This document shows positions 1 through 35,852 of a stretch of 35,852 bases of DNA, piece after piece. The notes under the pieces are model-generated. The model was not told where the DNA came from and did not search any database. It saw only the letters and a list, made by a program, of their open reading frames with translations. The position numbers and the translations under genes were made by a program. The stretch spans positions 1 to 35,852 of the IMG/VR virus record IMGVR_UViG_2778261246_000001; one strand, written 5' to 3'. The stretch is from a virus (lineage: Duplodnaviria; Heunggongvirae; Uroviricota; Caudoviricetes). How positions within the stretch are numbered: position 1 is the stretch's first letter; each line of letters opens with the position of its first letter.

Positions 1-46
1 TCTGAGGCAGCACCTGGCACGGCTGGGACGGAAGTCGCTGTCGTTC

Positions 47-976
47 TCAAAATCGGTGGAGCTGCATGACAAAGTCATCGGGCATTATCTGAACATAAAA
101 CACTATCAATAAGTTGGAGTCATTACCCACTTTTCCTTTAAGTTCCGTATAGAGAGCGCCAAGTGTATTTTTATGATCTTCCACTTCCTGGCGAAGTGCT
201 GTTGTTTCCCCGGTGCTTTGTGCCTGCTCAATACGTTCACGGAAAGCATCGATCCAGTTTTCCCCGGCATCCTGCTCAATAATTGTTGTTTCACGTTCCG
301 CGCGGCAAGCGGAAGTGTTTTTATGTTCCTGAACCGGATTAATGATTTTTTCCTGTGGCTCGTCCAGTTCGTCCCTGGTGTACACTCCAAGAATCACTTC
401 GGGGCAATAAAGGCGCGCCCAGCGTTTCAGCGCCAGATAGGCAAGCTGCTGGCGAGGATCGTCGGCCCATAGCGTTGAATTACGTGTTCTGGCCTGCGCC
501 AGAAGTAATTCCAGTACGCGTGGTTTACTTTCGCCGCGTAGTGTTGCCTGGACACGAACACCGATCCCGTTTTCATCGGCCAGCTTCCAGCCAGGTACAC
601 GATATTCTTTCCCTTTGTCGCTCTTCCTGATTTCAAATTTCCCGATAATTTTTTCCCACGGCCCGAACCAGTCATATTCAATACGCCCGGTTAGCGGCCC
701 ACGAGTACTGATTACGGCATTAACCAGTTGCGCTTCATATCCGAGCACACCATTCACAACGAAAGTTTTCTGAGCTACTGCGTAAGGGTTCATTTGCCAC
801 TGCATCGCCTGCATGGTGATGGCCATGCAGTCTGATGGATTTCCCCGGAGGTGTTCCGGTACAGTAGCCATGCCGGAAGCCATTACCTGGGAAAATGTCT
901 GAATTGCAGCCAGGGACTGAGGGCTGAAAACCGCAACATTAGAGTTAATATTTTCTTGTTGAGTTAATTCGTTCAT
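47..976 (-). CDS. recT: Phage single-strand annealing recombinase, RecT-like partner of RecE (309 aa)
   Basis: Full-length ORF directly downstream of recE on the same strand; recE stop TGA (988-990) is followed by SD AGGAAGG and the ATG at 974-976. Family assignment is from synteny with the Rac recE-recT pair; the sequence itself differs from the K-12 RecT I recall, so the family is unconfirmed. Confidence 0.6.
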
Positions 977-987
977 TGTGTCCTTCC

Positions 988-3900
988 TCAGATGCTCAGT
1001 GCTTCAAGACGACGAAGATCAAAGTCGTTTAATTCGTCGGTATAACTTTCGGTAATCGGTGCTGGCCAGTTGTTTGTCTCCAGGGCTTCGTTTATCTGGC
1101 GTAGCGTCCGGCGATATTCCTGTCGACCAAGTTCCAGGAGTTCCTGCGAGGCTTCCACGACTGCCACCCAGTGATAGCCAGCATCTTTGTTGACGAAGAT
1201 CCAGAAAAATTTGTCCAGATTTGCCACATCGCAATACATTGCTGCGCTGAGGTGATAATCACGCTCAATAATTTCACGGTGCAGGCGATCTTTCAGTCGT
1301 TCCTGTCGCACATAACCGAGGCTGACTGACTTCACGTCGGCGCAAATGCTTTCGTATGGCAGCCGGATTTCGATATCAGGACGGACCCTGATTTCCAGCC
1401 CGGTTTCTTCATCAAACCCGAAATAGCTGATTTCAGATTTGCGATCCGGGTGGTTGAGTAGCCTTGCTGCATCAGTATTGTTTTGCAGTGCAGCGTGAAT
1501 ATTTTTTGCCTGTTCATACATATCTGAACTGATAAACGTTTTCCCGGCGTTTTCTTCTTGCTGGCGTTTTTGCCAGTCCTCCAGGGTAACCAGTTCCGGG
1601 CGGATTTTCCGAGCGATTTCGGTTAATTGCTCTTTCGTGCCACTGATGTTGTAAGGCAAAGATTTAGCACGTTCTTTTTTCGCCAGTTCTGGATCTACAG
1701 TTTCAATTTGCTCCAGAAGTTGCTCCCGTGTTCCACTGGTTTTCAACAGAGGAGGGAGGTTTGCATTGTATTCTCTAATGCAGGCTTTCATTGCCGATGC
1801 AGTATGTTTCTCCTCCTCCGGAATACGCCGGAATTCCACCGGAAGCGAACCGTAAAGGATGCCTGTTTCTTCGGCTCCAGCACTTACAGACAGTGGCTGT
1901 ATAAGAGTGCTGTTGTAGCTTTCGATCCACTCTTTCATCTGCTCTGGTGTCATCAGTGCTGGCAGACTGGCATTGTGTTTTTTAATGATGGCGATCAGTT
2001 CGCTAGAAGTAGTAACCACATATTCAGGAACTGGTACCGGAATGGCATATTCATCAGCGAATTTATCCGTTTCCAGAACATAGCTGTGAATGATCCGCCC
2101 ACGCAGCAGTGCATCACTTTCCTCGTTCGGAATAGTTCCGGCAATGTGCCGTCCGTGGTAATACATCAGGCTGATACGGGCATCCTTCAGCATCGTGCTG
2201 CTTATTCCGTTGGCGGAGTGATAAACCTCGTTCGGGAGGTTTTCATAGCGGCCAGGCTCGAAATATGACGGCCACATGATTTCAGTTGCTACAGGAGCTG
2301 ACGCTTCACCAGTTTCATCACTGCAATCACGATGCGGATCGCTGCCAGCATTCTCATTGTGCGGATGTTCAGCGCCTTCCATTTCCACCGGATCTTTTTC
2401 CTTAGCTTCAACCTGATTCTCTTCATCGAATGTTTCCTGGTATGTTGCGTCGCCCGTCACCGCCCCACAGTCAGGGCAGTTATCTCCGCCAGTCTGACCG
2501 CAGGCATTGCAGACTATTTCCGGTTCCTGTTGCACTACTGGCTCAGGTTGTTTCACATCCGGGCTGGTTTTTTCCGTTTCTGGCTGGTTCTGGTACACAG
2601 AATCGCGAGTCTGGATCCCCTTAACCCATTTCGGATCGTTCGGGTCGCTAATTCCGTCAACAAATTCACCACGTGATGCAGCAAGCAATTTATCGGCATC
2701 GACAGGATTTTTTGATGGAATGTTTTTCCGGGCTTCATGGAGTTCTGCCCGCAGTTCCTGATATTTCGCATCAACAGAATTTACCGGTGACTGAGCATCC
2801 AGCGGCTGCGTGTCCTGATGATGTTTAGTTGCGTCCGGTTCCATTGTTTCAGCCTCTCCCTGTTCATCTGCCGTTGTTCCAGATGGTTGCGGTTTTTCTT
2901 CATCATCCTGTTTTCCTTCTTCTGTTACTCGCTGCGGCATCGGGGCAGAGGAGCGACCGCAGGCAATATCCACGATTTCCGGATCAGGGTTGGCATGATC
3001 GGTTTCAGTCAGTACTTTGTTCAGATATTCAGTGACGTGCGCGGGGGTGACCTCGATCCCAATTGGTGCTTCTTTTACGGACGCAACCACGATGGCGCGG
3101 GAATAATCCAGCCCGCCAGGCATGGTGATGAATTTGTCGCGGAAAACAGAAAAGGGCGGTTTATTTTCAGCGATAATTTCCTCAATGCGTTTAGCGTGTG
3201 CCGGATGAAGGTTATAGATGTCCAGATCCATTGAACGGGCCAGTACGCCAGTGGCTACGTCGCGCGCCAGTGACGTCAGATCGTGTACGAAACCTTCGCC
3301 GCGATCGGTGAGGTTTCCGCCGCCAGCATTAGCACCGGAAGCCGTGCGAGTGATGTGTGAAACACGATTACCCTTCATCCACTCTTTTGTCAGCAGTCCT
3401 CGATCGGTGTAGTCAGCGTTCAGGTATGCTTCGAAAAAAGCAGTTATCAGTCCCAGGTTTGAATTACCAGGATTAGGGAAAACTTTGTCAGTGTCACGAA
3501 CCAGTTTGTGGAGTTCGCGAATTTCCAGCGGGGCGAGCAGGCTGGTTTTGTGGGAAACAGCCAGGGCAGTAACAGCCGGTAGTTCTTCAGCCCGAGCAAT
3601 GTGTAATGCCTGGAGTCCGTCGCGTGAAACGTGCGTTACCGGTTTTTCGCTGCCGTGTTGAGCAAGCCAACGAATGGGCAGTTCCTGGCCAGAAATTGGG
3701 AGTAGCATATTCTCCTCAATCTCAGTCATGTCTTCGCCGTTGACGTTGGTATTGCCTTGATAGTGAGCGTTGTCTGGTGCTGCTCCCGGTTTTAGTTCCC
3801 ATGTCATGGAGTCTTTGCTGAGTTGATAGCGTTCACTCCAGGTAAAATCGATCTCACCTTCAGCGGGCAGGTCATTAACGACAGGAAAATTCGTGGCAAC

Positions 3901-4059
3901 AGCTTTAAAATAGCTGCTCAGTTTTTTACCTGACTTAACGATCAGGTAGTCCAGAGTGGCACAGGTCGATTCAAAATCGTCACTTGCCCACAGGACGACG
4001 TCAGGTTCACCGGATGATTTTTTCGCTTTCCGTAACAGGAAGAGTGGTTTTGTGCTCAT
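988..4059 (-). CDS. recE: Exodeoxyribonuclease VIII (RecE family), 1023 aa
   Basis: N-terminus [26 protein letters not shown]... matches my recollection of Rac RecE; central acidic linker with a CxxC...CxxC zinc-ribbon-like cluster; C-terminal domain consistent with the RecE nuclease region. Confidence 0.85.
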
Positions 4060-4160
4060 TGTTTTTTAACCTCAACTCAGATTAAAATTCGTTTTGTTCA
4101 GTGAATGATCTTGCCGGATACACACTGTTCATAGCCTGCGCCATACGCAGGCTATTTCTT

Positions 4161-4436
4161 TCAGATTTCACCTTTTAATTTCATTGCAATCAGAGTTGCC
4201 AGAAATCCGGCTTTTTTTTCTGCGGGCAGATTCTTTCCGATATGCACCAGGCTCATTTTTTTGACACCTTCGTGAAGTGTTTTAACGTTGCCTGATGGAC
4301 CGTCGATATCAACTACAGTGAATGGGGTTTCTTTATTTTCTGTTTTAATCACGTAGCCAATACGCTTTCCTTCCAGATTAACTTCGTGAACAATGTCATC
4401 AGTAGTTACAACAGTGGCTTCATAACTGGTAATCAT
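4161..4436 (-). CDS. racC: RacC-like small protein (91 aa from internal ATG)
   Basis: ORF 4161..4484; the internal Met (MITSYEAT...) is preceded by SD AAGGAGA at good spacing; position between recE and ydaE/kilR as in Rac. Confidence 0.65.
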   Translation of the reverse strand: MITSYEATVVTTDDIVHEVNLEGKRIGYVIKTENKETPFTVVDIDGPSGNVKTLHEGVKKMSLVHIGKNLPAEKKAGFLATLIAMKLKGEI

Positions 4437-4510
4437 GTTTTTCTCCTTAATTAAGGTTGAGCGAATCCCTGCCATTGCTGGCATAAATTCAGTTTCGCAT
4501 AGTCAGTTAA

Positions 4511-4681
4511 TTAAAGTTCGTGTGCCATCTGGTCTTTTTCGGCACATATTTCACTACAATATTTTTTCATTTCCGTCGTTGGGATAACTCCACGCATGAA
4601 ATGAAGTGGTCTTTTAATGCTTTTGCTTTCTTTAACTTCTTTATCGCAAAGGTGGTAAGCACATTTTATTTTCTTAGTCAT
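4511..4681 (-). CDS. ydaE: YdaE-like small Cys-rich (putative metal-binding) protein, 56 aa
   Basis: Not in the ORF track (under 60 aa). Minus-strand translation [56 protein letters not shown]; its ATG overlaps the kilR stop (ATGA, 4679-4683). Confidence 0.6.
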   Translation of the reverse strand: MTKKIKCAYHLCDKEVKESKSIKRPLHFMRGVIPTTEMKKYCSEICAEKDQMAHEL

Positions 4682-4902
4682 CACCATGACTCCGCCTTTA
4701 CAGGTAAACCATCACGACCGAGGAAGACTTTAATCATGCAGTCAGTAATGCATGTTTTTGTGGTCAGGTTACGAATATAAAGCTTTCGCTTTTTAATATT
4801 GTTTGCCGAGGCAATATATGTCCGGCCTTCATGAAGAACATAATCGCCAGGAGTCACACACTGACGTGGTATTTCATCAGTTCCGAAGTGATGTGCAATC
4901 AT
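4681..4902 (-). CDS. kilR: KilR-like killing protein / cell-division inhibitor (73 aa)
   Basis: Sequence [46 protein letters not shown]... matches recalled Rac KilR; SD GGAGA 6 nt upstream of the second in-frame ATG. Confidence 0.75.
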
Positions 4903-5343
4903 AATTATCTCCATTTTTACAAATGAACTTTGTTGATGCGGTGCCTGGTGCCTCCAGGTGACTGCAACCAGTTAACAATTACAGTCGGCTTTCCCACCCA
5001 AACCAATAAGGACTAACATGACTTTTAACTGTGCCACGTGCGCTTAGCCGCATTCACCGCATCACAAAACTCACTTTAAAAAGGGCGGACATCAGCCGAA
5101 CTTCAAGAAAAAAACTGATGCCGCCAGGACTACACACAGCAATGTCGTTATTTACAACCGGAGGCGCACTCCCACCATTTAAATTTAACAGACAAGACCG
5201 ACTCTTTATGGATATCGGAAATGCGCCTTCGTGTTGTGCCCGGTTTTATTTCACCACCTCCGGGCTTCGGTGGTCTCGGCTATACCCCTACAGCGAGAGC
5301 TTGTGTTAACATTTCAATACCCTTACAGTTGAGAGTTATTGAT

Positions 5344-5832
5344 ATGTTGGATGTATTTACTCCATTGTTGAAACTTTTTGCTAACGAGCCACTCGAAAGA
5401 CTTATGTATACGATTATCATTTTTGGTCTCACTCTCTGGCTGATACCGAAAGAGTTTACTGTCGCATTCAATGCTTATACTGAAATACCTTGGCTCTTTC
5501 AGATTATCGTTTTTGCCTTTTCTTTCGTGGTCGCCATTTCCTTCTCAAGATTGCGAGCACATATTCAAAAGCATTATTCATTACTACCAGAGCAACGAGT
5601 ATTGCTTCGTTTATCTGAGAAAGAAATCGCTGTATTTAAAGATTTCCTTAAAACAGGAAATCTTATTATCACTTCTCCTTGCCGTAACCCGGTTATGAAA
5701 AAATTAGAACGGAAGGGCATCATTCAACATCAGAGTGATAGCGCAAACTGTTCTTATTATCTCGTCACCGAAAAATACTCCCATTTTATGAAGTTATTCT
5801 GGAACAGCAGGAGTAGACGTTTTAATCGTTAG
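5344..5832 (+). CDS. sieB: Superinfection exclusion protein B (SieB), 162 aa
   Basis: Internal start MLDVFTPLLKLFANEPLERLMYTIIIFGLTLWLIPKEF...; hydrophobic N-terminal segments; divergent from the kil operon as in Rac. Confidence 0.8.
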   Translation: MLDVFTPLLKLFANEPLERLMYTIIIFGLTLWLIPKEFTVAFNAYTEIPWLFQIIVFAFSFVVAISFSRLRAHIQKHYSLLPEQRVLLRLSEKEIAVFKDFLKTGNLIITSPCRNPVMKKLERKGIIQHQSDSANCSYYLVTEKYSHFMKLFWNSRSRRFNR

Positions 5833-5984
5833 CTTACTGTGTGCTTCTCCAACCATCGGCGCGCACCAGTTTCGGTTTTAAATGTTTTGCTTTTGGTATA
5901 CGTCATGGCAGTGAACGTTCCATCCTGGTTGGGGAACACGCCGCACACCAGGGATTCGTTGTTGCCGAGGTCGATTTTTTGCAT
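5829..5984 (-). CDS. ydaF: YdaF-like small protein, 51 aa
   Basis: Not in the ORF track. Minus-strand ORF MQKIDLGNNESLVCGVFPNQDGTFTAMTYTKSKTFKTETGARRWLEKHTVS; overlaps the sieB stop by 4 nt; Rac synteny. Confidence 0.5.
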   Translation of the reverse strand: MQKIDLGNNESLVCGVFPNQDGTFTAMTYTKSKTFKTETGARRWLEKHTVS

Positions 5985-5994
5985 TTTGCGAATC

Positions 5995-6129
5995 TCACAT
6001 CTTGTTGCTACGTATAGCGACTTCTGCCTGCCAGAGATCCCAGTCGTTGCTGCGTAAAGCCTGCACAGCCTGGTTGTAAGTGATACCGCAACAATCCATC
6101 AAATACTGAACTACTTCGTAATGCACCAT
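5995..6129 (-). CDS. ydaG: YdaG-like small protein, 44 aa
   Basis: Not in the ORF track. Minus-strand ORF MVHYEVVQYLMDCCGITYNQAVQALRSNDWDLWQAEVAIRSNKM immediately upstream of ydaF. Confidence 0.5.
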   Translation of the reverse strand: MVHYEVVQYLMDCCGITYNQAVQALRSNDWDLWQAEVAIRSNKM

Positions 6130-6303
6130 CTTATCTATCCCCTTAACGCCGGGTGGCGGAACTAACTGCTGCACTGCAAAATTTGAATCCCGCCGTCATG
6201 TTCATACGCCTCGGGCTGGCTACTTAACCCCTGACCACTGCCTGGTAACTCGAAGTATTGCCTGGCGTTCTGTGGGGCGGGGTGGGTGGTATGCTGGAAC
6301 TAT

Positions 6304-6361
6304 AGGTAATGCCTAATTGATTGTCAATAGGCTATGCCTAATGTTTTAAGCGTAACCTAAT
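6304..6361. promoter_or_regulatory. OL-like operator cluster (repeated GCCTAAT half-sites)
   Basis: TGCCTAAT at 6311-6318 and 6335-6342 and CCTAATA near 6355; the 21-bp element TGTCAATAGGCTATGCCTAAT (6323-6343) is the reverse complement of a site in the racR-ydaS intergenic region. Confidence 0.45.
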
Positions 6362-6438
6362 AGGTGATGGCGACTGGAGAAAGTGATGGGGGGGGTTAAA
6401 TAACGGAATCCAGGAGTTTTCCGTCAGACCATATAAGT

Positions 6439-6915
6439 TTAAGTTCCAGTTTTTGTGATGTTCTGGCTTTTCCGTTCAGATTCTAGAGCTTTCAGATACT
6501 TACCCACTTTCATTTCCATCGCTGCTATGTAGGCGCGAACATCGTGGTCAACCCAATCTGGTTCTGTAGCATTTCCAGATAACAGGAAAGCTACAATCGC
6601 TCTTATTTCATCAGAGGCTGCTTGATAAAGGTTGTTTATATCTAAAAGTTCACTTTTTGTATCTGGATTGGTGGGGGTTGGTATGGGGTATTCGTTAAGC
6701 CCCCAATGCTCTGGACCAACAACATCAGCAAAGAAACGCCATAATTCTGGAAGTTTATCTTTACTTATGGAGCCTTTCTTAATCCAGTCATAGATTGATG
6801 GTGGTTGGACTTTGAAGTGGCGTGCGACCTCCGCCTTTGATTTGACGGATCCCGATGCGATTTTTTTGTTAATGGCCTGCTCTATCGCTCGGCCTAAGTC
6901 TTTACCACTAAGCAT
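6439..6915 (-). CDS. racR: CI-like prophage repressor RacR (158 aa)
   Basis: Intact ORF; position and orientation divergent from the cro-like ydaS; sequence matches recalled RacR (MLSGKDLGRAIEQAINKKIASG...). Confidence 0.8.
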   Translation of the reverse strand: MLSGKDLGRAIEQAINKKIASGSVKSKAEVARHFKVQPPSIYDWIKKGSISKDKLPELWRFFADVVGPEHWGLNEYPIPTPTNPDTKSELLDINNLYQAASDEIRAIVAFLLSGNATEPDWVDHDVRAYIAAMEMKVGKYLKALESERKSQNITKTGT

Positions 6916-6942
6916 TGCTTAATATTCTCCTATGCTCATTGC

Positions 6943-7011
6943 ATTAGGCAATCCCTACTCTCATTGTATTAGGCATAGCCTATTGACATTTGTATTAGGC
7001 GTCGCCTAATA
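6943..7011. promoter_or_regulatory. OR-like operator cluster between racR and ydaS
   Basis: Three related sites: ATTAGGCA (6943-6950), imperfect dyad ATTAGGCATAGCCTATTGACA (6968-6988) and perfect 9-N1-9 palindrome TATTAGGCGTCGCCTAATA (6993-7011). Confidence 0.5.
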
Positions 7012-7038
7012 TCTCTGTGTGTTTTTGGAGTTCATTCG

Positions 7039-7335
7039 ATGAAAAAAGAGAACTATTCATTCAAGCAAGCTTGTGCTGTTGTCGGTGGGCAAACAGCAAT
7101 GGCTAGGCTTTTAGGTGTATCACCTCCAAGCGTAAATCAATGGATCAAAGGGGTACGTCAATTGCCTGCCGAGAGATGTCCAGCAATTGAACGTGCAACA
7201 AGAGGTGAGGTGCTGTGCGAAGAACTTCGTCCTGATATTGACTGGTCATATTTACGACGTTCGGCATGTTGTTCGCAGAATATGTCAGTGAAGCAACTAA
7301 ATGACAGTAACAAATCCTCATTTGATCATACCTGA
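7039..7335 (+). CDS. ydaS: Cro-like HTH regulator YdaS (98 aa)
   Basis: Intact ORF divergent from racR; HTH-like segment QTAMARLLGVSPPSVNQWIKG; Rac synteny. Confidence 0.8.
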   Translation: MKKENYSFKQACAVVGGQTAMARLLGVSPPSVNQWIKGVRQLPAERCPAIERATRGEVLCEELRPDIDWSYLRRSACCSQNMSVKQLNDSNKSSFDHT

Positions 7336-7357
7336 AACATCAAGAGGCAAATGATTC

Positions 7358-7780
7358 ATGAAAATCAAGCATGAGCACATCGAATCGGTGTTGTTTGCCC
7401 TGGCAGCCGAAAAAGGGCAGGCATGGGTAGCCAATGCAATTACTGAAGAATATCTGCGCCAGGGGGGCGGCGAATTGCCCCTGGTTCCAGGCAAGGACTG
7501 GAACAATCAGCAGAATATCTATCACCGTTGGTTGAAAGGTGAAACGAATGCGCAAAGGGAAAAAATTCAGAAGCTGATCCCAGCAATTCTGGCAATCCTT
7601 CCGCGCGAGCTGCGTCACCGACTCTGCATCTTCGATACCCTGGAACGCCGTGCATTACTGGCGGCGCAGGAAGCGTTAAGTACGGCAATTGATGCGCATG
7701 ATGATGCAGTCCAAGCCGTTTACCGGAAAGCGCATTTCAGCGGCGGCGGTTCTCCTAGCGATTCTGTCGTAGTGCATTGA
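7358..7780 (+). CDS. ydaT: YdaT-like protein (140 aa)
   Basis: Intact ORF directly downstream of ydaS; Rac synteny. Confidence 0.75.
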   Translation: MKIKHEHIESVLFALAAEKGQAWVANAITEEYLRQGGGELPLVPGKDWNNQQNIYHRWLKGETNAQREKIQKLIPAILAILPRELRHRLCIFDTLERRALLAAQEALSTAIDAHDDAVQAVYRKAHFSGGGSPSDSVVVH

Positions 7781-7825
7781 TTGAAATTAATCGTACCGAA
7801 CTGTTTTGTTCGGTATCAGTTAAAT

Positions 7826-7844
7826 GTAACGCTGCGAGCGTTAC
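7826..7844. repeat. 19-bp palindrome GTAACGCT-GCG-AGCGTTAC (copy 1 of 3)
   Basis: Perfect inverted repeat read directly from the sequence, in the ydaT-ydaU intergenic region. Confidence 0.8.
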
Positions 7845-7857
7845 AAGGTGAAAACAA

Positions 7858-8647
7858 ATGGCTTCAAACTGGATAAAGCTCGAAGTTATTACGCCGGATA
7901 AGCCGGAAATATTCAGGCTTGCTGAGATTCTGAATATTGATCCAGATGCCGCATTAGGGAAAGTCATTCGCTTCTGGGCATGGGCGGATCAACAAATGAT
8001 AGACGGTAACGCAGAGTGTAACGCTCGCGGCGTTACAAAAAGTGCAATAGATCGCATCACTTTTATGGCTGGTTTTGCTGATGCGTTAATTCAGGTTGGA
8101 TGGCTGGTCGAAACTAATGGTGTGTTGTCGCTTCCTAACTTTGAGCGCCATAACGGGAAAAGCTCTAAAAAAACGGGCGGTTACAAACGAGAGAGTAACA
8201 AAAATACGAGAACTGAAACGAAAAGGTAACGCTGCCAGCGTTACAAAAACGGATCAAAAAGCGTTACCAGAGGAAGAGAAAGAGGAAGATATAAATACTT
8301 ATCTCCCCCTAAATCCCCCTCGCCAAAAACGAGCGTCTAAAAAATTCGAACCGGAGGCTATCGAGCTGCCTGACTGGTTGCCGGAAACACTCTGGCATGA
8401 GTGGGTTCAGTTCAGGCAGGCATTGCGAAAACCGATTCGAACGGAGCAGGGCGCTAACGGGGCGATACGGGAGCTGGAAAAATTCCGCCAGCAGGGTTTT
8501 TCACCTGAGCAGGTGATTCGACACAGCATCGCCAACGAATACCAGGGCTTGTTCGCGCCGAAAGGTGTTCGACCTGAGACGTTACTCCGACAGGTTAACA
8601 CCGTCTCGTTACCGGATAGTGCGATCCCGCCAGGCTTCAGGGGGTAA
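7858..8647 (+). CDS. ydaU: YdaU-like replication-region protein, reading frame split (+1) between ORFs 7858..8229 and 8090..8647
   Basis: The span is 790 nt, not a multiple of 3; the frame-1 ORF stops at 8227-8229 and the frame-2 ORF is open from 8090; an A7 run at 8167-8173 lies in the overlap. Either a frameshifted pseudogene, a sequencing error or recoding. Confidence 0.55.
8018..8036. repeat. 19-bp palindrome GTAACGCT-CGC-GGCGTTAC (copy 2, one mismatch)
   Basis: Inverted repeat inside the ydaU-like coding region; an additional half-site GGTAACGC at 8005-8012. Confidence 0.75.
8226..8244. repeat. 19-bp palindrome GTAACGCT-GCC-AGCGTTAC (copy 3)
   Basis: Perfect inverted repeat; it contains the stop codon of the first ydaU-like frame. 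Confidence 0.8.
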
Positions 8648-8653
8648 CTGACC

Positions 8654-9400
8654 ATGAAAAATATTGCGACAGGCGACGTTCTTGAACGTATCCGCAGACT
8701 GGCCCCGTCACATGTAACCGCGCCATTCAAGACGGTAGCGGAGTGGCGCGAGTGGCAACTTTCCGAAGGCCAGAAACGTTGTGAGGAGATCAACCGTCAG
8801 AATCGTCAGTTGCGGGTGGAAAAAATTCTGAATCGCTCTGGCATCCAGCCATTGCACCGCAAATGCTCGTTTTCGAATTACCAGGTGCAGAACGAAGGGC
8901 AGCGATACGCGTTGAGTCAGGCGAAATCCATCGCTGATGAACTGATGACCGGGTGTACAAATTTTGCGTTCAGCGGAAAACCTGGTACCGGGAAGAATCA
9001 CTTAGCGGCAGCTATCGGGAATCGCCTGCTGAAAGACGGTCAGACAGTGATTGTGGTTACCGTGGCTGATGTTATGAGTGCCCTCCACGCCAGCTATGAC
9101 GACGGGCAGTCAGGCGAAAAATTTTTGCGGGAACTGTGCGAAGTGGATCTGCTGGTTCTTGATGAAATTGGCATTCAGCGCGAGACGAAAAACGAGCAGG
9201 TGGTACTGCACCAGATTATTGATCGACGGACAGCGTCGATGCGTAGCGTGGGAATGCTGACAAACCTGAACTATGAGGCCATGAAAACATTGCTCGGCGA
9301 GCGGATTATGGATCGCATGACCATGAACGGCGGGCGATGGGTGAATTTTAACTGGGAGAGCTGGCGTCCGAATGTCGTCCAGCCAGGAATTGCGAAGTAA
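8654..9400 (+). CDS. ydaV: DnaC-like replicative helicase loader (AAA+ ATPase), 248 aa
   Basis: Walker [11 protein letters not shown] and Walker B LLVLDEIG motifs; position after the initiator-like gene; matches recalled YdaV. Confidence 0.8.
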
Positions 9401-9422
9401 TTTTTACCGGGAGAAAAATTTA

Positions 9423-10184
9423 ATGGAGACTGTTTTTGACGCACTGAAAGCAATGGGGAAAGCTACGTCGGTAGAACTGGCTGCGCGACTTGATATCAGT
9501 CGTGAAGAAGTGCTGAACGAGCTGTGGGAACTGAAAAAGGCTGGCTTCGTTGATAAAAGCGTATACACCTGGCGCGTGGCTGATAACAACGTTCAGCAGG
9601 AACAGCCAGAGCAGGCAGAACTGCCGGAAGAAACCACCACGGCAACAGTCGCAAAAATTTCGGAGTGCGATTTAACTGCGACGATTGAACAACGTGGCCC
9701 ACAAACGGCGGATGAACTGGCTACGTTTTTCGGCATCACATCACGCAAAGTGGCTTCAACGCTGGCAATGGCAATCAGTAAAGGTCGTCTGATTCGCGTT
9801 AATCAGAACGGTAAATTTCGTTACTGCATGCCGGGCGATAATTTACCAGCAGAGCCGAAAGCTGCATCGGTAGCGGAAACTGATGGTAAAGCCTTTCCTC
9901 AGCCAGCCGGTGTTGCGTTACCAGTACAGGAAGCGGCAACACAGGAAGATATTAAAACAGAAACTGTGGCGGACATTGTGCAGTCGCTGCCATCGTTTAC
10001 TGAAACGCAAGCGGATGACCTGGTTTTACCATCGCTGCATATGGCAAACCGCGAACTGCGTCGGGCGAAAAATCATGTCCAGAAGTGGGAGCGAGTCTGC
10101 GCCGCGCTGCGGGAGCTGAACAAGCACCGGGATATTGTCCGACAGATTGTCGATTCCTCCAGTCGTATTGTGTCGGAAAAGTGA
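9423..10184 (+). CDS. Phage protein with two winged-helix-like segments (YdaW/DUF1627-like), about 253 aa
   Basis: ORF 9372..10184; the internal ATG at 9423 is preceded by SD GGGAGA at 8-nt spacing; repeated HTH-like segments ([34 protein letters not shown]). Confidence 0.55.
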
Positions 10185-10199
10185 TTGCCGGAGGCGCTT

Positions 10200-10622
10200 A
10201 TGGCAAAAGTTTTTACACAGGAAGAGCGGGAAAAAATTAAAGGGCAGGTTGTTGAGCTAGTACGCCGGAGTGGACGCGAGACGTTACGGCAACTGGAAGT
10301 CAAGACAGGTGCGACAAGATATCTGATGAGCGTTCTCGCAAGAGAGCTGGTTGCCAGCGGCGATGTATACAACTCTGGTTACGGGTTATTCCCGTCTGAA
10401 CAGGCGCGTAAGGACTGGCAAAATGCCCGTAAAAAGCTCTCAAGGGCAAAGCTGAAGAAACCATCTGCGGTTGATCCGGACCTTATCTGGTCATTACCTG
10501 ACGGAGAAATACGTCGCTACGACAGGCGTCAGAACATAATCTGTCGCGAGTGCCGGAAGAGTGAAGTTATGCAGCGCATATTGTCGTTTTATCAGGGTGA
10601 TGTTCGGTATTTATTGAAGTGA
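10200..10622 (+). CDS. Hypothetical phage protein, about 140 aa
   Basis: ORF with SD GGAGG 5-6 nt before the ATG at 10200; basic; CxxC near the C-terminus (CRECRKS). Confidence 0.5.
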   Translation: MAKVFTQEEREKIKGQVVELVRRSGRETLRQLEVKTGATRYLMSVLARELVASGDVYNSGYGLFPSEQARKDWQNARKKLSRAKLKKPSAVDPDLIWSLPDGEIRRYDRRQNIICRECRKSEVMQRILSFYQGDVRYLLK

Positions 10623-10768
10623 CGAGATTAAAGTGCATTAGTTCAGATGCAAATTGACATTTTGTGGCACAGGGTAGAGCTAGCGTGGTTGTCCGCTTTG
10701 TGCCAACAGCGGACATTATAGATGGTATATGTAGAAAGTGAACATGCGTAGATTGTATGATTTAGCCG

Positions 10769-11578
10769 TCACTTAATTATTGGATAACTCACACAAGTAT
10801 GACCGTTGCTTATCGCATACATTTGGTTTCCCTTAAGATTTACAAATGGAAATGTCGTATACTCATAATTTATAGAGGTCATATTAAATGTAAGGAATTT
10901 ATCTTCAAGTTCTAATTTTGTAGAGTGGGCAGGGTATGTTCCTTCATTTTTCATTGTGATAATAAAACCGATAGGAAAAAAATGTAAAGCACAAATAAAT
11001 GCCACATGTCCTTCGTTCATAAATGCTACACTTTGAGCGGATATGTGCATTCTGTGTGGGTAAAACCAGTAGTAAATATCATGAGTTTCCTCAAAACTTG
11101 AATTTTTACCCAAAACATAATCCTTTAAAGGTGTATAGAAGGGGCTATCTACGGGTTCTTTTTTACAATCTTCAACTGAAGTTGCTGATAGCACGTGCCC
11201 AATCATAGCCTTAGTGAAAGATATGCTATCAAAAGGTATTCTAATGAATGGATATACATTCATACCATTCATATATCGACTTAACTGTTCTTTAAAGGAC
11301 TTTGTTACATTTTCAATTGCAACATCGAGCCCACCTAATACCTTATTGTTACAGTGGCTGCAAATGGTTCTGAAATAAGAGCCATTTTTAGCATTTAATG
11401 GTTTAACTGGTTCCTGAATACCAAAAAATTCGCTAACTGTTTTCTGCAAAACAGGGCCTAAGGTTATGGCGCACTTTGGAGGAACATGATCTTTTGTGAG
11501 CAAGCCATATTTCCCACAAATATTGCAATAACCTTCAGTAATGCCATTGTGCTTCCATCGTTCACTAATTTTCGTCAT
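10769..11578 (-). CDS. HNH-nuclease-like zinc-finger protein with uncharacterised C-terminal domain, 269 aa
   Basis: Intact ORF with SD GAGGGA 7 nt upstream; N-terminal C18-x2-C21...D30-H31-VPPK...C73-x2-C76-N77 is consistent with a bba-Me/HNH fold; sits alone in an AT-rich island. Confidence 0.6.
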   Translation of the reverse strand: MTKISERWKHNGITEGYCNICGKYGLLTKDHVPPKCAITLGPVLQKTVSEFFGIQEPVKPLNAKNGSYFRTICSHCNNKVLGGLDVAIENVTKSFKEQLSRYMNGMNVYPFIRIPFDSISFTKAMIGHVLSATSVEDCKKEPVDSPFYTPLKDYVLGKNSSFEETHDIYYWFYPHRMHISAQSVAFMNEGHVAFICALHFFPIGFIITMKNEGTYPAHSTKLELEDKFLTFNMTSINYEYTTFPFVNLKGNQMYAISNGHTCVSYPIIK

Positions 11579-11762
11579 TTTTATTCCCTCAGTAGCATAA
11601 GCTATCTATACGTTTTTTAATCCTATCAAAGATACAACTTAACGTCAGGAAAATGATAGTGTTTATCTAAGTAATACAATTAACTTCAACGCGTGACAGT
11701 CTGCTTTTCGCTCAAAGCGGACTAGAAGGTTAGCTTGCGTCGGACTTGGCGTATTTAAAGAA

Positions 11763-11987
11763 GTGCTGGTGGTGACTGGTTGTTGTGTTCCATTTCTACA
11801 GAATAAAATCACAGAAACTATACCCAATAGTTGTATTGAATCACTGACGAGACAGCCTCATATTTATCAGGACTGGTGTGCGTCTAATACAGGGGGTTGT
11901 CGTGCTGGTTCTCAAATGTGCGCTGGCTATTGCGGCTGTAATGGCAATTTATTGTCTTGCTGTTGTTCTTATGGAGCGGCTTTCTGA
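11763..11987 (+). CDS. Questionable small Cys-rich ORF (74 aa, GTG start)
   Basis: 11 Cys in 74 aa (..CASNTGGCRAGSQMCAGYCGCNGNLLSCCCSYGAAF); no ATG start and no convincing SD; may be a TG-rich chance frame. Confidence 0.15.
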   Translation: MLVVTGCCVPFLQNKITETIPNSCIESLTRQPHIYQDWCASNTGGCRAGSQMCAGYCGCNGNLLSCCCSYGAAF

Positions 11988-12138
11988 TTGATTACATACT
12001 GGCTAGAAAAAAGGTGTTACCTTGGTTTATCTTTGTCCGGCAAGGTGCGCTCATTAATCTTAAGTAAATTTATTGCTCAAGTATTCAGATTACTTCTTAT
12101 GGTTGAAGTCTCCTGTCAATGTAGAACCAATATATTTA

Positions 12139-12175
12139 CAAAAATGAGACCCGTCGGGGATAGCCCTGCCGGGTC
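12139..12175 (-). terminator. Putative rho-independent terminator downstream of the YeaR-like gene
   Basis: Arms AGACCCG / CGGGTCT (12146-12152, 12169-12175) with a T-run on the minus strand (complement of 12139-12145). Confidence 0.4.
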
Positions 12176-12205
12176 TGACTGTTAAAGCATTTTTAATATG
12201 ATCAT

Positions 12206-12544
12206 CTATTTTTTGGTGCTATAGACTTTTTCGCCCGAGAAGTCTGGAGCGACCCAAAAGTTAATATTAAACTGAGCATCATCGCTTAGTTCAACACGGT
12301 GCCAGTATTGTGGTGGGCTTGTTGCAAAAGCGCCAGCATTAATGACTACTTTTATCTCCGGTTCAGTAGCATTCTCATCAGTAAAACCATAATATGTTAC
12401 AGTGCCTTCCATTACGCACAACTGCCCAAAAACACCTGCTGCTGTATTATGATGTGTTAATAACGCTGAAGGTACGTTCTCTTTTGTGAAGAACGGAGTT
12501 GAGCGTTTGATTACCCAATCTTTAGGAATTCTCTTGTGTGTCAT
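12206..12544 (-). CDS. YeaR/DUF1971-family protein, about 112 aa
   Basis: Aligns by eye with recalled E. coli YeaR (RSTPFxxK...GxVxYxGxxDExxxEPxxxVxIxAGxFAxxPPxxWHxxExxxDxxFNIxFxVAP); strong SD GAGGAGG 5 nt before the internal ATG. Confidence 0.6.
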   Translation of the reverse strand: MTHKRIPKDWVIKRSTPFFTKENVPSALLTHHNTAAGVFGQLCVMEGTVTYYGFTDENATEPEIKVVINAGAFATSPPQYWHRVELSDDAQFNINFWVAPDFSGEKVYSTKK

Positions 12545-13357
12545 AACCACCTCCTCAAAAACATGCATTATAAATGCGTGTTTTTGAGGGTTATGTCAAG
12601 CTGTTATGAAACACATAATTGATATGTTGATTAGAGGAGAAGATATAATAAATATGGTTGTTTTTCGTATAACTATTTGTTTTACTTTTAGTTTATGCAT
12701 TCTGTGTGTTAGGAATAAGTTATTAAAGTTTAATAAAAAAATCTCGATGTAGTCCACATAGATTATTGTTACTGAACCTTATTGTGTGTATTAGTTGTGT
12801 TCTGAAATTTCAGCTTAATTATTTATGATGTATTTTTTAACGATAAATATTTTCCCAGGATACCTTTACTGTGTATATAAATAAATTATATACACATAAA
12901 TAATGTAAAGGCGTCCTTTTAGATATATCTTATCAAATGTTAATGACTTGAGTGGGAAATATGATTCCAGCAACTTATCATGTGGCTACTTTATAAAAAT
13001 AATGCCCATATAAAACAACAAGCGAAAAGGATTACGGATAAAAAAGGAGCGAGATGTGCGAACTTGTTATTTTCCATGTTTAACCACCTTAAATAATTGA
13101 TGATGACGGGATGATTGCATCTGTAATGCTTTTATTGAAATGTTATGATAAAAAAGAACTTTTGCATAACATTAAAATGTAATTTATCTAATCGTTTTTA
13201 ATAATAAATGTCGTATTTCTATCCTTGTACCAGCTATTTGATATGTAGTGTTTGTTCATGCTATGTGGGGCTTTACACCATAGCCAGTTTATTTATACTT
13301 TATTCGTCAGCCTGAACAACTGGCATCTGCTGCGCTGCGCCATCGAGAGATTGAGAA

Positions 13358-13957
13358 ATGGCGCATATACAACTGGTCAAACAAACCTCTTCTGGTTTAC
13401 TTCTCCCGGCGACGCCGGAGAGTTGCGATTTTTTGCATCAAATCAAAATAGGTGAGTGGATACACGCAGACTTTAAGCGTGTGCGTAACTACGCATTCCA
13501 CAAGCGTTTTTTCAAACTCCTGCAACTGGGATTCGATTACTGGACTCCGGTCGGTGGGGCGATCACGCCTCGCGAACGAAAACTGGTATCGGGCTTCGTT
13601 GATTACCTGTGCGAATCAGTAGGTCGGGAACACACTCCAGCCCTGAGTGATGCCGCAGAGCAATACCTTAATACCGTTGCGACATGCAGAACCCGGGATA
13701 CGGCATTGCTAAAGTCGTTTGACGCTTTCCGCGAGTGGGTAACCATTCAGGCAGGATTTTACACCGAGTATATTTATCCTGATGGTAGTCGTGGGCGCAG
13801 GGCAAAATCTATCGCATTTGCGAACATGGACGAAACCGAGTTTCAGCAGGTTTATAAATCTGTACTGAATGTGCTGTGGAACTGGATCCTGTTCCGTAAA
13901 TTTTCCTCTCCGGAGGAAGTCGAAAATGTGGCCGCACAGTTACTGGAGTTTGCGTAA
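13358..13957 (+). CDS. Nin-region phage protein (DUF1367-like), 199 aa
   Basis: Intact ORF with an ATG start; position between the accessory island and the YbcO-like gene; family assignment from memory only. Confidence 0.5.
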   Translation: MAHIQLVKQTSSGLLLPATPESCDFLHQIKIGEWIHADFKRVRNYAFHKRFFKLLQLGFDYWTPVGGAITPRERKLVSGFVDYLCESVGREHTPALSDAAEQYLNTVATCRTRDTALLKSFDAFREWVTIQAGFYTEYIYPDGSRGRRAKSIAFANMDETEFQQVYKSVLNVLWNWILFRKFSSPEEVENVAAQLLEFA

Positions 13958-14247
13958 TGGTGGATTTACGTAAAGCGGCGCGGGGGCAGATGTGCACCGT
14001 CAGAATTCCTGGCTACTGCAATCACAATCCCGAAACATCTGTGCTGGCGCATTACAGGCTGTCGGGGACGTGCGGAACAGCGACAAAACCACACGATATG
14101 CAGGCGGCGATTGCCTGTAGCTCATGCCACGATTTAATCGACGGGAGAGTAAAAACCAGCGATTACACCAAAGAAGAATTACGCCTGATGCATGCAGAAG
14201 GTGTTTTTCGCACACAAGAAATCTGGAGAAAGGAAGGTTATTTATGA
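13957..14247 (+). CDS. YbcO-like (DUF1364) putative nuclease, 96 aa
   Basis: Cys/His pattern (CxVRIPGYCN...ETSVLAHYR...CSSCHDLID) resembles recalled DLP12 YbcO; start overlaps the upstream stop (TAATG). Confidence 0.6.
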   Translation: MVDLRKAARGQMCTVRIPGYCNHNPETSVLAHYRLSGTCGTATKPHDMQAAIACSSCHDLIDGRVKTSDYTKEELRLMHAEGVFRTQEIWRKEGYL

Positions 14248-14786
14248 TTTACCCAACAAATACAGGAAAAAGCGGGGAACACCTTCGTCTCACCACGCTG
14301 GAAAGTGTCTGGATTCAGGGGAAACTGCGTATGTGGGGGCGCTGGTCGTATATTGGCGGCGGTAAGACGGGGAATATGTTTAACCAGTTGCTGGCATCCA
14401 AAAAATTGACGAAAACAGCCATCAATGAAGCCCTGCGCAGAATGAAAAAAGCGGGAATGGATAAAATTGAGCTGGCGATATATTTTCGTGAGATGATCGA
14501 AGGAAAGCAAAAAAGCTGGCTGGCGCATTGTACGGATGCGGAGGCGTTATGCATTGATCGGGTGATTAGTGAAGTGCTGGCAAAACACCCAGGATTGATT
14601 TGTATCCTCCGGCAACGATATGAAGGGAGGGGGATGACTAAGCGTAAAATGGCTGAATTGCTGAATGATGCACATCCTGAGTGGTGTTTTAGCACATGCG
14701 AAAAGCGAATTGCTAATTGGTTAGCCGTTGCTGAATATGCCCTGTATATTCCCATGCGAGAATCATTTGCTCAAAAAATAGCTTGA
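14244..14786 (+). CDS. Late-gene antiterminator, Q family (phage 82/933W type), 180 aa
   Basis: Start overlaps the upstream stop (ATGA) with SD AGGAAGG; located immediately upstream of the tRNA genes and lysis cassette; N-terminal LESVWIQGKLRMWGRW resembles the Q-family LERWGAW motif. Confidence 0.6.
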   Translation: MIYPTNTGKSGEHLRLTTLESVWIQGKLRMWGRWSYIGGGKTGNMFNQLLASKKLTKTAINEALRRMKKAGMDKIELAIYFREMIEGKQKSWLAHCTDAEALCIDRVISEVLAKHPGLICILRQRYEGRGMTKRKMAELLNDAHPEWCFSTCEKRIANWLAVAEYALYIPMRESFAQKIA

Positions 14787-14870
14787 TTTTTTACGCATAA
14801 ATTGCTTCAATTCCGGTATGCTTCGCAAAGCTGTATCGCGAGGCGAACCAAGCGCATGAACTTTACCAGA

Positions 14871-14895
14871 ACCCGCCATTGAGCGGGTTTTGTTG
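14871..14895 (+). terminator. Hairpin plus T-rich tract downstream of Q (tR'-like candidate)
   Basis: ACCCGC-cattga-GCGGGT followed by TTTGTTGTTT. Confidence 0.3.
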
Positions 14896-15113
14896 TTTCT
14901 GGGGGGGGCATTTCGTTAAATGAAGCTGTGTTGTGCGCAATTAGCTAATAACACGAATCGTGAATGTATATAATGCGCTTGTTCCTTCGATGGTGTATTC
15001 GAATAACGGATTACTGAATACAGCTATCCCATTAAGGGAACACCGCCATCTGCTCATCGGGAAGAGCCGACCATCATTTAAGTGGTAGTTCGATACCTCG
15101 GTGGCGGTTCTGT

Positions 15114-15189
<76 letters not shown>

Positions 15190-15192
15190 TAT

Positions 15193-15267
<75 letters not shown>

Positions 15268-15543
15268 GCATTTGAAATAAGCCTTATTGTATTGCAGCAC
15301 TGGCGTATTTTTATTACGTGGGAGCAGGTTGTTTCGAAAAAGTATTCTGTTCTCTGGCTATGATTTGAGGCCAGGTGTAGCCTCAGTGCTGATTTTTTTA
15401 CGGCAGCAGAATGGTGCATTATCGGTGGAGATTTTGTATTTCCTGGCAGGGCCGGTGATGTGCCATCCCGATGTTGTAAACATCGCTAAAAATGACATTG
15501 AGATTAATCATATACTAAGCAAAACCTGGAAATACATCCTTTA

Positions 15544-15568
15544 CCGCCTCCACCGGGCGGTTTTTTTT
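15544..15568 (+). terminator. Rho-independent terminator between the tRNAs and the lysis genes
   Basis: CCGCC-tccaccg-GGCGG followed by T8. Confidence 0.5.
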
Positions 15569-15954
15569 ATTCTGAACCCTAAAAAAAGAAACACGGACAC
15601 TGATAATGCCCGTGTGGCAATGCCATGTAAGTTAGCGATGAATATGGCGCAAAAAAAAGCGCGGCCGTCGGATTAACGCCGCGGGACAAAGTCCATGAAG
15701 ACTCATAAGTATTGGCCCCCTTCTGGGGACATGTTCATACTACTAAGCTTCAGAAGTGGTTTAAATCATCAAATTAACCTTAATTTTCGATAAGTCTTAT
15801 TTCATTTCTTTGCGCCACATCTGGCGCGCATCAAATAACGCCACGCAAAGGGCATCTGCGGATGCCGGTGCTTTTGACGGGGTGTTTTTTACGGGCCGCT
15901 GGTGGCCATTTTTTGTTTCCATTACACAGCGCCCGCATCTGCGAGGTGGGGGTT

Positions 15955-16170
15955 ATGAAATCCATGGATAAGTTAACAACGGGTGTCGCCTATGGCACCT
16001 CCGCAGGCAGTGCTGGCTACTGGTTTTTACAGTTGCTCGATAGAGTAACTCCGTCACAGTGGGCTGCAATCGGTGTGCTGGGTAGTCTGGTTTTTGGCCT
16101 GCTGACGTACCTGACAAACCTTTATTTCAAGATTAAAGAAGATAAGCGCAAGGCTGCGAGAGGTGAATAA
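15955..16170 (+). CDS. Class II holin / pinholin (S21-like), 71 aa, dual-start motif
   Basis: [31 protein letters not shown]...[11 protein letters not shown] resembles phage 21 S21; Met-Lys-Ser-Met dual start; SD GAGGTGGGGG; two TM segments and a charged C-terminus. Confidence 0.8.
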
Positions 16171-16667
16171 TGCCTCCATCATTACGAAAAGCCGTTGCTG
16201 CTGCTATTGGTGGCGGAGCAATTGCTATAGCATCGGTGTTAATCACTGGCCCAAGTGGTAACGATGGTCTGGAAGGTGTCAGCTACATACCATACAAAGA
16301 TATTGTTGGTGTATGGACTGTATGTCACGGGCATACAGGAAAAGACATCATGCTCGGTAAAACGTATACCAAAGCAGAATGCAAAGCACTCTTGAATAAA
16401 GACCTTGCCACTGTCGCCAGACAAATTAACCCGTACATCAAAGTCGATATACCGGAAACAATGCGCGGCGCTCTTTACTCATTCGTTTACAACGTGGGTG
16501 CTGGCAATTTCAGAACATCGACGCTTCTTCGCAAAATAAACCAGGGCGATATCAAAGGCGCATGTGATCAGCTACGTCGCTGGACATATGCTGGCGGTAA
16601 GCAATGGAAAGGTCTCATGACTCGTCGTGAGATTGAGCGTGAAATCTGTTTGTGGGGTCAGCAATGA
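16170..16667 (+). CDS. SAR endolysin (lysozyme, R21-like), 165 aa
   Basis: Start overlaps the holin stop (TAATG); N-terminal Gly/Ala-rich signal-anchor-release segment ([18 protein letters not shown]) followed by a lysozyme-like domain. Confidence 0.8.
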
Positions 16668-17128
16668 ACAGAGTAACCGCGATTATCTCCGCTCTGGTTA
16701 TCTGCATCATCGTCTGCCTGTCATGGGCTGTTAATCATTACCGTGATAACGCCATTACCTACAAAGCCCAGCGCGACAAAAATGCCAGAGAACTGAAGCT
16801 GGCGAACGCGGCAATTACTGACATGCAGATGCGTCAGCGTGATGTTGCTGCGCTCGATGCAAAATACACGAAGGAGTTAGCTGATGCGAAAGCTGAAAAT
16901 GATGCTCTGCGTGATGATGTTGCCGCTGGTCGTCGTCGGTTGCACATCAAAGCAGTCTGTCAGTCAGTGCGTGAAGCCACCACCGCCTCCGGCGTGGATA
17001 ATGCAGCCTCCCCCCGACTGGCAGACACCGCTGAACGGGATTATTTCACCCTCCGGGAACGACTGGTAATAATGCAGGCCCAACTTGAAGGTGCTCAGCA
17101 ATACATAACCGAGCAGTGTTTAAAGTAA
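16664..17128 (+). CDS. Rz-like i-spanin, 154 aa
   Basis: Start overlaps the endolysin stop (ATGA); N-terminal TM segment then coiled-coil-like, charged periplasmic domain. Confidence 0.75.
16884..17069 (+). CDS. Rz1-like o-spanin lipoprotein embedded in the +1 frame of Rz, 61 aa
   Basis: Signal peptide with lipobox LVVVGC and a proline-rich mature part ([18 protein letters not shown]); entirely inside Rz. Confidence 0.65.
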
Positions 17129-17265
17129 AATCTTAACTACAATATGATTCATTTTGATGATTGTTTCATAAGGAACAGTGAAGTAAGATCTAAGAGGAGT
17201 TAAATTTTATACAGTATAATCATAATATTGCAGCAAGGTGGTTATAATTGAAAGAATATTTAGAT

Positions 17266-18723
17266 ATGAATACATCTCATGTAAGAGTTGTTACTCATAT
17301 GTGTGGGTTCTTGGTTTGGCTTTATAGTCTTTCAATGTTGCCACCAATGGTTGTAGCATTGTTTTATAAAGAAAAAAGCCTGTTCGTTTTCTTTATAACT
17401 TTCGTTATATTTTTTTGCATTGGTGGCGGAGCGTGGTATACAACTAAGAAATCTGGCATTCAATTACGTACCCGTGATGGGTTTATTATAATTGTAATGT
17501 TTTGGATTTTGTTTTCTGTTATTAGTGCATTCCCTTTATGGATTGACTCAGAACTTAATTTAACGTTCATTGATGCTCTGTTTGAAGGGGTTTCTGGAAT
17601 AACAACAACAGGAGCAACTGTAATTGATGATGTTAGTTCATTACCTCGGGCATATTTGTACTATCGGTCACAGTTAAATTTTATAGGTGGTTTAGGAGTT
17701 ATTGTTCTGGCGGTTGCAGTATTGCCATTATTGGGTATTGGTGGTGCAAAGCTTTATCAGTCAGAAATGCCGGGGCCATTTAAGGATGACAAACTCACTC
17801 CCCGCCTGGCCGATACGTCACGGACACTGTGGATAACTTATTCTTTATTAGGTATTGCTTGTATTGTCTGTTATAGACTTGCAGGAATGCCTTTGTTTGA
17901 TGCTATTTGTCACGGGATTTCCACAGTTTCGCTTGGTGGTTTCTCAACTCATAGCGAGAGTATCGGATATTTTAATAACTATTTGGTTGAGCTGGTGGCT
18001 GGTTCTTTTTCCCTGCTATCGGCTTTCAACTTCACTCTTTGGTATATTGTTATTAGCAGAAAAACGATAAAACCTTTAATCAGAGATATTGAACTTCGTT
18101 TCTTTCTGTTAATAGCCTTAGGGGTGATCATTGTTACCTCTTTCCAGGTCTGGCATATAGGTATGTATGACTTGCATGGAAGTTTTATTCATTCGTTTTT
18201 TCTTGCCAGCTCCATGCTCACTGATAATGGTTTAGCTACGCAGGATTATGCAAACTGGCCCACGCACACGATAGTGTTTTTGCTGTTGTCAAGTTTCTTT
18301 GGGGGATGTATAGGTTCAACCTGTGGTGGAATTAAGTCACTTCGATTTCTTATACTTTTCAAACAAAGCAAACACGAGATAAATCAGCTTTCTCATCCCA
18401 GAGCGTTGTTGAGTGTAAATGTAGGAGGGAAGATAGTTACAGATCGTGTAATGAGGTCTGTATGGAGTTTCTTTTTTCTTTATACTCTCTTCACGGTGTT
18501 TTTTATACTGGTGTTAAATGGTATGGGATATGATTTTCTTACATCATTTGCAACAGTGGCTGCATGTATTAATAATATGGGATTAGGTTTTGGGGCTACT
18601 GCATCGTCATTCGGAGTGCTTAATGACATTGCAAAGTATTTAATGTGCATAGCTATGATTCTTGGTCGCCTTGAAATTTATCCTGTTATTATATTGTTTT
18701 CAGGTTTTTTTTGGCGCTCCTAA
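17266..18723 (+). CDS. trkG: TrkG potassium uptake protein (TrkH/TrkG family), 485 aa
   Basis: Polytopic membrane protein matching recalled Rac TrkG (MNTSHVRVVTHMCGFLVWLYSL...); markedly AT-rich relative to neighbours (moron). Confidence 0.85.
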   Translation: MNTSHVRVVTHMCGFLVWLYSLSMLPPMVVALFYKEKSLFVFFITFVIFFCIGGGAWYTTKKSGIQLRTRDGFIIIVMFWILFSVISAFPLWIDSELNLTFIDALFEGVSGITTTGATVIDDVSSLPRAYLYYRSQLNFIGGLGVIVLAVAVLPLLGIGGAKLYQSEMPGPFKDDKLTPRLADTSRTLWITYSLLGIACIVCYRLAGMPLFDAICHGISTVSLGGFSTHSESIGYFNNYLVELVAGSFSLLSAFNFTLWYIVISRKTIKPLIRDIELRFFLLIALGVIIVTSFQVWHIGMYDLHGSFIHSFFLASSMLTDNGLATQDYANWPTHTIVFLLLSSFFGGCIGSTCGGIKSLRFLILFKQSKHEINQLSHPRALLSVNVGGKIVTDRVMRSVWSFFFLYTLFTVFFILVLNGMGYDFLTSFATVAACINNMGLGFGATASSFGVLNDIAKYLMCIAMILGRLEIYPVIILFSGFFWRS

Positions 18724-18860
18724 TATATGGCTGATTTATAATTGTGAGTTTAATATTATGTTGACTCACTCATTGATCCAATACCTAACTTTACCAGCAA
18801 CACCTCCGCCCCCAGTAGCACTGGCTGCTGGGGTGCGTTTTATTCATAAAGCAAGGCTGT

Positions 18861-19652
18861 ATGAGCGAGAAATTAAAGATAGTCTATCGCCCATTACAAG
18901 AATTGTCACCGTATGCGCACAACGCCAGGACGCACAGCCCTGAGCAGGTGGCACAACTGGTAGAAAGTATTAAGCAATTCGGCTGGACTAATCCGGTGCT
19001 GATTGACGAAAAGGGCGAAATTATTGCGGGTCACGGTCGTGTTATGGCGGCTGAAATGCTCAAAATGGATTCTGTTCCGGTCATTGTTCTGTCTGGCCTG
19101 ACGGATGAGCAGAAAAAGGCGTACCGCCTGGCAGATAATCGCCTGCCGATGAATGCTGGCTGGGATGAAGATCTGTTGCGGATGGAGCTGTCGGACCTAA
19201 TCAATGCTGATTTTGATGTCTCCCTGACAGGCTTCATCCCGACAGAAATTGATGAACTGTTGACGGATGTTTTGCCCGGTACAGGAAATGAGGAGGAGCC
19301 GTATACGACGAAAATTGATACGCCTGTTTATGAGCCGTCGGGCGGTAAACCGGATATCAGTGAACTGTACGACGATACGAAAACTCAGGAGCTGATCAGC
19401 CGGATACGTTCGGCGTCCCTTGAGCCTGATATTGAGAAATTCCTCCTGTGTGCGGCAGAACGTCACACGGTGTTTAATTTCAGCAGAATTGCGGACTATT
19501 ACGCTCACGCCCCCGCTGAAATTCAGTGTTTTTTCGAGGAGTCGGCGCTGGTGATCATTGATTATCAGCAGGCTATTGAAAATGGATTTGTCCGGATGAC
19601 GCAGCGCATGGTGGAGATCATGCATGGTGGTGAGGAGGAGGAATATGCGTGA
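18861..19652 (+). CDS. ynaK: ParB-like nuclease-domain protein, 263 aa
   Basis: N-terminal ParB/Srx-like motif (..NPVLIDEKGEIIAGHGRVMAA..LSGLTDEQKKAYRLADNRL); acidic C-terminus; symbol by analogy with the Rac ynaK fragment, from memory. Confidence 0.65.
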   Translation: MSEKLKIVYRPLQELSPYAHNARTHSPEQVAQLVESIKQFGWTNPVLIDEKGEIIAGHGRVMAAEMLKMDSVPVIVLSGLTDEQKKAYRLADNRLPMNAGWDEDLLRMELSDLINADFDVSLTGFIPTEIDELLTDVLPGTGNEEEPYTTKIDTPVYEPSGGKPDISELYDDTKTQELISRIRSASLEPDIEKFLLCAAERHTVFNFSRIADYYAHAPAEIQCFFEESALVIIDYQQAIENGFVRMTQRMVEIMHGGEEEEYA

Positions 19653-20577
19653 TGATTTTTGCGCCTTTATTCTGACTCACGGGCGACCAGACAAAGTTCT
19701 GACTTACCGGACGTTGCGTCGTGCTGGCTATACCGGGAAAATTTTTATCGTTGTTGATGATGAAGATAAGACACGGCATCAGTACATGGCTGAATTTGGT
19801 GAACAGGTGCTGGTGTTTTCCAAAGCCGATATCGCCAGTCGTTTTGACGAAGCCGATAATTTCTGTGACCGCCGCTCAATTTTTTACGCCCGTAATGCCT
19901 GTTTTGACCTGGCAAAACTGGTCGGGTGTAAATACTTCATTCAGCTCGATGATGATTATCACGAGTTCCAGTTTCGGGTGGATCGCAACTATGACCAGGC
20001 CTATTTTCCGATAAGGAAACTGGATGCGATCCTTTCTGAAATGCTGGCGTACTACGAATCAATACCTGCTCTTTCCATCGCTATGTCGCAGGGCGGGGAT
20101 TTTCTTGGTGACAATGGCGGCCATGCTTCGTGGGTGAAACGCAAGGCAATGAACAGCTTTATCTGTTCGGTTGATCGACCGTTCTCATTCATGGGGCGCA
20201 TTAACGAGGATGTGAATACGTACACGAATCTCGGTCGCTGTGGTGAATTGTTTATGACGATCGGTGCTGTCCAGTTAGGGCAGAAACAGACGCAGAAAAA
20301 CAGCGGCGGAATGACCGAGCTGTATCTGGATTCCGGAACCTACGTTAAAAGTTTTTACTCCGTCATGTATGCGCCGTCGTGCGTAAAAATTTCACTGATG
20401 GGTGCCAGCCATAAACGCATTCACCATCAGGTCACCTGGAACAACGCTGCAGTAAAAATCCTTCACGAAAAATACAGGAAGAAGACACCCTGCATATCAA
20501 TGGGGGTGACAAATGATTCCGTATTCGAAAGTCGAGTCTCTGGCAGCGTGCCGGATGACTGCACAACAAATCGCTGA
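19645..20577 (+). CDS. Uncharacterised phage protein (YdaY-like), about 310 aa, with an acidic DDD motif
   Basis: ORF 19624..20577; the ATG at 19645 overlaps the ParB-like stop (ATGCGTGA); segments KIFIVVDDEDK and YFIQLDDDYHEF hint at a nucleotide-dependent transferase fold; function unknown. Confidence 0.5.
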   Translation: MRDDFCAFILTHGRPDKVLTYRTLRRAGYTGKIFIVVDDEDKTRHQYMAEFGEQVLVFSKADIASRFDEADNFCDRRSIFYARNACFDLAKLVGCKYFIQLDDDYHEFQFRVDRNYDQAYFPIRKLDAILSEMLAYYESIPALSIAMSQGGDFLGDNGGHASWVKRKAMNSFICSVDRPFSFMGRINEDVNTYTNLGRCGELFMTIGAVQLGQKQTQKNSGGMTELYLDSGTYVKSFYSVMYAPSCVKISLMGASHKRIHHQVTWNNAAVKILHEKYRKKTPCISMGVTNDSVFESRVSGSVPDDCTTNR

Positions 20578-20764
20578 CGTTCTGGATGTTGATCTGAACC
20601 GACTGAAAGAAAATCGGGAAGCAATGACAGATTTTTATGCGGCCATCCGTAAGGGCAGAGCGAAAGGTGAAGCCGAGTTACGAGCGGCATTGTTTAAGCT
20701 TGCCAGAAAAGGGGATGCTTTTGCTCTGCGCGAACTACTCAGGGTGGATAAAAATCAGGACTAA
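20513..20764 (+). CDS. Small phage protein, 83 aa, upstream of the terminase small subunit
   Basis: SD GGGGTGA 5 nt before the ATG; overlaps the 3' end of the preceding gene in another frame. Confidence 0.4.
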   Translation: MIPYSKVESLAACRMTAQQIADVLDVDLNRLKENREAMTDFYAAIRKGRAKGEAELRAALFKLARKGDAFALRELLRVDKNQD

Positions 20765-20767
20765 CTG

Positions 20768-21862
20768 ATGAGCAGACCGGACTGGGGGGCGTTGCAGCAG
20801 GAGTATATTGCTGAATACACCCGCTCCGGTATATCTCCGGTGGCATGGTGTGAAGCAAGGGGACTGAATTACGCAACAGCCCGTCGTTACATCAAAAAAA
20901 CTCCGAAAAATGCGCAGACAGAAATGCGCAAAACTGCGCAAAAAAGTGCGCAGAAAAAATCTGCGCAGACTGCACAAAAGCGGAACGAAAAATCTCAGGA
21001 AAAAAAGCCAGTATTCGATGCGGGCCTGAATGAGGGCGACGCGGAGGAATTTTCGTTCTGTCCCGATGAATTCGGCATTTCTGACCAGCAGGCTAAGTTT
21101 GCGATGCTTGTTGCTCAGGGTAAAAAGCCGACAGAGGCGTACCGACTAGCCGGTTATGAGGGGCAAGGTGCGACAGCTAACAGCAACGCCAGTCGTATGC
21201 TTAGAAATGCCAGGGTTTTTCGCGCTATCAGCTACTTCCGCAATCAGTACCAGAAACGCTATACCGCAGACCTGGATTTACTAGTGAGTCAGTTGATGGC
21301 CATTGTCCTGGCCGACCCCAATCAGCTTGCACAATTTCGCCGTGTTAACTGCCGTTATTGCTGGGGCGAGAATCATCTCTACCAGTGGCGCGATATAGCA
21401 GAATTCGACAAGGCAGCGGCGCAGGCTTCCAGAGATGGCAAACCCGAACCGGAATATGGAGGCCTCGGCTTTGTTGATAACGCCATACCCAATCCGGACT
21501 GCCCGAAGTGCTGCGGTGAGGGAACGGGACAGCTTTATATGGCTGATACCACTCTGCTTGATGGGGATGCGCGGCAATTATATGCAGGGGCAAAATTCGG
21601 AAAATTCGGCGTTGAGATCCTGCTGGAGGATAAGGCTGCCGCCCGGCGTGAATTGTTGCGTTTGCTTTCTGCTGGCGGGGCTTTATGTGCAGATAAGCGG
21701 CTACAGGAACTGGAAATTGAACGGCGCAGAATGGAAAACCAGAAGCTGCGCAAAGAGATCGAAACGGTGGAAGATAATGAACATCCCCAGCCTGTGGCGA
21801 TCAAAATTAATGTGGTTGATGCCAGAGTAAGGAGTGATGAAGATGATCTCTCCGACGCTTAA
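20768..21862 (+). CDS. Terminase small subunit (N-terminal HTH), 364 aa
   Basis: N-terminal HTH-like segment (ISPVAWCEARGLNYATARRYIKK); immediately upstream of and overlapping the large terminase; Cys cluster and C-terminal coiled coil. Confidence 0.6.
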   Translation: MSRPDWGALQQEYIAEYTRSGISPVAWCEARGLNYATARRYIKKTPKNAQTEMRKTAQKSAQKKSAQTAQKRNEKSQEKKPVFDAGLNEGDAEEFSFCPDEFGISDQQAKFAMLVAQGKKPTEAYRLAGYEGQGATANSNASRMLRNARVFRAISYFRNQYQKRYTADLDLLVSQLMAIVLADPNQLAQFRRVNCRYCWGENHLYQWRDIAEFDKAAAQASRDGKPEPEYGGLGFVDNAIPNPDCPKCCGEGTGQLYMADTTLLDGDARQLYAGAKFGKFGVEILLEDKAAARRELLRLLSAGGALCADKRLQELEIERRRMENQKLRKEIETVEDNEHPQPVAIKINVVDARVRSDEDDLSDA

Positions 21863-23144
21863 TGTGCCTCAGGCGCGATTTCTTTCAATGCCCCATAAAT
21901 TTAAAGCCTATATTGCTGGTTTTGGCTCGGGCAAAACATGGGTTGGGTGTGGCGGCATATGCAAGGAGATTTGGGAGCATCCAGGTATAAATCAGGGATA
22001 TTTTGCGCCAACGTATCCCCAAATTCGCGATATTTTTTACCCTACAGTGGAAGAAGTTGCTGCTGACTGGGGATTGAACGTAAAAATTAATGAGGGAAAT
22101 AAAGAGGTTCACTTTTATTACGGACGCCAGTATCGGGGAACCACTATCTGCAGATCGATGGAGAAGCCACAAACGATCGTCGGTTTCAAAATTGGTAATG
22201 CGTTGGTGGATGAACTGGACATTTTGCCGAAGGAAAAAGCCAGAACGGCGTGGCGCAAGATAATTGCACGTATGCGTTATAAGATTGATGGACTTCGCAA
22301 CGGTATTGACGTTACAACCACGCCGGAAGGATTCAAATTTGTCTACGAGCAGTTTGTTAAAGCCGTGCGTGAAAAAACAGAGCTGGCCTCACTGTATGGT
22401 CTGGTGCAGGCATCTACTTTCGATAATGAAAAGAACCTGCCAGCAGATTACATTCCTTCGCTTCTTGAATCATACCCTCCAGAGCTGATTAAAGCCTATC
22501 TTCGAGGACAGTTTACTAACCTGACAAGTGGTACTGTTTACCATCAGTTTGACCGGAAACTGAATAATTGCGAAGAAGTGGAGCAGCCAGGGGAGCCGAT
22601 TTATATTGGGATGGATTTTAACGTTGGAAAGATGGCGGGAATCGTCCATGTGCTGCGTTTGGGGCTTCCATGTGCGGTAACTGAAATCATCAATGCCTAC
22701 GATACGCCGGATATGATCCGCATCATTAAAGAACGCTTCTGGCTGTATGATGGGAATGATTACCGGAAAGTGAGGGAAATTTATATTTATCCAGATGCTT
22801 CCGGGGATTCCAGAAAATCAAGTAACGCAAGTACGACGGATATAGCCCAGCTTAAGCAGGCTGGTTTTAACGTTGTGGTGAACAGCTCGAACCCGCCAGT
22901 AAAAGATCGCGTTAACTCAATGAATGCAATGTTCTGCAATGCCAATGGTGAGCGTCGCTATAAAGTTAATGTGAAGCGTTGCCCGTTATATGCCGAATCT
23001 CTGGAGCAACAGGTCTGGGATGAGAAGGGGGAGCCTGATAAAAAATCTGGCAATGATCACCCGAATGATGCCGGAGGTTATTTCATCGTTAAGCAATTCC
23101 CTATTGTCAAACCGACCGGAAGAGTCACATCACTTCGGATTTAA
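21843..23144 (+). CDS. Terminase large subunit (ATPase/nuclease), about 433 aa
   Basis: Walker A GFGSGKT near the N-terminus; the track ORF begins at GTG 21834, the ATG at 21843 has SD AAGGAG at better spacing; followed by the portal gene. Confidence 0.85.
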   Translation: MISPTLNVPQARFLSMPHKFKAYIAGFGSGKTWVGCGGICKEIWEHPGINQGYFAPTYPQIRDIFYPTVEEVAADWGLNVKINEGNKEVHFYYGRQYRGTTICRSMEKPQTIVGFKIGNALVDELDILPKEKARTAWRKIIARMRYKIDGLRNGIDVTTTPEGFKFVYEQFVKAVREKTELASLYGLVQASTFDNEKNLPADYIPSLLESYPPELIKAYLRGQFTNLTSGTVYHQFDRKLNNCEEVEQPGEPIYIGMDFNVGKMAGIVHVLRLGLPCAVTEIINAYDTPDMIRIIKERFWLYDGNDYRKVREIYIYPDASGDSRKSSNASTTDIAQLKQAGFNVVVNSSNPPVKDRVNSMNAMFCNANGERRYKVNVKRCPLYAESLEQQVWDEKGEPDKKSGNDHPNDAGGYFIVKQFPIVKPTGRVTSLRI

Positions 23145-23146
23145 TT

Positions 23147-24553
23147 ATGGCTGATATATCAACACCCAACCTCGACTATAACGATATGCTGGAGGCGTGG
23201 GATATTAACGACGCACTGATGGGCGGTACGCTTGAAATGCGCAGGCAGGGGGAAAATTATCTCCCAAAATGGCCTAACGAAGATGAAGACGCTTATAAAA
23301 AACGCCTGTCTGTGGCTACGCTACTTCCTGTGTATGAAGAAAGCATCAAGCAAAATATTGGGCGCATATTTGCAGAGCCGACAGTATTGAGTGAGGAAAC
23401 GCCGGCAAAAATCAGGGAATATGCAGAAAATATCGACATGGAGGGGAGCCGACTGGATGTGTGGGCGCAGCAATTTTTCAGCCTCGCATTTCAGTATGGT
23501 GTGGCACATGCGCTGGTGGACTATCCACGAACGGATATGAAAGAGATTCGGACAAAAGCCGATGAAAACGCGACCGGTGGTCGTCCGTACGTTACGATGC
23601 TGAATCCACGCCAGGTTATTGGATGGAAATCGAAAGTTGAAAAAGGGAAAGTTGTTCTCACTGATTTGCGTATAAAAGAGGTCATCATTATTGATGGTGA
23701 TGATTTCGGGCAGAAGAAGGTGGAGCAGATCCGCCATATTATGCCCCGTCGAGTTGAAATTTATCGACGTAGCGAAGGCACTAATGGCGAATCTGTCTGG
23801 ACGCTTCATGAGTCATGGAATACCAGCCGTGATGATATTCCTCTGGTAACACTGTACACGAAGAAAACAGGATTTATGCGTGGTACACCGCCATTGCTTA
23901 ATCTTGGCTTGCTGAATATCAAGCACTGGCAAAGCCAGAGCGAGCAGGACAATATTCTTCATGTTGCCCGCGTTCCATTACTGGTGGCCTACGGGCTGGA
24001 CAGGAATGAAGAACTGACGGTTGGTGCATCCACCGCTACGATTTTTGAGGACAGAACAAAAAATGGCCTCGAATATGTTGAACATAGTGGCGCAGCGATA
24101 GAATCTGGCGAAACATCACTTGAGAAGCTGGAAAATCAGATGCGTCATGCCGGCGCTAAACTTCTGCGTGCTGAAAATACATCCACCAAATCTGTTGATC
24201 AGACTAATGAAGAGCGAATGCAGGAAAACTCGCCGCTTTATACAATGGCGAACTCCCTCGAAGATGCCCTCGATAATATTCTCCAGATAATGGCGGAATG
24301 GATCGGAGAGAGTTGCGGTGGCAATGTGGATGTGCGCACTGAACTGGATGTATCTGCCCAGGTGTTTGACTCATCCTCCGCGCTGGCTGTTCAGTCATTG
24401 CGTCAGGGCGGTGATATACGTCAGATTGATGCGGTTCGGGTGTTGCAGGCGTTGAAATTTATCGATCAGGATTCCCGTCCAGAGGAAGTGATCGATGAAT
24501 TAAAAAATCAGAGTGTAATGCTGATGGAAATCAATGATGCAAACCGTGAATGA
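23147..24553 (+). CDS. Portal protein, 468 aa
   Basis: Size and position immediately after the large terminase; acidic C-terminus. Confidence 0.65.
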   Translation: MADISTPNLDYNDMLEAWDINDALMGGTLEMRRQGENYLPKWPNEDEDAYKKRLSVATLLPVYEESIKQNIGRIFAEPTVLSEETPAKIREYAENIDMEGSRLDVWAQQFFSLAFQYGVAHALVDYPRTDMKEIRTKADENATGGRPYVTMLNPRQVIGWKSKVEKGKVVLTDLRIKEVIIIDGDDFGQKKVEQIRHIMPRRVEIYRRSEGTNGESVWTLHESWNTSRDDIPLVTLYTKKTGFMRGTPPLLNLGLLNIKHWQSQSEQDNILHVARVPLLVAYGLDRNEELTVGASTATIFEDRTKNGLEYVEHSGAAIESGETSLEKLENQMRHAGAKLLRAENTSTKSVDQTNEERMQENSPLYTMANSLEDALDNILQIMAEWIGESCGGNVDVRTELDVSAQVFDSSSALAVQSLRQGGDIRQIDAVRVLQALKFIDQDSRPEEVIDELKNQSVMLMEINDANRE

Positions 24554-25649
24554 ACGGCTGCGTGATGAATCAATTGCTCATGCAGTCTGGATATCCCGCT
24601 ATAGCACTGGCGTGGCTGCCAGAATGGTGAAAATACTGAATGACAGCGATGCGGAACTTACTGCTCGCCTGCTGATAGCACTGGACAGCCTCGATCCAGG
24701 TAGTTTTACCGTTAAGCGCCTGGAGTCACTTCTGGCGAGCGTCAGAGAGGTTAACCGCACTGCTATTAACAGCATGTTTACCAGTCTCTCCGGAGAGCTG
24801 AACGAGCTGGCAATTTATGAGGCTGGTTATCAGTTAAGTCTGTTTGATTCTATGCTACCTGATTTTGTTGCTGATGTTCACCCTCTGGTTGGTATCTCTC
24901 CTGATGCACTTTATGCCGCTGCAATGGCGCGACCATTCCAGGGACGACTGCTCAGTGAGTGGGCCTCAGATCTTGAAGCGGATCGGCTCAGACGCATAAC
25001 AAATACAGTGCGTCAGGGTTTTTTGCTGGGGGATACCAATGAGCAGATCGCAAGAAAAATTCGGGGACATGTCAGTAAGGGATTTCAGGATGGCGCATTG
25101 CAGATGAGCCGGGCTAATGCGGCCAGCATTGCAAAAACAGCGGTTGGACATCTTGCTGCTACTGCCCGTGAGAGTTTTGCCAGCGCGAATAATGATTTGA
25201 TTAAGGGTAAGCAATGGTTATCAACGCTTGATAATCGTACTACGCCACAATGTCGAATCAGGGATCGCCTCAAATATACGCTGAATAATAAACCTGTAGG
25301 TCACAGCGTGCCTTATTTGCAGGGGCCGGGAAAAATTCATTTCTGCTGCCGCTCAACGGAAACGTTCATTCTGAAATCAGCGAAGGAACTGGGTATTGAT
25401 GTTCGCGATATTTCCCCGGCTGAGCGGGCCAGCATGGATGGCGTGGTGGCCGGAGATACAACCTACAGGGAATGGTTTTTGCGTCAGCCTTACACCAGAC
25501 AAAAACAGATTGTGGGGGAAACCCGAGCAAAGCTGATTCGGGATGGTGGTATGTCGCCAGATGAATTTTACACCGATAAAGGCGAATGGCTGACGCTGAA
25601 GCAGCTCCGTGAGCGTGATGCACAGGTATTCAGAAAAGCAGGGATTTAA
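24534..25649 (+). CDS. Head morphogenesis protein (Mu F / SPP1 gp7-like), 371 aa
   Basis: Position after the portal with overlapping start; family inferred from context and size. Confidence 0.55.
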   Translation: MMQTVNERLRDESIAHAVWISRYSTGVAARMVKILNDSDAELTARLLIALDSLDPGSFTVKRLESLLASVREVNRTAINSMFTSLSGELNELAIYEAGYQLSLFDSMLPDFVADVHPLVGISPDALYAAAMARPFQGRLLSEWASDLEADRLRRITNTVRQGFLLGDTNEQIARKIRGHVSKGFQDGALQMSRANAASIAKTAVGHLAATARESFASANNDLIKGKQWLSTLDNRTTPQCRIRDRLKYTLNNKPVGHSVPYLQGPGKIHFCCRSTETFILKSAKELGIDVRDISPAERASMDGVVAGDTTYREWFLRQPYTRQKQIVGETRAKLIRDGGMSPDEFYTDKGEWLTLKQLRERDAQVFRKAGI

Positions 25650-25668
25650 ATAAATCATTTATTACAAC

Positions 25669-25693
25669 AGGCTACCTTCGGGTGGCCTTTTTT
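25669..25693 (+). terminator. Hairpin with TTCG tetraloop plus T-run
   Basis: AGGCTACC-TTCG-GGTGGCCT followed by TTTTTT. Confidence 0.45.
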
Positions 25694-25753
25694 ATTGCTG
25701 CGATCCGGATGGTGAGCAGCGTAACTGTCGGAAGACTTAAACCAGGTACTAAT

Positions 25754-26518
25754 ATGAAACTGAAAACGGTCGAGATTAACGGAAAACAATACGCAGAAAT
25801 TGATACTGCTGGCCTGCCAGTTTATGTGCACGACGATGGTAAAGAAATTGGCTTCGATGCACCGCTGGCGACAAAAAAAATTACAGAGCTTAATGGCGAG
25901 GCAAAAAATCATCGCCTGGCTAAAGAAGCTGCAGAGGAAAAACTGGCTAAGTTTGCCGCTATCGAAGACCCGAAGAAGGCGATCGAGGCACTGGAAATGC
26001 TGTCAAAAATCGACCAGAAAAAGCTGATCGATGCGGGACAGGTTGACCAGGTTAAGGCAGAAATTACGAAAAATTTTCAGCAGCAATTAGATGAAGAAAA
26101 GCAACGCTCTCAGATGCTGGAGAAGCAGCTTTACGATTCTATGATTGGCGGTAGTTTTGCGGGTTCAAAATATATTGCCGATAAAATTGCGATCCCGGCA
26201 GATTTATTACAAGCCCGCTTCGGGCAGGCATTCAAAGTGGAAGAAGGGAGGATCGTTGCTTATGACGCTTCCGGCAACAAAATTTATTCCCGCGCGAAGC
26301 CTGGCGAACTGGCGCAGTTTGATGAGGCGCTGGAGTTCCTTGTCGAAAATTACCCTCAGAAAGACTACATCCTGAAAGCCAGTGGCAACAATGGCGGCGG
26401 CTCCCGTCCGACACAGCATGATATTGGTCAGAAAACGATGAAACGCTCTGCTTTTGATGCACTGGATGTTGCAGGTAAGCAAAACGCATTGAAAGACGGT
26501 ATCACAATCGTTGATTAA
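25754..26518 (+). CDS. Putative scaffolding protein, 254 aa
   Basis: Acidic, coiled-coil-rich protein immediately upstream of the major capsid gene; internal ATG at 25754 used as start. Confidence 0.55.
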   Translation: MKLKTVEINGKQYAEIDTAGLPVYVHDDGKEIGFDAPLATKKITELNGEAKNHRLAKEAAEEKLAKFAAIEDPKKAIEALEMLSKIDQKKLIDAGQVDQVKAEITKNFQQQLDEEKQRSQMLEKQLYDSMIGGSFAGSKYIADKIAIPADLLQARFGQAFKVEEGRIVAYDASGNKIYSRAKPGELAQFDEALEFLVENYPQKDYILKASGNNGGGSRPTQHDIGQKTMKRSAFDALDVAGKQNALKDGITIVD

Positions 26519-26616
26519 CACATTTGTCAGCTTCCGGATGGGAGCTGGTGTCAGGGCTGGATAGCTCATTACTCCATCTATTCACAATTACGCAAATTTT
26601 TAAGGAATATTTAATT

Positions 26617-27756
26617 ATGGCTGGAAATACCCTGACCGGGTTGATCCCGACTATTTATACCGCCCTGGATGTTGTATCCCGTGAGCAGGTAGGTTTTATC
26701 CCTGCGGTAGCAAAAAACGCAAAAGCTGACGCCGCAGCAAAAGATCAGACGGTAACCGCGCCAGTTGCGCCTGAGGCGAAAACCGAAGATATCGTACCGG
26801 GGCCGTCAGCTCCGAATACCGGTGATCAAAATATTGGCACTGTTGATGTAAAAATTACTAAATCCAAAATGGCACCGGTTAAATGGAATGGTGAAGAACA
26901 ACTGGCTCTTGGCCCTTCAGGGACTTACAACACCATTCTGGCTGATCAGTTCAAGCAGGCTTTTCGCGCCCTTGCAAACGAGGTTGAGGCTGATCTTGGT
27001 GCGTTGTATTTCGGTGCTTCCCGCGCCGTGGGAACCGCAGGGACAACGCCGTTTGGTGTTAAAGATGATCTTTCTGATGCTGCTCTGGCTCGTCAGGTTC
27101 TGGAGGATAACGGCGCACCGACAACCGATCTGCAGATGGTGCTTGGCTCCACTGCCATTGCTAATTTGCGCGGAAAACAGTCTGTATTGTTTAAAGTGAA
27201 TGAATCCGGCACTGAACAGCTACTGCGTGAGGGCGTGTTGGGGCGTCTGGAGGGATTCAATATTCACAGTTCGGCAGGTGTGAAACGAGCGCCAAAGGTT
27301 GCTGCAACTGGTTATCTCGTGAATGGAGAGAAAAAAGAAGGCGATGTTCTTATTTCCATTGATACTGGTTCGGGGAGTATTTCTGCAGGTCAGATTGTTA
27401 CGTTCGCTGGTGATCCGAATCAGTATGTTGTGGCAGCAGCGACCAGCAATCTGATTACTCTTGCAGCGCCCGGACTGCGTCAGGATCTGGCCGATGATAC
27501 TGCCATCACAGTTGTTGGGGCCTTTACTGCAAATATGGCGTTTGATCGCAACGCGTTTCTGCTGGCATCCCGTACTCCGGCAATGCCGGAAGGTGGCGAT
27601 AATGCTGATGATGTAATGAATGTTACGGACCCGATTTCAGGGATTACGTTCCAGATTGCACTGTATCGTCAGTATCGCCAGGTGCGCTATGAAGTTGGAC
27701 TGGCATGGGGTGTTTCATCAGTGAAGCCGGCACATGGTTGTCTGATTCTTGGTTAA
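26617..27756 (+). CDS. Putative major capsid protein, 379 aa
   Basis: Internal ATG at 26617 with SD TAAGGAA; position after the scaffold; followed by a strong terminator. Confidence 0.6.
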   Translation: MAGNTLTGLIPTIYTALDVVSREQVGFIPAVAKNAKADAAAKDQTVTAPVAPEAKTEDIVPGPSAPNTGDQNIGTVDVKITKSKMAPVKWNGEEQLALGPSGTYNTILADQFKQAFRALANEVEADLGALYFGASRAVGTAGTTPFGVKDDLSDAALARQVLEDNGAPTTDLQMVLGSTAIANLRGKQSVLFKVNESGTEQLLREGVLGRLEGFNIHSSAGVKRAPKVAATGYLVNGEKKEGDVLISIDTGSGSISAGQIVTFAGDPNQYVVAAATSNLITLAAPGLRQDLADDTAITVVGAFTANMAFDRNAFLLASRTPAMPEGGDNADDVMNVTDPISGITFQIALYRQYRQVRYEVGLAWGVSSVKPAHGCLILG

Positions 27757-27766
27757 ACATTCAAAC

Positions 27767-27786
27767 GGGGCTTCGGCCCCATTTTT
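27767..27786 (+). terminator. Rho-independent terminator after the capsid gene
   Basis: GGGGC-TTCG-GCCCC followed by ATTTTT. Confidence 0.6.
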
Positions 27787-27798
27787 AATGGGGGGCAT

Positions 27799-27975
27799 AT
27801 GGCCGGATTAACTAAAGAGCAAAGAGCACAGCGTGAAGCCGCACAAAAAACGCAAATTGAGTTAGTGGTTATGGTGACCGATTATCAGATGTTTCCCGGC
27901 GCACCAACTATCGCTAATGTTCATCCTGATGAAGTTGACAACTGGAAGGCTATGGGCTGGAAAACTCAGGAGTAA
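27799..27975 (+). CDS. Small hypothetical protein, 58 aa
   Basis: Not in the ORF track; MAGLTKEQRAQREAAQKTQIELVVMVTDYQMFPGAPTIANVHPDEVDNWKAMGWKTQE; G-rich SD just upstream. Confidence 0.4.
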   Translation: MAGLTKEQRAQREAAQKTQIELVVMVTDYQMFPGAPTIANVHPDEVDNWKAMGWKTQE

Positions 27976-27978
27976 CAC

Positions 27979-28374
27979 ATGATCACTTACGTGACCTGTG
28001 ATGACGTTGATAATGCGTTTGGGAACGCCTGGACGAGTGAGAACGCTAAAAATAAAGCTGTTTTAATGGCTAATGCCTGGCTTAATGGCTTCAACCTGAA
28101 AATTAACCCATCCCGTATTCCGGAAGAGGTAAAACTTGCGGGAGCATATGCAGCCAGAATTGCCTCATTCGGTAAGTTGTTTCAGCAGAAAAATGATTCT
28201 GGCGTTGTTATCAGTAAAGCCGTGTCGGCTGACGGGGTCAGTGTATCGAAATCATTTTCTGAGTTGCCAGCAAACAGCACTGCATTGCTTGAACCCGATT
28301 TACAGCTTGCGATAGCACTGCTGAAACCGTACGGACTTAGTCGCTCACAAGTCAGGGTTGTGAGGGGGGGATAA
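27979..28374 (+). CDS. Putative head-tail connector / adaptor protein, 131 aa
   Basis: Position in the head-completion block; function inferred from gene order. Confidence 0.45.
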   Translation: MITYVTCDDVDNAFGNAWTSENAKNKAVLMANAWLNGFNLKINPSRIPEEVKLAGAYAARIASFGKLFQQKNDSGVVISKAVSADGVSVSKSFSELPANSTALLEPDLQLAIALLKPYGLSRSQVRVVRGG

Positions 28375-28757
28375 TGGGGCTTCGTGAAGAGATTCAGTCA
28401 GAGGTTGCCGCTGCTTTTGATGAGGATTTAGCGGACGCCGTGAGTGATTTTTCTGGTTCTTACGTTACGCACCGGCACTGGGATCCTGTGACGGAAACTG
28501 GCGGCGAATCCACCGCAATCTATACCGGGCGAGGCGTGTTGACACGTTATAAGCTGGGCAGAATTGATGGGATTAATATTTTGCATGGTGACCTTAAATT
28601 AACCGCTCTGGTATGCGAGGTTACGGATAAACCAGCTGTCGACCATATTATTGAGATTTATGATCCTGTATCAAGGCAGTTACAACGATACGAGGTAATT
28701 ACAGCAAGTGTAGATCCTTCCGCATCAGTTTACTCTATCCAGTTAAGGAGAGCGTAA
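28374..28757 (+). CDS. Putative head closure / head-tail joining protein, 127 aa
   Basis: Start overlaps the upstream stop (TAATG); gene order. Confidence 0.45.
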   Translation: MGLREEIQSEVAAAFDEDLADAVSDFSGSYVTHRHWDPVTETGGESTAIYTGRGVLTRYKLGRIDGINILHGDLKLTALVCEVTDKPAVDHIIEIYDPVSRQLQRYEVITASVDPSASVYSIQLRRA

Positions 28758-29138
28758 ATGGCAAAGGCATGGGATATAGAACCGTCAATATTTGCCGGGA
28801 TGATTGAGGAAGATGTAGGGCTGAAGATTCGCTACATCGCTATTCAGATTCTTACTGCTATTGATATTGCTGCTCCGGTTGATACCGGACGTTTCAGAAA
28901 TAACAACCTGGTGTCGTTACAGCATCCCGATTTTGGTATATCTGATAACGTGGATCCGAACGGTACGATTGCTGTTCAGCGTGGGATCGGGGTTATTTCG
29001 AAAGCTGCAAATTACGGGGTTATTTATATCCAGAATAACCTTCCTTATGCAGAGGCTCTTGAAAACGGTCATTCACAACAAGCGCCAACTGGCGTGTATG
29101 CCAACGCTTTTCATGGTGTTTTACAGGCTTACAAATGA
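28758..29138 (+). CDS. HK97 gp10-like tail-component protein, 126 aa
   Basis: Contains PVDTGRFRNN, which resembles the VDTGRLRNS signature I associate with the HK97 gp10 family. Confidence 0.5.
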   Translation: MAKAWDIEPSIFAGMIEEDVGLKIRYIAIQILTAIDIAAPVDTGRFRNNNLVSLQHPDFGISDNVDPNGTIAVQRGIGVISKAANYGVIYIQNNLPYAEALENGHSQQAPTGVYANAFHGVLQAYK

Positions 29139-29527
29139 CGTTTACTGAAATCAGAAATACGGTTATTTCCAGAATGACGGCACAGACGATTATTGATGGA
29201 AAAGACGTATTGTATCCGAACGGGCCAACGTTCGATCCTTCCGGTAAGTTAATCTGGGCGCGGTTAAGTAATATTCCCGGGCAGGCTGGAGTTAATGAAA
29301 TTGGCGCGGGGCCGGTTGTTTATCGCACGGGGATAATCATTATTCAGTTATTTGTCCCCGCAGGTTCTGGTTCAAAACTCATTACTGAGACAGCCGATAA
29401 ATTGCGGGAACTGTTTGAGTTTCAGGATGACGATCGTCTCAGTTACCAGGCTGTTTCCTCAATAGCCGTTGGCGAAAAGAATGGCTGGTTCCAGCTTAAT
29501 CTTCAAATTCCATATCGCGCGCTCTAG
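29135..29527 (+). CDS. Putative tail completion / terminator protein, 130 aa
   Basis: Overlapping start (ATGA); position immediately before the major tail gene. Confidence 0.45.
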   Translation: MTFTEIRNTVISRMTAQTIIDGKDVLYPNGPTFDPSGKLIWARLSNIPGQAGVNEIGAGPVVYRTGIIIIQLFVPAGSGSKLITETADKLRELFEFQDDDRLSYQAVSSIAVGEKNGWFQLNLQIPYRAL

Positions 29528-29553
29528 CGCAATTAATGACATAGGAGGCTCCT

Positions 29554-35852: not shown

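Follow-up and report, generated by a model that had tools for sequence, protein, structure and literature searches.

The window, that is the whole stretch of 35,852 nucleotides that was analysed, is identical to the Rac-like prophage of Escherichia coli RM10740, in which the gene lying between ydaT and ydaV is annotated as 'hypothetical protein, frameshifted'. Three copies of a 19-bp palindrome, GTAACGCT-N3-AGCGTTAC, begin at positions 7826, 8018 and 8226, the first one in front of this gene and the other two inside it (Table 1). The sequence-only reading had listed these three copies at about 200 bp from one another, together with a half-site at 8005-8012. The three positions were confirmed, the copy at 8018 carrying one mismatch, and the start-to-start spacing was measured as 192 and 208 bp. 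The half-site was also found to be real, the heptamer GTAACGC occupying 8006-8012, and a further orphan heptamer of the same type was present at 8261-8267. Box 1 abuts the ribosome-binding site AAGGTGA (7845-7851) and is located 14 bp 5' of the ATG at 7858. The DNA of box 2 encodes a loop of sequence CNARGVTK.

Table 1. Coordinates of the putative origin features and of the genes around them (positions are those of the window, unless another locus is named).
Feature	Position	Strand	Description
Initiator gene	7858-8647	+	Pseudogene in the window; N-terminal domain without Pfam family, linker, C-terminal domain common to K-12 YdaU
Box 1	7826-7844	.	GTAACGCTGCGAGCGTTAC, exact palindrome, GTAACGCT-GCG-AGCGTTAC; ydaT-initiator intergenic region
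Orphan left half-site GTAACGC	8006-8012	+	Begins 12 bp ahead of the first base of the left arm of box 2
Box 2	8018-8036	.	GTAACGCTCGCGGCGTTAC, one mismatch; gene offset 160, coding region of the N-terminal domain
Box 3	8226-8244	.	GTAACGCTGCCAGCGTTAC, exact palindrome; gene offset 368, linker-coding region; box of the proposed origin core
Orphan right half-site AGCGTTACC	8260-8268	-	Begins 23 bp downstream of the first base of the right arm of box 3
Purine tract AGAGGAAGAGAAAGAGGAAGA	8269-8289	+	21 nt, degenerate (GAGAA)n; encodes EEEKEED
TATAAA patch TATAAATA	8290-8297		Directly 3' of the purine tract
Candidate DNA-unwinding element	8264-8304	.	Purine tract and TATAAATA; least stable 40-bp stretch of 6900-9500
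ydaV	8654-9400	+	DnaC/IstB-like AAA+ ATPase; PF01695, E = 3.9e-20
K-12 ATGTTCAAACA repeats	L003 (K-12 derivative) 2685-2695, 2719-2728, 2742-2752; weaker 2437, 2522, 2646		

When the palindrome was searched with up to three mismatches, 3 matches were obtained in the 35.8 kb, against 0.10 expected, and none of 100 shuffled sequences contained three or more. Likewise, the GTAACGC heptamer occurs 12 times in the window, for an expected number of 3.0, and eight of these 12 occurrences are gathered in the 442 bp from 7826 to 8267. The orphan half-site at 8006-8012 is part of a four-codon insertion (NAEC) which is specific to the Rac-like subgroup, and the orphan copy AGCGTTACC directly adjoins the purine tract.

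The annotated frameshift was traced to a run of seven A residues at 8167-8173, where intact alleles have six. This +1 shift lies between box 2 and box 3, and as a consequence the open reading frame that starts at 7858 stops at a TAA (8227-8229) inside box 3. The frameshifted product of 123 residues would comprise the N-terminal domain but lack the loader-binding part. In strain PapM-32-1, the allele (L002, 2007-2795) is intact and encodes 262 residues, the difference being A6 for A7. Most of about 56 Rac-like loci encode an intact protein of 260-264 residues and, in a pattern scan of these loci, about half of which were not matched by the pattern, the A7 run was found only in RM10740 (L001). 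The extra A could be an actual decay of the gene or a homopolymer error of sequencing or assembly. Between the frameshift and box 3, two partial half-sites, GTTAC (8180-8184) and GTAAC (8195-8199), were also observed at 15 bp from each other, in a segment encoding AVTNERVTK.

The intact allele matches the PHROG 2509 family, 'replication initiation protein', with an E-value of 4.7e-88, residues 1-262 being aligned to positions 1-277 of the 277 positions of the profile. This full-length match and the DnaC/IstB-like ATPase encoded by the next gene link the locus to a replication initiator, and YdaV is presumed to be the helicase loader recruited by the C-terminal domain of this initiator. PHROG 678, 'O-like', matches residues 76-236 only, the N-terminal domain being outside the match. 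The protein gave no Pfam match even at E <= 10, a sequence-profile search of the PDB gave no match, and Foldseek against the PDB, used for fold identification, returned nothing significant. The N-terminal domain ends at about residue 105 and the common C-terminal domain begins at about residue 150; box 3, its orphan half-site and the purine/AT patch (8226-8304) fall between the parts of the gene coding for these two domains. The loop encoded by box 2 (residues 48-57) lies between helices and has a pLDDT below 50 in the AlphaFold2 model, where it appears as a tolerant spot to host a DNA signal.

The gene had been labelled 'ydaU-like', a name which could not be kept. The ydaU-ydaV module of K-12 Rac (oriJ) occupies the same place in the same type of prophage, and ydaV and the C-terminal third of the initiator (about 110 residues) are nearly identical at the two loci. 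However, DNA alignment showed that the N-terminal parts are unrelated, that of K-12 YdaU being DUF1376 (PF07120, E = 2.7e-26). Identity of the gene with K-12 ydaU was thus rejected, only the C-terminal part being common to both, and the annotation is corrected on two points: the gene is not ydaU, and it is a pseudogene in this strain. No copy of the GTAACGC palindrome is present in K-12. The comparison of the ydaT-ydaU region with K-12 does therefore give a negative answer as to the palindromes themselves, but the finding is not refuted by it, because K-12 carries a different N-terminal module. The linker-coding part of K-12 ydaU has (G)ATGTTCAAACA repeats of its own, in two direct copies and one inverted copy (Table 1), which are candidates for the repeats of oriJ, the origin of K-12 Rac.

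The comparison with K-12 also bears on the proposal that the palindromes are bound by YdaT, a CII-like regulator whose gene lies immediately 5' of them. Box 1 is found 46 bp after the ydaT stop, and a sequence resembling a YdaT box (7777-7794) lies 32 bp before box 1. Nevertheless, the ydaT gene of K-12 is nearly identical and K-12 has no such palindrome. The sites footprinted with YdaT, ATGATT/TTGATT-N6-AATCAA (PMC11879457, PMC9986795), are unlike GTAACGCT-N3-AGCGTTAC, and an exact YdaT box, ATGATTCATGAAAATCAA, occurs elsewhere, at 7351-7368, at the start of ydaT. Furthermore, the palindromes are present in phages of many hosts that have no YdaT among their annotated neighbouring genes. Binding of the boxes by YdaT is thus very improbable. 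As to the sequence at 7777-7794, it is a near-consensus YdaT box (TTGATT-N6-AATCGT) which straddles the ydaT stop and is absent from K-12 at that position. A hairpin, ACCGAAC-TGTTTT-GTTCGGT (7795-7814), follows it between ydaT and box 1; it is terminator-like on the minus strand only, and is also absent from K-12.

The first 110 or so residues of the initiator (MAGDWIK...PNFxRHNGxSAKxRA) form a widespread domain that is joined to several different C-terminal domains, and a profile search gave 2,801 clusters at 90% identity. Loci were collected from annotated phages, from 160 viral contigs and from 80 bacterial-genome loci, which include Pseudomonas, Ralstonia, Planctomycetes and Verrucomicrobia. 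A repeated exact palindrome (6-bp arms) was present in the gene region of 40 of the 58 non-redundant loci, whereas such a repeat was seen in none of 59 downstream control stretches of equal length, in 4 of 57 upstream ones and in 2 of 1,160 shuffled sequences. Far from being absent from homologous replication modules, the repeats are thus conserved in them. The in-gene boxes of the homologues are located at offsets 148-172 and 337-393, boxes 2 and 3 of the window being these two, and they are kept in place in phages of Escherichia, Klebsiella and Ralstonia. Their hosts range from E. coli to Pseudomonas, Xanthomonas, Planctomycetes and Verrucomicrobia; in Xanthomonas CP2 and Pseudomonas PAN70, the box is present with at most two mismatches. 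The consensus reads GTAACGC(T)-N3-(A)GCGTTAC, two arms of 7-8 bp around a central triplet that is free to vary. Upstream of the gene, a box of the type of box 1 was encountered at -32 to -44 (or -76/-99), and in no group but the enterobacterial Rac-like one. One and the same DNA layout is conserved throughout a large initiator family, from E. coli to Planctomycetes.

The two in-gene boxes of the relatives are 189-231 bp apart. Their distances cluster near 189, 198, 208, 218 and 230 bp (resultant 0.46), a pattern that is only suggestive of a helical phasing between boxes, the 3-nt steps of coding DNA and the kinship of the loci being confounding factors. In complete E. coli genomes, the module is present in 676 of 5,426 (about 12%). 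A search of plasmids gave only two records, both phage-like. The 41-kb circular 'plasmid' of Pusillimonas sp. T7-7 (L257, NC_015459.1, 37307-38816) corresponds to a temperate phage genome, and the only recognisable replication-initiation genes in it are one of this initiator family and that of a DnaC-like ATPase.

In the intact allele, boxes 2 and 3 encode similar peptides, and the repeat could accordingly be regarded as the by-product of a repeated peptide, NAxxVTK, or else as the effect of chance. The relatives leave practically no room for this explanation. Across lineages, the same second in-gene box is read in two frames, as xGT AAC GCx (GNAxxVT; frame 1) at 36 loci and as GTA ACG Cxx (VTxxALQK or LPR; frame 0) at 15 loci. 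At the first in-gene box, the codons themselves are constrained: in 25 loci with a GC content of at least 0.55, the Val codon is GTT in 25 cases out of 25, against 23% elsewhere in the same genes, and the Gly codon is GGT in 24 of the same 25, against 18% elsewhere. The use of two reading frames at the second box and the fixation of rare synonymous codons at the first indicate that it is the DNA which is conserved, and not the peptide. In addition, box 1 is non-coding, and the pattern was obtained in no shuffle. The earlier suggestion that the DNA of the palindromes imposes the peptide is thus correct, with the correction that the repeated NAxxVTK is confined to intact alleles, the gene of the window being frameshifted.

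Downstream of the last box, the following elements succeed one another: a run of A residues, the orphan copy of the right arm, the all-purine tract and a TA-rich (TATAAA) patch. An orphan half-site downstream of the right arm was observed in 52 of 64 non-redundant loci. Its distance to the right arm is 11 bp (34 loci), 12 bp (9 loci), 22 bp (2 loci), 23 bp (6 loci) or 35 bp (1 locus). These distances are whole helical turns, a geometry which places both sites on the same face of the DNA.

This geometry has to be weighed against another possibility, namely that the palindromes work by folding into hairpins: in RNA, for instance as an attenuator or stability element of the mRNA, or in single-stranded DNA, for instance for primosome assembly after the duplex has opened. 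A stem of 8 bp is possible at each box, dyad symmetry is maintained in the variant subfamilies, and the four half-sites of the epsilon15 type could form a two-tier stem; a simple scan also flags 8244-8226, on the minus strand, as terminator-like. On the other hand, the orphan half-sites stand at whole helical turns of duplex DNA, and what is near-invariant over about 45-65% protein identity is the sequence of the arms and not just their pairing, the centre being free. All four terminator-like matches are on the minus strand, and their number is not in excess over shuffled sequences (expected 2.0, sd 1.3); Rfam gave no match at E <= 1. Hairpin formation as the function of the boxes is therefore improbable.

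An adjacent AT-rich unwinding element, which had been named as something to look for, is present at 8264-8304 by the criterion of nearest-neighbour free energy. The value for this segment is -46.2, against a mean of -56.5 (sd 3.8) over 6900-9500. Of 48 loci of the relatives, 27 have the least stable 40-mer of about 2.8 kb beginning no more than 40 bp from where the tract starts. The AT skew is 0.54-0.62 across 8160-8300.

The location of this candidate unwinding element is of importance for the status of the boxes, which could be autoregulatory operators only: dimers of the initiator would then repress its own transcription or translation, and replication would start elsewhere. Iteron plasmids such as pPS10, pSC101 and R6K offer a precedent, Rep dimers bound to inverted repeats acting there as operators, and the place of box 1, against the ribosome-binding site and just before the ATG, would suit such a role. 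Nevertheless, the two boxes that are conserved across the family are internal to the coding sequence, at 150 and 360 bp, and only the enterobacterial subgroup has the upstream box. Moreover, the last box is joined to an orphan half-site, to the purine tract and to the least stable DNA, which are not needed for repression. Operators alone are thus an unlikely explanation of the boxes.

The purine tract is itself conserved as DNA. In the family it encodes REEKRREE, and the exact 14-mer AGAGAAGAGAAGAG is present in 49 of 82 non-redundant genes. In high-GC genomes, the Arg codon within the tract is AGA in 30 cases out of 30, against 8 of 189 elsewhere. The tract is identical across the classes of boxes, so that a class-specific reader does not explain it. 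It is conceivable, if rather doubtful, that the (GAGAA)n tract is not just a passive patch that melts easily but a family-wide sequence-specific initiation element, independent of the box class; it might be read as a single-stranded DNA repeat, or else a stable purine-RNA:DNA hybrid might be left at the tract when the gene is transcribed, for a DnaT-like, primosome-type start. Such an active role is suggested by the near base-for-base conservation of the tract over the whole range from enterobacterial phages to Planctomycetes, in spite of the codon usage of the hosts, and by its constant orientation and position, directly after the last half-site. DnaA-trio elements, found at bacterial chromosomal origins, are short tandem repeats with a period of 3 nt. 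The resemblance lies in the 3-6 copies of GAGAA directly beside the last initiator box, in fixed orientation, at the putative point of opening; however, the period is 5 nt here instead of 3, and the initiator is different. With two peptide segments and REEKRREE attributable to DNA signals, the gene family is a clear case of a non-coding function that constrains coding sequence.

Just after the AT-rich patch, TCCCCCTAAATCCCCCT (8304-8320) contains two C5 runs encoding PLNPP. Among 82 genes, 20 have a run of at least five C within 70 nt of the purine tract, the figure for random windows being 3%, and the Pro codon CCC is used near the tract at 37% versus 17%. The C-run feature is also found in K-12 ydaU.

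The half-sites differ between subfamilies (GTCCGC, GTAGACG, GTTGCGC), but within one genome all sites carry the same one. The GTCCGC-N7-GCGGAC class, with boxes at offsets 65 and about 345, comprises epsilon15, PSA-2T, RPZH6, BUCT711 and 17 of 22 further non-redundant viral loci; its first box is located at a different place of the protein, which argues against a protein-level cause. Other forms are GTAGACG-N6-CGTCTAC in Raharianne (L012), GTCAC-N9-GTGAC in a Vibrio phage, GTTGCGCT-N3-AGCGCAAC in locus L161 and CTAACG-N7-CGTTAG in locus L174. The orphan half-sites change with the class of box, clearly in the epsilon15 type and in L161, imperfectly in L012; no orphan half-site was found in L174.

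As the neighbouring genes vary from phage to phage and none of them is constant across the initiator family, the initiator itself is the only consistent candidate for reading the boxes. Two natural swaps were observed. Between the present locus and K-12, the N-terminal domain and the boxes differ, the C-terminal domain and the loader being kept. Similarly, the related Ralstonia phages YL1 and RPZH6 (L011 and L015, gene at 1501) have the flanks and the C-terminal domain in common, and their N-terminal domains differ together with the boxes, GTAACGC in one and GTCCGC in the other. The boxes are inside the swapped segment, so their co-inheritance with the N-terminal domain is partly automatic and does not by itself prove recognition. 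Class-specific residues occur at positions 9, 12, 14-17, 30-35 and 113, but none could be attributed to a contact with DNA. A point against a reading of the boxes by the N-terminal domain is the rather hydrophobic character of the putative recognition helix. With a single protein scaffold and no fewer than four or five classes of half-site, the family offers a set of natural specificity swaps and appears suited to learning how initiators read DNA and to building mutually orthogonal replicons.

On the basis of these comparisons, the palindromes are likely to be the recognition boxes of a replication origin contained within the initiator gene of this Rac-like prophage. Among the roles put forward in the sequence-only reading, that of origin or initiator-binding sites of a replication module fits all the comparative evidence. 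In the mechanism that we propose, dimers of the N-terminal domain of the initiator would bind each box, and a further subunit would sit along the same helical face, on the orphan half-site. Protein-protein contacts, with looping or wrapping of the DNA, would join boxes that are some 200 bp from one another, and this joining would strain and open the purine/AT patch (8264-8304). With its DnaT-like tail, the C-terminal domain common to K-12 YdaU would bring the DnaC-like YdaV in order to load the host DnaB. Box 1, at the ribosome-binding site, may also feed back on the expression of the initiator. The putative origin DNA of the window is intact but, with the initiator gene frameshifted, this copy is probably unable to start replication alone and would need an initiator provided in trans; the case would be different if the seventh A came from an error of assembly.

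The closest known arrangement is that of lambda. In the O protein, the N-terminal part binds DNA and the C-terminal part binds the loader P (PMC6022878). The lambda origin is likewise situated inside the initiator gene, in the linker-coding part between the DNA-binding and loader-binding regions, with an easily melted AT-rich patch on one side, and the N-terminal domain and the origin are exchanged as a module (PMC6022878). Both systems also have boxes of about 18-19 bp with a hyphenated dyad symmetry, and A runs between the sites. Nevertheless, the close likeness to the lambda repeats that had been put forward does not extend to their arrangement: lambda has four tandem repeats, whereas two or three boxes dispersed at about 190-230 bp, with orphan half-sites, are found here. 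The N-terminal domain is unrelated in sequence to that of lambda O, the role of unwinding patch would fall to a (GAGAA)n purine tract whose DNA sequence is conserved, and the loader is the DnaC-like YdaV instead of lambda P.

Repeated sites in or near the gene of their own initiator are also known for the winged-helix initiators of iteron plasmids (Rep of pPS10, pSC101 and R6K) and for G38P of the Bacillus phage SPP1, whose origin oriL is within the initiator gene. DnaA boxes were absent from 7300-9000. A literature search on the box, the purine tract, oriJ and an epsilon15 origin gave no description of the present putative origin. The features of Table 1 would thus provide a concrete origin map for a large initiator family which has no Pfam model and is present in phages of many phyla.

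Finally, a promoter scan gave nothing near box 1, the only good match being the ydaS promoter (6983-7012). Around this promoter, whose TTGACA is at 6983, three inverted repeats resembling ATTAGGC-N-GCCTAAT were observed in the racR-ydaS intergenic region (6930-7012); they are presumably RacR/YdaS operators.

Follow-up and report, generated by a model that had tools for sequence, protein, structure and literature searches.

A lambdoid prophage replication gene that is spread over two overlapping reading frames, with a run of seven adenines in the overlap, can be read in several ways. The gene may be broken, the assembly may be wrong by one base, the frames may be joined during expression, or there may be two genes. 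Here we ask which of these readings fits best, and what the state of the gene would mean for the prophage.

The prophage and its replication region

The window, i.e., the whole stretch of DNA analyzed, is the 35,852 nt NCBI draft contig NLJK01000050.1 (assembly GCA_002227625.1). Its host context is Escherichia coli, and it represents a Rac-type lambdoid prophage at the Rac attachment site, adjoining ttcA. The closest relative among complete genomes is E. coli RM10740, a feral pig isolate (NZ_CP043821.1). We identified racR, ydaS, ydaT, the split gene and ydaV, in this order, followed by DUF1627 and DUF977 genes. The start of ydaV is 7 nt past the normal stop of the initiator gene.

The gap between ydaT and the initiator gene is 77 nt, compared to only 12 nt between ydaT and ydaU in K-12. 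An 8-bp inverted repeat was seen by eye within this gap (TACCGAAC-N6-GTTCGGTA, 7794-7815), and could be a hairpin or an operator. At the start of the window, positions 1-127 are identical to the end of IS1, in inverted orientation, and abut recT at 127. This may mean that an IS1 has disrupted recT in the strain; alternatively, the end of the contig is a repeat overlap, and assemblers commonly use a k-mer size of 127.

One gene in two frames

The original prediction described a gene split across two frames around an A7 homopolymer, and the open reading frames (ORFs) of the window agree with this description at every coordinate (Table 1). ORF1 has an ATG start, encodes 123 amino acids and stops at TAA (8227-8229), about 425 nt ahead of ydaV. 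The open stretch of the +1 frame follows a TAA at 8087-8089, extends from 8090 and ends with a stop at 8645-8647. The earliest start available in it is the TTG at 8096, from which 183 amino acids could be translated. The two ORFs overlap by 140 nt, and the sequence AAAAAAA (8167-8173) is found inside the overlap, as had been reported. The measured span of 790 nt (3 x 263 + 1) likewise bears out the claim that its length is not a multiple of three. The suggestion that A8 would restore a single frame does not hold: a gene with A8 would be 791 nt and still out of frame, and only A6 or A9 restores it.

Table 1. Features of the initiator gene and its surroundings, in window coordinates.
Feature	Position	Strand	Basis or remark
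Whole frameshifted initiator gene (pseudogene)	7858..8647	+	Identical 790-nt CDS is "frameshifted" according to PGAP in RM10740; intact alleles are 789 nt, 262 aa
ORF1: initiator codons 1-105, then 18 out-of-frame codons (TGGYKRESNKNTRTETKR) and stop	7858..8229	+	ORF reading; PHROG 2509 and PHROG 9474 matches
+1-frame open stretch (ORF2)	8090..8647	+	PHROG 2509 positions 96-277; PHROG 6451 "primosomal protein"
A7 run, site of the one-base insertion	8167..8173	+	Alignments with intact alleles (A6); A5 also occurs
Predicted junction peptide across the A7 run in a full-length product			...NGKSSKKRAVTNER...
Palindrome GTAACGC-N5-GCGTTAC, copy 1, 13 nt upstream of the ATG	7826..7844	.	Candidate initiator-binding site (inferred)
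Palindrome copy 2, in the N-terminal coding part	8018..8036	.	Half-site GTAACGC at 8006
Palindrome copy 3, linker-coding region, overlapping the ORF1 stop codon	8226..8244	.	Half-site GCGTTAC at 8261
ydaV, DnaC/IstB-like ATPase (presumed helicase loader)	8654..9400	+	Pfam IstB_IS21 (E 3.9e-20), Bac_DnaA; annotated ydaV in relatives

In frame 0 the run is read as TCT AAA AAA ACG, and in the +1 frame as CTA AAA AAA CGG. The insertion falls at codons 104-105, in a Lys/Arg/Glu-rich linker between two domains. From 8168 on, the +1 frame corresponds to the true linker and C-terminal domain of the initiator (KKRAVT...GFRG), and its earlier part (8090-8167) is non-homologous read-through of the overlap. 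The window contains 24 A or T runs of at least 7 nt. Judged from the sequence, the length of the run at 8167-8173 is not special, and its meaning comes from the homology found on both sides.

Translation of ORF2 on its own was considered and rejected as unsupported. The only in-frame starts before the run are the TTG at 8096 and an ATG at 8117, and no recognizable Shine-Dalgarno sequence precedes either of them. In 10 loci encoding the 123-aa product, no gene was called over ORF2.

Intact alleles and the protein family

We compared the 790-nt gene to 5,426 complete E. coli genomes using megablast, and found that at least 80% of it is covered in 680 of them. After RM10740, the best matches are all 789 nt in length. 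The A run (A6 rather than A7) is the sole difference between the window gene and the intact alleles over the 790 nt. Deletion of one A yields exactly the 262-aa protein WP_001396581.1, whose intact 789-nt CDS is present in E. coli strains 7/2 and PEC422. This allele also has ydaT and ydaV as neighbors, but with A6 it has one reading frame, as opposed to two in the window. In one recent RefSeq record the protein is named "phage replication initiator YdaU family protein".

The A6 reconstruction matches the PHROG 2509 profile ("replication initiation protein") end to end (residues 1-262 to profile positions 1-277 of 277, E 4.7e-88). ORF1 matches positions 1-112 of this profile (E 3.9e-58) and ORF2 matches positions 96-277 (E 8.4e-26). 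Because the two ORFs match two halves of one profile, the frames rejoin at the A run and are not a chance pair of ORFs. Alignment with intact homologues, which had been proposed as a way to locate the point of rejoining, leads to the same place. Homologues that are naturally two separate genes, the alternative raised at the outset, are ruled out by the single-ORF 789-nt genes found by megablast and by the single-polypeptide PHROG 2509 profile. The window gene departs from the one uninterrupted frame of this family by a 1-nt insertion that gives two frames, and thus is a pseudogene member of it.

Several NCBI records (e.g., EGB57999.1 and WP_282873507.1) give the name "endopeptidase" to N-terminal fragments of the initiator. 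We found no support for this name, which looks like a propagated misannotation.

Prevalence and reality of the A7 allele

The exact 76-mer with A6 occurs in 417 complete E. coli genomes, and the exact 77-mer with A7 in one of the 439 complete genomes carrying this 77-nt segment (RM10740). Among the approximately 640 complete genomes with the segment, there is one exact and one diverged case of A7. The RM10740 gene (F1748_RS07965) is 100% identical to that of the window over 790 nt, including A7, and also lies in a prophage at the Rac site. PGAP annotates it as "hypothetical protein, frameshifted". In public annotation, this copy is thus already treated as a pseudogene.

The exact 123-aa product, which can be encoded by the A7 allele only, has index entries in 68 blocks of the assemblies collection. 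It was found on 47 contigs (NCBI isolates, ENA metagenomes and Logan assemblies), compared to at least 1000 contigs for the intact product and 12 for the product that an A5 allele would encode; neither 47 nor 12 should be read as a number of independent events. A regular-expression count of the run found A7 in 10 of 10 further loci with the 123-aa product. The window contig itself is listed with 6 samples.

Alignment of the window with RM10740 showed no gaps in 35.7 kb, so that A7 and every other homopolymer agree. There are four single-base differences, one of which creates a nonsense codon in RM10740 only. This is at window position 28523 (gene 28374-28757), where TAT (Tyr) is replaced by TAA; the gene is intact in the window, and its RM10740 homologue is annotated by PGAP with an internal stop and, oddly, as glutamate 5-kinase. 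RM10740 also contains an IS3-family element (~1.3 kb) at approximately 11844-11863 of the window, and an IS1 (768 bp) at 13265-13273, with a 9-nt overlap that resembles a target duplication. Both elements are absent from the window, so the two prophages are near-identical but have different IS histories. The IS1 end at positions 1-127 of the window is a further difference from RM10740.

It might be argued that the strain truly has A6 and that the seventh A of the homopolymer was miscalled. Indels of one base in homopolymers are the most frequent consensus error in long-read assemblies, and the exact A7 allele is confined to the one complete genome noted above. In addition, the window shows a second homopolymer difference relative to PEC422, with G8 instead of G7 at 14901-14908, and this is the only other indel in the 35.7 kb alignment with that strain. 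It is located in an intergenic region upstream of genes for tRNA-Thr and tRNA-Gly. However, the draft contig and RM10740 agree on A7 although they are distinct in IS content and at four bases. Separate assemblies of non-identical genomes share the allele, and an assembly error is therefore unlikely. The truncated product on contigs of isolate, metagenome and Logan origin and the A7 read in every further locus also count against it. Thus, of the options raised originally, sequencing or assembly error now appears quite unlikely. The A7 allele looks real, and the base call in this assembly is supported indirectly by the others.

Origin of the insertion

A6 twins were identified for two A7 loci. 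The window locus (L007) and that of PEC422, which has A6, show no mismatches and one gap, at the A run, over 6,372 nt. The A7 locus of GCA_030474595.1 (L008) and that of strain 7/2, again with A6, are likewise separated by this gap only, with no mismatches, over an equal length. When compared to each other, the two A7 loci have 149 mismatches in 3,254 nt. They also have different immunity modules, RacR/YdaS in L007 and an HTH_31 repressor with an 84-aa partner in L008. Given mismatch-free A6 twins for two divergent A7 loci, independent slippage events are indicated, and the comparisons point to a change from A6 to A7 that arose more than once. At least three haplotypes were found in the 3' part of the gene among A7 alleles.

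In view of these twins, recurrence is a more parsimonious explanation than one origin of A7 and its later spread. Short-patch recombination could in principle mimic independent origin, because no variation was seen in the first ~660 nt of the gene across the loci compared. The run is A6 in diverged intact alleles. One diverged allele, from E. coli CB209 (NZ_OZ392441.1, 325-1108), has A7 after TCG rather than TCT and is annotated as "frameshifted"; this case could be a long-read homopolymer error.

The existence of A5 is consistent with undirected homopolymer slippage. Overall, the alleles fit an ordinary homopolymer hot spot that slips both ways at low frequency. The A6 tract may thus be viewed as a minor mutational hot spot: public assemblies contain both A7 and A5 alleles, and A7 occurs in unrelated backgrounds.

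Possible recoding at the A7 run

Recoding could rescue the A7 allele if it still gave rise to the full-length initiator, in which case the gene would be functional or tunable. This could occur by +1 slippage of tRNA-Lys on AAA-AAA-A, or by omission of one A by RNA polymerase. A shift of tRNA-Lys from AAA (8170-8172) to AAA (8171-8173) would leave it perfectly paired and would restore the wild-type sequence ...KSSKKRAVT..., and the +1 ORF has no further lesions in any of the A7 loci. However, the split state is rare and derived, both in complete genomes (1 exact A7 versus 417 A6) and by product (47 versus at least 1000 contigs). The A-site codon in frame 0 is ACG, which is neither a stop nor notably rare. 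In prfB-type +1 frameshifting, a stop or slow A-site codon is combined with a Shine-Dalgarno-like stimulator about 3 nt upstream; no AGGGGG-like element was found beside the run, where the upstream sequence is GGGAAAAGCTCT. The A5 allele, moreover, fits random slippage. Frameshifting by -1 at the run was also considered and rejected, as that frame closes after 9 codons (KNGRLQTRE*) and is the wrong direction for the C-terminal frame.

There are known cases in which frameshift mutations are rescued at poly(A) tracts (PMC1088944). In the present case, rescue during transcription would require the mRNA to lack one A. Slippage by E. coli RNA polymerase takes seven or more T "and even more adenine residues", and no deletion-type rescue by this enzyme was seen with the poly(A) runs tested (PMC6260861). 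A7 is too short for useful slippage by this polymerase. Avoidance or use of slippage in bacterial genomes is typically seen at 9 nt (PMC1088944). Using length thresholds from these two sources (PMC1088944; PMC6260861), we found the run to be shorter than those of A9/T9-class slippage (~9 nt, and 8 in some cases), with 7 nt here and 6 in homologues.

We consider that recoding is very unlikely to keep the gene in use, in line with the low rank given to programmed +1 recoding in the original prediction: the split state is rare, +1 stimulators were not found and the run is short. A trace of full-length protein may arise from the A7 allele by a +1 slip, but there is no sign of a designed mechanism.

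Domain structure of the initiator

The C-terminal 124 amino acids of the intact protein share 81% identity with residues 162-285 of K-12 YdaU (BLASTP). Nothing aligned before residue 139, and the N-terminal ~140 amino acids are unrelated. Pfam searches of ORF1, ORF2 and the intact protein returned no family even at E values up to 10, and DUF1376 (PF07120), in particular, has no match in the window initiator at this limit. The description "ydaU-like" therefore stands for the gene position and the C-terminal 124 amino acids (81%), and does not extend to the N-terminal domain, where DUF1376 is lacking.

The C-terminal region also shows a weak resemblance to DnaT. A phmmer search against the PDB matched residues 170-262 to 2ru8_A, the C-terminal domain of DnaT (E 1.6e-4), and to 9zbt_D (E 5.9e-4), with the strongest similarity to DnaT at the ...VNTVS-PDS-IPPGFRG tail. 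The NCBIfam DnaT model scores 17 bits on this tail, below its cut-off of 201. In the preprimosome, this domain of DnaT assembles into filaments on single-stranded DNA (PMC13377028). For ORF1, a single-sequence AlphaFold2 model was too poor for a claim about its fold (mean pLDDT 42.5, pTM 0.32).

These comparisons describe the initiator, at the level of sequence, as a mosaic of a distinct N-terminal domain, a charged linker and a YdaU/DnaT-like C-terminal domain. The N-terminal domain probably binds the origin, by analogy with the lambdoid O proteins, and a division of labor between the two domains would follow from this picture. The pattern suggests that the N-terminal domain and its own DNA sites are exchanged as one module. 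If so, the window initiator would neatly illustrate how modules are exchanged in lambdoid replication regions.

Palindromes in and near the gene

Three perfect palindromes were identified in the window, compared to zero expected from 100 shuffles, and they are spaced at 192 and 208 nt. Eight of the 12 heptamer half-sites of the window fall within 7826-8267. GC content dips to 0.38-0.40 at about 8150-8250. Across diverged alleles, the third palindrome keeps its arms unchanged and its 5-nt spacer varies, even through amino acid changes. The palindromes are candidate binding sites for the initiator, or may mark an origin within the initiator gene, as in lambda.

A fragment that retains the whole N-terminal domain, with three candidate palindromic binding sites around it, raises the question of whether truncation could be of use. 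The A6/A7 tract might be a contingency locus that turns prophage replication off and on, or the 123-aa fragment might be a dominant-negative origin binder. The apparently repeated origin of an identical insertion fits with such a switch, as does the occurrence of A7 on 47 contigs versus A5 on 12. However, A7 is very rare (one exact and one diverged case among ~640 complete genomes), 6-7 A would make a short contingency tract, and the run is one of 24 of its kind in the window. Low-level recurrence is, moreover, expected of a neutral hot spot in a dispensable prophage gene. In a phase-variable locus both lengths would be common and reversible; here A7 is rare and no evidence of reversion was obtained. 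We regard a phase-variable switch or a dominant-negative role as extremely unlikely. It is also highly improbable that the A6 tract is a recurrent, selected off-switch that leaves a free N-terminal origin-binding fragment; such a fragment might block related incoming phages, and +1 slippage might keep a trickle of initiator.

Probable consequences for the prophage

We conclude that a genuine one-base insertion (A6 to A7), caused by replication slippage in the initiator gene of a Rac-type prophage, is very probably the correct explanation, and that the gene is probably inactive. The original prediction had listed a genuine inactivating frameshift among its options. The frameshift stands, as A7 versus A6 is the sole difference, homologues are single genes and many assemblies carry the allele, and we infer the inactivation.

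Under this explanation, replication slippage at the A6 tract would add one A within the interdomain linker. Translation from the normal start would then end 18 codons past the run, at 8229, and the product would be a 123-aa fragment consisting of the N-terminal domain and 18 foreign residues. The C-terminal domain would be missing from it, and the sequence encoding that domain would be left as an unexpressed ORF in the +1 frame, although some residual use of it is possible. The part that would be lost appears to be a conserved functional region, judging by its identity to K-12 YdaU (81%) and its similarity to DnaT. Because ydaV begins only 7 nt past the normal stop of the initiator, polarity is possible, and ydaV may suffer from the early stop.

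The gene appears to be a recent pseudogene, and a +1 ORF that is free of further lesions fits a recent mutation. Relatives have other lesions (IS elements and a nonsense codon), which are consistent with gradual decay of the prophage. The prophage has most likely lost the capacity to start its own replication. Thus, an otherwise largely intact Rac-type prophage is probably replication-defective, and the locus is best annotated as one frameshifted replication-initiator pseudogene, rather than as two genes or a recoding site.

Comparison with known systems

Programmed frameshift systems, including prfB (+1), dnaX (-1 at A AAA AAG) and A9 slippage (Thermus dnaX and IS elements), share with the window a poly(A) sequence at a junction of overlapping frames. 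Unlike in these systems, the two-frame state of the window is not conserved, a +1 shift or a deletion in the mRNA would be needed, and the run is only 7 nt long and without stimulatory elements.

The ydaU gene of the K-12 Rac prophage (b1359, 285 aa, DUF1376; compared here as L014 4120-4977) sits, like the window gene, between ydaT and ydaV. The N-terminal part of K-12 YdaU is DUF1376, whereas the window initiator has an unrelated N-terminal domain. The middle of the K-12 gene contains 4-5 direct repeats like CAGATGTTCAA, with spacings that include 33, 33 and 12 nt (L014 4472-4563), in contrast to the GTAACGC-N5-GCGTTAC palindromes of the window.

In phage lambda, the origin (ori-lambda) lies inside the gene for O, a two-domain initiator, and the helicase loader is P. 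Compared to lambda, the window has only three widely spaced palindromes, one of which is upstream of the gene; its origin is putative, and the loader is DnaC/IstB-like. Residues 76-236 of the window initiator match PHROG 678 ("replication initiation O-like"). As in lambda, a gene for a two-domain initiator is followed by a helicase-loader gene, and repeated inverted-repeat sites and a stretch of lower GC content occur in the linker-coding middle of the initiator gene.

Follow-up and report, generated by a model that had tools for sequence, protein, structure and literature searches.

A hairpin-bounded cassette in a Rac-like prophage carries a candidate single-protein phage-defence gene with a predicted HNH_5-type nuclease head

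The stretch of viral DNA analysed here (35,852 nucleotides, hereafter the window) contains a lone gene, found on mobile DNA, that we regard as a strong candidate for a new single-protein phage-defence gene. We lean towards reading it as a stand-alone accessory ('moron') gene whose product would be a zinc-stabilised, metal-dependent nuclease of the HNH_5 type, with anti-phage defence or superinfection exclusion as its most likely role. The gene lies inside a discrete 1032-bp cassette with a hairpin at each end, next to a second, separate module. The features are listed here with their window coordinates.

10691..10714, plus strand: left boundary of the cassette, 24-nt hairpin GTCCGCTTTGTGCCAACAGCGGAC with a 'type A' loop, 55 nt past the stop codon (pattern scan, folding, homology ends)
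10769..11578, minus strand: coding sequence of the 269-aa protein, ATG start (ORF list; RefSeq WP_000161640.1; PHROG 21495)
10772..11278, minus strand: residues 101-269, family-specific helix and beta-meander region with conserved G127-H128, W171, Y173, P202, and P244
11279..11545, minus strand: residues 12-100, predicted HNH_5-type His-Me finger (hhalign, invariant residues, model secondary structure)
11579..11698, minus strand: 5' region that moves together with the HNH gene, 86 to 144 nt of it kept in other contexts
11585..11590, minus strand: Shine-Dalgarno sequence GAGGGA, 6 nt before the ATG (read from the sequence)
11699..11722, plus strand: right boundary of the cassette, 24-nt hairpin GTCTGCTTTTCGCTCAAAGCGGAC with a 'type B' loop (pattern scan, folding, homology ends)
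12206..12568, minus strand: DUF1971 (TehB N-terminal-like) gene, 120 aa, separate module of the same AT-rich island (Pfam PF09313, 2.6e-26)

The window is 99.98% identical to, and colinear with, a Rac-like prophage of E. coli LR-21-1, in which the genes run intR, xisR, ralR, recT, recE, kilR, sieB, racR, ydaS/T/V, DUF1627, and DUF977, followed by the island and then by DUF1367, DUF1364/YbcO, and DUF1133. This colinearity confirms the position that a sequence-only reading had given to the AT-rich island, between the replication genes and the nin/Q block. The same reading ended the island at 12600, which is too early: GC content is 35.5% in the cassette and 35.7% over 11723-13357, compared with 50.2% in the flanking replication genes and 47.9% in the nin-side genes, so the island extends to approximately 13350. 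It is made up of two modules, the HNH cassette and the DUF1971 gene. DUF1971 is retained where another cargo gene, PD-T7-3, replaces the HNH cassette, and it is not found beside the HNH gene in Qin-like, P2-like, or plasmid contexts, showing no linkage elsewhere.

The 269-aa reading frame and its Shine-Dalgarno sequence are as originally described. In RefSeq the protein is labelled 'hypothetical protein', 'chaperonin', or 'metal-binding protein'. The gene is moron-like, being AT-rich (35% versus ~50% GC), antisense to the phage operon, and equipped with its own Shine-Dalgarno sequence. It is under purifying selection (dN/dS = 0.14 against the P2-borne allele). Its own promoter is presumed to lie in the 5' region that travels with it; a consensus scan found no strong promoter upstream of the gene, and a weak sigma-70-like match, CTGACG-17-TAGGAT, was spotted by eye in this region. 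No second ORF is confined to the cassette, and the only Rfam families in the window are tRNAs.

The cassette runs from 10691 to 11722. The pattern GTCCGCT-N10-AGCGGAC, allowing up to 2 mismatches, has two matches in 35.8 kb versus 0.05 expected, and these are the two boundary hairpins. The left one folds at -9.3 kcal/mol as DNA (z -4.2) and the right one at -6.8 kcal/mol (z -4.1). Homology with other contexts stops at 10691, 10699, or 10717, which is inside the left hairpin or at most 3 nt off. The segments held in common are 10699-11722 with an island and plasmids and 10691-11664 with P2-like phages, while in the sister prophage carrying PD-T7-3 homology resumes at 11700. The same hairpin also delimits other cargo modules in lambdoid prophages, phage P2, and plasmids, and it bounds cassettes that carry no HNH gene (PD-T7-3 and betT-DUF2254); the distant homologues in other genera have no such hairpins. 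We rejected canonical intrinsic terminators as an explanation, there being no U-tract on either strand. Integron attC sites are defined by GTTRRRY / RYYYAAC cores, and the hairpins, lacking these, were rejected as such sites as well. We infer that the 24-nt hairpins are used as exchange points for cargo modules. An adjacent gene product of 200 aa is labelled 'site-specific integrase' (WP_001752951.1). A more far-reaching reading joins two claims, that the window protein is the founder of a new family of single-protein defence systems, with a sensor or reader fold not seen before in its C-terminal part, and that the hairpins are sites of a dedicated recombination process shuffling defence and accessory cassettes; both holding together seems to us rather improbable. 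Such a process would be targeted to a defined site or DNA structure across lambdoid prophages, P2-like phages, and conjugative plasmids of enterobacteria, and would be integron-like in effect.

The HNH gene is present in 141 of 5426 complete E. coli genomes (2.6%). Near-identical copies (99.2-100% at the nucleotide level) follow DUF977 in two lambdoid lineages, Rac-like and Qin-like; downstream lie DUF1367 and the YbcO/DUF1364 nuclease gene in the window and DUF968, RusA, and Q in the Qin-like prophage. Comparison of sister Rac-like prophages showed the HNH cassette replaced by unrelated cargo, for example by PD-T7-3 in the identical slot (PADLOC 1e-137). In P2-like phages a 94.8%-identical allele sits in the Z/fun slot, a listed defence hotspot (PMC13586616) with tail-fibre gene G on one side and sheath gene FI on the other. 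A Serratia homologue is part of a P4-like satellite, where the slot that it fills, from int to psu, has likewise been described as a hotspot (PMC9122126). As a sign of recent spread, the identical protein is encoded on approximately 48 plasmid records in PLSDB, mostly conjugative. In E. coli, Klebsiella, Shigella sonnei, and Enterobacter alike, the identical gene adjoins IS26 on conjugative resistance plasmids; on the Shigella plasmid examined it is beside the macrolide-resistance genes mph(A)/mrx(A). A homologue in Plesiomonas is found among HEPN_AbiU2, SduA_C, and PLD/NgoFVII genes. Across at least 12 contexts the gene has no conserved neighbour, which bears out the description of a gene encoded singly in variable cargo space.

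The presence of PD-T7-3 in the slot, the Z/fun and psu-int sites, and the conjugative plasmids together give good support from location for a probable role in defence or exclusion. Since the lambdoid slot also holds cargo unrelated to defence (betT-DUF2254, relBE/hokD, and an acetyltransferase), this location is suggestive of defence rather than specific for it. A different explanation for the same distribution is that the gene encodes a selfish, free-standing HNH homing-type endonuclease that cuts empty slots, perhaps at or near the boundary hairpins, after which repair copies the cassette in, to the benefit of the gene itself and not of the host. An HNH nuclease assigned by hhalign, near-identical copies at the same site in the Rac-like and Qin-like lineages, and sharply defined cassette ends speak for such an element. 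However, hairpin-bounded cassettes without an HNH gene indicate that the gene is unnecessary for exchange, distant homologues do without the hairpins, and the P2, P4, plasmid, and island slots in which copies are also found have flanks that are unrelated. The gene is furthermore antisense to the phage operons and AT-rich in the manner of lysogenic-conversion genes. For the window protein and its homologues, neither an intron or intein context nor NUMOD, IENR, or other homing DNA-binding modules were found, and the cassette is intergenic and antisense to its neighbours. We therefore consider homing unlikely. An orphan of a restriction-modification system was rejected as well.

The assignment of the N-terminal part as a nuclease depends on a small number of residues, and the spacing first noticed by eye (C18-x2-C21, D30-H31-V-P-P-K35, and C73-x2-C76-N77) is present in the translation. 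Among 65 homologues sharing 20-45% identity with the window protein, C18, C21, H31, P33, P34, C73, C76, and N77 are invariant, while D30, D85, and H128 are at least 94% conserved (D30 94%). Because they are invariant or nearly so across such divergent sequences, these motifs are beyond chance. C18, C21, C73, and C76 are the predicted zinc ligands, arranged as the two CxxC pairs of a treble clef. In the predicted model the secondary structure has the beta-beta-alpha order (E24-32, E67-73, H74-81), with D30-H31 at the end of strand 1 and N77 in the first turn of the helix; an insertion of approximately 20 extra residues (helix 42-51) separates one strand from the other.

Alignment by hhalign of the window-family profile with an alignment of PF14279 (HNH_5) proteins gave a probability of 95.6% and an E of 1.2e-8 over 64 columns, covering both halves of the motif across the 20-residue insertion. 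The PF14279 alignment was assembled from proteins of ~220 aa with precomputed PF14279 annotation, its seed, P0279, coming from the N-terminal profile search. The direct Pfam scan gave no significant HNH hit, which is formally one of the outcomes that the sequence-only reading had set against itself: HNH_5 scored 11.6 bits against a gathering cut-off of 27.5 (E 0.29) and aligned over profile positions 1-21 only, because the extra residues separate the strands. Weak HNH_5 matches were found in 36 of the 65 homologues (best E 9.8e-5) and weak Endonuclease_7 matches in 5, and the recurring weak matches are confined to these two models. The HNH reading thus holds in the profile-profile comparison, which restores the assignment, and in the invariant residues, but not in the direct scan. 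At the level of these sensitive methods an HNH_5-type, His-Me zinc-finger nuclease head is supported, and the window protein would be expected to have nuclease activity. Full-length and N-terminal sequence profiles found nothing relevant among PDB chains and reached no solved HNH. Residues 1-105, folded alone without an alignment, gave a pLDDT of 41.6.

The curated HNH thresholds that were missed, together with a structural search that returned no fold match confirming the active-site geometry, would also be compatible with a protein inactive as a nuclease, in which the treble-clef zinc finger only binds DNA or protein, in the way of a regulator or adaptor. The catalytic His or Asn is usually gone from degenerate HNH domains, however, while here H31, N77, and the four cysteines are kept in all 65 divergent sequences and D30 in nearly all, so that we find an inactive domain quite improbable.

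We hold much the same doubt about a structure-specific DNA-processing nuclease serving the mobile element, such as a junction or cruciform resolvase like T4 endonuclease VII acting in a nin-region recombination toolkit. T4 endonuclease VII and Hpy99I (PF02945) have their zinc and catalytic residues in the same order, CxxC, DH, CxxCN, while the overall architectures differ; residues C23/C26, D40/H41, and C58/C61/N62 of the T4 enzyme are paralleled in the layout of the window protein. The few Endonuclease_7 matches and the position of the slot just upstream of nin-region genes, in both lineages, point in the same direction. Against this, hhalign with T4 endonuclease VII gave a probability of 2% (with a single T4 sequence, checked against published residue numbers only), and the best homology is to HNH_5. 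A gene found in so few E. coli genomes, swapped for unrelated cargo in sister prophages, and marked by orientation and composition as foreign cargo does not look like a core phage function, and it also occurs on plasmids and in the P4 satellite hotspot. Very unlikely is a toxin-antitoxin-like addiction module in which the protein is the toxin, an unannotated small RNA or peptide from the cassette is the antitoxin, and the element is thereby stabilised, whether or not abortive infection comes as a side effect. It would suit such a module that the putative nuclease gene stands alone on plasmids and prophages, that relBE and hokD occupy the same slot elsewhere, and that a leader of 86-144 nt is conserved alongside the gene. 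Against it, the cassette has no conserved second ORF, the window has no Rfam families but tRNAs, and there is no sign of an antisense RNA.

Two other candidates were rejected. A colicin-type nuclease toxin would have an immunity partner, and there is no conserved adjacent gene and no second ORF in the cassette. A phage packaging HNH protein (HK97 gp74-like) would be encoded beside the terminase genes and co-oriented with them. In this prophage those genes are ~10 kb downstream, plasmids carry the HNH gene as well, and the only prophage in which it abuts terminase genes has it in the opposite orientation to them.

The remainder of the protein had been described as free of recognisable motifs, and its C-terminal ~170 residues indeed match no Pfam family and no solved or viral fold. 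A modified-base reader domain (SRA, EVE/PUA-like, McrA-N, SBD, DUF262, and others) was found neither as a Pfam hit nor as a fold match. The family comprises 1798 clusters at 50% identity, nearly all of ~270 aa. When the N-terminal profile was used to look for other architectures, almost all that came back were truncated copies of this same family. The whole protein is predicted to form a single compact unit (pTM 0.89). To speak of a nuclease head fused to an unknown domain thus overstates modularity in a family that is always full-length. We propose that residues 101-269 are the part that recognises a target or trigger. Neither Pfam nor NCBIfam has a significant match or model for the family, PHROGs has only a family of unknown function (21495), and PADLOC-DB v2.0.0 gave 0 families at E <= 1 for the window protein, placing it outside any described defence family, as had been proposed. 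No relevant paper was found for the accession, the hairpin sequences, 'HNH_5', or 'phrog_21495', and the supplements of DefensePredictor and Rousset 2022 do not contain the accession numbers.

Several known systems come close to the gene or its product in one respect or another. PF14279 proteins have in common with it the N-terminal motif C-x2-C-x8-(T)xDHVPPK ... C-x2-CN-x(5-7)-D, while the window family has the ~20 additional inter-strand residues and C-terminal two thirds for which hhalign shows no relation. In the classification of Jablonska et al. 2017 (PMC5714182), PF14279 goes with His-Me finger groups 1 and 8; for the group with PF14279 alone, the table lists no function and the text offers no discussion. 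McrA, the modification-dependent type IV HNH restriction enzyme of the e14 prophage (PDB 6ghc), is a closest known system. Like McrA-like type IV enzymes, the window protein has a putative nuclease head and no methyltransferase nearby (at least 12 contexts, annotation and Pfam), but the recognisable modified-base reader of those enzymes was not found in it. PD-T7-3 is a validated defence gene, named by Vassallo et al. 2022 (PMC9519451) in a study of 21 selected defence systems from E. coli. In a sister Rac-like prophage it fills exactly this slot, with hairpins as boundaries and DUF977 and DUF1971 on either side. The PADLOC model of PD-T7-3 is not matched by the window protein, and the relation of the two is positional, as allelic cargo, rather than one of homology. 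P2 fun(Z), a lysogenic-conversion gene annotated as blocking T5, shares the G-FI slot and the antisense orientation, and the left edge of that slot again carries the type-A hairpin; the Fun(Z) protein differs in being 528 aa long and in having no similarity to the window protein (BLASTP E 0.32).

If the gene is a defence or exclusion gene, as we prefer, it would be expressed from a resident prophage, satellite, or plasmid, and the N-terminal His-Me finger would cut nucleic acid, with D30 and N77 holding the metal, H31 acting as general base, and the four cysteines holding a structural zinc. The conserved, beta-rich C-terminal part may then decide what is cut, or when. The 1032-bp cassette would be the travelling unit, with its end hairpins serving as exchange points. 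We tend to favour direct recognition of a feature of foreign DNA, in the manner of type IV restriction, over an abortive-infection switch, because this is a small protein found in many hosts and accompanied by no partner, antitoxin, or methyltransferase; either mechanism would be compatible with the evidence.

Should the protein protect against phages, the defence catalogue would gain a compact system, encoded by one gene and 269 aa in length, whose recognition domain is new. It would also give a function to a family of ~1800 sequence clusters that Pfam, NCBIfam, and PADLOC v2 leave blank and that RefSeq at times mislabels 'chaperonin'. With the hairpin as a simple sequence signature, more cargo and defence candidates could be collected from prophages, and the cassette that it bounds is a concrete handle on the swapping of accessory genes between unrelated temperate phages and plasmids. 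Since the identical gene is already on conjugative resistance plasmids, it could influence the phage susceptibility of clinical strains, which is relevant to phage therapy.

The product of the HNH gene (10769..11578, minus strand, 269 aa; WP_000161640.1) gave no match in NCBIfam and PADLOC scans, and in the PHROGs scan it matched only family 21495, of unknown function. The sequence-only reading had seen an HNH nuclease head in its N-terminal part. The Pfam scan left this below the line, with HNH_5 scoring 11.6 bits against a cut-off of 27.5 and aligning over the first 21 profile positions only, but profile-profile comparison with hhalign recovered it. Sub-threshold HNH_5 matches occur in 26 of 38 close homologues and in 36 of 65 distant ones (20-45% identity to the window protein), weak Endonuclease_7 matches occur in 5 of the 65, and any other Pfam family recurs in at most 3 of the homologues scanned. 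C18, C21, H31, P33, P34, C73, C76, and N77 are invariant in all 65, and conservation is 94% or higher at D30, D85, and H128. An N-terminal profile search retrieved P0279, a protein with a precomputed PF14279 (HNH_5) domain, whose motif C-x2-C-x8-TRDHVPPE...C-x2-CN-x6-DE follows the pattern of the window protein with a shorter spacer. When the window-family profile was compared by hhalign with 37 aligned members of the P0279 family, the match had 95.6% probability (E 1.2e-8, 64 columns) and took in both motif halves, bridging a 20-residue insertion of the window family. It is because of this insertion (helix 42-51 in the model) that the Pfam HNH_5 model fails. The AlphaFold model (38 sequences) is confident (pLDDT 87.4, pTM 0.89) and has its elements in the order that a zinc-bound His-Me finger should show: strand 24-32, with D30-H31 at its end, then strand 67-73, then helix 74-81, which starts with C73-x2-C76-N77. 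Remote homology, motif conservation, and secondary-structure order identify the window protein as a predicted HNH_5-type His-Me finger, one that scores under the curated threshold. RefSeq names for homologues of WP_000161640.1 vary between "chaperonin" and "metal-binding protein"; the former has no support in sequence or model and looks like a propagated misannotation.

The remainder of the protein had been left without a recognised family, and indeed no Pfam family covers residues 101-269. In the model these residues form helices and then a beta-meander, with G127-H128, W171, Y173, P202, and P244 conserved. A structural search matched nothing in the solved structures or the viral predicted ones, and no relation was detected between the C-terminal parts of the window family and of the PF14279 proteins. 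An exhaustive profile search returned 1798 clusters (50% identity) at E <= 0.001 and 352 at E <= 1e-30; nearly all of the 150 clusters listed are 255-300 aa long and align end to end. The N-terminal profile search found no case, at this closeness, of the N-terminal domain joined to other domains. Uniform length, the lack of other domain partners, and the pTM of 0.89 argue for one integrated unit over a loose fusion, more compact than the earlier picture of a head fused to an unknown domain. Purifying selection acts on the window protein: dN/dS is 0.14 when the Rac-borne allele is compared with the P2-borne one.

The Rac-like prophage of E. coli LR-21-1 matches the window colinearly at 99.98% identity, the sole alignment gap being an IS1A element in the LR-21-1 record. 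The window's genes run intR, xisR, ralR, recT, recE, kilR, sieB, racR, ydaS, ydaT, ydaV, DUF1627, DUF977, the island, DUF1367, DUF1364/YbcO, DUF1133, two tRNAs, lysis genes, and trkG. The HNH gene lies in a 1032-bp cassette (10691..11722) of 35.5% GC between phage genes of 50.2% and 47.9%. The AT-rich island is present as first described but ends at about 13350, further than the 12600 proposed; the ORF is intact and has its own SD, GAGGGA, 6 nt 5' of the ATG, as had been read. The second island gene, encoding a DUF1971 protein, is unrelated to the HNH gene and shares its strand.

Features of the island and its surroundings in the window
10691-10714: left hairpin, GTCCGCTTTGTGCCAACAGCGGAC, -9.3 kcal/mol as DNA, z about -4
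11699-11722: right hairpin, GTCTGCTTTTCGCTCAAAGCGGAC, -6.8 kcal/mol as DNA, z about -4
12206..12568, minus strand: DUF1971 (TehB N-terminal-like) gene, 120 aa, Pfam 2.6e-26
13358-13957, plus strand: DUF1367, directly downstream of the island
13957-14247, plus strand: YbcO/DUF1364, directly downstream of the island
15114-15186, plus strand: prophage tRNA gene, Rfam 73.8 bits
15193-15264, plus strand: prophage tRNA gene, Rfam 67.8 bits

After the DUF1971 gene come about 790 very AT-rich bp (12569-13357; 28% GC at 12501-13000), in which the ORFs listed are all short, 67 aa at most. The two tRNAs are labelled tRNA-Thr and tRNA-Gly in a near-identical RefSeq prophage. Other AT-rich stretches of the window, at about 4000-6000 and 17000-19000 (GC 0.36-0.43), correspond by colinearity to the kilR-sieB region and trkG, annotated Rac-like prophage genes.

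Comparison with other records places the cassette ends precisely. The segment common to the window and the chromosomal island and plasmids is 10699-11722 (99.8%), that common to the window and P2-like phages is 10691-11664 (94.5%), and a sister Rac-like prophage carrying PD-T7-3 shares the window's flanks up to 10717 and again from 11700. Both ends coincide with a 24-nt imperfect palindrome, GTCCGCT-N10-AGCGGAC, for which the two hairpins are the only matches in the window (chance expectation 0.05). There are two loop types. The hairpin recurs in other records and also bounds betT-DUF2254 on a plasmid.

Hairpins in other records
L015 (sister Rac-like prophage, E. coli VTB96816v), 1692-1715 and 3542-3565: pair around the PD-T7-3 cassette
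L018 (Qin-like prophage), 4004-4027 and 7677-7700: around betT-DUF2254
L014 (betT array record), 5931, 5973, and 7581
L006 (phage P2), 1836-1859: left edge of the Z/fun slot, directly after gene G

Hybrid hairpins (GTCTGCT...AGCGGAC versus GTCCGCT...AGCAGAC, and an island hairpin with its left arm replaced) point to crossovers inside the hairpin. Of 5426 E. coli genomes, 3333 carry the type-A hairpin, with 4420 occurrences in all, 156 of which are plasmid-borne. It was not found around homologues in other genera, which marks it as a feature of enterobacterial slots and not of the HNH gene. An identity with integron attC was considered and rejected, and no U-tract was found at the hairpins. Possibly a recombinase or structure-specific nuclease acts at the hairpin; alternatively, it may be a mere short conserved linker for RecET/Red-type recombination. 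The hairpin may also be the one that Nilsson et al. 2004 described. In the Qin-like slot, DUF968 and RusA come next. YbcO is a putative His-Me finger nuclease of group 7, which also includes DUF968 (PMC5714182), so that structure-specific nucleases adjoin the hairpin-bounded slot in both prophages.

The HNH gene occurs in 141 of 5426 complete E. coli genomes, at 120 chromosomal and 29 plasmid places, and in every context examined it is encoded singly, as the sequence-only reading had it, and on mobile DNA.

Contexts of the gene and its homologues
Rac-like prophages: slot after DUF977, as in the window
Qin/DicB-like lambdoid prophage: equivalent post-DUF977 slot, then DUF968, RusA, and Q, without the DUF1971 gene
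P2-like phages (phage pro147 and a prophage of strain E189 examined): allele of 94.8% identity, flanked by tail-fibre assembly gene G and sheath gene FI
Chromosomal array: betT, DUF2254, a 476-aa protein, a short integrase, and the HNH gene
Vibrio: adjoining a filamentous prophage and a DUF2726 gene
Pseudomonas: island flanked by serine recombinases
Enterobacter prophage: beside terminase genes, opposite strand
Motilimonas: small island with Tox-MPTase4 and KptA/HTH genes
Plesiomonas: among HEPN_AbiU2, SduA_C (Shedu), PLD/NgoFVII, and Fic genes
Serratia fonticola: P4-like satellite, between integrase and psu
Photobacterium: adjoining an integrase-like gene and an AAA_15/21 ATPase

The array also occurs, cut by IS26, on plasmids from E. 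coli, Klebsiella, Shigella sonnei, and Enterobacter. Most of these are typed as conjugative, and the protein is at least 99% identical in 48 records; on the Shigella sonnei plasmid examined, the HNH gene lies beside mph(A) and mrx(A). The presence of betT-DUF2254 in the Qin-like post-DUF977 slot suggests that the array originated there. Its short "site-specific integrase" is WP_001752951.1.

A selfish homing endonuclease would fit a site that is identical in two lambdoid lineages, but the same boundaries enclose cassettes without the HNH gene and the hairpins are absent at distant homologues, and we consider it unlikely. An endonuclease VII-like resolvase serving the phage is compatible with the motif layout; the gene's sporadic distribution, its replacement by unrelated cargo, and its plasmid and satellite locations make this quite improbable. 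The invariance of H31 and N77 leaves a non-catalytic zinc finger similarly improbable. We give little credence to a toxin with a hidden RNA antitoxin; nothing found speaks positively for it or for the non-catalytic finger.

On balance, location leads us to favour, by a modest measure, a putative role in defence or exclusion. This is the best reading because three of the gene's locations belong to the established anti-phage hotspots. Rousset et al. defined the P4 int-psu locus as such (PMC9122126), and the P2 defence hotspot is listed as "the Z/fun locus", "within the tail genes" (PMC13586616); P2 itself carries fun(Z), annotated as blocking T5, in the G-FI locus. In the sister prophage of VTB96816v, PD-T7-3 replaces the HNH segment between unchanged flanks. 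Vassallo et al. name this system in their report on 21 E. coli defence systems obtained by experimental selection (PMC9519451). In VTB96816v it is encoded by two ORFs (L015 2012-3055, 347 aa, PADLOC 1e-137; 3058-3378, 106 aa, 2.4e-24) that jointly span the 432-position PADLOC profile; this may be a disrupted copy, or else a variant made of two ORFs. The DUF1971 module is retained beside it. The HNH gene runs opposite to the phage early operon, and this orientation, its AT-richness, and its own ribosome-binding site are in keeping with a lysogenic-conversion gene. As a caveat, betT-DUF2254, relBE/hokD, and further cargo occur in the lambdoid slot too, which is therefore a general accessory slot. 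In E. coli UTI89 the post-DUF977 slot holds two adjacent unknown proteins of 320 aa (L017 4127-5089) and 333 aa (5105-6106), followed by hokD; neither has a PADLOC match, and both are candidates for further cargo or defence.

Within the defence reading, we lean towards a putative type IV-like mechanism, in which the protein would directly recognise some feature of foreign DNA, because it is small, has no partner, and occurs in several genera without an adjacent antitoxin or immunity gene; such carriage suggests that it is harmless to its hosts. An abortive-infection switch may be an alternative mechanism.

The literature search found no paper mentioning the accession, PHROG 21495, or the hairpin sequences, nor do the accession numbers turn up in the supplements searched (DefensePredictor, Rousset 2022). 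As far as we found in the literature searched, the protein family, its C-terminal fold, and the hairpin-bounded cassette have no description. Single-gene nucleases that prophages carry in defence hotspots are already a familiar kind, and the hairpin-bounded cassette is the new point beyond the original HNH finding.

Follow-up and report, generated by a model that had tools for sequence, protein, structure and literature searches.

DUF1971 proteins, YeaR among them, are encoded by some of the most strongly NO- and nitrate-induced genes of E. coli and Salmonella, and we know of no biochemical activity for them. The described system closest to the gene analyzed here is the DUF1971 gene next to nhaB-dsbB in Salmonella enterica, which we take to be STM1808 on the basis of the LT2 map, where dsbB is STM1807. 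STM1808 is reportedly an NsrR-repressed zinc metalloprotein that promotes systemic infection, and its residues H32 and H82 are said to be required for zinc binding and NO resistance. PMC7527575 lists it as a "putative cytoplasmic protein; NsrR regulon" and, with reference to Karlinsey et al. 2012 (Mol Microbiol 85:1179), ascribes to it a part in virulence. The yeaR-yoaG operon of E. coli is likewise NsrR-repressed and NO/nitrate-inducible and is dispensable for NO scavenging in CFT073 (PMC5320621), and YeaR has been linked to stress resistance in UPEC (PMC4959519). The yeaR gene shares a transcript with yoaG; its activator NarL uses a 7-2-7 site at -43.5, and the NsrR site of yeaR overlaps this NarL site (PMC10853779). 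Two further proteins with solved structures are relevant, a standalone DUF1971 protein of Aliivibrio fischeri (PDB 3DL3), a structural genomics entry named "tellurite resistance protein B", and Haemophilus influenzae TehB (PDB 3M70), whose N-terminal DUF1971 domain is joined to a SAM-dependent methyltransferase. The stretch of DNA compared with these systems, called the window throughout, is 35,852 nucleotides long and carries a DUF1971 gene on its minus strand.

Domain content and nearest relatives of the phage protein

The gene occupies the following positions in the window.

12206-12544, minus strand: DUF1971 coding sequence, 112 aa, single-domain cupin of the 3DL3/Salmonella dsbB-adjacent subfamily

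The ORF runs from an ATG at 12544-12542 to a TAG stop codon at 12208-12206 and encodes a one-domain protein of 12.6 kDa. A preliminary description of the window had proposed this minus-strand ORF as a gene, and it is real, being exactly the CDS annotated by RefSeq, under WP_000149055.1, at an E. coli locus of 100% identity. A longer ORF of 120 aa starting from the ATG at 12568 lacks a Shine-Dalgarno sequence, and all homologues start at the position of the MTH or MSH. Membership in DUF1971, which had been assigned by eye, was borne out by a full-length Pfam match to PF09313 (score 92 bits, cutoff 23.1, E 2.3e-26, all 80 profile positions covered). The protein has the small cupin fold (double-stranded β-helix) of the solved DUF1971 members.

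In order to place the protein within the family, it was compared with the described members and with database relatives. Identity to E. coli K-12 YeaR (PDB 3BB6), with which it has the DUF1971 domain in common, was only 41% by BLASTP (E 8e-32), whereas identity to 3DL3 was 78-80% (E 3.5e-59) and to the Salmonella gene next to nhaB-dsbB 79%. Database searches delineated a tight subfamily with 72-82% identity, comprising members from Vibrionaceae, Shewanella and Agarivorans together with many Enterobacteriaceae (Kluyvera, Leclercia, Citrobacter, Klebsiella, Raoultella and Salmonella); the phage protein is 73-82% identical to 14 members of other genera ranging from Vibrionaceae to Enterobacteriaceae. 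Across 16 diverse members, 56 positions are invariant, including H31, H32, C43, H82 and E85, with H31, H32 and H82 present in the window protein. STM1808 is of equal size to the phage protein, with the 79% identity extending over the full length, and shares H32 and H82 with it; the residue numbers reported for STM1808 match the alignment positions exactly. The phage gene is thus of the 3DL3/Salmonella dsbB-adjacent type and distinct from YeaR. The YeaR-like assignment of the preliminary description holds for the shared DUF1971 domain but not for orthology to YeaR, considering the 41% identity, the lack of a yoaG and the lack of a NarL 7-2-7 site.

We consider it highly improbable that the gene is an equivalent of YeaR or TehB, which would make it either a NarL-dependent, nitrate-activated gene like yeaR-yoaG or a tellurite-resistance determinant. 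The domain is indeed common to YeaR and the N terminus of H. influenzae TehB, and RefSeq names the gene "TehB family protein" in some genomes and "DUF1971 domain-containing protein" in others. However, the only NCBIfam match, to the TehB model NF008992, scored 49 bits against a cutoff of 303 and was limited to positions 11-106 of 289 in the N-terminal part; the phage protein therefore consists of the DUF1971 domain alone, and a TehB-type methyltransferase was ruled out by domain content. The ORF list of the window shows no yoaG-like ORF 3' of the gene, and a delta-yeaR UPEC mutant was not tellurite-sensitive (PMC4959519), both of which speak against such an equivalence.

The members of the subfamily also differ in genomic setting. 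A position directly 3' of nhaB-dsbB is shared by the genes of Salmonella, Citrobacter, Klebsiella, Raoultella and Yokenella. The Salmonella gene has a stable chromosomal context, and the 3DL3 gene of A. fischeri is chromosomal as well, whereas the copy analyzed here is prophage-borne. The dsbB locus of E. coli K-12 has no DUF1971 gene, with umuDC and hlyE standing there, and a DNA search of all complete E. coli genomes, able to pick up sequences down to about 65-70% identity, returned only prophage copies (95% identity or higher). Within the Kluyvera-Leclercia clade, at least eight different chromosomal contexts hold the cassette, which suggests that the gene and its operator move as a unit.

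The variable cargo slot of Rac-like prophages

The window is a full-length Rac-like E. coli prophage. It shares 99.98% identity with a Rac-type prophage integrated next to ttcA in E. coli LR-21-1, which confirms the earlier placement of the gene inside a prophage. The prophage carries intR, recET, kilR, sieB, racR, ydaS/T, ydaV and genes for DUF1627 and DUF977 (lygF) proteins. Past the cargo region lie DUF1367, YbcO and Q-like genes, two tRNAs, lysis genes and trkG, and genes for terminase, portal, capsid, tail, Lom and tape-measure proteins. An Rfam search of the window at gathering threshold returned only the two tRNAs (15114-15264). The DUF1971 gene is found in the cargo region.

10650-13350, no strand: variable AT-rich cargo slot (24-42% GC) between the DUF977/lygF and DUF1367 genes, from the composition profile

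The slot spans 2.7 kb and contrasts in composition with the phage backbone (about 50% GC); the DUF1971 cassette occupies its right-hand part, and the gene itself has about 41% GC. It is oriented against both the early and the late phage operons. Related prophages carry different cargo in the same slot; pro147, Evi, Tritos and mEp460 lack the DUF1971 gene, and the induced phage vB_EcoS-666R9 has it. The cargo to the left of the gene varies as well, being a 269-aa protein in this window, Hok/Gef and KilA-N in strain elppa5, and a cluster of SIR2, NTP pyrophosphatase, adenosine deaminase and TetR genes in strain 98197. The 269-aa ORF, 627 bp from the DUF1971 gene, is real, as had been described, but its designation as HNH-like was not supported by Pfam (HNH_5, E = 0.29); searches of Pfam, PDB and PADLOC gave nothing significant for this protein.

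These features agree with the earlier proposal that the gene is a moron. It is an extra gene of deviant composition, present in some related phages and inserted between conserved genes, it runs counter to the phage operons, and it has promoter-like and terminator-like signals of its own, namely a TTGACA -35 hexamer with two -10 candidates and a hairpin followed by a U-run. The accompanying remark that such cargo is unusual was not sustained, since stress-protective genes on prophages are not unusual in themselves. The sodCI gene of Gifsy-2 in Salmonella is a temperate-phage gene of the antioxidant or anti-immune-effector type that the repressed prophage expresses to the advantage of the lysogen. 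The present case differs from sodCI in the protein and the stress concerned, and here the cargo brings a predicted operator for the host NO sensor.

It is distinctly unlikely, in our assessment, that the cupin acts in phage development or phage-phage conflict (host or phage modification, defense or anti-defense) instead of NO protection. Such a function would fit the presence of Hok/Gef, KilA-N or the SIR2 / NTP pyrophosphatase / adenosine deaminase cluster in the slot elsewhere, the existence of a PHROG family for the protein, to which no function is attached, and the finding that cupin/JmjC hydroxylases are its nearest structural neighbors outside DUF1971. Nevertheless, PADLOC found no defense-model match for either the DUF1971 protein or its 269-aa neighbor, and membership in a defense system was rejected on this ground. 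The gene faces against the phage operons and shows a predicted operator for a host stress regulator and no phage control signals, its nearest relatives, spread over more than 50 species, are chromosomal genes in housekeeping contexts that have this operator too, and its distribution is independent of the adjoining cargo.

Candidate promoter, predicted NsrR operator and terminator-like hairpin

Consensus scans missed the promoter and terminator signals of the phage gene, which were assessed by eye, from alignments and by RNA folding. The following features were identified.

12594-12599, minus strand: -35 hexamer TTGACA, perfect, by direct sequence reading
12567-12576, minus strand: -10 region inside the predicted NsrR site, two candidates, by direct sequence reading
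12560-12582, no strand: predicted NsrR operator, 23-bp 11-1-11 inverted repeat, AACACGCATTTATAATGCATGTT on the gene strand, with its end 15 nt from the ATG
12550-12556, minus strand: Shine-Dalgarno sequence GAGGAGG, 5 nt 5' of the ATG, by direct sequence reading
12140-12176, minus strand: intrinsic-terminator-like hairpin and U-run, 30 nt past the stop codon, by RNA folding

The two -10 candidates are a poor CATTTA at 17-nt spacing (12576-12571) and a perfect TATAAT at a non-canonical spacing of 21 nt (12572-12567), and the promoter scan, which used 16-18 nt spacing, called nothing at the gene. In chromosomal orthologues the -35 hexamer aligns with TTTACA or TTGACG at an equal distance from the NsrR site, followed by TATTTT or CATATT as -10 element at 17-nt spacing. 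The strong Shine-Dalgarno sequence noted in the preliminary description is present, and GGAGG is kept at its position in the upstream alignment of orthologues. The downstream hairpin terminator was also recovered, as an interrupted, G+C-rich hairpin at 12176-12147 followed by UUUUU at 12144-12140, with a predicted dG of -19.4 kcal/mol (z = -2.08 against shuffles). The interruption of the stem is why a simple terminator scan missed it. With this candidate terminator directly after it, the gene is most likely monocistronic, as is STM1808.

According to PMC5320621, NsrR recognizes a consensus in which AANATGCATTT forms an 11-1-11 inverted repeat. The preliminary description had named 12545-12650 as the interval in which an NsrR or NarL-type site might lie, and of the two only the former is found there, the promoter region containing the repeat AANATGCATTT-N-AAATGCATNTT expected of an NsrR regulon member at 12560-12582. 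The predicted operator has two mismatches to AANATGCATTTNAAATGCATNTT and is the sole match in the 35.9-kb window, with 0.01 expected by chance. For scoring, a symmetrised PWM was built from 26 ChIP-seq-derived CFT073 sites (Table 4 of PMC5320621). The predicted operator scored 20.1-21.1 bits, within the range of validated sites, and ranked fifth among the known NsrR sites under leave-one-out scoring (yeaR 20.7 and hmp 17.5 bits). The top score in 100 shuffles of the whole window was 17.8 bits, below that of the predicted operator, and among dinucleotide shuffles of the local intergenic region (30% GC) 5 of 3000 reached its score (p ~0.002). With a near-consensus predicted NsrR site lying over the promoter, the gene looks like cargo wired into the host nitrosative-stress response.

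The arrangement can be compared with the described genes. A near-consensus NsrR site just upstream of the ATG is shared with the Salmonella dsbB-adjacent gene, the S. diarizonae orthologue having an NsrR-like site of 20.4 bits 27 nt upstream of its ATG, whereas the operator-to-ATG distance is 15 nt in the phage gene and 25-27 nt in genes of the Salmonella type. Unlike the phage gene, the 3DL3 gene of A. fischeri ES114 has no NsrR site upstream (8.2 bits). In yeaR the NsrR site overlaps the NarL site and the -35 region, whereas the predicted phage operator covers the -10 region; also unlike yeaR, the phage gene lacks both a NarL site and a yoaG, and its -35 hexamer matches the consensus. Within 300 nt upstream of the gene we found no NarL 7-2-7 site beyond chance, with NarL heptamers at or below shuffle expectation, and no FNR box, and the yeaR site TAACCAATAAATGGTA (PMC10853779) has no counterpart there. 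These results weigh further against equivalence with YeaR, since nitrate activation in the manner of yeaR is not expected without such sites. The expected mode of control, as read from the upstream sequence, is simple NsrR repression.

The upstream region also shows a minor feature in other species. Orthologues of the Kluyvera/Leclercia clade have a Fur-box-like element 64-66 nt upstream of the ATG. The phage copy of this element has seven mismatches, equal to background, and Fur control of the phage gene was rejected.

In order to examine conservation of the operator, we scored the 250 nt preceding each of 80 orthologues, which came from different species. An NsrR-like site of at least 14 bits was present at 53 of these loci. 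Every enterobacterial orthologue examined had an NsrR-like site 15-27 nt before the ATG, in each case the best-scoring site in its ~12-kb locus, and these sites scored 20-30 bits with the exception of one locus at 12.5 bits. Most Vibrionaceae orthologues had no NsrR site in the 250 nt scored, which argues that the family as such is not tied to control by NsrR. The layout of -35, operator, Shine-Dalgarno sequence and ATG is common to the phage gene and the Kluyvera-Leclercia-Pantoea clade, which also has the highest protein identity to the phage protein (82%). Among phage-borne copies, the operator is kept in five E. coli prophage or phage copies that represent three further alleles (21-28 bits) and in 35 of 35 IMG/VR contigs with upstream sequence (17.8-28.4 bits). 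In total, eight operator alleles were found on genes 97-100% identical to one another (E. coli and IMG/VR), with the changes mainly at degenerate positions. The allele of the window is among the weakest of the prophage alleles, at 21 bits compared to 25-28 bits for most others, and its left half-site reads ACGCAT, not ATGCAT.

Proposed role in lysogens, distribution and selection

Taken with the operator, the prophage setting and the relationship to STM1808, the phage gene is reasonably likely to be an NsrR-derepressed, monocistronic moron of a Rac-like temperate phage that improves the NO tolerance of the lysogen. In an unstressed lysogen, the host [Fe-S] repressor NsrR would occupy the predicted operator and block RNA polymerase. 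NO arising from host iNOS or from the nitrate/nitrite respiration of the cell itself would nitrosylate the cluster of NsrR, causing the repressor to leave. The derepressed σ70 promoter would then yield a short monocistronic mRNA, independent of the phage repressor RacR, that would be translated efficiently from the strong Shine-Dalgarno sequence. The product, a putative metal-binding cupin, may support growth under nitrosative stress by analogy with STM1808. E. coli lysogens would in this way gain a second DUF1971 paralogue beside YeaR, one that is chromosomal in Salmonella, Citrobacter and Klebsiella. Points that weigh against this reading are the ambiguous -10 element, the comparatively weak operator allele of the window, the AT-rich surroundings that H-NS may silence, the lack of an NsrR site in most Vibrionaceae orthologues, and the dispensability of yeaR-yoaG for NO scavenging in CFT073.

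Of 5426 complete E. coli genomes, 457 (~8%) had the gene at no less than 95% identity, and a 201-bp promoter fragment was found in 452 genomes. Some part of the region is matched by 2441 genomes, of which only about 450 carry the DUF1971 gene. All E. coli genomes that were inspected have the gene in this slot of a Rac-like prophage, and 34 IMG/VR contigs carry it as well. The constant unit consists of the gene and ~800 bp upstream, while the adjoining cargo varies.

The domain assignment in RefSeq and the existence of an NsrR-regulated DUF1971 paralogue in Salmonella are already known. In the literature on DUF1971, STM1808 and NsrR with prophage, our search turned up no account of an NsrR-regulated DUF1971 gene carried by a prophage. 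We believe two points to be new, that E. coli and Shigella obtain an STM1808-type gene only via Rac-like prophages and that the cassette brings a conserved yet polymorphic predicted NsrR operator. A wider proposal, which we put forward tentatively as a possibility, is that a gene and operator cassette, disseminated among E. coli and Shigella by Rac-like prophages, plugs into the host NsrR regulon and supplies NO tolerance of the STM1808 type, with operator polymorphism tuning repression in each lysogen. If such a portable NsrR cassette exists, its carriage should measurably raise fitness in an inflamed, NO- and nitrate-rich gut or urinary tract, making the gene a candidate fitness factor for Rac-like prophages, which occur in E. 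coli isolated from humans, pigs and poultry. The prophage contribution would switch on only when the host meets immune-derived NO, and the locus would be a clean example of a moron bringing the operator of a host global regulator. Binding of NsrR at 12560-12582 is a direct, testable prediction, and the phage-borne copy offers a natural gain-of-function experiment, as isogenic lysogens would differ by one STM1808-type gene.

The phage gene is under purifying selection. Synonymous sites are saturated against all chromosomal orthologues, dN against them is as low as 0.11-0.15, and the two main prophage alleles differ by six synonymous and one non-synonymous changes in 100 codons (dN/dS 0.04), which together indicate that selection has acted on the gene while on phage. 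This bears on whether the cassette could be a silent passenger, H-NS-silenced or weakly promoted and useless to phage and host, with the NsrR site a relic of the donor. The AT-rich surroundings may allow H-NS silencing of the region (24-42% GC), no canonical promoter was called at 16-18 nt spacing, the operator and -10 allele of the window depart from the chromosomal consensus, and the gene is carried by only ~8% of E. coli genomes. We nevertheless regard a useless passenger as unlikely. Despite saturation at synonymous sites the protein remains ~80% identical to its orthologues with all invariant residues intact, and the low dN/dS between prophage alleles, the NsrR-like character of all eight operator alleles, and the retention of a strong Shine-Dalgarno sequence and a terminator argue against it and are consistent with the moron reading. 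The codon composition of the gene also differs from that of its enterobacterial orthologues, with a GC3 of 35% compared to 44-65%, which together with the saturated synonymous sites points to a capture that was either old or from an unsampled donor.

Predicted regulatory sequences upstream of the DUF1971 gene

The predicted operator for the host NO-sensing repressor NsrR (12560-12582 in the window) was compared with the equivalent site in loci L084, L086-L088 and L090-L125. The operator, together with the few bases leading up to the Shine-Dalgarno (SD) sequence, showed variability far above that of the coding sequence and of the 130 bp of flanking DNA. Eight operator alleles were identified among 34 IMG/VR contigs in which the DUF1971 genes are 97-100% identical, and all eight kept an NsrR-like site scoring 17.8-28 bits. 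Tuning of repression is one possible reason for this diversity, and recombination among the alleles is another.

In L004-L025, which are chromosomal orthologues from a clade of Kluyvera, Leclercia, Pantoea, Enterobacter, Silvania and Buttiauxella, a Fur-box-like element was found just 5' of the -35 hexamer, 64-66 nt before the DUF1971 ATG. Compared to GATAATGATAATCATTATC, the element carries 2-6 mismatches in the loci of this clade, with 5-6 mismatches overlapping the background range, and about half of the loci have 2-4. Photobacterium loci L056 and L076 also harbor such an element, and in the prophage copy it is degraded. Its presence hints at dual iron/NO control in the orthologues that carry it.

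The variable cargo slot and its 269-aa ORF

In Rac-like prophages, the interval bounded by the DUF977/lygF and DUF1971 genes is a swap site, and its cargo differs from one prophage to another:

Window 10650-12200; L084 9400-11500; L085 10100-13200: swap slot
Window 10769-11578, minus strand: 269-aa ORF with CxxC...DHVPPK...CxxC motifs

In E. coli strain elppa5 the slot contains Hok/Gef and KilA-N, and in strain 98197 a cluster of SIR2, non-canonical NTP pyrophosphatase, adenosine deaminase and TetR genes. The slot has the look of a hotspot for defence genes or morons.

The preliminary description had called the 269-aa ORF HNH-like; the motifs bear this likeness by eye, and Pfam did not support the assignment, returning HNH_5 alone at E = 0.29. 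Searches of PDB, PADLOC and NCBIfam gave no match for this ORF, which falls into PHROG 21495. Since it is present in phage pro147, where the DUF1971 gene is absent, it is cargo independent of that gene.

Small hydrophobic ORFs

Window 12991-13077, minus strand: unannotated 28-aa hydrophobic ORF, MENNKFAHLAPFLSVILFACCFIWALFL, preceded by a strong SD (AAGGTGG)
Window 11878-11991, plus strand: 37-aa hydrophobic ORF, MRLIQGVVVLVLKCALAIAAVMAIYCLAVVLMERLSD, inside segment 11709-12003

An AT-rich spacer of 810 bp lies upstream of the DUF1971 promoter; the 28-aa ORF is located within this spacer and is followed by a long AT-rich inverted repeat (about 12912-12862). It is conserved in elppa5; its coding status is doubtful because all five nucleotide differences from that strain are non-synonymous. 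The segment housing the 37-aa ORF (plus strand) is common to phages mEp460, Evi and Tritos at 87-96% identity. A Pfam search with this ORF gave no match. It might encode a toxin or a small membrane peptide, or it might be of no significance.

Other prophage features

Window 1-127: IS1 end, abutting recT
Window 13272-13299, plus strand: sigma-70-like promoter match TTTACA-16-TATACT (10 of 12 positions)
Window 15114-15264: prophage-borne tRNA-Thr and tRNA-Gly genes
Window 17248-18723: trkG, a potassium transporter gene and another known Rac cargo gene

The promoter match, the best sigma-70-like one in the cargo region, precedes the DUF1367 gene by about 60 nt, and rightward transcription may start again from it beyond the cargo island. 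Whereas IS1 abuts recT in the window, it lies inside the lysozyme gene in the otherwise identical prophage of E. coli strain LR-21-1.

Follow-up and report, generated by a model that had tools for sequence, protein, structure and literature searches.

The locus and its flanking genes

The stretch of DNA analysed here (the window, 35,852 nucleotides) is 100% identical to the PEC422 prophage, a Rac-like element that carries the genes intR, xisR, ralR, recET, kilR, sieB, racR and ydaSTUV. Within it, positions 12569-13357 form a gap of 789 bp with a GC content of 0.299, compared with 0.460 across the window. The gap is flanked on the left by a DUF1971/YeaR-like gene on the minus strand and on the right by DUF1367, DUF1364 and DUF1133 (Q-like) genes on the plus strand. 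The initial annotation had described it as a long AT-rich non-coding stretch between a divergent YeaR-like gene and nin-like genes, and both its extent and its neighbours are confirmed. The accompanying statement that no open reading frame (ORF) exceeds 60 aa is correct for frames lying wholly inside the gap, while the sole longer one, a 67-aa TTG ORF at 13252-13455, extends beyond it and enters the DUF1367 gene out of frame. The RefSeq start of the DUF1971 gene lies at 12544, 24 nt inside the longest ORF adopted in the initial annotation, so that the annotated gap measures 813 bp and is the longest unannotated stretch of the prophage.

The whole gap is carried by 460 of 5426 complete E. coli genomes. 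Its left part is found in only 465 genomes, as compared with 1176 for the right block (12990-13357), which amounts to about 22% of complete E. coli genomes at 72-100% identity. The gap is a mosaic of several parts with different histories and not a single element. The features discussed below are collected in Table 1.

Table 1. Genes, reading frames and predicted signals in and beside the gap (positions refer to the window).
Feature	Position	Strand	Basis
DUF1971/YeaR-like cargo gene	12206..12544	-	Pfam DUF1971, 2.6e-26; RefSeq CDS in PEC422
Nested inverted repeats around the operator (I1, I4, I9)	12535..12615	-	inverted-repeat search and RNA fold
NsrR-type 11-1-11 inverted-repeat operator, AACATGCATTA-T-AAATGCGTGTT	12560..12582		weight matrix
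Candidate promoter of the yeaR-like gene	12567..12599	-	read from sequence; inferred
Promoter-like TTGATA-19-TATAAT, divergent from the yeaR-like promoter	12619..12649	+	read from sequence; speculative
32-codon ORF flagged in the initial annotation, MVVFRITICFTFSLCILCVRNKLLKFNKKISM	12654..12752	+	unsupported as a gene
Long AT-rich hairpin followed by UUUU, candidate terminator/insulator	12857..12917	+	RNA fold; inverted repeats I2 and I5
Promoter-like TTATCA-17-AATAAT, running antisense to the 28-codon ORF at its 3' end	12975..13003	+	promoter scan
Conserved unannotated 28-codon ORF plus stop, MENNKFAHLAPFLSVILFACCFIWALFL	12991..13077	-	conservation and substitution pattern
Shine-Dalgarno AAGGTGG of the 28-codon ORF, 6 nt upstream of its ATG	13084..13090	-	sequence
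Weak terminator-like hairpin CGTTT-loop-AAATG, then a T-rich run	13193..13210	+	clade comparison
TTTACA-16-TATACT, candidate promoter of the DUF1367-DUF1364-Q-like operon	13272..13299	+	promoter scan, 10/12 consensus

An NsrR-type operator at the cargo gene

The first 50-60 bp of the gap would serve to control the divergently oriented yeaR-like cargo gene, whose product shares 41% identity with K-12 YeaR. The operator found there matches the NsrR type and is the core of a 17-nt inverted repeat (12553-12589). With a weight matrix derived from 18 published CFT073 sites (PMC5320621, Table 4), whose training sites score 12.4-30.5 bits, it reaches 19.5 bits, which is the top NsrR score in the 35.8-kb window and is attained by 0.2% of shuffles of the AT-rich island. 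The operator is kept in all variants. It is centred on a TATAAT hexamer (the reverse complement of 12567-12572) and is placed 16 nt upstream of the start codon of the YeaR homologue. A TTGACA hexamer (the reverse complement of 12594-12599) lies 21 nt upstream of TATAAT, and GAGGAGGTGG is positioned 5 nt before the ATG at 12544. The promoter scan did not report this candidate promoter because a 21-nt spacer is non-canonical. With a putative sigma-70 -10 box inside the operator, the host NO sensor NsrR would repress the yeaR-like gene until NO or nitrosative stress lifted the repression, as at chromosomal yeaR. Binding of NsrR to this site and use of the promoter are predictions from sequence alone. 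The nested repeats around the operator fold at -34 kcal/mol (z = -6.1) as RNA and, in a longer minus-strand transcript, would pair the Shine-Dalgarno sequence and the AUG of the yeaR-like gene.

The closest point of reference is the chromosomal yeaR-yoaG promoter of K-12 and CFT073, which is repressed by NsrR and induced by nitrate and NO; its gene yeaR is of the same DUF1971 family. In K-12, NsrR reportedly overlaps the -10 element of yeaR. In both cases an 11-1-11 NsrR-type repeat stands directly upstream of the gene with an A/T-rich -10-like hexamer at its centre (TATAAT in the prophage, TAAAAT in K-12). Under the same matrix the prophage operator is comparable to or higher than the site of K-12 yeaR (19.5 bits in the window and 25-26 bits in three sister haplotypes, as against 21.8 bits). 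Unlike its chromosomal relative, the prophage gene is cargo lacking a yoaG partner, its operator lies 16 nt rather than about 50 nt from the start codon, and its -35 box stands at 21 nt. In CFT073, yeaR is listed with an NsrR site as a target of this repressor and ranks among the genes most strongly induced by nitrate (PMC5320621). A prophage cargo gene apparently wired to the host NO sensor would offer a clear case of a moron joining a host regulon.

The backbone block and its 28-codon ORF

The right block is a backbone module that stays constant beside varying cargos, CFT073 being among its carriers. In 98 loci, its left neighbour is HokD in 61, DUF1971 in 20 and IteS in 6, while on its right DUF1367 follows in 67 and a 92-aa gene in 27, in every case 266-281 bp from the 28-codon ORF. 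Cargo-independent conservation starts at the stop codon of this ORF. The cargo hotspot lies between a DUF977 gene and the constant 370-bp module, and the genes swapped there include iteAS, hok, HEPN, P-loop NTPases and a nuclease/methylase (defence, addiction); in sister prophages, hok or hokD is found beside DUF1971 or beside the block. Since cargo is swapped beside a constant module, the module is a useful landmark for mining prophage cargo. As at moron boundaries, the inserted material is variable, AT-rich and oppositely oriented, with its own putative promoter and terminator. The whole gap is a junction of three mosaic pieces within a Rac-like lambdoid prophage inserted at ttcA, a seam joining a swapped-in cargo gene to a Rac-like E. 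coli prophage backbone.

Other relatives of the locus were also sought. No hok-type gene with mok/sok architecture was found in the window by hok-region comparison or by Rfam on 11500-13500, and 11579-12210, considered as a Hok remnant, has no similarity to sister hok regions. The hokD-rem region of K-12 Qin, considered as a homologue of the block, shows no similarity either. K-12 lacks the block, so published K-12 ribosome profiling is uninformative on the 28-codon ORF. In 40 other species, the sequences upstream of DUF1367 genes bear no relation to the block, which is therefore not generally linked to DUF1367. A literature search on Rac small proteins and IteA/IteS hotspots returned nothing specific. 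The family is confined to E. coli-type prophages with a divergence of at most about 25%, and this limits the power of the comparisons that follow.

On its minus strand, the block would encode a membrane peptide of 28 residues and a single helix, served by a ribosome-binding site of its own. The peptide consists of a polar MENNK head and a 23-residue hydrophobic segment (GRAVY 1.41; best 19-residue window 2.46). Start, stop and length are the same in 159 of 159 copies, which comprise 16 DNA haplotypes; 61 of these copies come from metagenomes and were retrieved with a pattern constraining only codons 1-18, and codons 19-28 and the stop are intact in all 61. The 36 substitution events include no disruptive change (P = 0.032) and 17 synonymous ones, as against 11 expected (P = 0.023), both P values being corrected for the transition/transversion ratio. 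The changes at codon positions 1, 2 and 3 number 5, 11 and 20, and the replacements preserve hydrophobicity (A/V, C/F, L/F, I/V/A). The ORF is thus conserved with a coding-type substitution pattern, although the coding statistics are of moderate strength, with P of about 0.02-0.03 each. In most clade-B copies the Shine-Dalgarno sequence is AAGGTGA, in the CFT073 type AAAGTGA. Translation and activity of the peptide are predicted from these features.

The block is never annotated across the 1176 genomes, and gene callers miss the ORF because it is only 87 nt long. In this respect it resembles the class of YoaJ, YoaK and YohP, which came from ribosome profiling, have fewer than 30 aa and a single helix, and were likewise missed by annotation because genes below 90 nt go unannotated; these proteins are experimentally supported, whereas the 28-aa peptide is phage-borne and predicted only. 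Profile searches of the peptide gave no match in Pfam-A, NCBIfam or PADLOC and none to HOK_GEF at E <= 1, with the reservation that short profiles may miss distant relatives. Exact look-up of the 28-aa peptides found none in a 15-billion-protein collection, and three rare frameshifted alleles are present in a 5.8-billion-protein collection. Two joined peptide variants used as a query retrieved no distant homologues, the only 4 hits being aberrant read-through or frameshift versions, and the peptide motif was not found in a literature search. A gene candidate of this kind, present in about 22% of complete E. coli genomes including uropathogenic CFT073, is invisible to standard annotation and, if translated, would enlarge the E. 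coli small proteome by a widespread membrane peptide carried by phages.

On the plus strand, the block would provide a weak terminator-like hairpin, followed first by an invariant promoter-like motif and then by the DUF1367-DUF1364-Q-like operon leader. The hairpin falls within 13160-13215, the non-coding part of the block that varies least; in clade B it takes the form CGCTT/AAGCG followed by TTGTTTTTAT, which is called a terminator by the scan, and the base-pair substitutions (C-G to U-A, G-C to G-U) are compatible with a stem in plus-strand RNA. RNAalifold on the block yielded only -10.9 kcal/mol with little covariation and no conserved RNA structure, and the predicted 5' UTR of the 28-codon ORF is no more stable than shuffles. 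TTTACA-16-TATACT is identical in 68 of 68 haplotypes, is followed by a conserved leader (13300-13357) and is present with either DUF1367 or the CFT073-type 92-aa gene downstream. It may be silenced, or may not be a promoter, because an unrepressed promoter before a Q-like gene would endanger the lysogen. In lambda, tR2-tR4 occupy the same position as the block, between the replication genes and the nin-like/Q genes, as a matter of gene order and not of sequence similarity. As at the lambda nin entry, terminator-like hairpins stand here just upstream of the first nin-like gene; unlike in lambda, no N-like antiterminator is annotated in the PEC422 prophage and an invariant promoter-like motif follows the hairpins.

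The best explanation of the gap overall, to which we assign a probability of roughly 60%, is that of a mosaic seam carrying an NsrR-type operator and a 28-codon membrane-peptide ORF, with the flagged 32-codon ORF arising by chance. That nothing in the gap codes for protein is unlikely. The 28-codon ORF would then be a by-product of constraints at the DNA or RNA level, the block being either a regulatory module that governs entry into the Q-like operon (as terminator, promoter, operator or a site of H-NS nucleation on AT-rich DNA) or a conserved linker favouring the exchange of modules between lambdoid phages. In favour of this reading, the most invariant stretches (13160-13215 and 13268-13357) lie outside the ORF, the module keeps a fixed distance to whichever operon comes next, and its terminator-like hairpins precede the promoter motif on the plus strand. 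No minus-strand promoter common to both clades was found for the ORF, the clade-B TTGCTG-16-TATTAT being disrupted by an 8-bp insertion in the clade of the window. One antisense frame has a similar synonymous excess (16 changes, compared with 17 in the minus frame), so that the minus frame is favoured over it only by ORF integrity and the Shine-Dalgarno sequence. Against a purely non-coding block stand the retention of start, stop and length through all the substitution events and copies, a G-rich Shine-Dalgarno sequence at ideal spacing within DNA of about 30% GC, the conservative replacements, and the onset of conservation exactly at the stop codon. In addition, the other ORFs of the block, a plus-strand 38-aa ORF overlapping the 28-codon ORF and a plus-strand 35-aa ORF, are broken in other clades, the former by stop codons.

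If the 28-codon ORF is a gene, we suggest, very tentatively, that peptides of the form MENNK-x5-PFLSVILF-x5-WALFL are an unrecognised phage membrane effector, encoded at a fixed position ahead of the Q-like operon in Rac-like and Qin-like prophages, perhaps expressed in the lysogen. Such an effector could be a toxin of a new type I family, or else a peptide made in the lysogen to modulate a membrane protein of the host or to exclude other phages.

The narrower proposal, that the peptide is the toxin of a new type I pair with a plus-strand antisense RNA as antitoxin, is doubtful. Such an RNA could start at the promoter-like site at 12975-13003 and overlap the ORF in full (Ibs/Sib style), or at TTTCCA-16-TATGAT over the ORF start and overlap the 5' UTR (Hok/Sok or Ldr/Rdl style). 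Small hydrophobic ORFs below 60 aa, as in type I loci, are indeed found in the gap, the 28-aa ORF being conserved and the flagged one hydrophobic but unconserved. The peptide falls in the size class (19-50 aa) of the toxins of Ibs/Sib, ShoB/OhsC, TisB/IstR-1, DinQ/AgrB, ZorO/OrzO, Hok/Sok and Ldr/Rdl, resembles Ibs-, ShoB-, TisB- or DinQ-class toxins in particular in its size and hydrophobicity, and shares with type I toxins a short polar head and one transmembrane helix. Like type I loci, the ORF sits in a prophage accessory region with promoter-like sites on the opposite strand, and in 61 of 98 loci it adjoins hokD, in a slot that accumulates addiction modules. Both positions have a plus-strand promoter-like site in 60-63 of 68 haplotypes (63 of 68 at the alignment column of 12975-13003), but such motifs are expected by chance in very AT-rich DNA and the observed numbers match shuffles. 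Clade B has a hairpin and T-run, AACCCTGATAGGGTT-GTTATTT, about 115 nt downstream of the first site, with a paired change AATCCT/AGGATT in one haplotype; however, the AACCCTGATAGGGTT hairpin is missing in the clade of the window. Moreover, none of the predicted antisense RNAs folds significantly (z from +1.4 to -1.7), no known toxin family is matched, and the locus is single-copy, without the tandem repeats typical of ibs and ldr. Unlike the type I toxins, the peptide is known here from sequence, and no structured antisense RNA was found for it.

The left spacer and the 32-codon ORF

Between the control region and the block, positions from about 12610 to 12989 form an AT-rich spacer that occurs, and travels, only with the DUF1971 cargo gene. 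The spacer contains no conserved ORF and one strong hairpin (-23.8 kcal/mol, z = -6.5; none of 200 shuffles is equally stable), which is located just to the right of the point (12853/12854) where 57 bp present in sister haplotypes are missing. The hairpin and its U-run probably insulate the cargo from backbone transcription, as judged from the predicted fold. In phage and plasmid collections, the spacer has no similarity outside E. coli prophages. The promoter and terminator prediction proposed in the initial annotation yielded promoter-like and terminator-like elements in the gap, all of them predictions only; its suspicion of a functional locus holds insofar as small elements do hide there, but not for the 32-codon ORF that it had flagged.

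It is improbable that the spacer encodes a non-coding RNA of about 265 nt, running on the plus strand from TTGATA-19-TATAAT to the hairpin and U-run (12857-12921), divergent from the yeaR-like gene and perhaps co-regulated with it. The near-consensus -35 and perfect -10 elements (the latter reading TAGAAT in sister haplotypes) and a very stable hairpin ending in UUUU would suit such an RNA, but the 19-nt promoter spacer is suboptimal and the 57-bp indel is tolerated inside the putative RNA. A weak NsrR-like site over the -10 reaches 10.3 bits, a score within shuffle noise. Left-spacer haplotypes diverge by only about 5%, which makes their conservation uninformative. Finally, Rfam 15 on 11500-13500 gave no match better than E = 0.05 (best E = 0.057, 26 bits as against a gathering score of 100), all being far below gathering scores; in the window, only two tRNAs (15114-15264) reach them.

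The flagged ORF lies in this spacer and is confined to the approximately 465 genomes with DUF1971 cargo. The hydrophobic 32-codon frame and a GAGGAG (12635-12640) 13 nt ahead of its ATG are both present as first described. However, T-rich DNA by default encodes hydrophobic residues, and an ATG ORF of at least 32 codons is found in 80% of gap shuffles, in which the median longest ORF has 40 codons. The initial annotation had made conservation in related prophages a point of decision, and the ORF is not conserved as a reading frame: it measures 27, 32 or 35 aa in sister prophages, owing to a K28stop and a stop-to-Tyr variant, and has accumulated 12 nonsynonymous as against 3 synonymous substitutions in 9 haplotypes. 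The search against small-toxin families proved equally negative, with no match in Pfam-A, NCBIfam or PADLOC by profile search, in which short profiles may miss distant relatives. In particular, neither the 32-aa nor the 48-aa form matches HOK_GEF (PF01848; about 50 aa with a conserved Cys and an LCE[IV]R region) at E <= 1, while both positive controls, HokD (1.2e-23) and a Hok shortened to 41 aa (3.2e-16), are recovered. Nor does the suggested remnant of a decayed larger gene find support, as sister haplotypes with the 57 extra bp show no longer ORF. Since the left spacer has no conserved reading frame, the flagged ORF is a chance ORF in T-rich DNA and of no importance in itself.

A Hok/Ldr/Ibs-type membrane toxin under antisense RNA control, which the hydrophobic-then-basic sequence, the upstream GAGGAG and a minus-strand promoter-like site (12790-12762) able to yield an antisense RNA might recall, is extremely improbable and already close to refuted, given a frame no better than shuffles and truncated or extended in sisters, a substitution ratio as expected of neutral DNA, the failure to match toxin families, a poor 13-nt Shine-Dalgarno spacing, and a best plus-strand promoter-like site (12619-12649) whose predicted start falls at or after the ATG and leaves the Shine-Dalgarno outside the transcript. 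An extended form of 43-48 aa, also in line with a gene, is called a hypothetical protein by automatic pipelines, and the 48-aa version is present in the protein collection by exact look-up, as automatic calls only.

Gap as a cargo/backbone junction

The long AT-rich gap singled out in the initial annotation is real and unusual, as it covers 789 bp (12569-13357) at 29.9% GC, against 46.0% in the window, and holds no ORF above 60 aa. Since RefSeq places the start of the DUF1971 gene at 12544, the unannotated gap becomes 813 bp, the longest in the prophage. The 901 bases around it match, at 100% identity, a prophage of E. coli PEC422 that is integrated beside ttcA and whose gene order is intR, xisR, ralR, recT, recE, kilR, sieB, racR, ydaS, ydaT, ydaV, DUF1627, DUF977, a 269-aa hypothetical (-), a DUF1971/TehB-family gene (-), the gap, DUF1367, DUF1364, DUF1133 (antiterminator Q in other annotations), tRNA-Thr, tRNA-Gly and lysis genes. 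This identity and gene order indicate a Rac-like lambdoid prophage; near relatives, such as vB_EcoS-666R9, have been recovered as phages. The GC content drops from ~0.50 to 0.25-0.40 from about 10650 to 13350, so that the AT-richness belongs to the entire cargo region, beyond the gap alone.

The entire gap is present in 460 of 5426 complete E. coli genomes, and alignment divides it at ~12990. The left part (12600-12990) occurs in 465 genomes only, as two haplotypes that are ~5% apart and differ by a 57-bp indel; the right part (12985-13265) occurs in 1176 genomes with 72-100% identity and is annotated in none. At 98 loci, the left neighbour of this right-hand, backbone block is HokD (61), DUF1971 (20), IteS (6) or another gene or a contig end (11), and its right neighbour is DUF1367 in 67 and, in 27, a 92-aa gene of the CFT073 type with DUF968, RusA and Q behind it. 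The distance from the small ORF of the block to the right-hand gene is constantly 266-281 bp, and the regions upstream of DUF1367 genes from 40 other species are unrelated. The varied neighbours define the slot between DUF977 and the block as a cargo hotspot, occupied elsewhere by iteA/iteS, hokD, QueH, KilA-N, a YobI P-loop NTPase, a Sll1717-type ATPase, an LA2681 HEPN protein, or a cytosine methyltransferase (Dcm) with an ATP-dependent nuclease. The gap joins cargo to backbone as a mosaic junction, which is nothing exceptional in a lambdoid prophage. Within the window's own cargo, the 269-aa hypothetical protein has a Cys-rich N-terminus, only sub-threshold similarity to HNH_5 and zinc fingers, and no match in PADLOC or NCBIfam; it could represent an uncharacterised defence or accessory gene.

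Features in and around the gap (window coordinates)
Feature	Position	Strand	Sequence or remark
Cargo hotspot	about 10650-12990		equivalent slot in sister prophage loci L002, L043-L053
269-aa cargo protein	10769-11578	-	
29-aa hydrophobic ORF	11905-11994	+	GTG start after AGGGGG; VLVLKCALAIAAVMAIYCLAVVLMERLSD
GC-rich hairpin	12148-12177	-	AGACCCG...CGGGTCT, then CATTTTTGT on minus strand
Inverted repeat, 17-nt	12553-12589		
NsrR-type operator core	12560-12582		AACATGCATTA-T-AAATGCGTGTT; likeness to 11-1-11 NsrR operator
Promoter-like site of spacer	12619-12649	+	TTGATA-19-TATAAT
Mini-ORF	12654-12752	+	GAGGAG 13 nt upstream
AT-rich hairpin	12857-12917	both	UUUU after it on plus strand only
28-codon ORF	13077..12991	-	MENNKFAHLAPFLSVILFACCFIWALFL
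Weak hairpin	13193-13210	+	CGCTT/AAGCG + TTGTTTTTAT in clade B (diverged copies of the block, CFT073 type included), there called terminator
Promoter-like motif of block	13272-13299	+	TTTACA-16-TATACT; 10/12 consensus matches; identical in 68/68 haplotypes
tRNA genes (Thr, Gly)	15114-15264	+	assigned by identical RefSeq prophage

Small ORFs of the junction

Six-frame translation shows that the 28-codon ORF retains its ATG, its TAA and its length throughout the diverged copies of the block, and conservation independent of the cargo begins at its stop codon. An overlapping plus-strand ORF of 38 aa (12980-13096) is interrupted by stops in the type represented by locus L044 and in the 75%-identity clade, and another of 35 aa (13208-13315) is frameshifted by an 8-bp indel. 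Copies of the 28-codon ORF gathered from complete genomes, an IMG/VR scan and a metagenome scan, the last with a pattern constraining codons 1-18 only, total 159, with 16 DNA haplotypes and 11 peptide variants, every one of 28 aa. One further locus, L054 (NZ_CM125652.1), is a degraded junction in which a deletion of about 170 bp takes out most of the ORF.

On the minimum spanning tree of the haplotypes, none of 36 substitution events disrupts start, frame or stop (expected probability 0.032, allowing for 25 transitions and 11 transversions), and 17 are synonymous versus 11.0 expected (P = 0.023), with 5, 11 and 20 changes at codon positions 1, 2 and 3, respectively. Judged as parts of a membrane helix, the amino-acid exchanges (A/V; C/F; L/F/C/S/G at a single position; V/A/I) are conservative, and the peptide combines a polar head with a 23-residue hydrophobic segment (GRAVY 1.41). 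In DNA of ~30% GC, the ATG is preceded at a distance of 6 nt by AAGGTGG, for which other clades have AAGGTGA or AAAGTGA. As one antisense frame with the same wobble positions scores 16 synonymous changes, the substitution pattern alone does not pick the strand, which is indicated by ORF integrity and the Shine-Dalgarno (SD) sequence. The family is shallow, with DNA divergence of at most about 25%, and is confined to E. coli-type prophages. The exact 28-aa peptides are absent from a collection of 5.8 billion protein clusters, where the only relatives are three rare frameshifted alleles and one read-through allele; at 87 nt, the intact gene presumably falls below the length that standard gene callers accept. 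Judged from sequence, the probability that the ORF is translated is about 0.55-0.6. It is a widespread, unannotated membrane-peptide candidate of a not categorically new kind.

It is unlikely that the 28-codon ORF belongs to a type I toxin-antitoxin pair. Promoter-like sites on the plus strand do occur at its 3' end (12975-13003; 63/68 haplotypes) and over its start codon (TTTCCA-16-TATGAT or CATAAT; 60/68, the window's clade lacking it), and clade B has a small hairpin and a T-run downstream, but such promoter-like motifs are equally frequent in shuffles, the predicted RNAs facing the ORF are no more stable than shuffles, and RNAalifold detects little covariation in the block. A second small hydrophobic ORF, of 29 aa, ends in LM[ED]RLSD-stop and is conserved ~320 nt upstream of hok/hokD in other prophages (loci L045, L051 and L052); it is unannotated, has no Pfam match, and is present in the window without a hok gene.

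The mini-ORF for which a small membrane toxin had been suggested exists as described, but it was the wrong ORF to choose within the gap. In 80% of gap shuffles an ATG ORF reaches at least 32 codons, and in 31% at least 48, so that the mini-ORF is no statistical anomaly. Among nine haplotypes from genomes and viral contigs, its frame is not conserved: the window's type has 32 aa, K28 to stop shortens it to 27 aa in the L044 type, and stop to Tyr lengthens it to 35 aa in the L043 type. Amino-acid changes (I8T, T11A, T11I, S13G, C18R, K22N, F26L, K28Q, K29E and M32I, plus the two stop changes) accompany 3 synonymous ones, which is how unconstrained DNA changes; such lack of conservation is what the initial annotation had itself named as refuting its proposal. 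Pfam, NCBIfam and PADLOC returned nothing for it, the Hok/Gef profile controls being found at 1.2e-23 (HokD) and 3.2e-16 (truncated 41-aa Hok), and in sequence collections a 48-aa extended version matches solely automatic hypothetical-protein calls from E. coli. A small toxin gene is rejected on shuffle level, unstable frame and lack of a family match, and we conclude that the mini-ORF is a chance ORF.

Predicted transcription signals of the block and the spacer

The most invariant non-coding stretch of the block is 13160-13215. Where the clades differ in the weak hairpin, C-G becomes U-A and G-C becomes G-U, changes that leave the stem paired solely on the plus strand. The promoter-like motif is retained with either DUF1367 or the 92-aa gene downstream, and the leader from 13309 onward is common even to Sakai prophage Sp10. 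Placed where lambda has tR2, the arrangement looks like a terminator ahead of a promoter and leader that serve the Q-like operon. At locus L048 (NZ_AP027869.1), another degraded junction, IS1 lies exactly at the left edge of the promoter-like motif. The two tRNA genes come directly after the Q-like gene and occupy the place of the late promoter region.

The cargo-linked spacer (~12610-12989) contains no conserved ORF, nor do the 57 additional bp of some haplotypes provide a longer one. Relative to L043-L045, the window carries a 57-bp deletion at 12853/12854, whose flanking CCCAGG direct repeats suggest slippage. Immediately to its right is the long AT-rich hairpin, with -23.8 kcal/mol (z = -6.5) on the plus strand and -26.1 kcal/mol on the minus strand, z lying at about -6.4 across the two; in L043 its inner palindrome survives in a shifted register, owing to paired changes. 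The hairpin may do no more than separate cargo from backbone as an insulator. Alternatively, it could end a plus-strand RNA of about 265 nt that starts from the spacer's promoter-like site; the divergence available for comparison is just 5%, and the RNA is given low weight.

Probable control region of the yeaR-like gene

The inverted repeat reported by the repeat finder at the left edge contains a core that resembles the NsrR operator, of which ytfE offers the best example in the genome (AAGATGCATTT-A-AAATGCATCTT; PMC5320621, Table 4). With a palindromic weight matrix from the 18 sites of that table (training-site range 12.4-30.5 bits), the core scores 19.5 bits, the top match of the whole window and a value reached by just 0.2% of 1000 AT-rich-island shuffles. 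It is kept in three sister haplotypes (25-26 bits), and the NsrR site of K-12 yeaR itself scores 21.8 bits. The gene product is 41% identical to K-12 YeaR; PMC5320621 counts yeaR as an established target of NsrR, and in CFT073 it was one of the genes that nitrate induced most strongly. The operator's centre holds a perfect minus-strand TATAAT (12567-12572, reverse complement); on that strand, GAGGAGGTGG lies 5 nt before the ATG at 12544, and a perfect TTGACA is found 21 nt upstream of TATAAT, a non-canonical spacing that leaves the strength of this candidate promoter uncertain. The prophage yeaR paralogue has a candidate NsrR-type operator, which is not categorically new. Additional inverted repeats widen the palindrome to 12535-12615, which as RNA would fold at -34 kcal/mol (z = -6.1); the predicted fold would bury SD and AUG solely in transcripts begun further upstream.

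The second- and third-best matches to the matrix also fall within the gap, at 13174-13196 (12.0 bits, in the most invariant part of the block) and 12640-12662 (10.3 bits, over TATAAT 12644-12649 and the ATG of the mini-ORF), each non-significant alone. The GC-rich minus-strand hairpin, read by eye from the sequence and missed by the scan, is probably the terminator of the yeaR-like gene.

Follow-up and report, generated by a model that had tools for sequence, protein, structure and literature searches.

Many phage glycosyltransferases of the TAGT type stand alone, without a hydroxymethyl-making enzyme, and what such an enzyme glycosylates is the question that the locus analyzed here makes concrete. 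A solitary TAGT was reported in 288 of 753 phage genomes (PMC13216743), and in a glycosyltransferase survey about 65% of the glycosyltransferase-containing contigs show no nearby 5mYOX or thymidylate-synthase-like gene, contigs without these genes being less obviously tied to DNA modification (bioRxiv 10.1101/2023.12.21.572611). The window, by which we mean the whole analyzed stretch of 35,852 nucleotides of the Caudoviricetes record IMGVR_UViG_2778261246_000001, contains a pair of overlapping genes encoding a ParB-like protein and a TAGT protein. The TAGT family is said to have been defined by Iyer et al. in 2013, who reportedly also discussed ParB. On the basis of family membership and analogy, DNA modification or counter-defence is the most plausible reading of the pair, and we give about an even chance to a late-expressed two-subunit glycosyltransferase that modifies phage DNA before packaging and shields it from host nucleases.

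The original prediction described an intact cassette just upstream of the terminase, and both ORFs were found in the positions given there, overlapping each other and full length in relation to their homologues, with a small ORF, TerS and TerL directly 3' of them (Table 1). The gene order in this Rac-type E. coli prophage is lysis genes, trkG, the pair, and then TerS and TerL. The small basic ORF overlaps the TAGT gene at the 3' end of the latter and is similar to part of a small terminase subunit; it is kept 3' of the pair in 21 of the 58 non-redundant loci described below. Two starts are available for the TAGT ORF, at 19624 and 19645; the second is the real one and yields 310 residues, on account of the Shine-Dalgarno sequence GAGGAGGAGGAAT ahead of it, the 8-nt overlap with the ParB stop, and the N-terminus MRDDFCAF common to all homologues. 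This overlap of the TAGT ATG with the ParB stop, with a strong Shine-Dalgarno in front, corresponds to translational coupling of the two genes. Upstream of the pair, the terminator-like hairpin has seven G-C pairs in its stem and a T-rich tail, and no convincing sigma-70 promoter was found between it and position 18861; the pair is therefore probably transcribed only by anti-terminated late transcription.

Table 1. Coordinates, in the window, of the gene pair, its domains and motifs, and the neighboring features.
Feature	Coordinates	Strand	Remarks
Terminator-like hairpin between the trkG cargo gene and the ParB-like gene	18810..18833	+	10-bp stem
ParB-like partner gene, intact ynaK orthologue, 263 aa	18861..19652	+	
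ParB/Srx-fold N-domain, aa 1-135, motifs N21-x-R23 and G57-H-G-R60	18861..19265	+	
Linear motif Y148-T-x-K151-I-x-x-P155-x-Y157-x-P159 in predicted disordered linker	19302..19337	+	
Helical C-terminal domain, aa ~160-245, followed by acidic tail	19338..19595	+	no family match in the Pfam scan
GT-A glycosyltransferase gene, family TAGT (PF20691), 310 aa	19645..20577	+	Pfam, phrog_842
DxD codons D102-D103-D104 of the TAGT gene	19948-19956	+	
Small basic ORF, 83 aa from 20513 or 69 aa from 20555 (PGAP)	20513/20555..20764	+	phrog_309, 8e-23
Terminase small subunit TerS, 364 aa	20768..21862	+	Pfam Terminase_2, phrog_51
Terminase large subunit TerL, 436 aa	21834..23144	+	Pfam Terminase_6N/6C

The 310-aa protein matched Pfam TAGT at residues 15-229 with 122.1 bits (cut-off 27.5) and an E value of 4e-35, and phrog_842 with an E value of 7e-104. 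The peptides on which a metal- and nucleotide-dependent transferase had been proposed are both present, YFIQLDDDYHEF at residue 97 and IVVDDEDK at residue 35, and the DDD segment is the DxD motif of TAGT. The key residues are R14, D38/D41, D102-D103-D104 (DxD), N187-E188-D189 and H260-H261, of which R14, D102-D104, E188-D189 and H260-H261 are invariant among the homologues and match the active-site motifs R...DDD...ED[Y/F] found in the trypanosome JGT and in phage GT-A DNA glycosyltransferases (bioRxiv 10.1101/2023.12.21.572611). The AF2 model scores mostly above 85 per 10-residue block over residues 1-150, with a dip at 61-80, and its last third is of low confidence. The confident part is the GT-A core, and its top PDB matches are all GT-A glycosyltransferases. 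Sequence and model thus point to an enzyme-like nucleotide-sugar GT-A fold, in line with the activity proposed at first, and the 310-aa protein would be the catalyst of the pair, a soluble, metal-dependent GT-A enzyme using a nucleotide-sugar. No membrane segment was found in either protein of the pair (maximum Kyte-Doolittle 19-residue mean of 1.1-1.25), and a membrane or envelope glycosyltransferase was ruled out since neither has a hydrophobic segment. The PADLOC defence models gave no match to TAGT. Some long E. coli proteins annotated as TAGT carry extra Pfam domains (tail-fibre, NlpC/P60 and similar) and look like products of prophage deletions.

The 263-aa protein matched Pfam ParB_N at residues 23-90 with 28.9 bits (cut-off 26.3), which confirms the ParB/Srx-type N-terminal motif recognized beforehand, and phrog_620 with an E value of 1e-90. 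The invariant element of the partner is an acidic C-terminal domain of about 115 residues, previously without annotation, with the signature FLxxAAxRHxxF..IAEYYAH..Q.L.E.SALVIIDF..AI..G, which is more conserved than the ParB N-domain. The original prediction had overlooked that the conserved element is this domain and not the ParB motif. The domain forms 1188 clusters at 50% identity and is nearly always located at the C-terminal end of proteins of 250-300 residues. Among 54 scorable lineages, 9 have partners that consist of the C-domain without the ParB N-domain, as does Vibrio jumbo phage pv27, and the Box II arginine of the N-domain is lost in a Bacteroides subgroup. The AF2 model gives a pLDDT of 85-94 for the C-terminal domain and below 50 for linker residues 137-155; Y148, K151, P155 and Y157 of the linker motif are invariant across phyla. 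The protein has a pI of 4.5 and a net charge of about -25, and its homologues have pI values of 4.3-5.5, with both domains strongly acidic. So acidic a partner would be unusual for bringing an enzyme to DNA, an observation that speaks against a DNA role.

The spread of the pair was analyzed by searches from either gene, and loci with less than 80% TAGT identity were considered non-redundant (n = 58). Both genes are adjacent in all 58, a co-occurrence across phages stricter than had been expected. The partner lies directly upstream in 60 of the 60 TAGT loci examined in the forward search, and the TAGT gene directly downstream in 79 of the 79 loci found through the partner C-domain in the reverse search. 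No conserved third gene was found beside the pair in the 58 non-redundant loci. One large TAGT subfamily is thus never truly solitary: a specific partner domain is always present, usually on a ParB-like protein. Hosts of the pair include Enterobacterales, Bacteroides, Firmicutes, Nocardia, Vibrio and the host of a haloarchaeal virus; it is carried by cultured Lactobacillus, Nocardia and Vibrio phages and by archaeal virus HHTV-2, and is intact in 889 of 5426 complete E. coli genomes (about one in six). Long variants of the partner show a tandem ParB N-domain (P0320), a low-complexity tail (P0324) or a fused FkbM-type methyltransferase (P0265); natural fusions of partner and TAGT, which would have argued for an interaction, were sought and none was found. 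Another locus (L107) contains a second TAGT fused to a methyltransferase, and this variant and P0265 point to glycan elaboration, by analogy with DNA hypermodification clusters.

In the DNA-modifying reading, the 263-aa protein would be the obligate partner of TAGT. Its acidic C-domain and the Y-T-x-K-I-x-x-P-x-Y-x-P peptide would bind the enzyme, perhaps at the basic C-terminal third, and the ParB/Srx N-domain, which some lineages do without, may bind nucleotide and assist the enzyme in engaging double-stranded DNA. This role of the N-domain would parallel the ParB-like activation of phage thymine dioxygenases on double-stranded DNA and the ParB/methyltransferase fusions. In at least 27 of 40 non-redundant loci the first large ORF after the pair encodes a terminase subunit, from several unrelated families, and in Lactobacillus phage c5 the pair forms ORF1 and ORF2, right behind cos. 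As the pair would be read as part of the late operon, just before the terminase genes, its most likely job is post-replicative glycosylation of phage DNA before or during packaging, and the glycosylated incoming DNA may be shielded from host nucleases. We infer the physical complex, DNA as the acceptor, the glycosylated atom and the anti-defence benefit. If the target is DNA, the pair would stand for a DNA glycosylation with novel chemistry or a novel acceptor, and the helper role of ParB-like proteins would be widened from dioxygenases to glycosyltransferases.

Known systems provide parallels for each protein. TAGT-family phage enzymes known to act on DNA include the T2/T6 enzyme (PMC13216743) and the 5mYOX-linked glycosyltransferases (PMC8256090; bioRxiv 10.1101/2023.12.21.572611). 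The GT-A enzymes associated with TET/JBP dioxygenases (the 5mYOX-linked ones, which the NEB group characterized, and the trypanosome base-J glucosyltransferase) share with the 310-aa protein the TAGT match, the GT-A fold and the R...DDD...ED motifs, and the phage-encoded ones are often near ParB-like and terminase genes; however, no 5-methylpyrimidine dioxygenase, C5-methyltransferase or hydroxymethylase lies alongside the pair, and the obligate partner domain found here had no mention in the literature found on those enzymes. The beta-glucosyl-HMC-alpha-glucosyltransferase of T2/T6 shares the Pfam family and the GT-A fold, but it was not retrieved by tblastn at E ≤ 0.01, and the versions of T4-like Aeromonas phages are only 22-26% identical, with E values of about 1e-4 (tblastn). 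Furthermore, the annotated prophage has neither a hydroxymethylcytosine pathway nor an alpha- or beta-glucosyltransferase. PHROG and RefSeq annotation give the name beta-glucosyl-HMC-alpha-glucosyltransferase to homologues of the 310-aa protein; because of the low identity and the missing pathway and glucosyltransferases, this name is unjustified here, and the annotation of the genes of this pair should be corrected.

For the partner, the nearest functional parallel is 5mYOX176/ParB176 (O'Toole et al., PNAS 2026, PMC13229309), in which a protein with a nucleotide-binding N-domain, a flexible linker and a C-domain also adjoins the gene of a post-replicative DNA-modifying enzyme. Phage thymine dioxygenases need activation by such ParB-like proteins, which lack a canonical DNA-binding domain, to act on double-stranded DNA, and mutation of the NTP-binding residues of these activators had little effect (PMC13229309), a result in keeping with the Bacteroides subgroup, whose N-domain has lost the Box II arginine. 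The client here is a glycosyltransferase, with no dioxygenase nearby, and some lineages carry the C-domain alone, whereas ParB176 needed both domains. The closest N-domains are those of ParB-domain/DNA methyltransferase fusions (PADLOC MTase_II, 2.5e-38; phrog_498, 1.2e-50), proteins enriched in prophages (PMC12704722); in the pair, by contrast, no methyltransferase is fused to the ParB domain, and a dedicated C-domain would connect it in trans with a glycosyltransferase. Canonical ParB of ParABS has in common the CTPase-type ParB/Srx N-terminal fold and the GxxR motif, but the 263-aa protein scores 38 bits against the cut-off of 58 bits for TIGR00180, has no recognized HTH or dimerization domain and is very acidic. 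No ParA is annotated in the prophage. The missing ParA, the TIGR00180 score and the acidity rule out a function in partition.

No TET/JBP dioxygenase or hydroxymethylase was found in the whole Rac-type prophage, according to PGAP annotation and Pfam analysis of the hypothetical proteins, and the annotation of the complete c5 and phi jlb1 phage genomes lists none. Clustering and a pooled Pfam scan showed none recurring within 5 kb on either side of the pair in the 58 non-redundant loci, among the 25 most frequent families of the scan, so that a rare single occurrence is possible. With no source of 5-hydroxymethyl-C or -U, DNA glycosylation by the pair would need an unprecedented acceptor, and, with neither TET/JBP nor a hydroxymethylase to generate one, DNA is a presumed substrate. 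One solution, which we regard as doubtful, is that the module puts the sugar directly on unmodified DNA, at a canonical base or another position, with no hydroxymethyl-pyrimidine precursor. It would then be a new kind of DNA glycosylation, by a GT-A enzyme needing a small acidic partner domain, spread over temperate phages of E. coli, of gut Bacteroides and Firmicutes and of actinobacteria, and over haloarchaeal viruses.

The absence of a maker of the usual acceptor, 5-hydroxymethyl-C or -U, among the loci examined counts against a DNA role. In the main rival reading, the enzyme may glycosylate a protein, most likely its own partner at the Tyr or Thr residues of the linker motif, or else a protein of the virion or the host. 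The partner would in that case serve as substrate or primer and not as activator. We consider this unlikely. Besides the lack of any DNA acceptor pathway, the motif is invariant across phyla, hydroxyl-rich and located in a predicted disordered linker, and an enzyme-substrate pair would account for the strictly one-to-one association of enzyme and C-domain; the invariant Tyr/Pro/Lys peptide is, however, equally consistent with a docking motif. The best PDB fold matches include the protein or peptide glycosylators COLGALT1, SunS/ThuS and glycogenin, but these are matches at fold level only (TM 0.2-0.4) and also include non-protein glycosyltransferases such as SpsA. A precedent exists in the eukaryotic TAGT-domain protein GREB1, which O-GlcNAcylates a protein (PMC7968844) and not DNA, and thereby speaks against a DNA role. 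Against a protein target, the characterized phage members of the family all act on DNA, the subtype of the ParB/Srx N-domain is otherwise fused to DNA methyltransferases, and the position before the terminase suits a DNA-directed role. If the target is nevertheless a protein, the reading of phage TAGT annotations would change. No experiments on this TAGT subfamily were found in the literature searched.

The same position before the terminase could indicate that the ParB-like protein is a packaging factor, active in pac or cos recognition or as a nuclease helper of the terminase, with a transferase that marks or regulates packaging and does not protect DNA. This is an improbable reading. In its favor, most lineages have terminase genes right behind the pair. 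In Nocardia phage NTR1 the pair abuts TerL, with no TerS annotated, and in phage c5 it adjoins cos. Furthermore, ParB proteins were proposed to steer the modification machinery toward particular sites while packaging proceeds (Iyer et al. 2013, as cited in PMC8256090 and PMC13229309), a proposal that would accommodate a packaging factor. However, the adjoining terminases belong to at least four unrelated families, among them Terminase_6N/3, GpA and T7-type, and the phages that carry the pair include both cos and pac types. A separate TerS is usually present, which, together with the diversity of the terminases, also contradicts the view that the ParB-like protein is simply part of the terminase small-subunit system. 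About 3 kb of other genes separate the pair from TerL in HHTV-2, and in Vibrio jumbo phages the pair, lacking the ParB N-domain, lies among replication genes, away from the terminase. Finally, Lactobacillus delbrueckii phages and many E. coli prophages carry frameshifted or truncated copies, an indication that the pair is dispensable.

The weakest reading takes the pair as cargo for lysogenic conversion or defence, which would serve the lysogen by glycosylating a component of the host envelope or foreign DNA that comes in. This is very improbable: it has in its favor that prophage GT-A enzymes such as TarP remodel cell-surface polymers, that hypermodification of invading genomes by prophage glycosyltransferases was raised as a possibility (bioRxiv 10.1101/2023.12.21.572611) and that the pair adjoins the trkG cargo gene, but neither protein has a membrane segment, TAGT has no PADLOC match, the terminator-like hairpin and the absent promoter set the pair apart from trkG, and the pair lies within a late operon, beside terminases, and in strictly lytic phages (c5, Vibrio jumbo phages).

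Comparison with E. coli K-12 corrected part of the original statement about its Rac prophage, namely that ynaK and ydaY are the remnants of the two genes. K-12 ynaK is a truncated ParB gene and corresponds to its first 254 nt (the first 85 codons), as proposed; ydaY, however, is not a remnant of the second gene, but an unrelated gene of the tail region, which in intact prophages is flanked by the genes for the tail tube and the tape measure (about 30667-31026 of the window). A clean deletion of 11,560 bp in K-12, equivalent to 19115-30674 of the window, takes out the transferase, terminase and head genes and fuses ynaK to ydaY. With no transferase and only 85 codons of the partner, K-12 is thus a clean host for co-expression of the pair.

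The window is a lambdoid E. coli prophage of the Rac type. Its genes run from recE through kilR, sieB, racR, ydaS/T, the replication genes, a Q-like region and two tRNAs to the lysis genes, trkG and finally the structural genes. The two ORFs of the original prediction were both found between trkG and the terminase, and encode a ParB-like protein (the partner) and a glycosyltransferase (TAGT). On sequence grounds the TAGT start is best placed at 19645, since this ATG is preceded by GAGGAGGAGGAAT, has an 8-nt overlap with the partner stop and yields the MRDDFCAF N-terminus common to all homologues. The codons of the acidic C-terminal tail of the partner (GEEEEYA) double as the TAGT Shine-Dalgarno sequence. 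A small TerS-like ORF, TerS and TerL follow directly 3' of the TAGT gene without gaps. From the terminator-like hairpin after trkG and the lack of a convincing promoter ahead of the pair, we infer that both genes are expressed together with the rest of the late operon.

Location of the pair and of neighboring features in the window and in other viruses
Feature	Genome	Position	Size	Description
Low-GC island	Window	~10700-13000		GC 0.34-0.38; 269-aa minus-strand ORF without Pfam match; DUF1971/TehB-family gene
tRNA-Thr (TGT)	Window	15114-15189		Between Q-like region and lysis genes
tRNA-Gly (TCC)	Window	15193-15267		Between Q-like region and lysis genes
trkG	Window	17248-18723		Potassium transporter; GC 0.38-0.40
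Terminator-like hairpin	Window	18810-18833		After trkG
Partner ORF	Window	18861-19652	263 aa	Pfam ParB_N, 28.9 bits (cut-off 26.3); phrog_620 'ParB-like partition protein', 1e-90
Segment deleted in K-12 Rac	Window	19115-30674	11,560 bp	Single deletion
Partner tail/TAGT Shine-Dalgarno	Window	19626-19647		GAGGAGGAGGAAT
TAGT ORF	Window	19645-20577	310 aa	Pfam PF20691, 122 bits; phrog_842, 7e-104
Small basic ORF	Window	20513-20764	83 aa (69 aa from 20555)	Overlaps TAGT gene 3' end
ydaY	Window	~30667-31026		Between tail tube and tape measure genes
Pair	Lactobacillus phage c5 (L192)	1-1713		ORF1, ORF2, immediately after cos
Pair	Lactobacillus phage phi jlb1			Followed by TerS, TerL, portal
Pair	Nocardia phage NTR1			Orf1, Orf2, then TerL
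Pair	Haloarchaeal virus HHTV-2			Genes 21, 22
Pair	Vibrio jumbo phages			Among replication genes
Pair with extra gene	Hyphomonadaceae locus L107	3581-5275		TAGT-methyltransferase fusion between partner and TAGT

The downstream protein belongs to the Pfam family 'TET-associated glycosyltransferase' (PF20691). It had been proposed as a metal- and nucleotide-dependent transferase because of two peptides, and both are present and invariant in the family: YFIQLDDDY holds the DxD motif (D102-D104) and IVVDDEDK holds D38/D41. An AlphaFold2 model built from 17 homologues, confident for the greater part of residues 1-150 and weak at 216-310, supports this proposal, as it predicts an enzyme-like fold: all 33 PDB matches with E ≤ 0.001 are of the GT-A-type nucleotide-diphospho-sugar-binding fold, and the best ones are glycosyltransferases (collagen galactosyltransferase, SpsA, SunS/ThuS, glycogenin and GnT-I). 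Residues R14, D102-D104, N187-E188-D189 and H260-H261 are invariant in the homologues and match the R...DDD...ED[Y/F] active-site set of phage GT-A DNA glycosyltransferases and the trypanosome JGT (bioRxiv 10.1101/2023.12.21.572611). PHROG and RefSeq give homologues the name of the T2/T6 enzyme, but the distance of this subfamily from that enzyme is large: versions from T4-like Aeromonas phages show 22-26% identity, and the T2/T6 enzyme was not retrieved with TAGT as query at E ≤ 0.01. Residues 216-290 are basic (pI 9.7), and no membrane segment was predicted in TAGT or in the partner.

The ParB/Srx-type N-terminal motif attributed to the partner was borne out by the Pfam and PHROG matches. 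The low-confidence stretch of its model (residues 137-155) contains the beginning of an invariant motif, Y148-T-x-K-I-x-x-P-x-Y-x-P159. The protein is strongly acidic (pI 4.5, net charge about -25), all homologues checked have an acidic C-domain (pI 4.3-5.5), and conservation is higher in this domain than in the ParB N-domain. Among the 58 non-redundant loci, 45 partners show both domains, nine show only the C-domain (~120-135 aa) and four are cut by the contig end; the partner of Vibrio jumbo phage pv27 is likewise C-domain-only. In five Bacteroidales loci (L091, L093, L100, L104 and L108), the Box II GxxR arginine of the N-domain is replaced (AGNGVYEQ), so nucleotide binding has probably been lost in this subgroup, while the C-domain is still conserved. 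The C-domain family comprises 1188 clusters at 50% identity, nearly always at the C-terminus of 250-300-aa proteins.

Co-occurrence of the two genes, a check suggested with the original prediction, was analyzed across phage genomes from both sides. Starting from TAGT, a partner homologue lies directly upstream on the same strand in 60 of 60 loci, with identities down to 50% (Enterobacterales, Bacteroides, Dysgonomonas, Lachnospiraceae, Prosthecochloris, Desulfovibrionaceae, Saccharibacteria and others). The reverse search, with only the C-domain, gave 79 viral loci, each with the transferase directly downstream; after redundancy removal (<80% TAGT identity), both genes are present in 58/58 loci. 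When all neighboring ORFs of these 58 loci were clustered, no further gene proved to be conserved, and apart from the pair only terminase subunits and the small TerS-like ORF recurred as families. The TAGT-methyltransferase fusion of L107, together with a metagenomic partner protein carrying a C-terminal FkbM-type methyltransferase (P0265), suggests that some lineages elaborate a glycan.

Strict pairing, translational coupling and complementary charge suggest that the pair is a two-subunit enzyme, in which TAGT would be the catalyst, the C-domain with the motif would be an obligate accessory subunit, and the ParB/Srx N-domain would serve as an optional module for nucleotide binding. Among working systems, the best analogy is offered by phage thymine dioxygenases of the ParB-dependent subclass, whose activity on double-stranded DNA requires a ParB-like protein with N-domain, linker and C-domain but no DNA-binding domain; mutations of its nucleotide-binding residues have little effect (PMC13229309).

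Characterized TAGT-family phage enzymes glycosylate 5-hydroxymethylcytosine or an already glucosylated base (PMC13216743, PMC8256090, bioRxiv 10.1101/2023.12.21.572611). These DNA substrates, the late expression beside the terminase and the kinship of the N-domain with methyltransferase-fused ParB domains give an even chance that the pair glycosylates phage DNA after its replication, either ahead of packaging or in the course of it. A search for a dioxygenase, C5-methyltransferase or hydroxymethylase that could supply the acceptor found none in the prophage, among the Pfam matches listed for the neighborhoods of the 58 loci, or among the annotated genes of phages c5 and phi jlb1, whose small genomes are complete. 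Published surveys report solitary TAGT in 288 of 753 phage genomes (PMC13216743) and about 65% of GT-containing contigs without a neighboring 5mYOX (5-methylpyrimidine dioxygenase) or thymidylate-synthase-like gene (bioRxiv 10.1101/2023.12.21.572611), and both note these solitary enzymes without explanation. The missing DNA acceptor pathway would also fit glycosylation of a protein, with the invariant Tyr/Thr-rich disordered motif of the partner as acceptor; the eukaryotic GREB1, which has a TAGT domain, modifies a protein in this way (PMC7968844), but we consider protein glycosylation unlikely for the pair.

Distant phages carry the pair between a set of replication genes (PolA, primase-helicase, methylase) and the packaging genes; the neighbors upstream are heterogeneous. 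Of the 40 non-redundant loci with enough downstream sequence, at least 27 have a terminase subunit as the first large ORF after the pair. This position could point to a packaging role of the ParB-like protein, which is improbable given that the adjacent terminases vary (Terminase_6N/3, Terminase_2, GpA and T7 types), that C-domain-only partners exist, that the pair is in the replication module in Vibrio phages, and that it frequently decays in dairy phages and E. coli prophages. Since a separate TerS follows, the partner is not simply part of the terminase small subunit system either. That the pair is lysogenic-conversion or defence cargo is very improbable, as the proteins are soluble without membrane segments, and the genes lie in the late operon and are present in lytic phages. 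Frameshifted or remnant copies were observed in the c5-related dairy phages phiLdb, Ld17, LL-Ku and Ld25A (H99-H107, H118-H119), which suggests that phages can do without the module in culture.

Many E. coli prophages and ten deposited phage records match the region at 99-100% identity. Some match was found in 1580 of 5426 complete E. coli genomes, and 889 contain at least 80% of the pair. The original prediction regarded ynaK and ydaY of K-12 Rac as remnants of the pair. This holds for ynaK, which is the first 254 nt of the partner gene, but not for ydaY, which in intact prophages is a gene of the tail region. The K-12 deletion takes out the transferase, terminase and head genes and fuses partner codon 85 (ynaK) to ydaY; K-12 is thus a natural null background for testing the pair. 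In many other E. coli genomes, this site shows truncations or fusions that differ from the one in K-12.

Database entries for the gene families already exist (Pfam TAGT, 'GREB1-related protein' in PGAP, PHROGs 620 and 842), and earlier work described phage ParB, glycosyltransferase and terminase genes as loosely associated (PMC8256090; bioRxiv 10.1101/2023.12.21.572611). Absent from the literature found are the one-to-one link between this TAGT subfamily and a specific C-terminal domain that has no annotation, the dispensability of the ParB N-domain in some lineages, the consistent lack of a precursor pathway beside the pair, and the host breadth of the pair, which extends from E. coli to a haloarchaeal virus. 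The chief gain is that E. coli now allows a direct test of the question of solitary phage glycosyltransferases.

Other features of the prophage were also observed. The small basic ORF overlapping the TAGT gene is similar to the central part of a small terminase subunit (phrog_309) and is kept downstream of the pair in 21 of the 58 loci; the overlap arises from a ~20-aa lineage-specific extension of the Escherichia transferase. The trkG gene, located after the lysis genes and ahead of the late packaging operon, looks like a classic cargo insertion because of its low GC and its own terminator-like hairpin. The very low-GC island at the early-to-late junction is probably another one.
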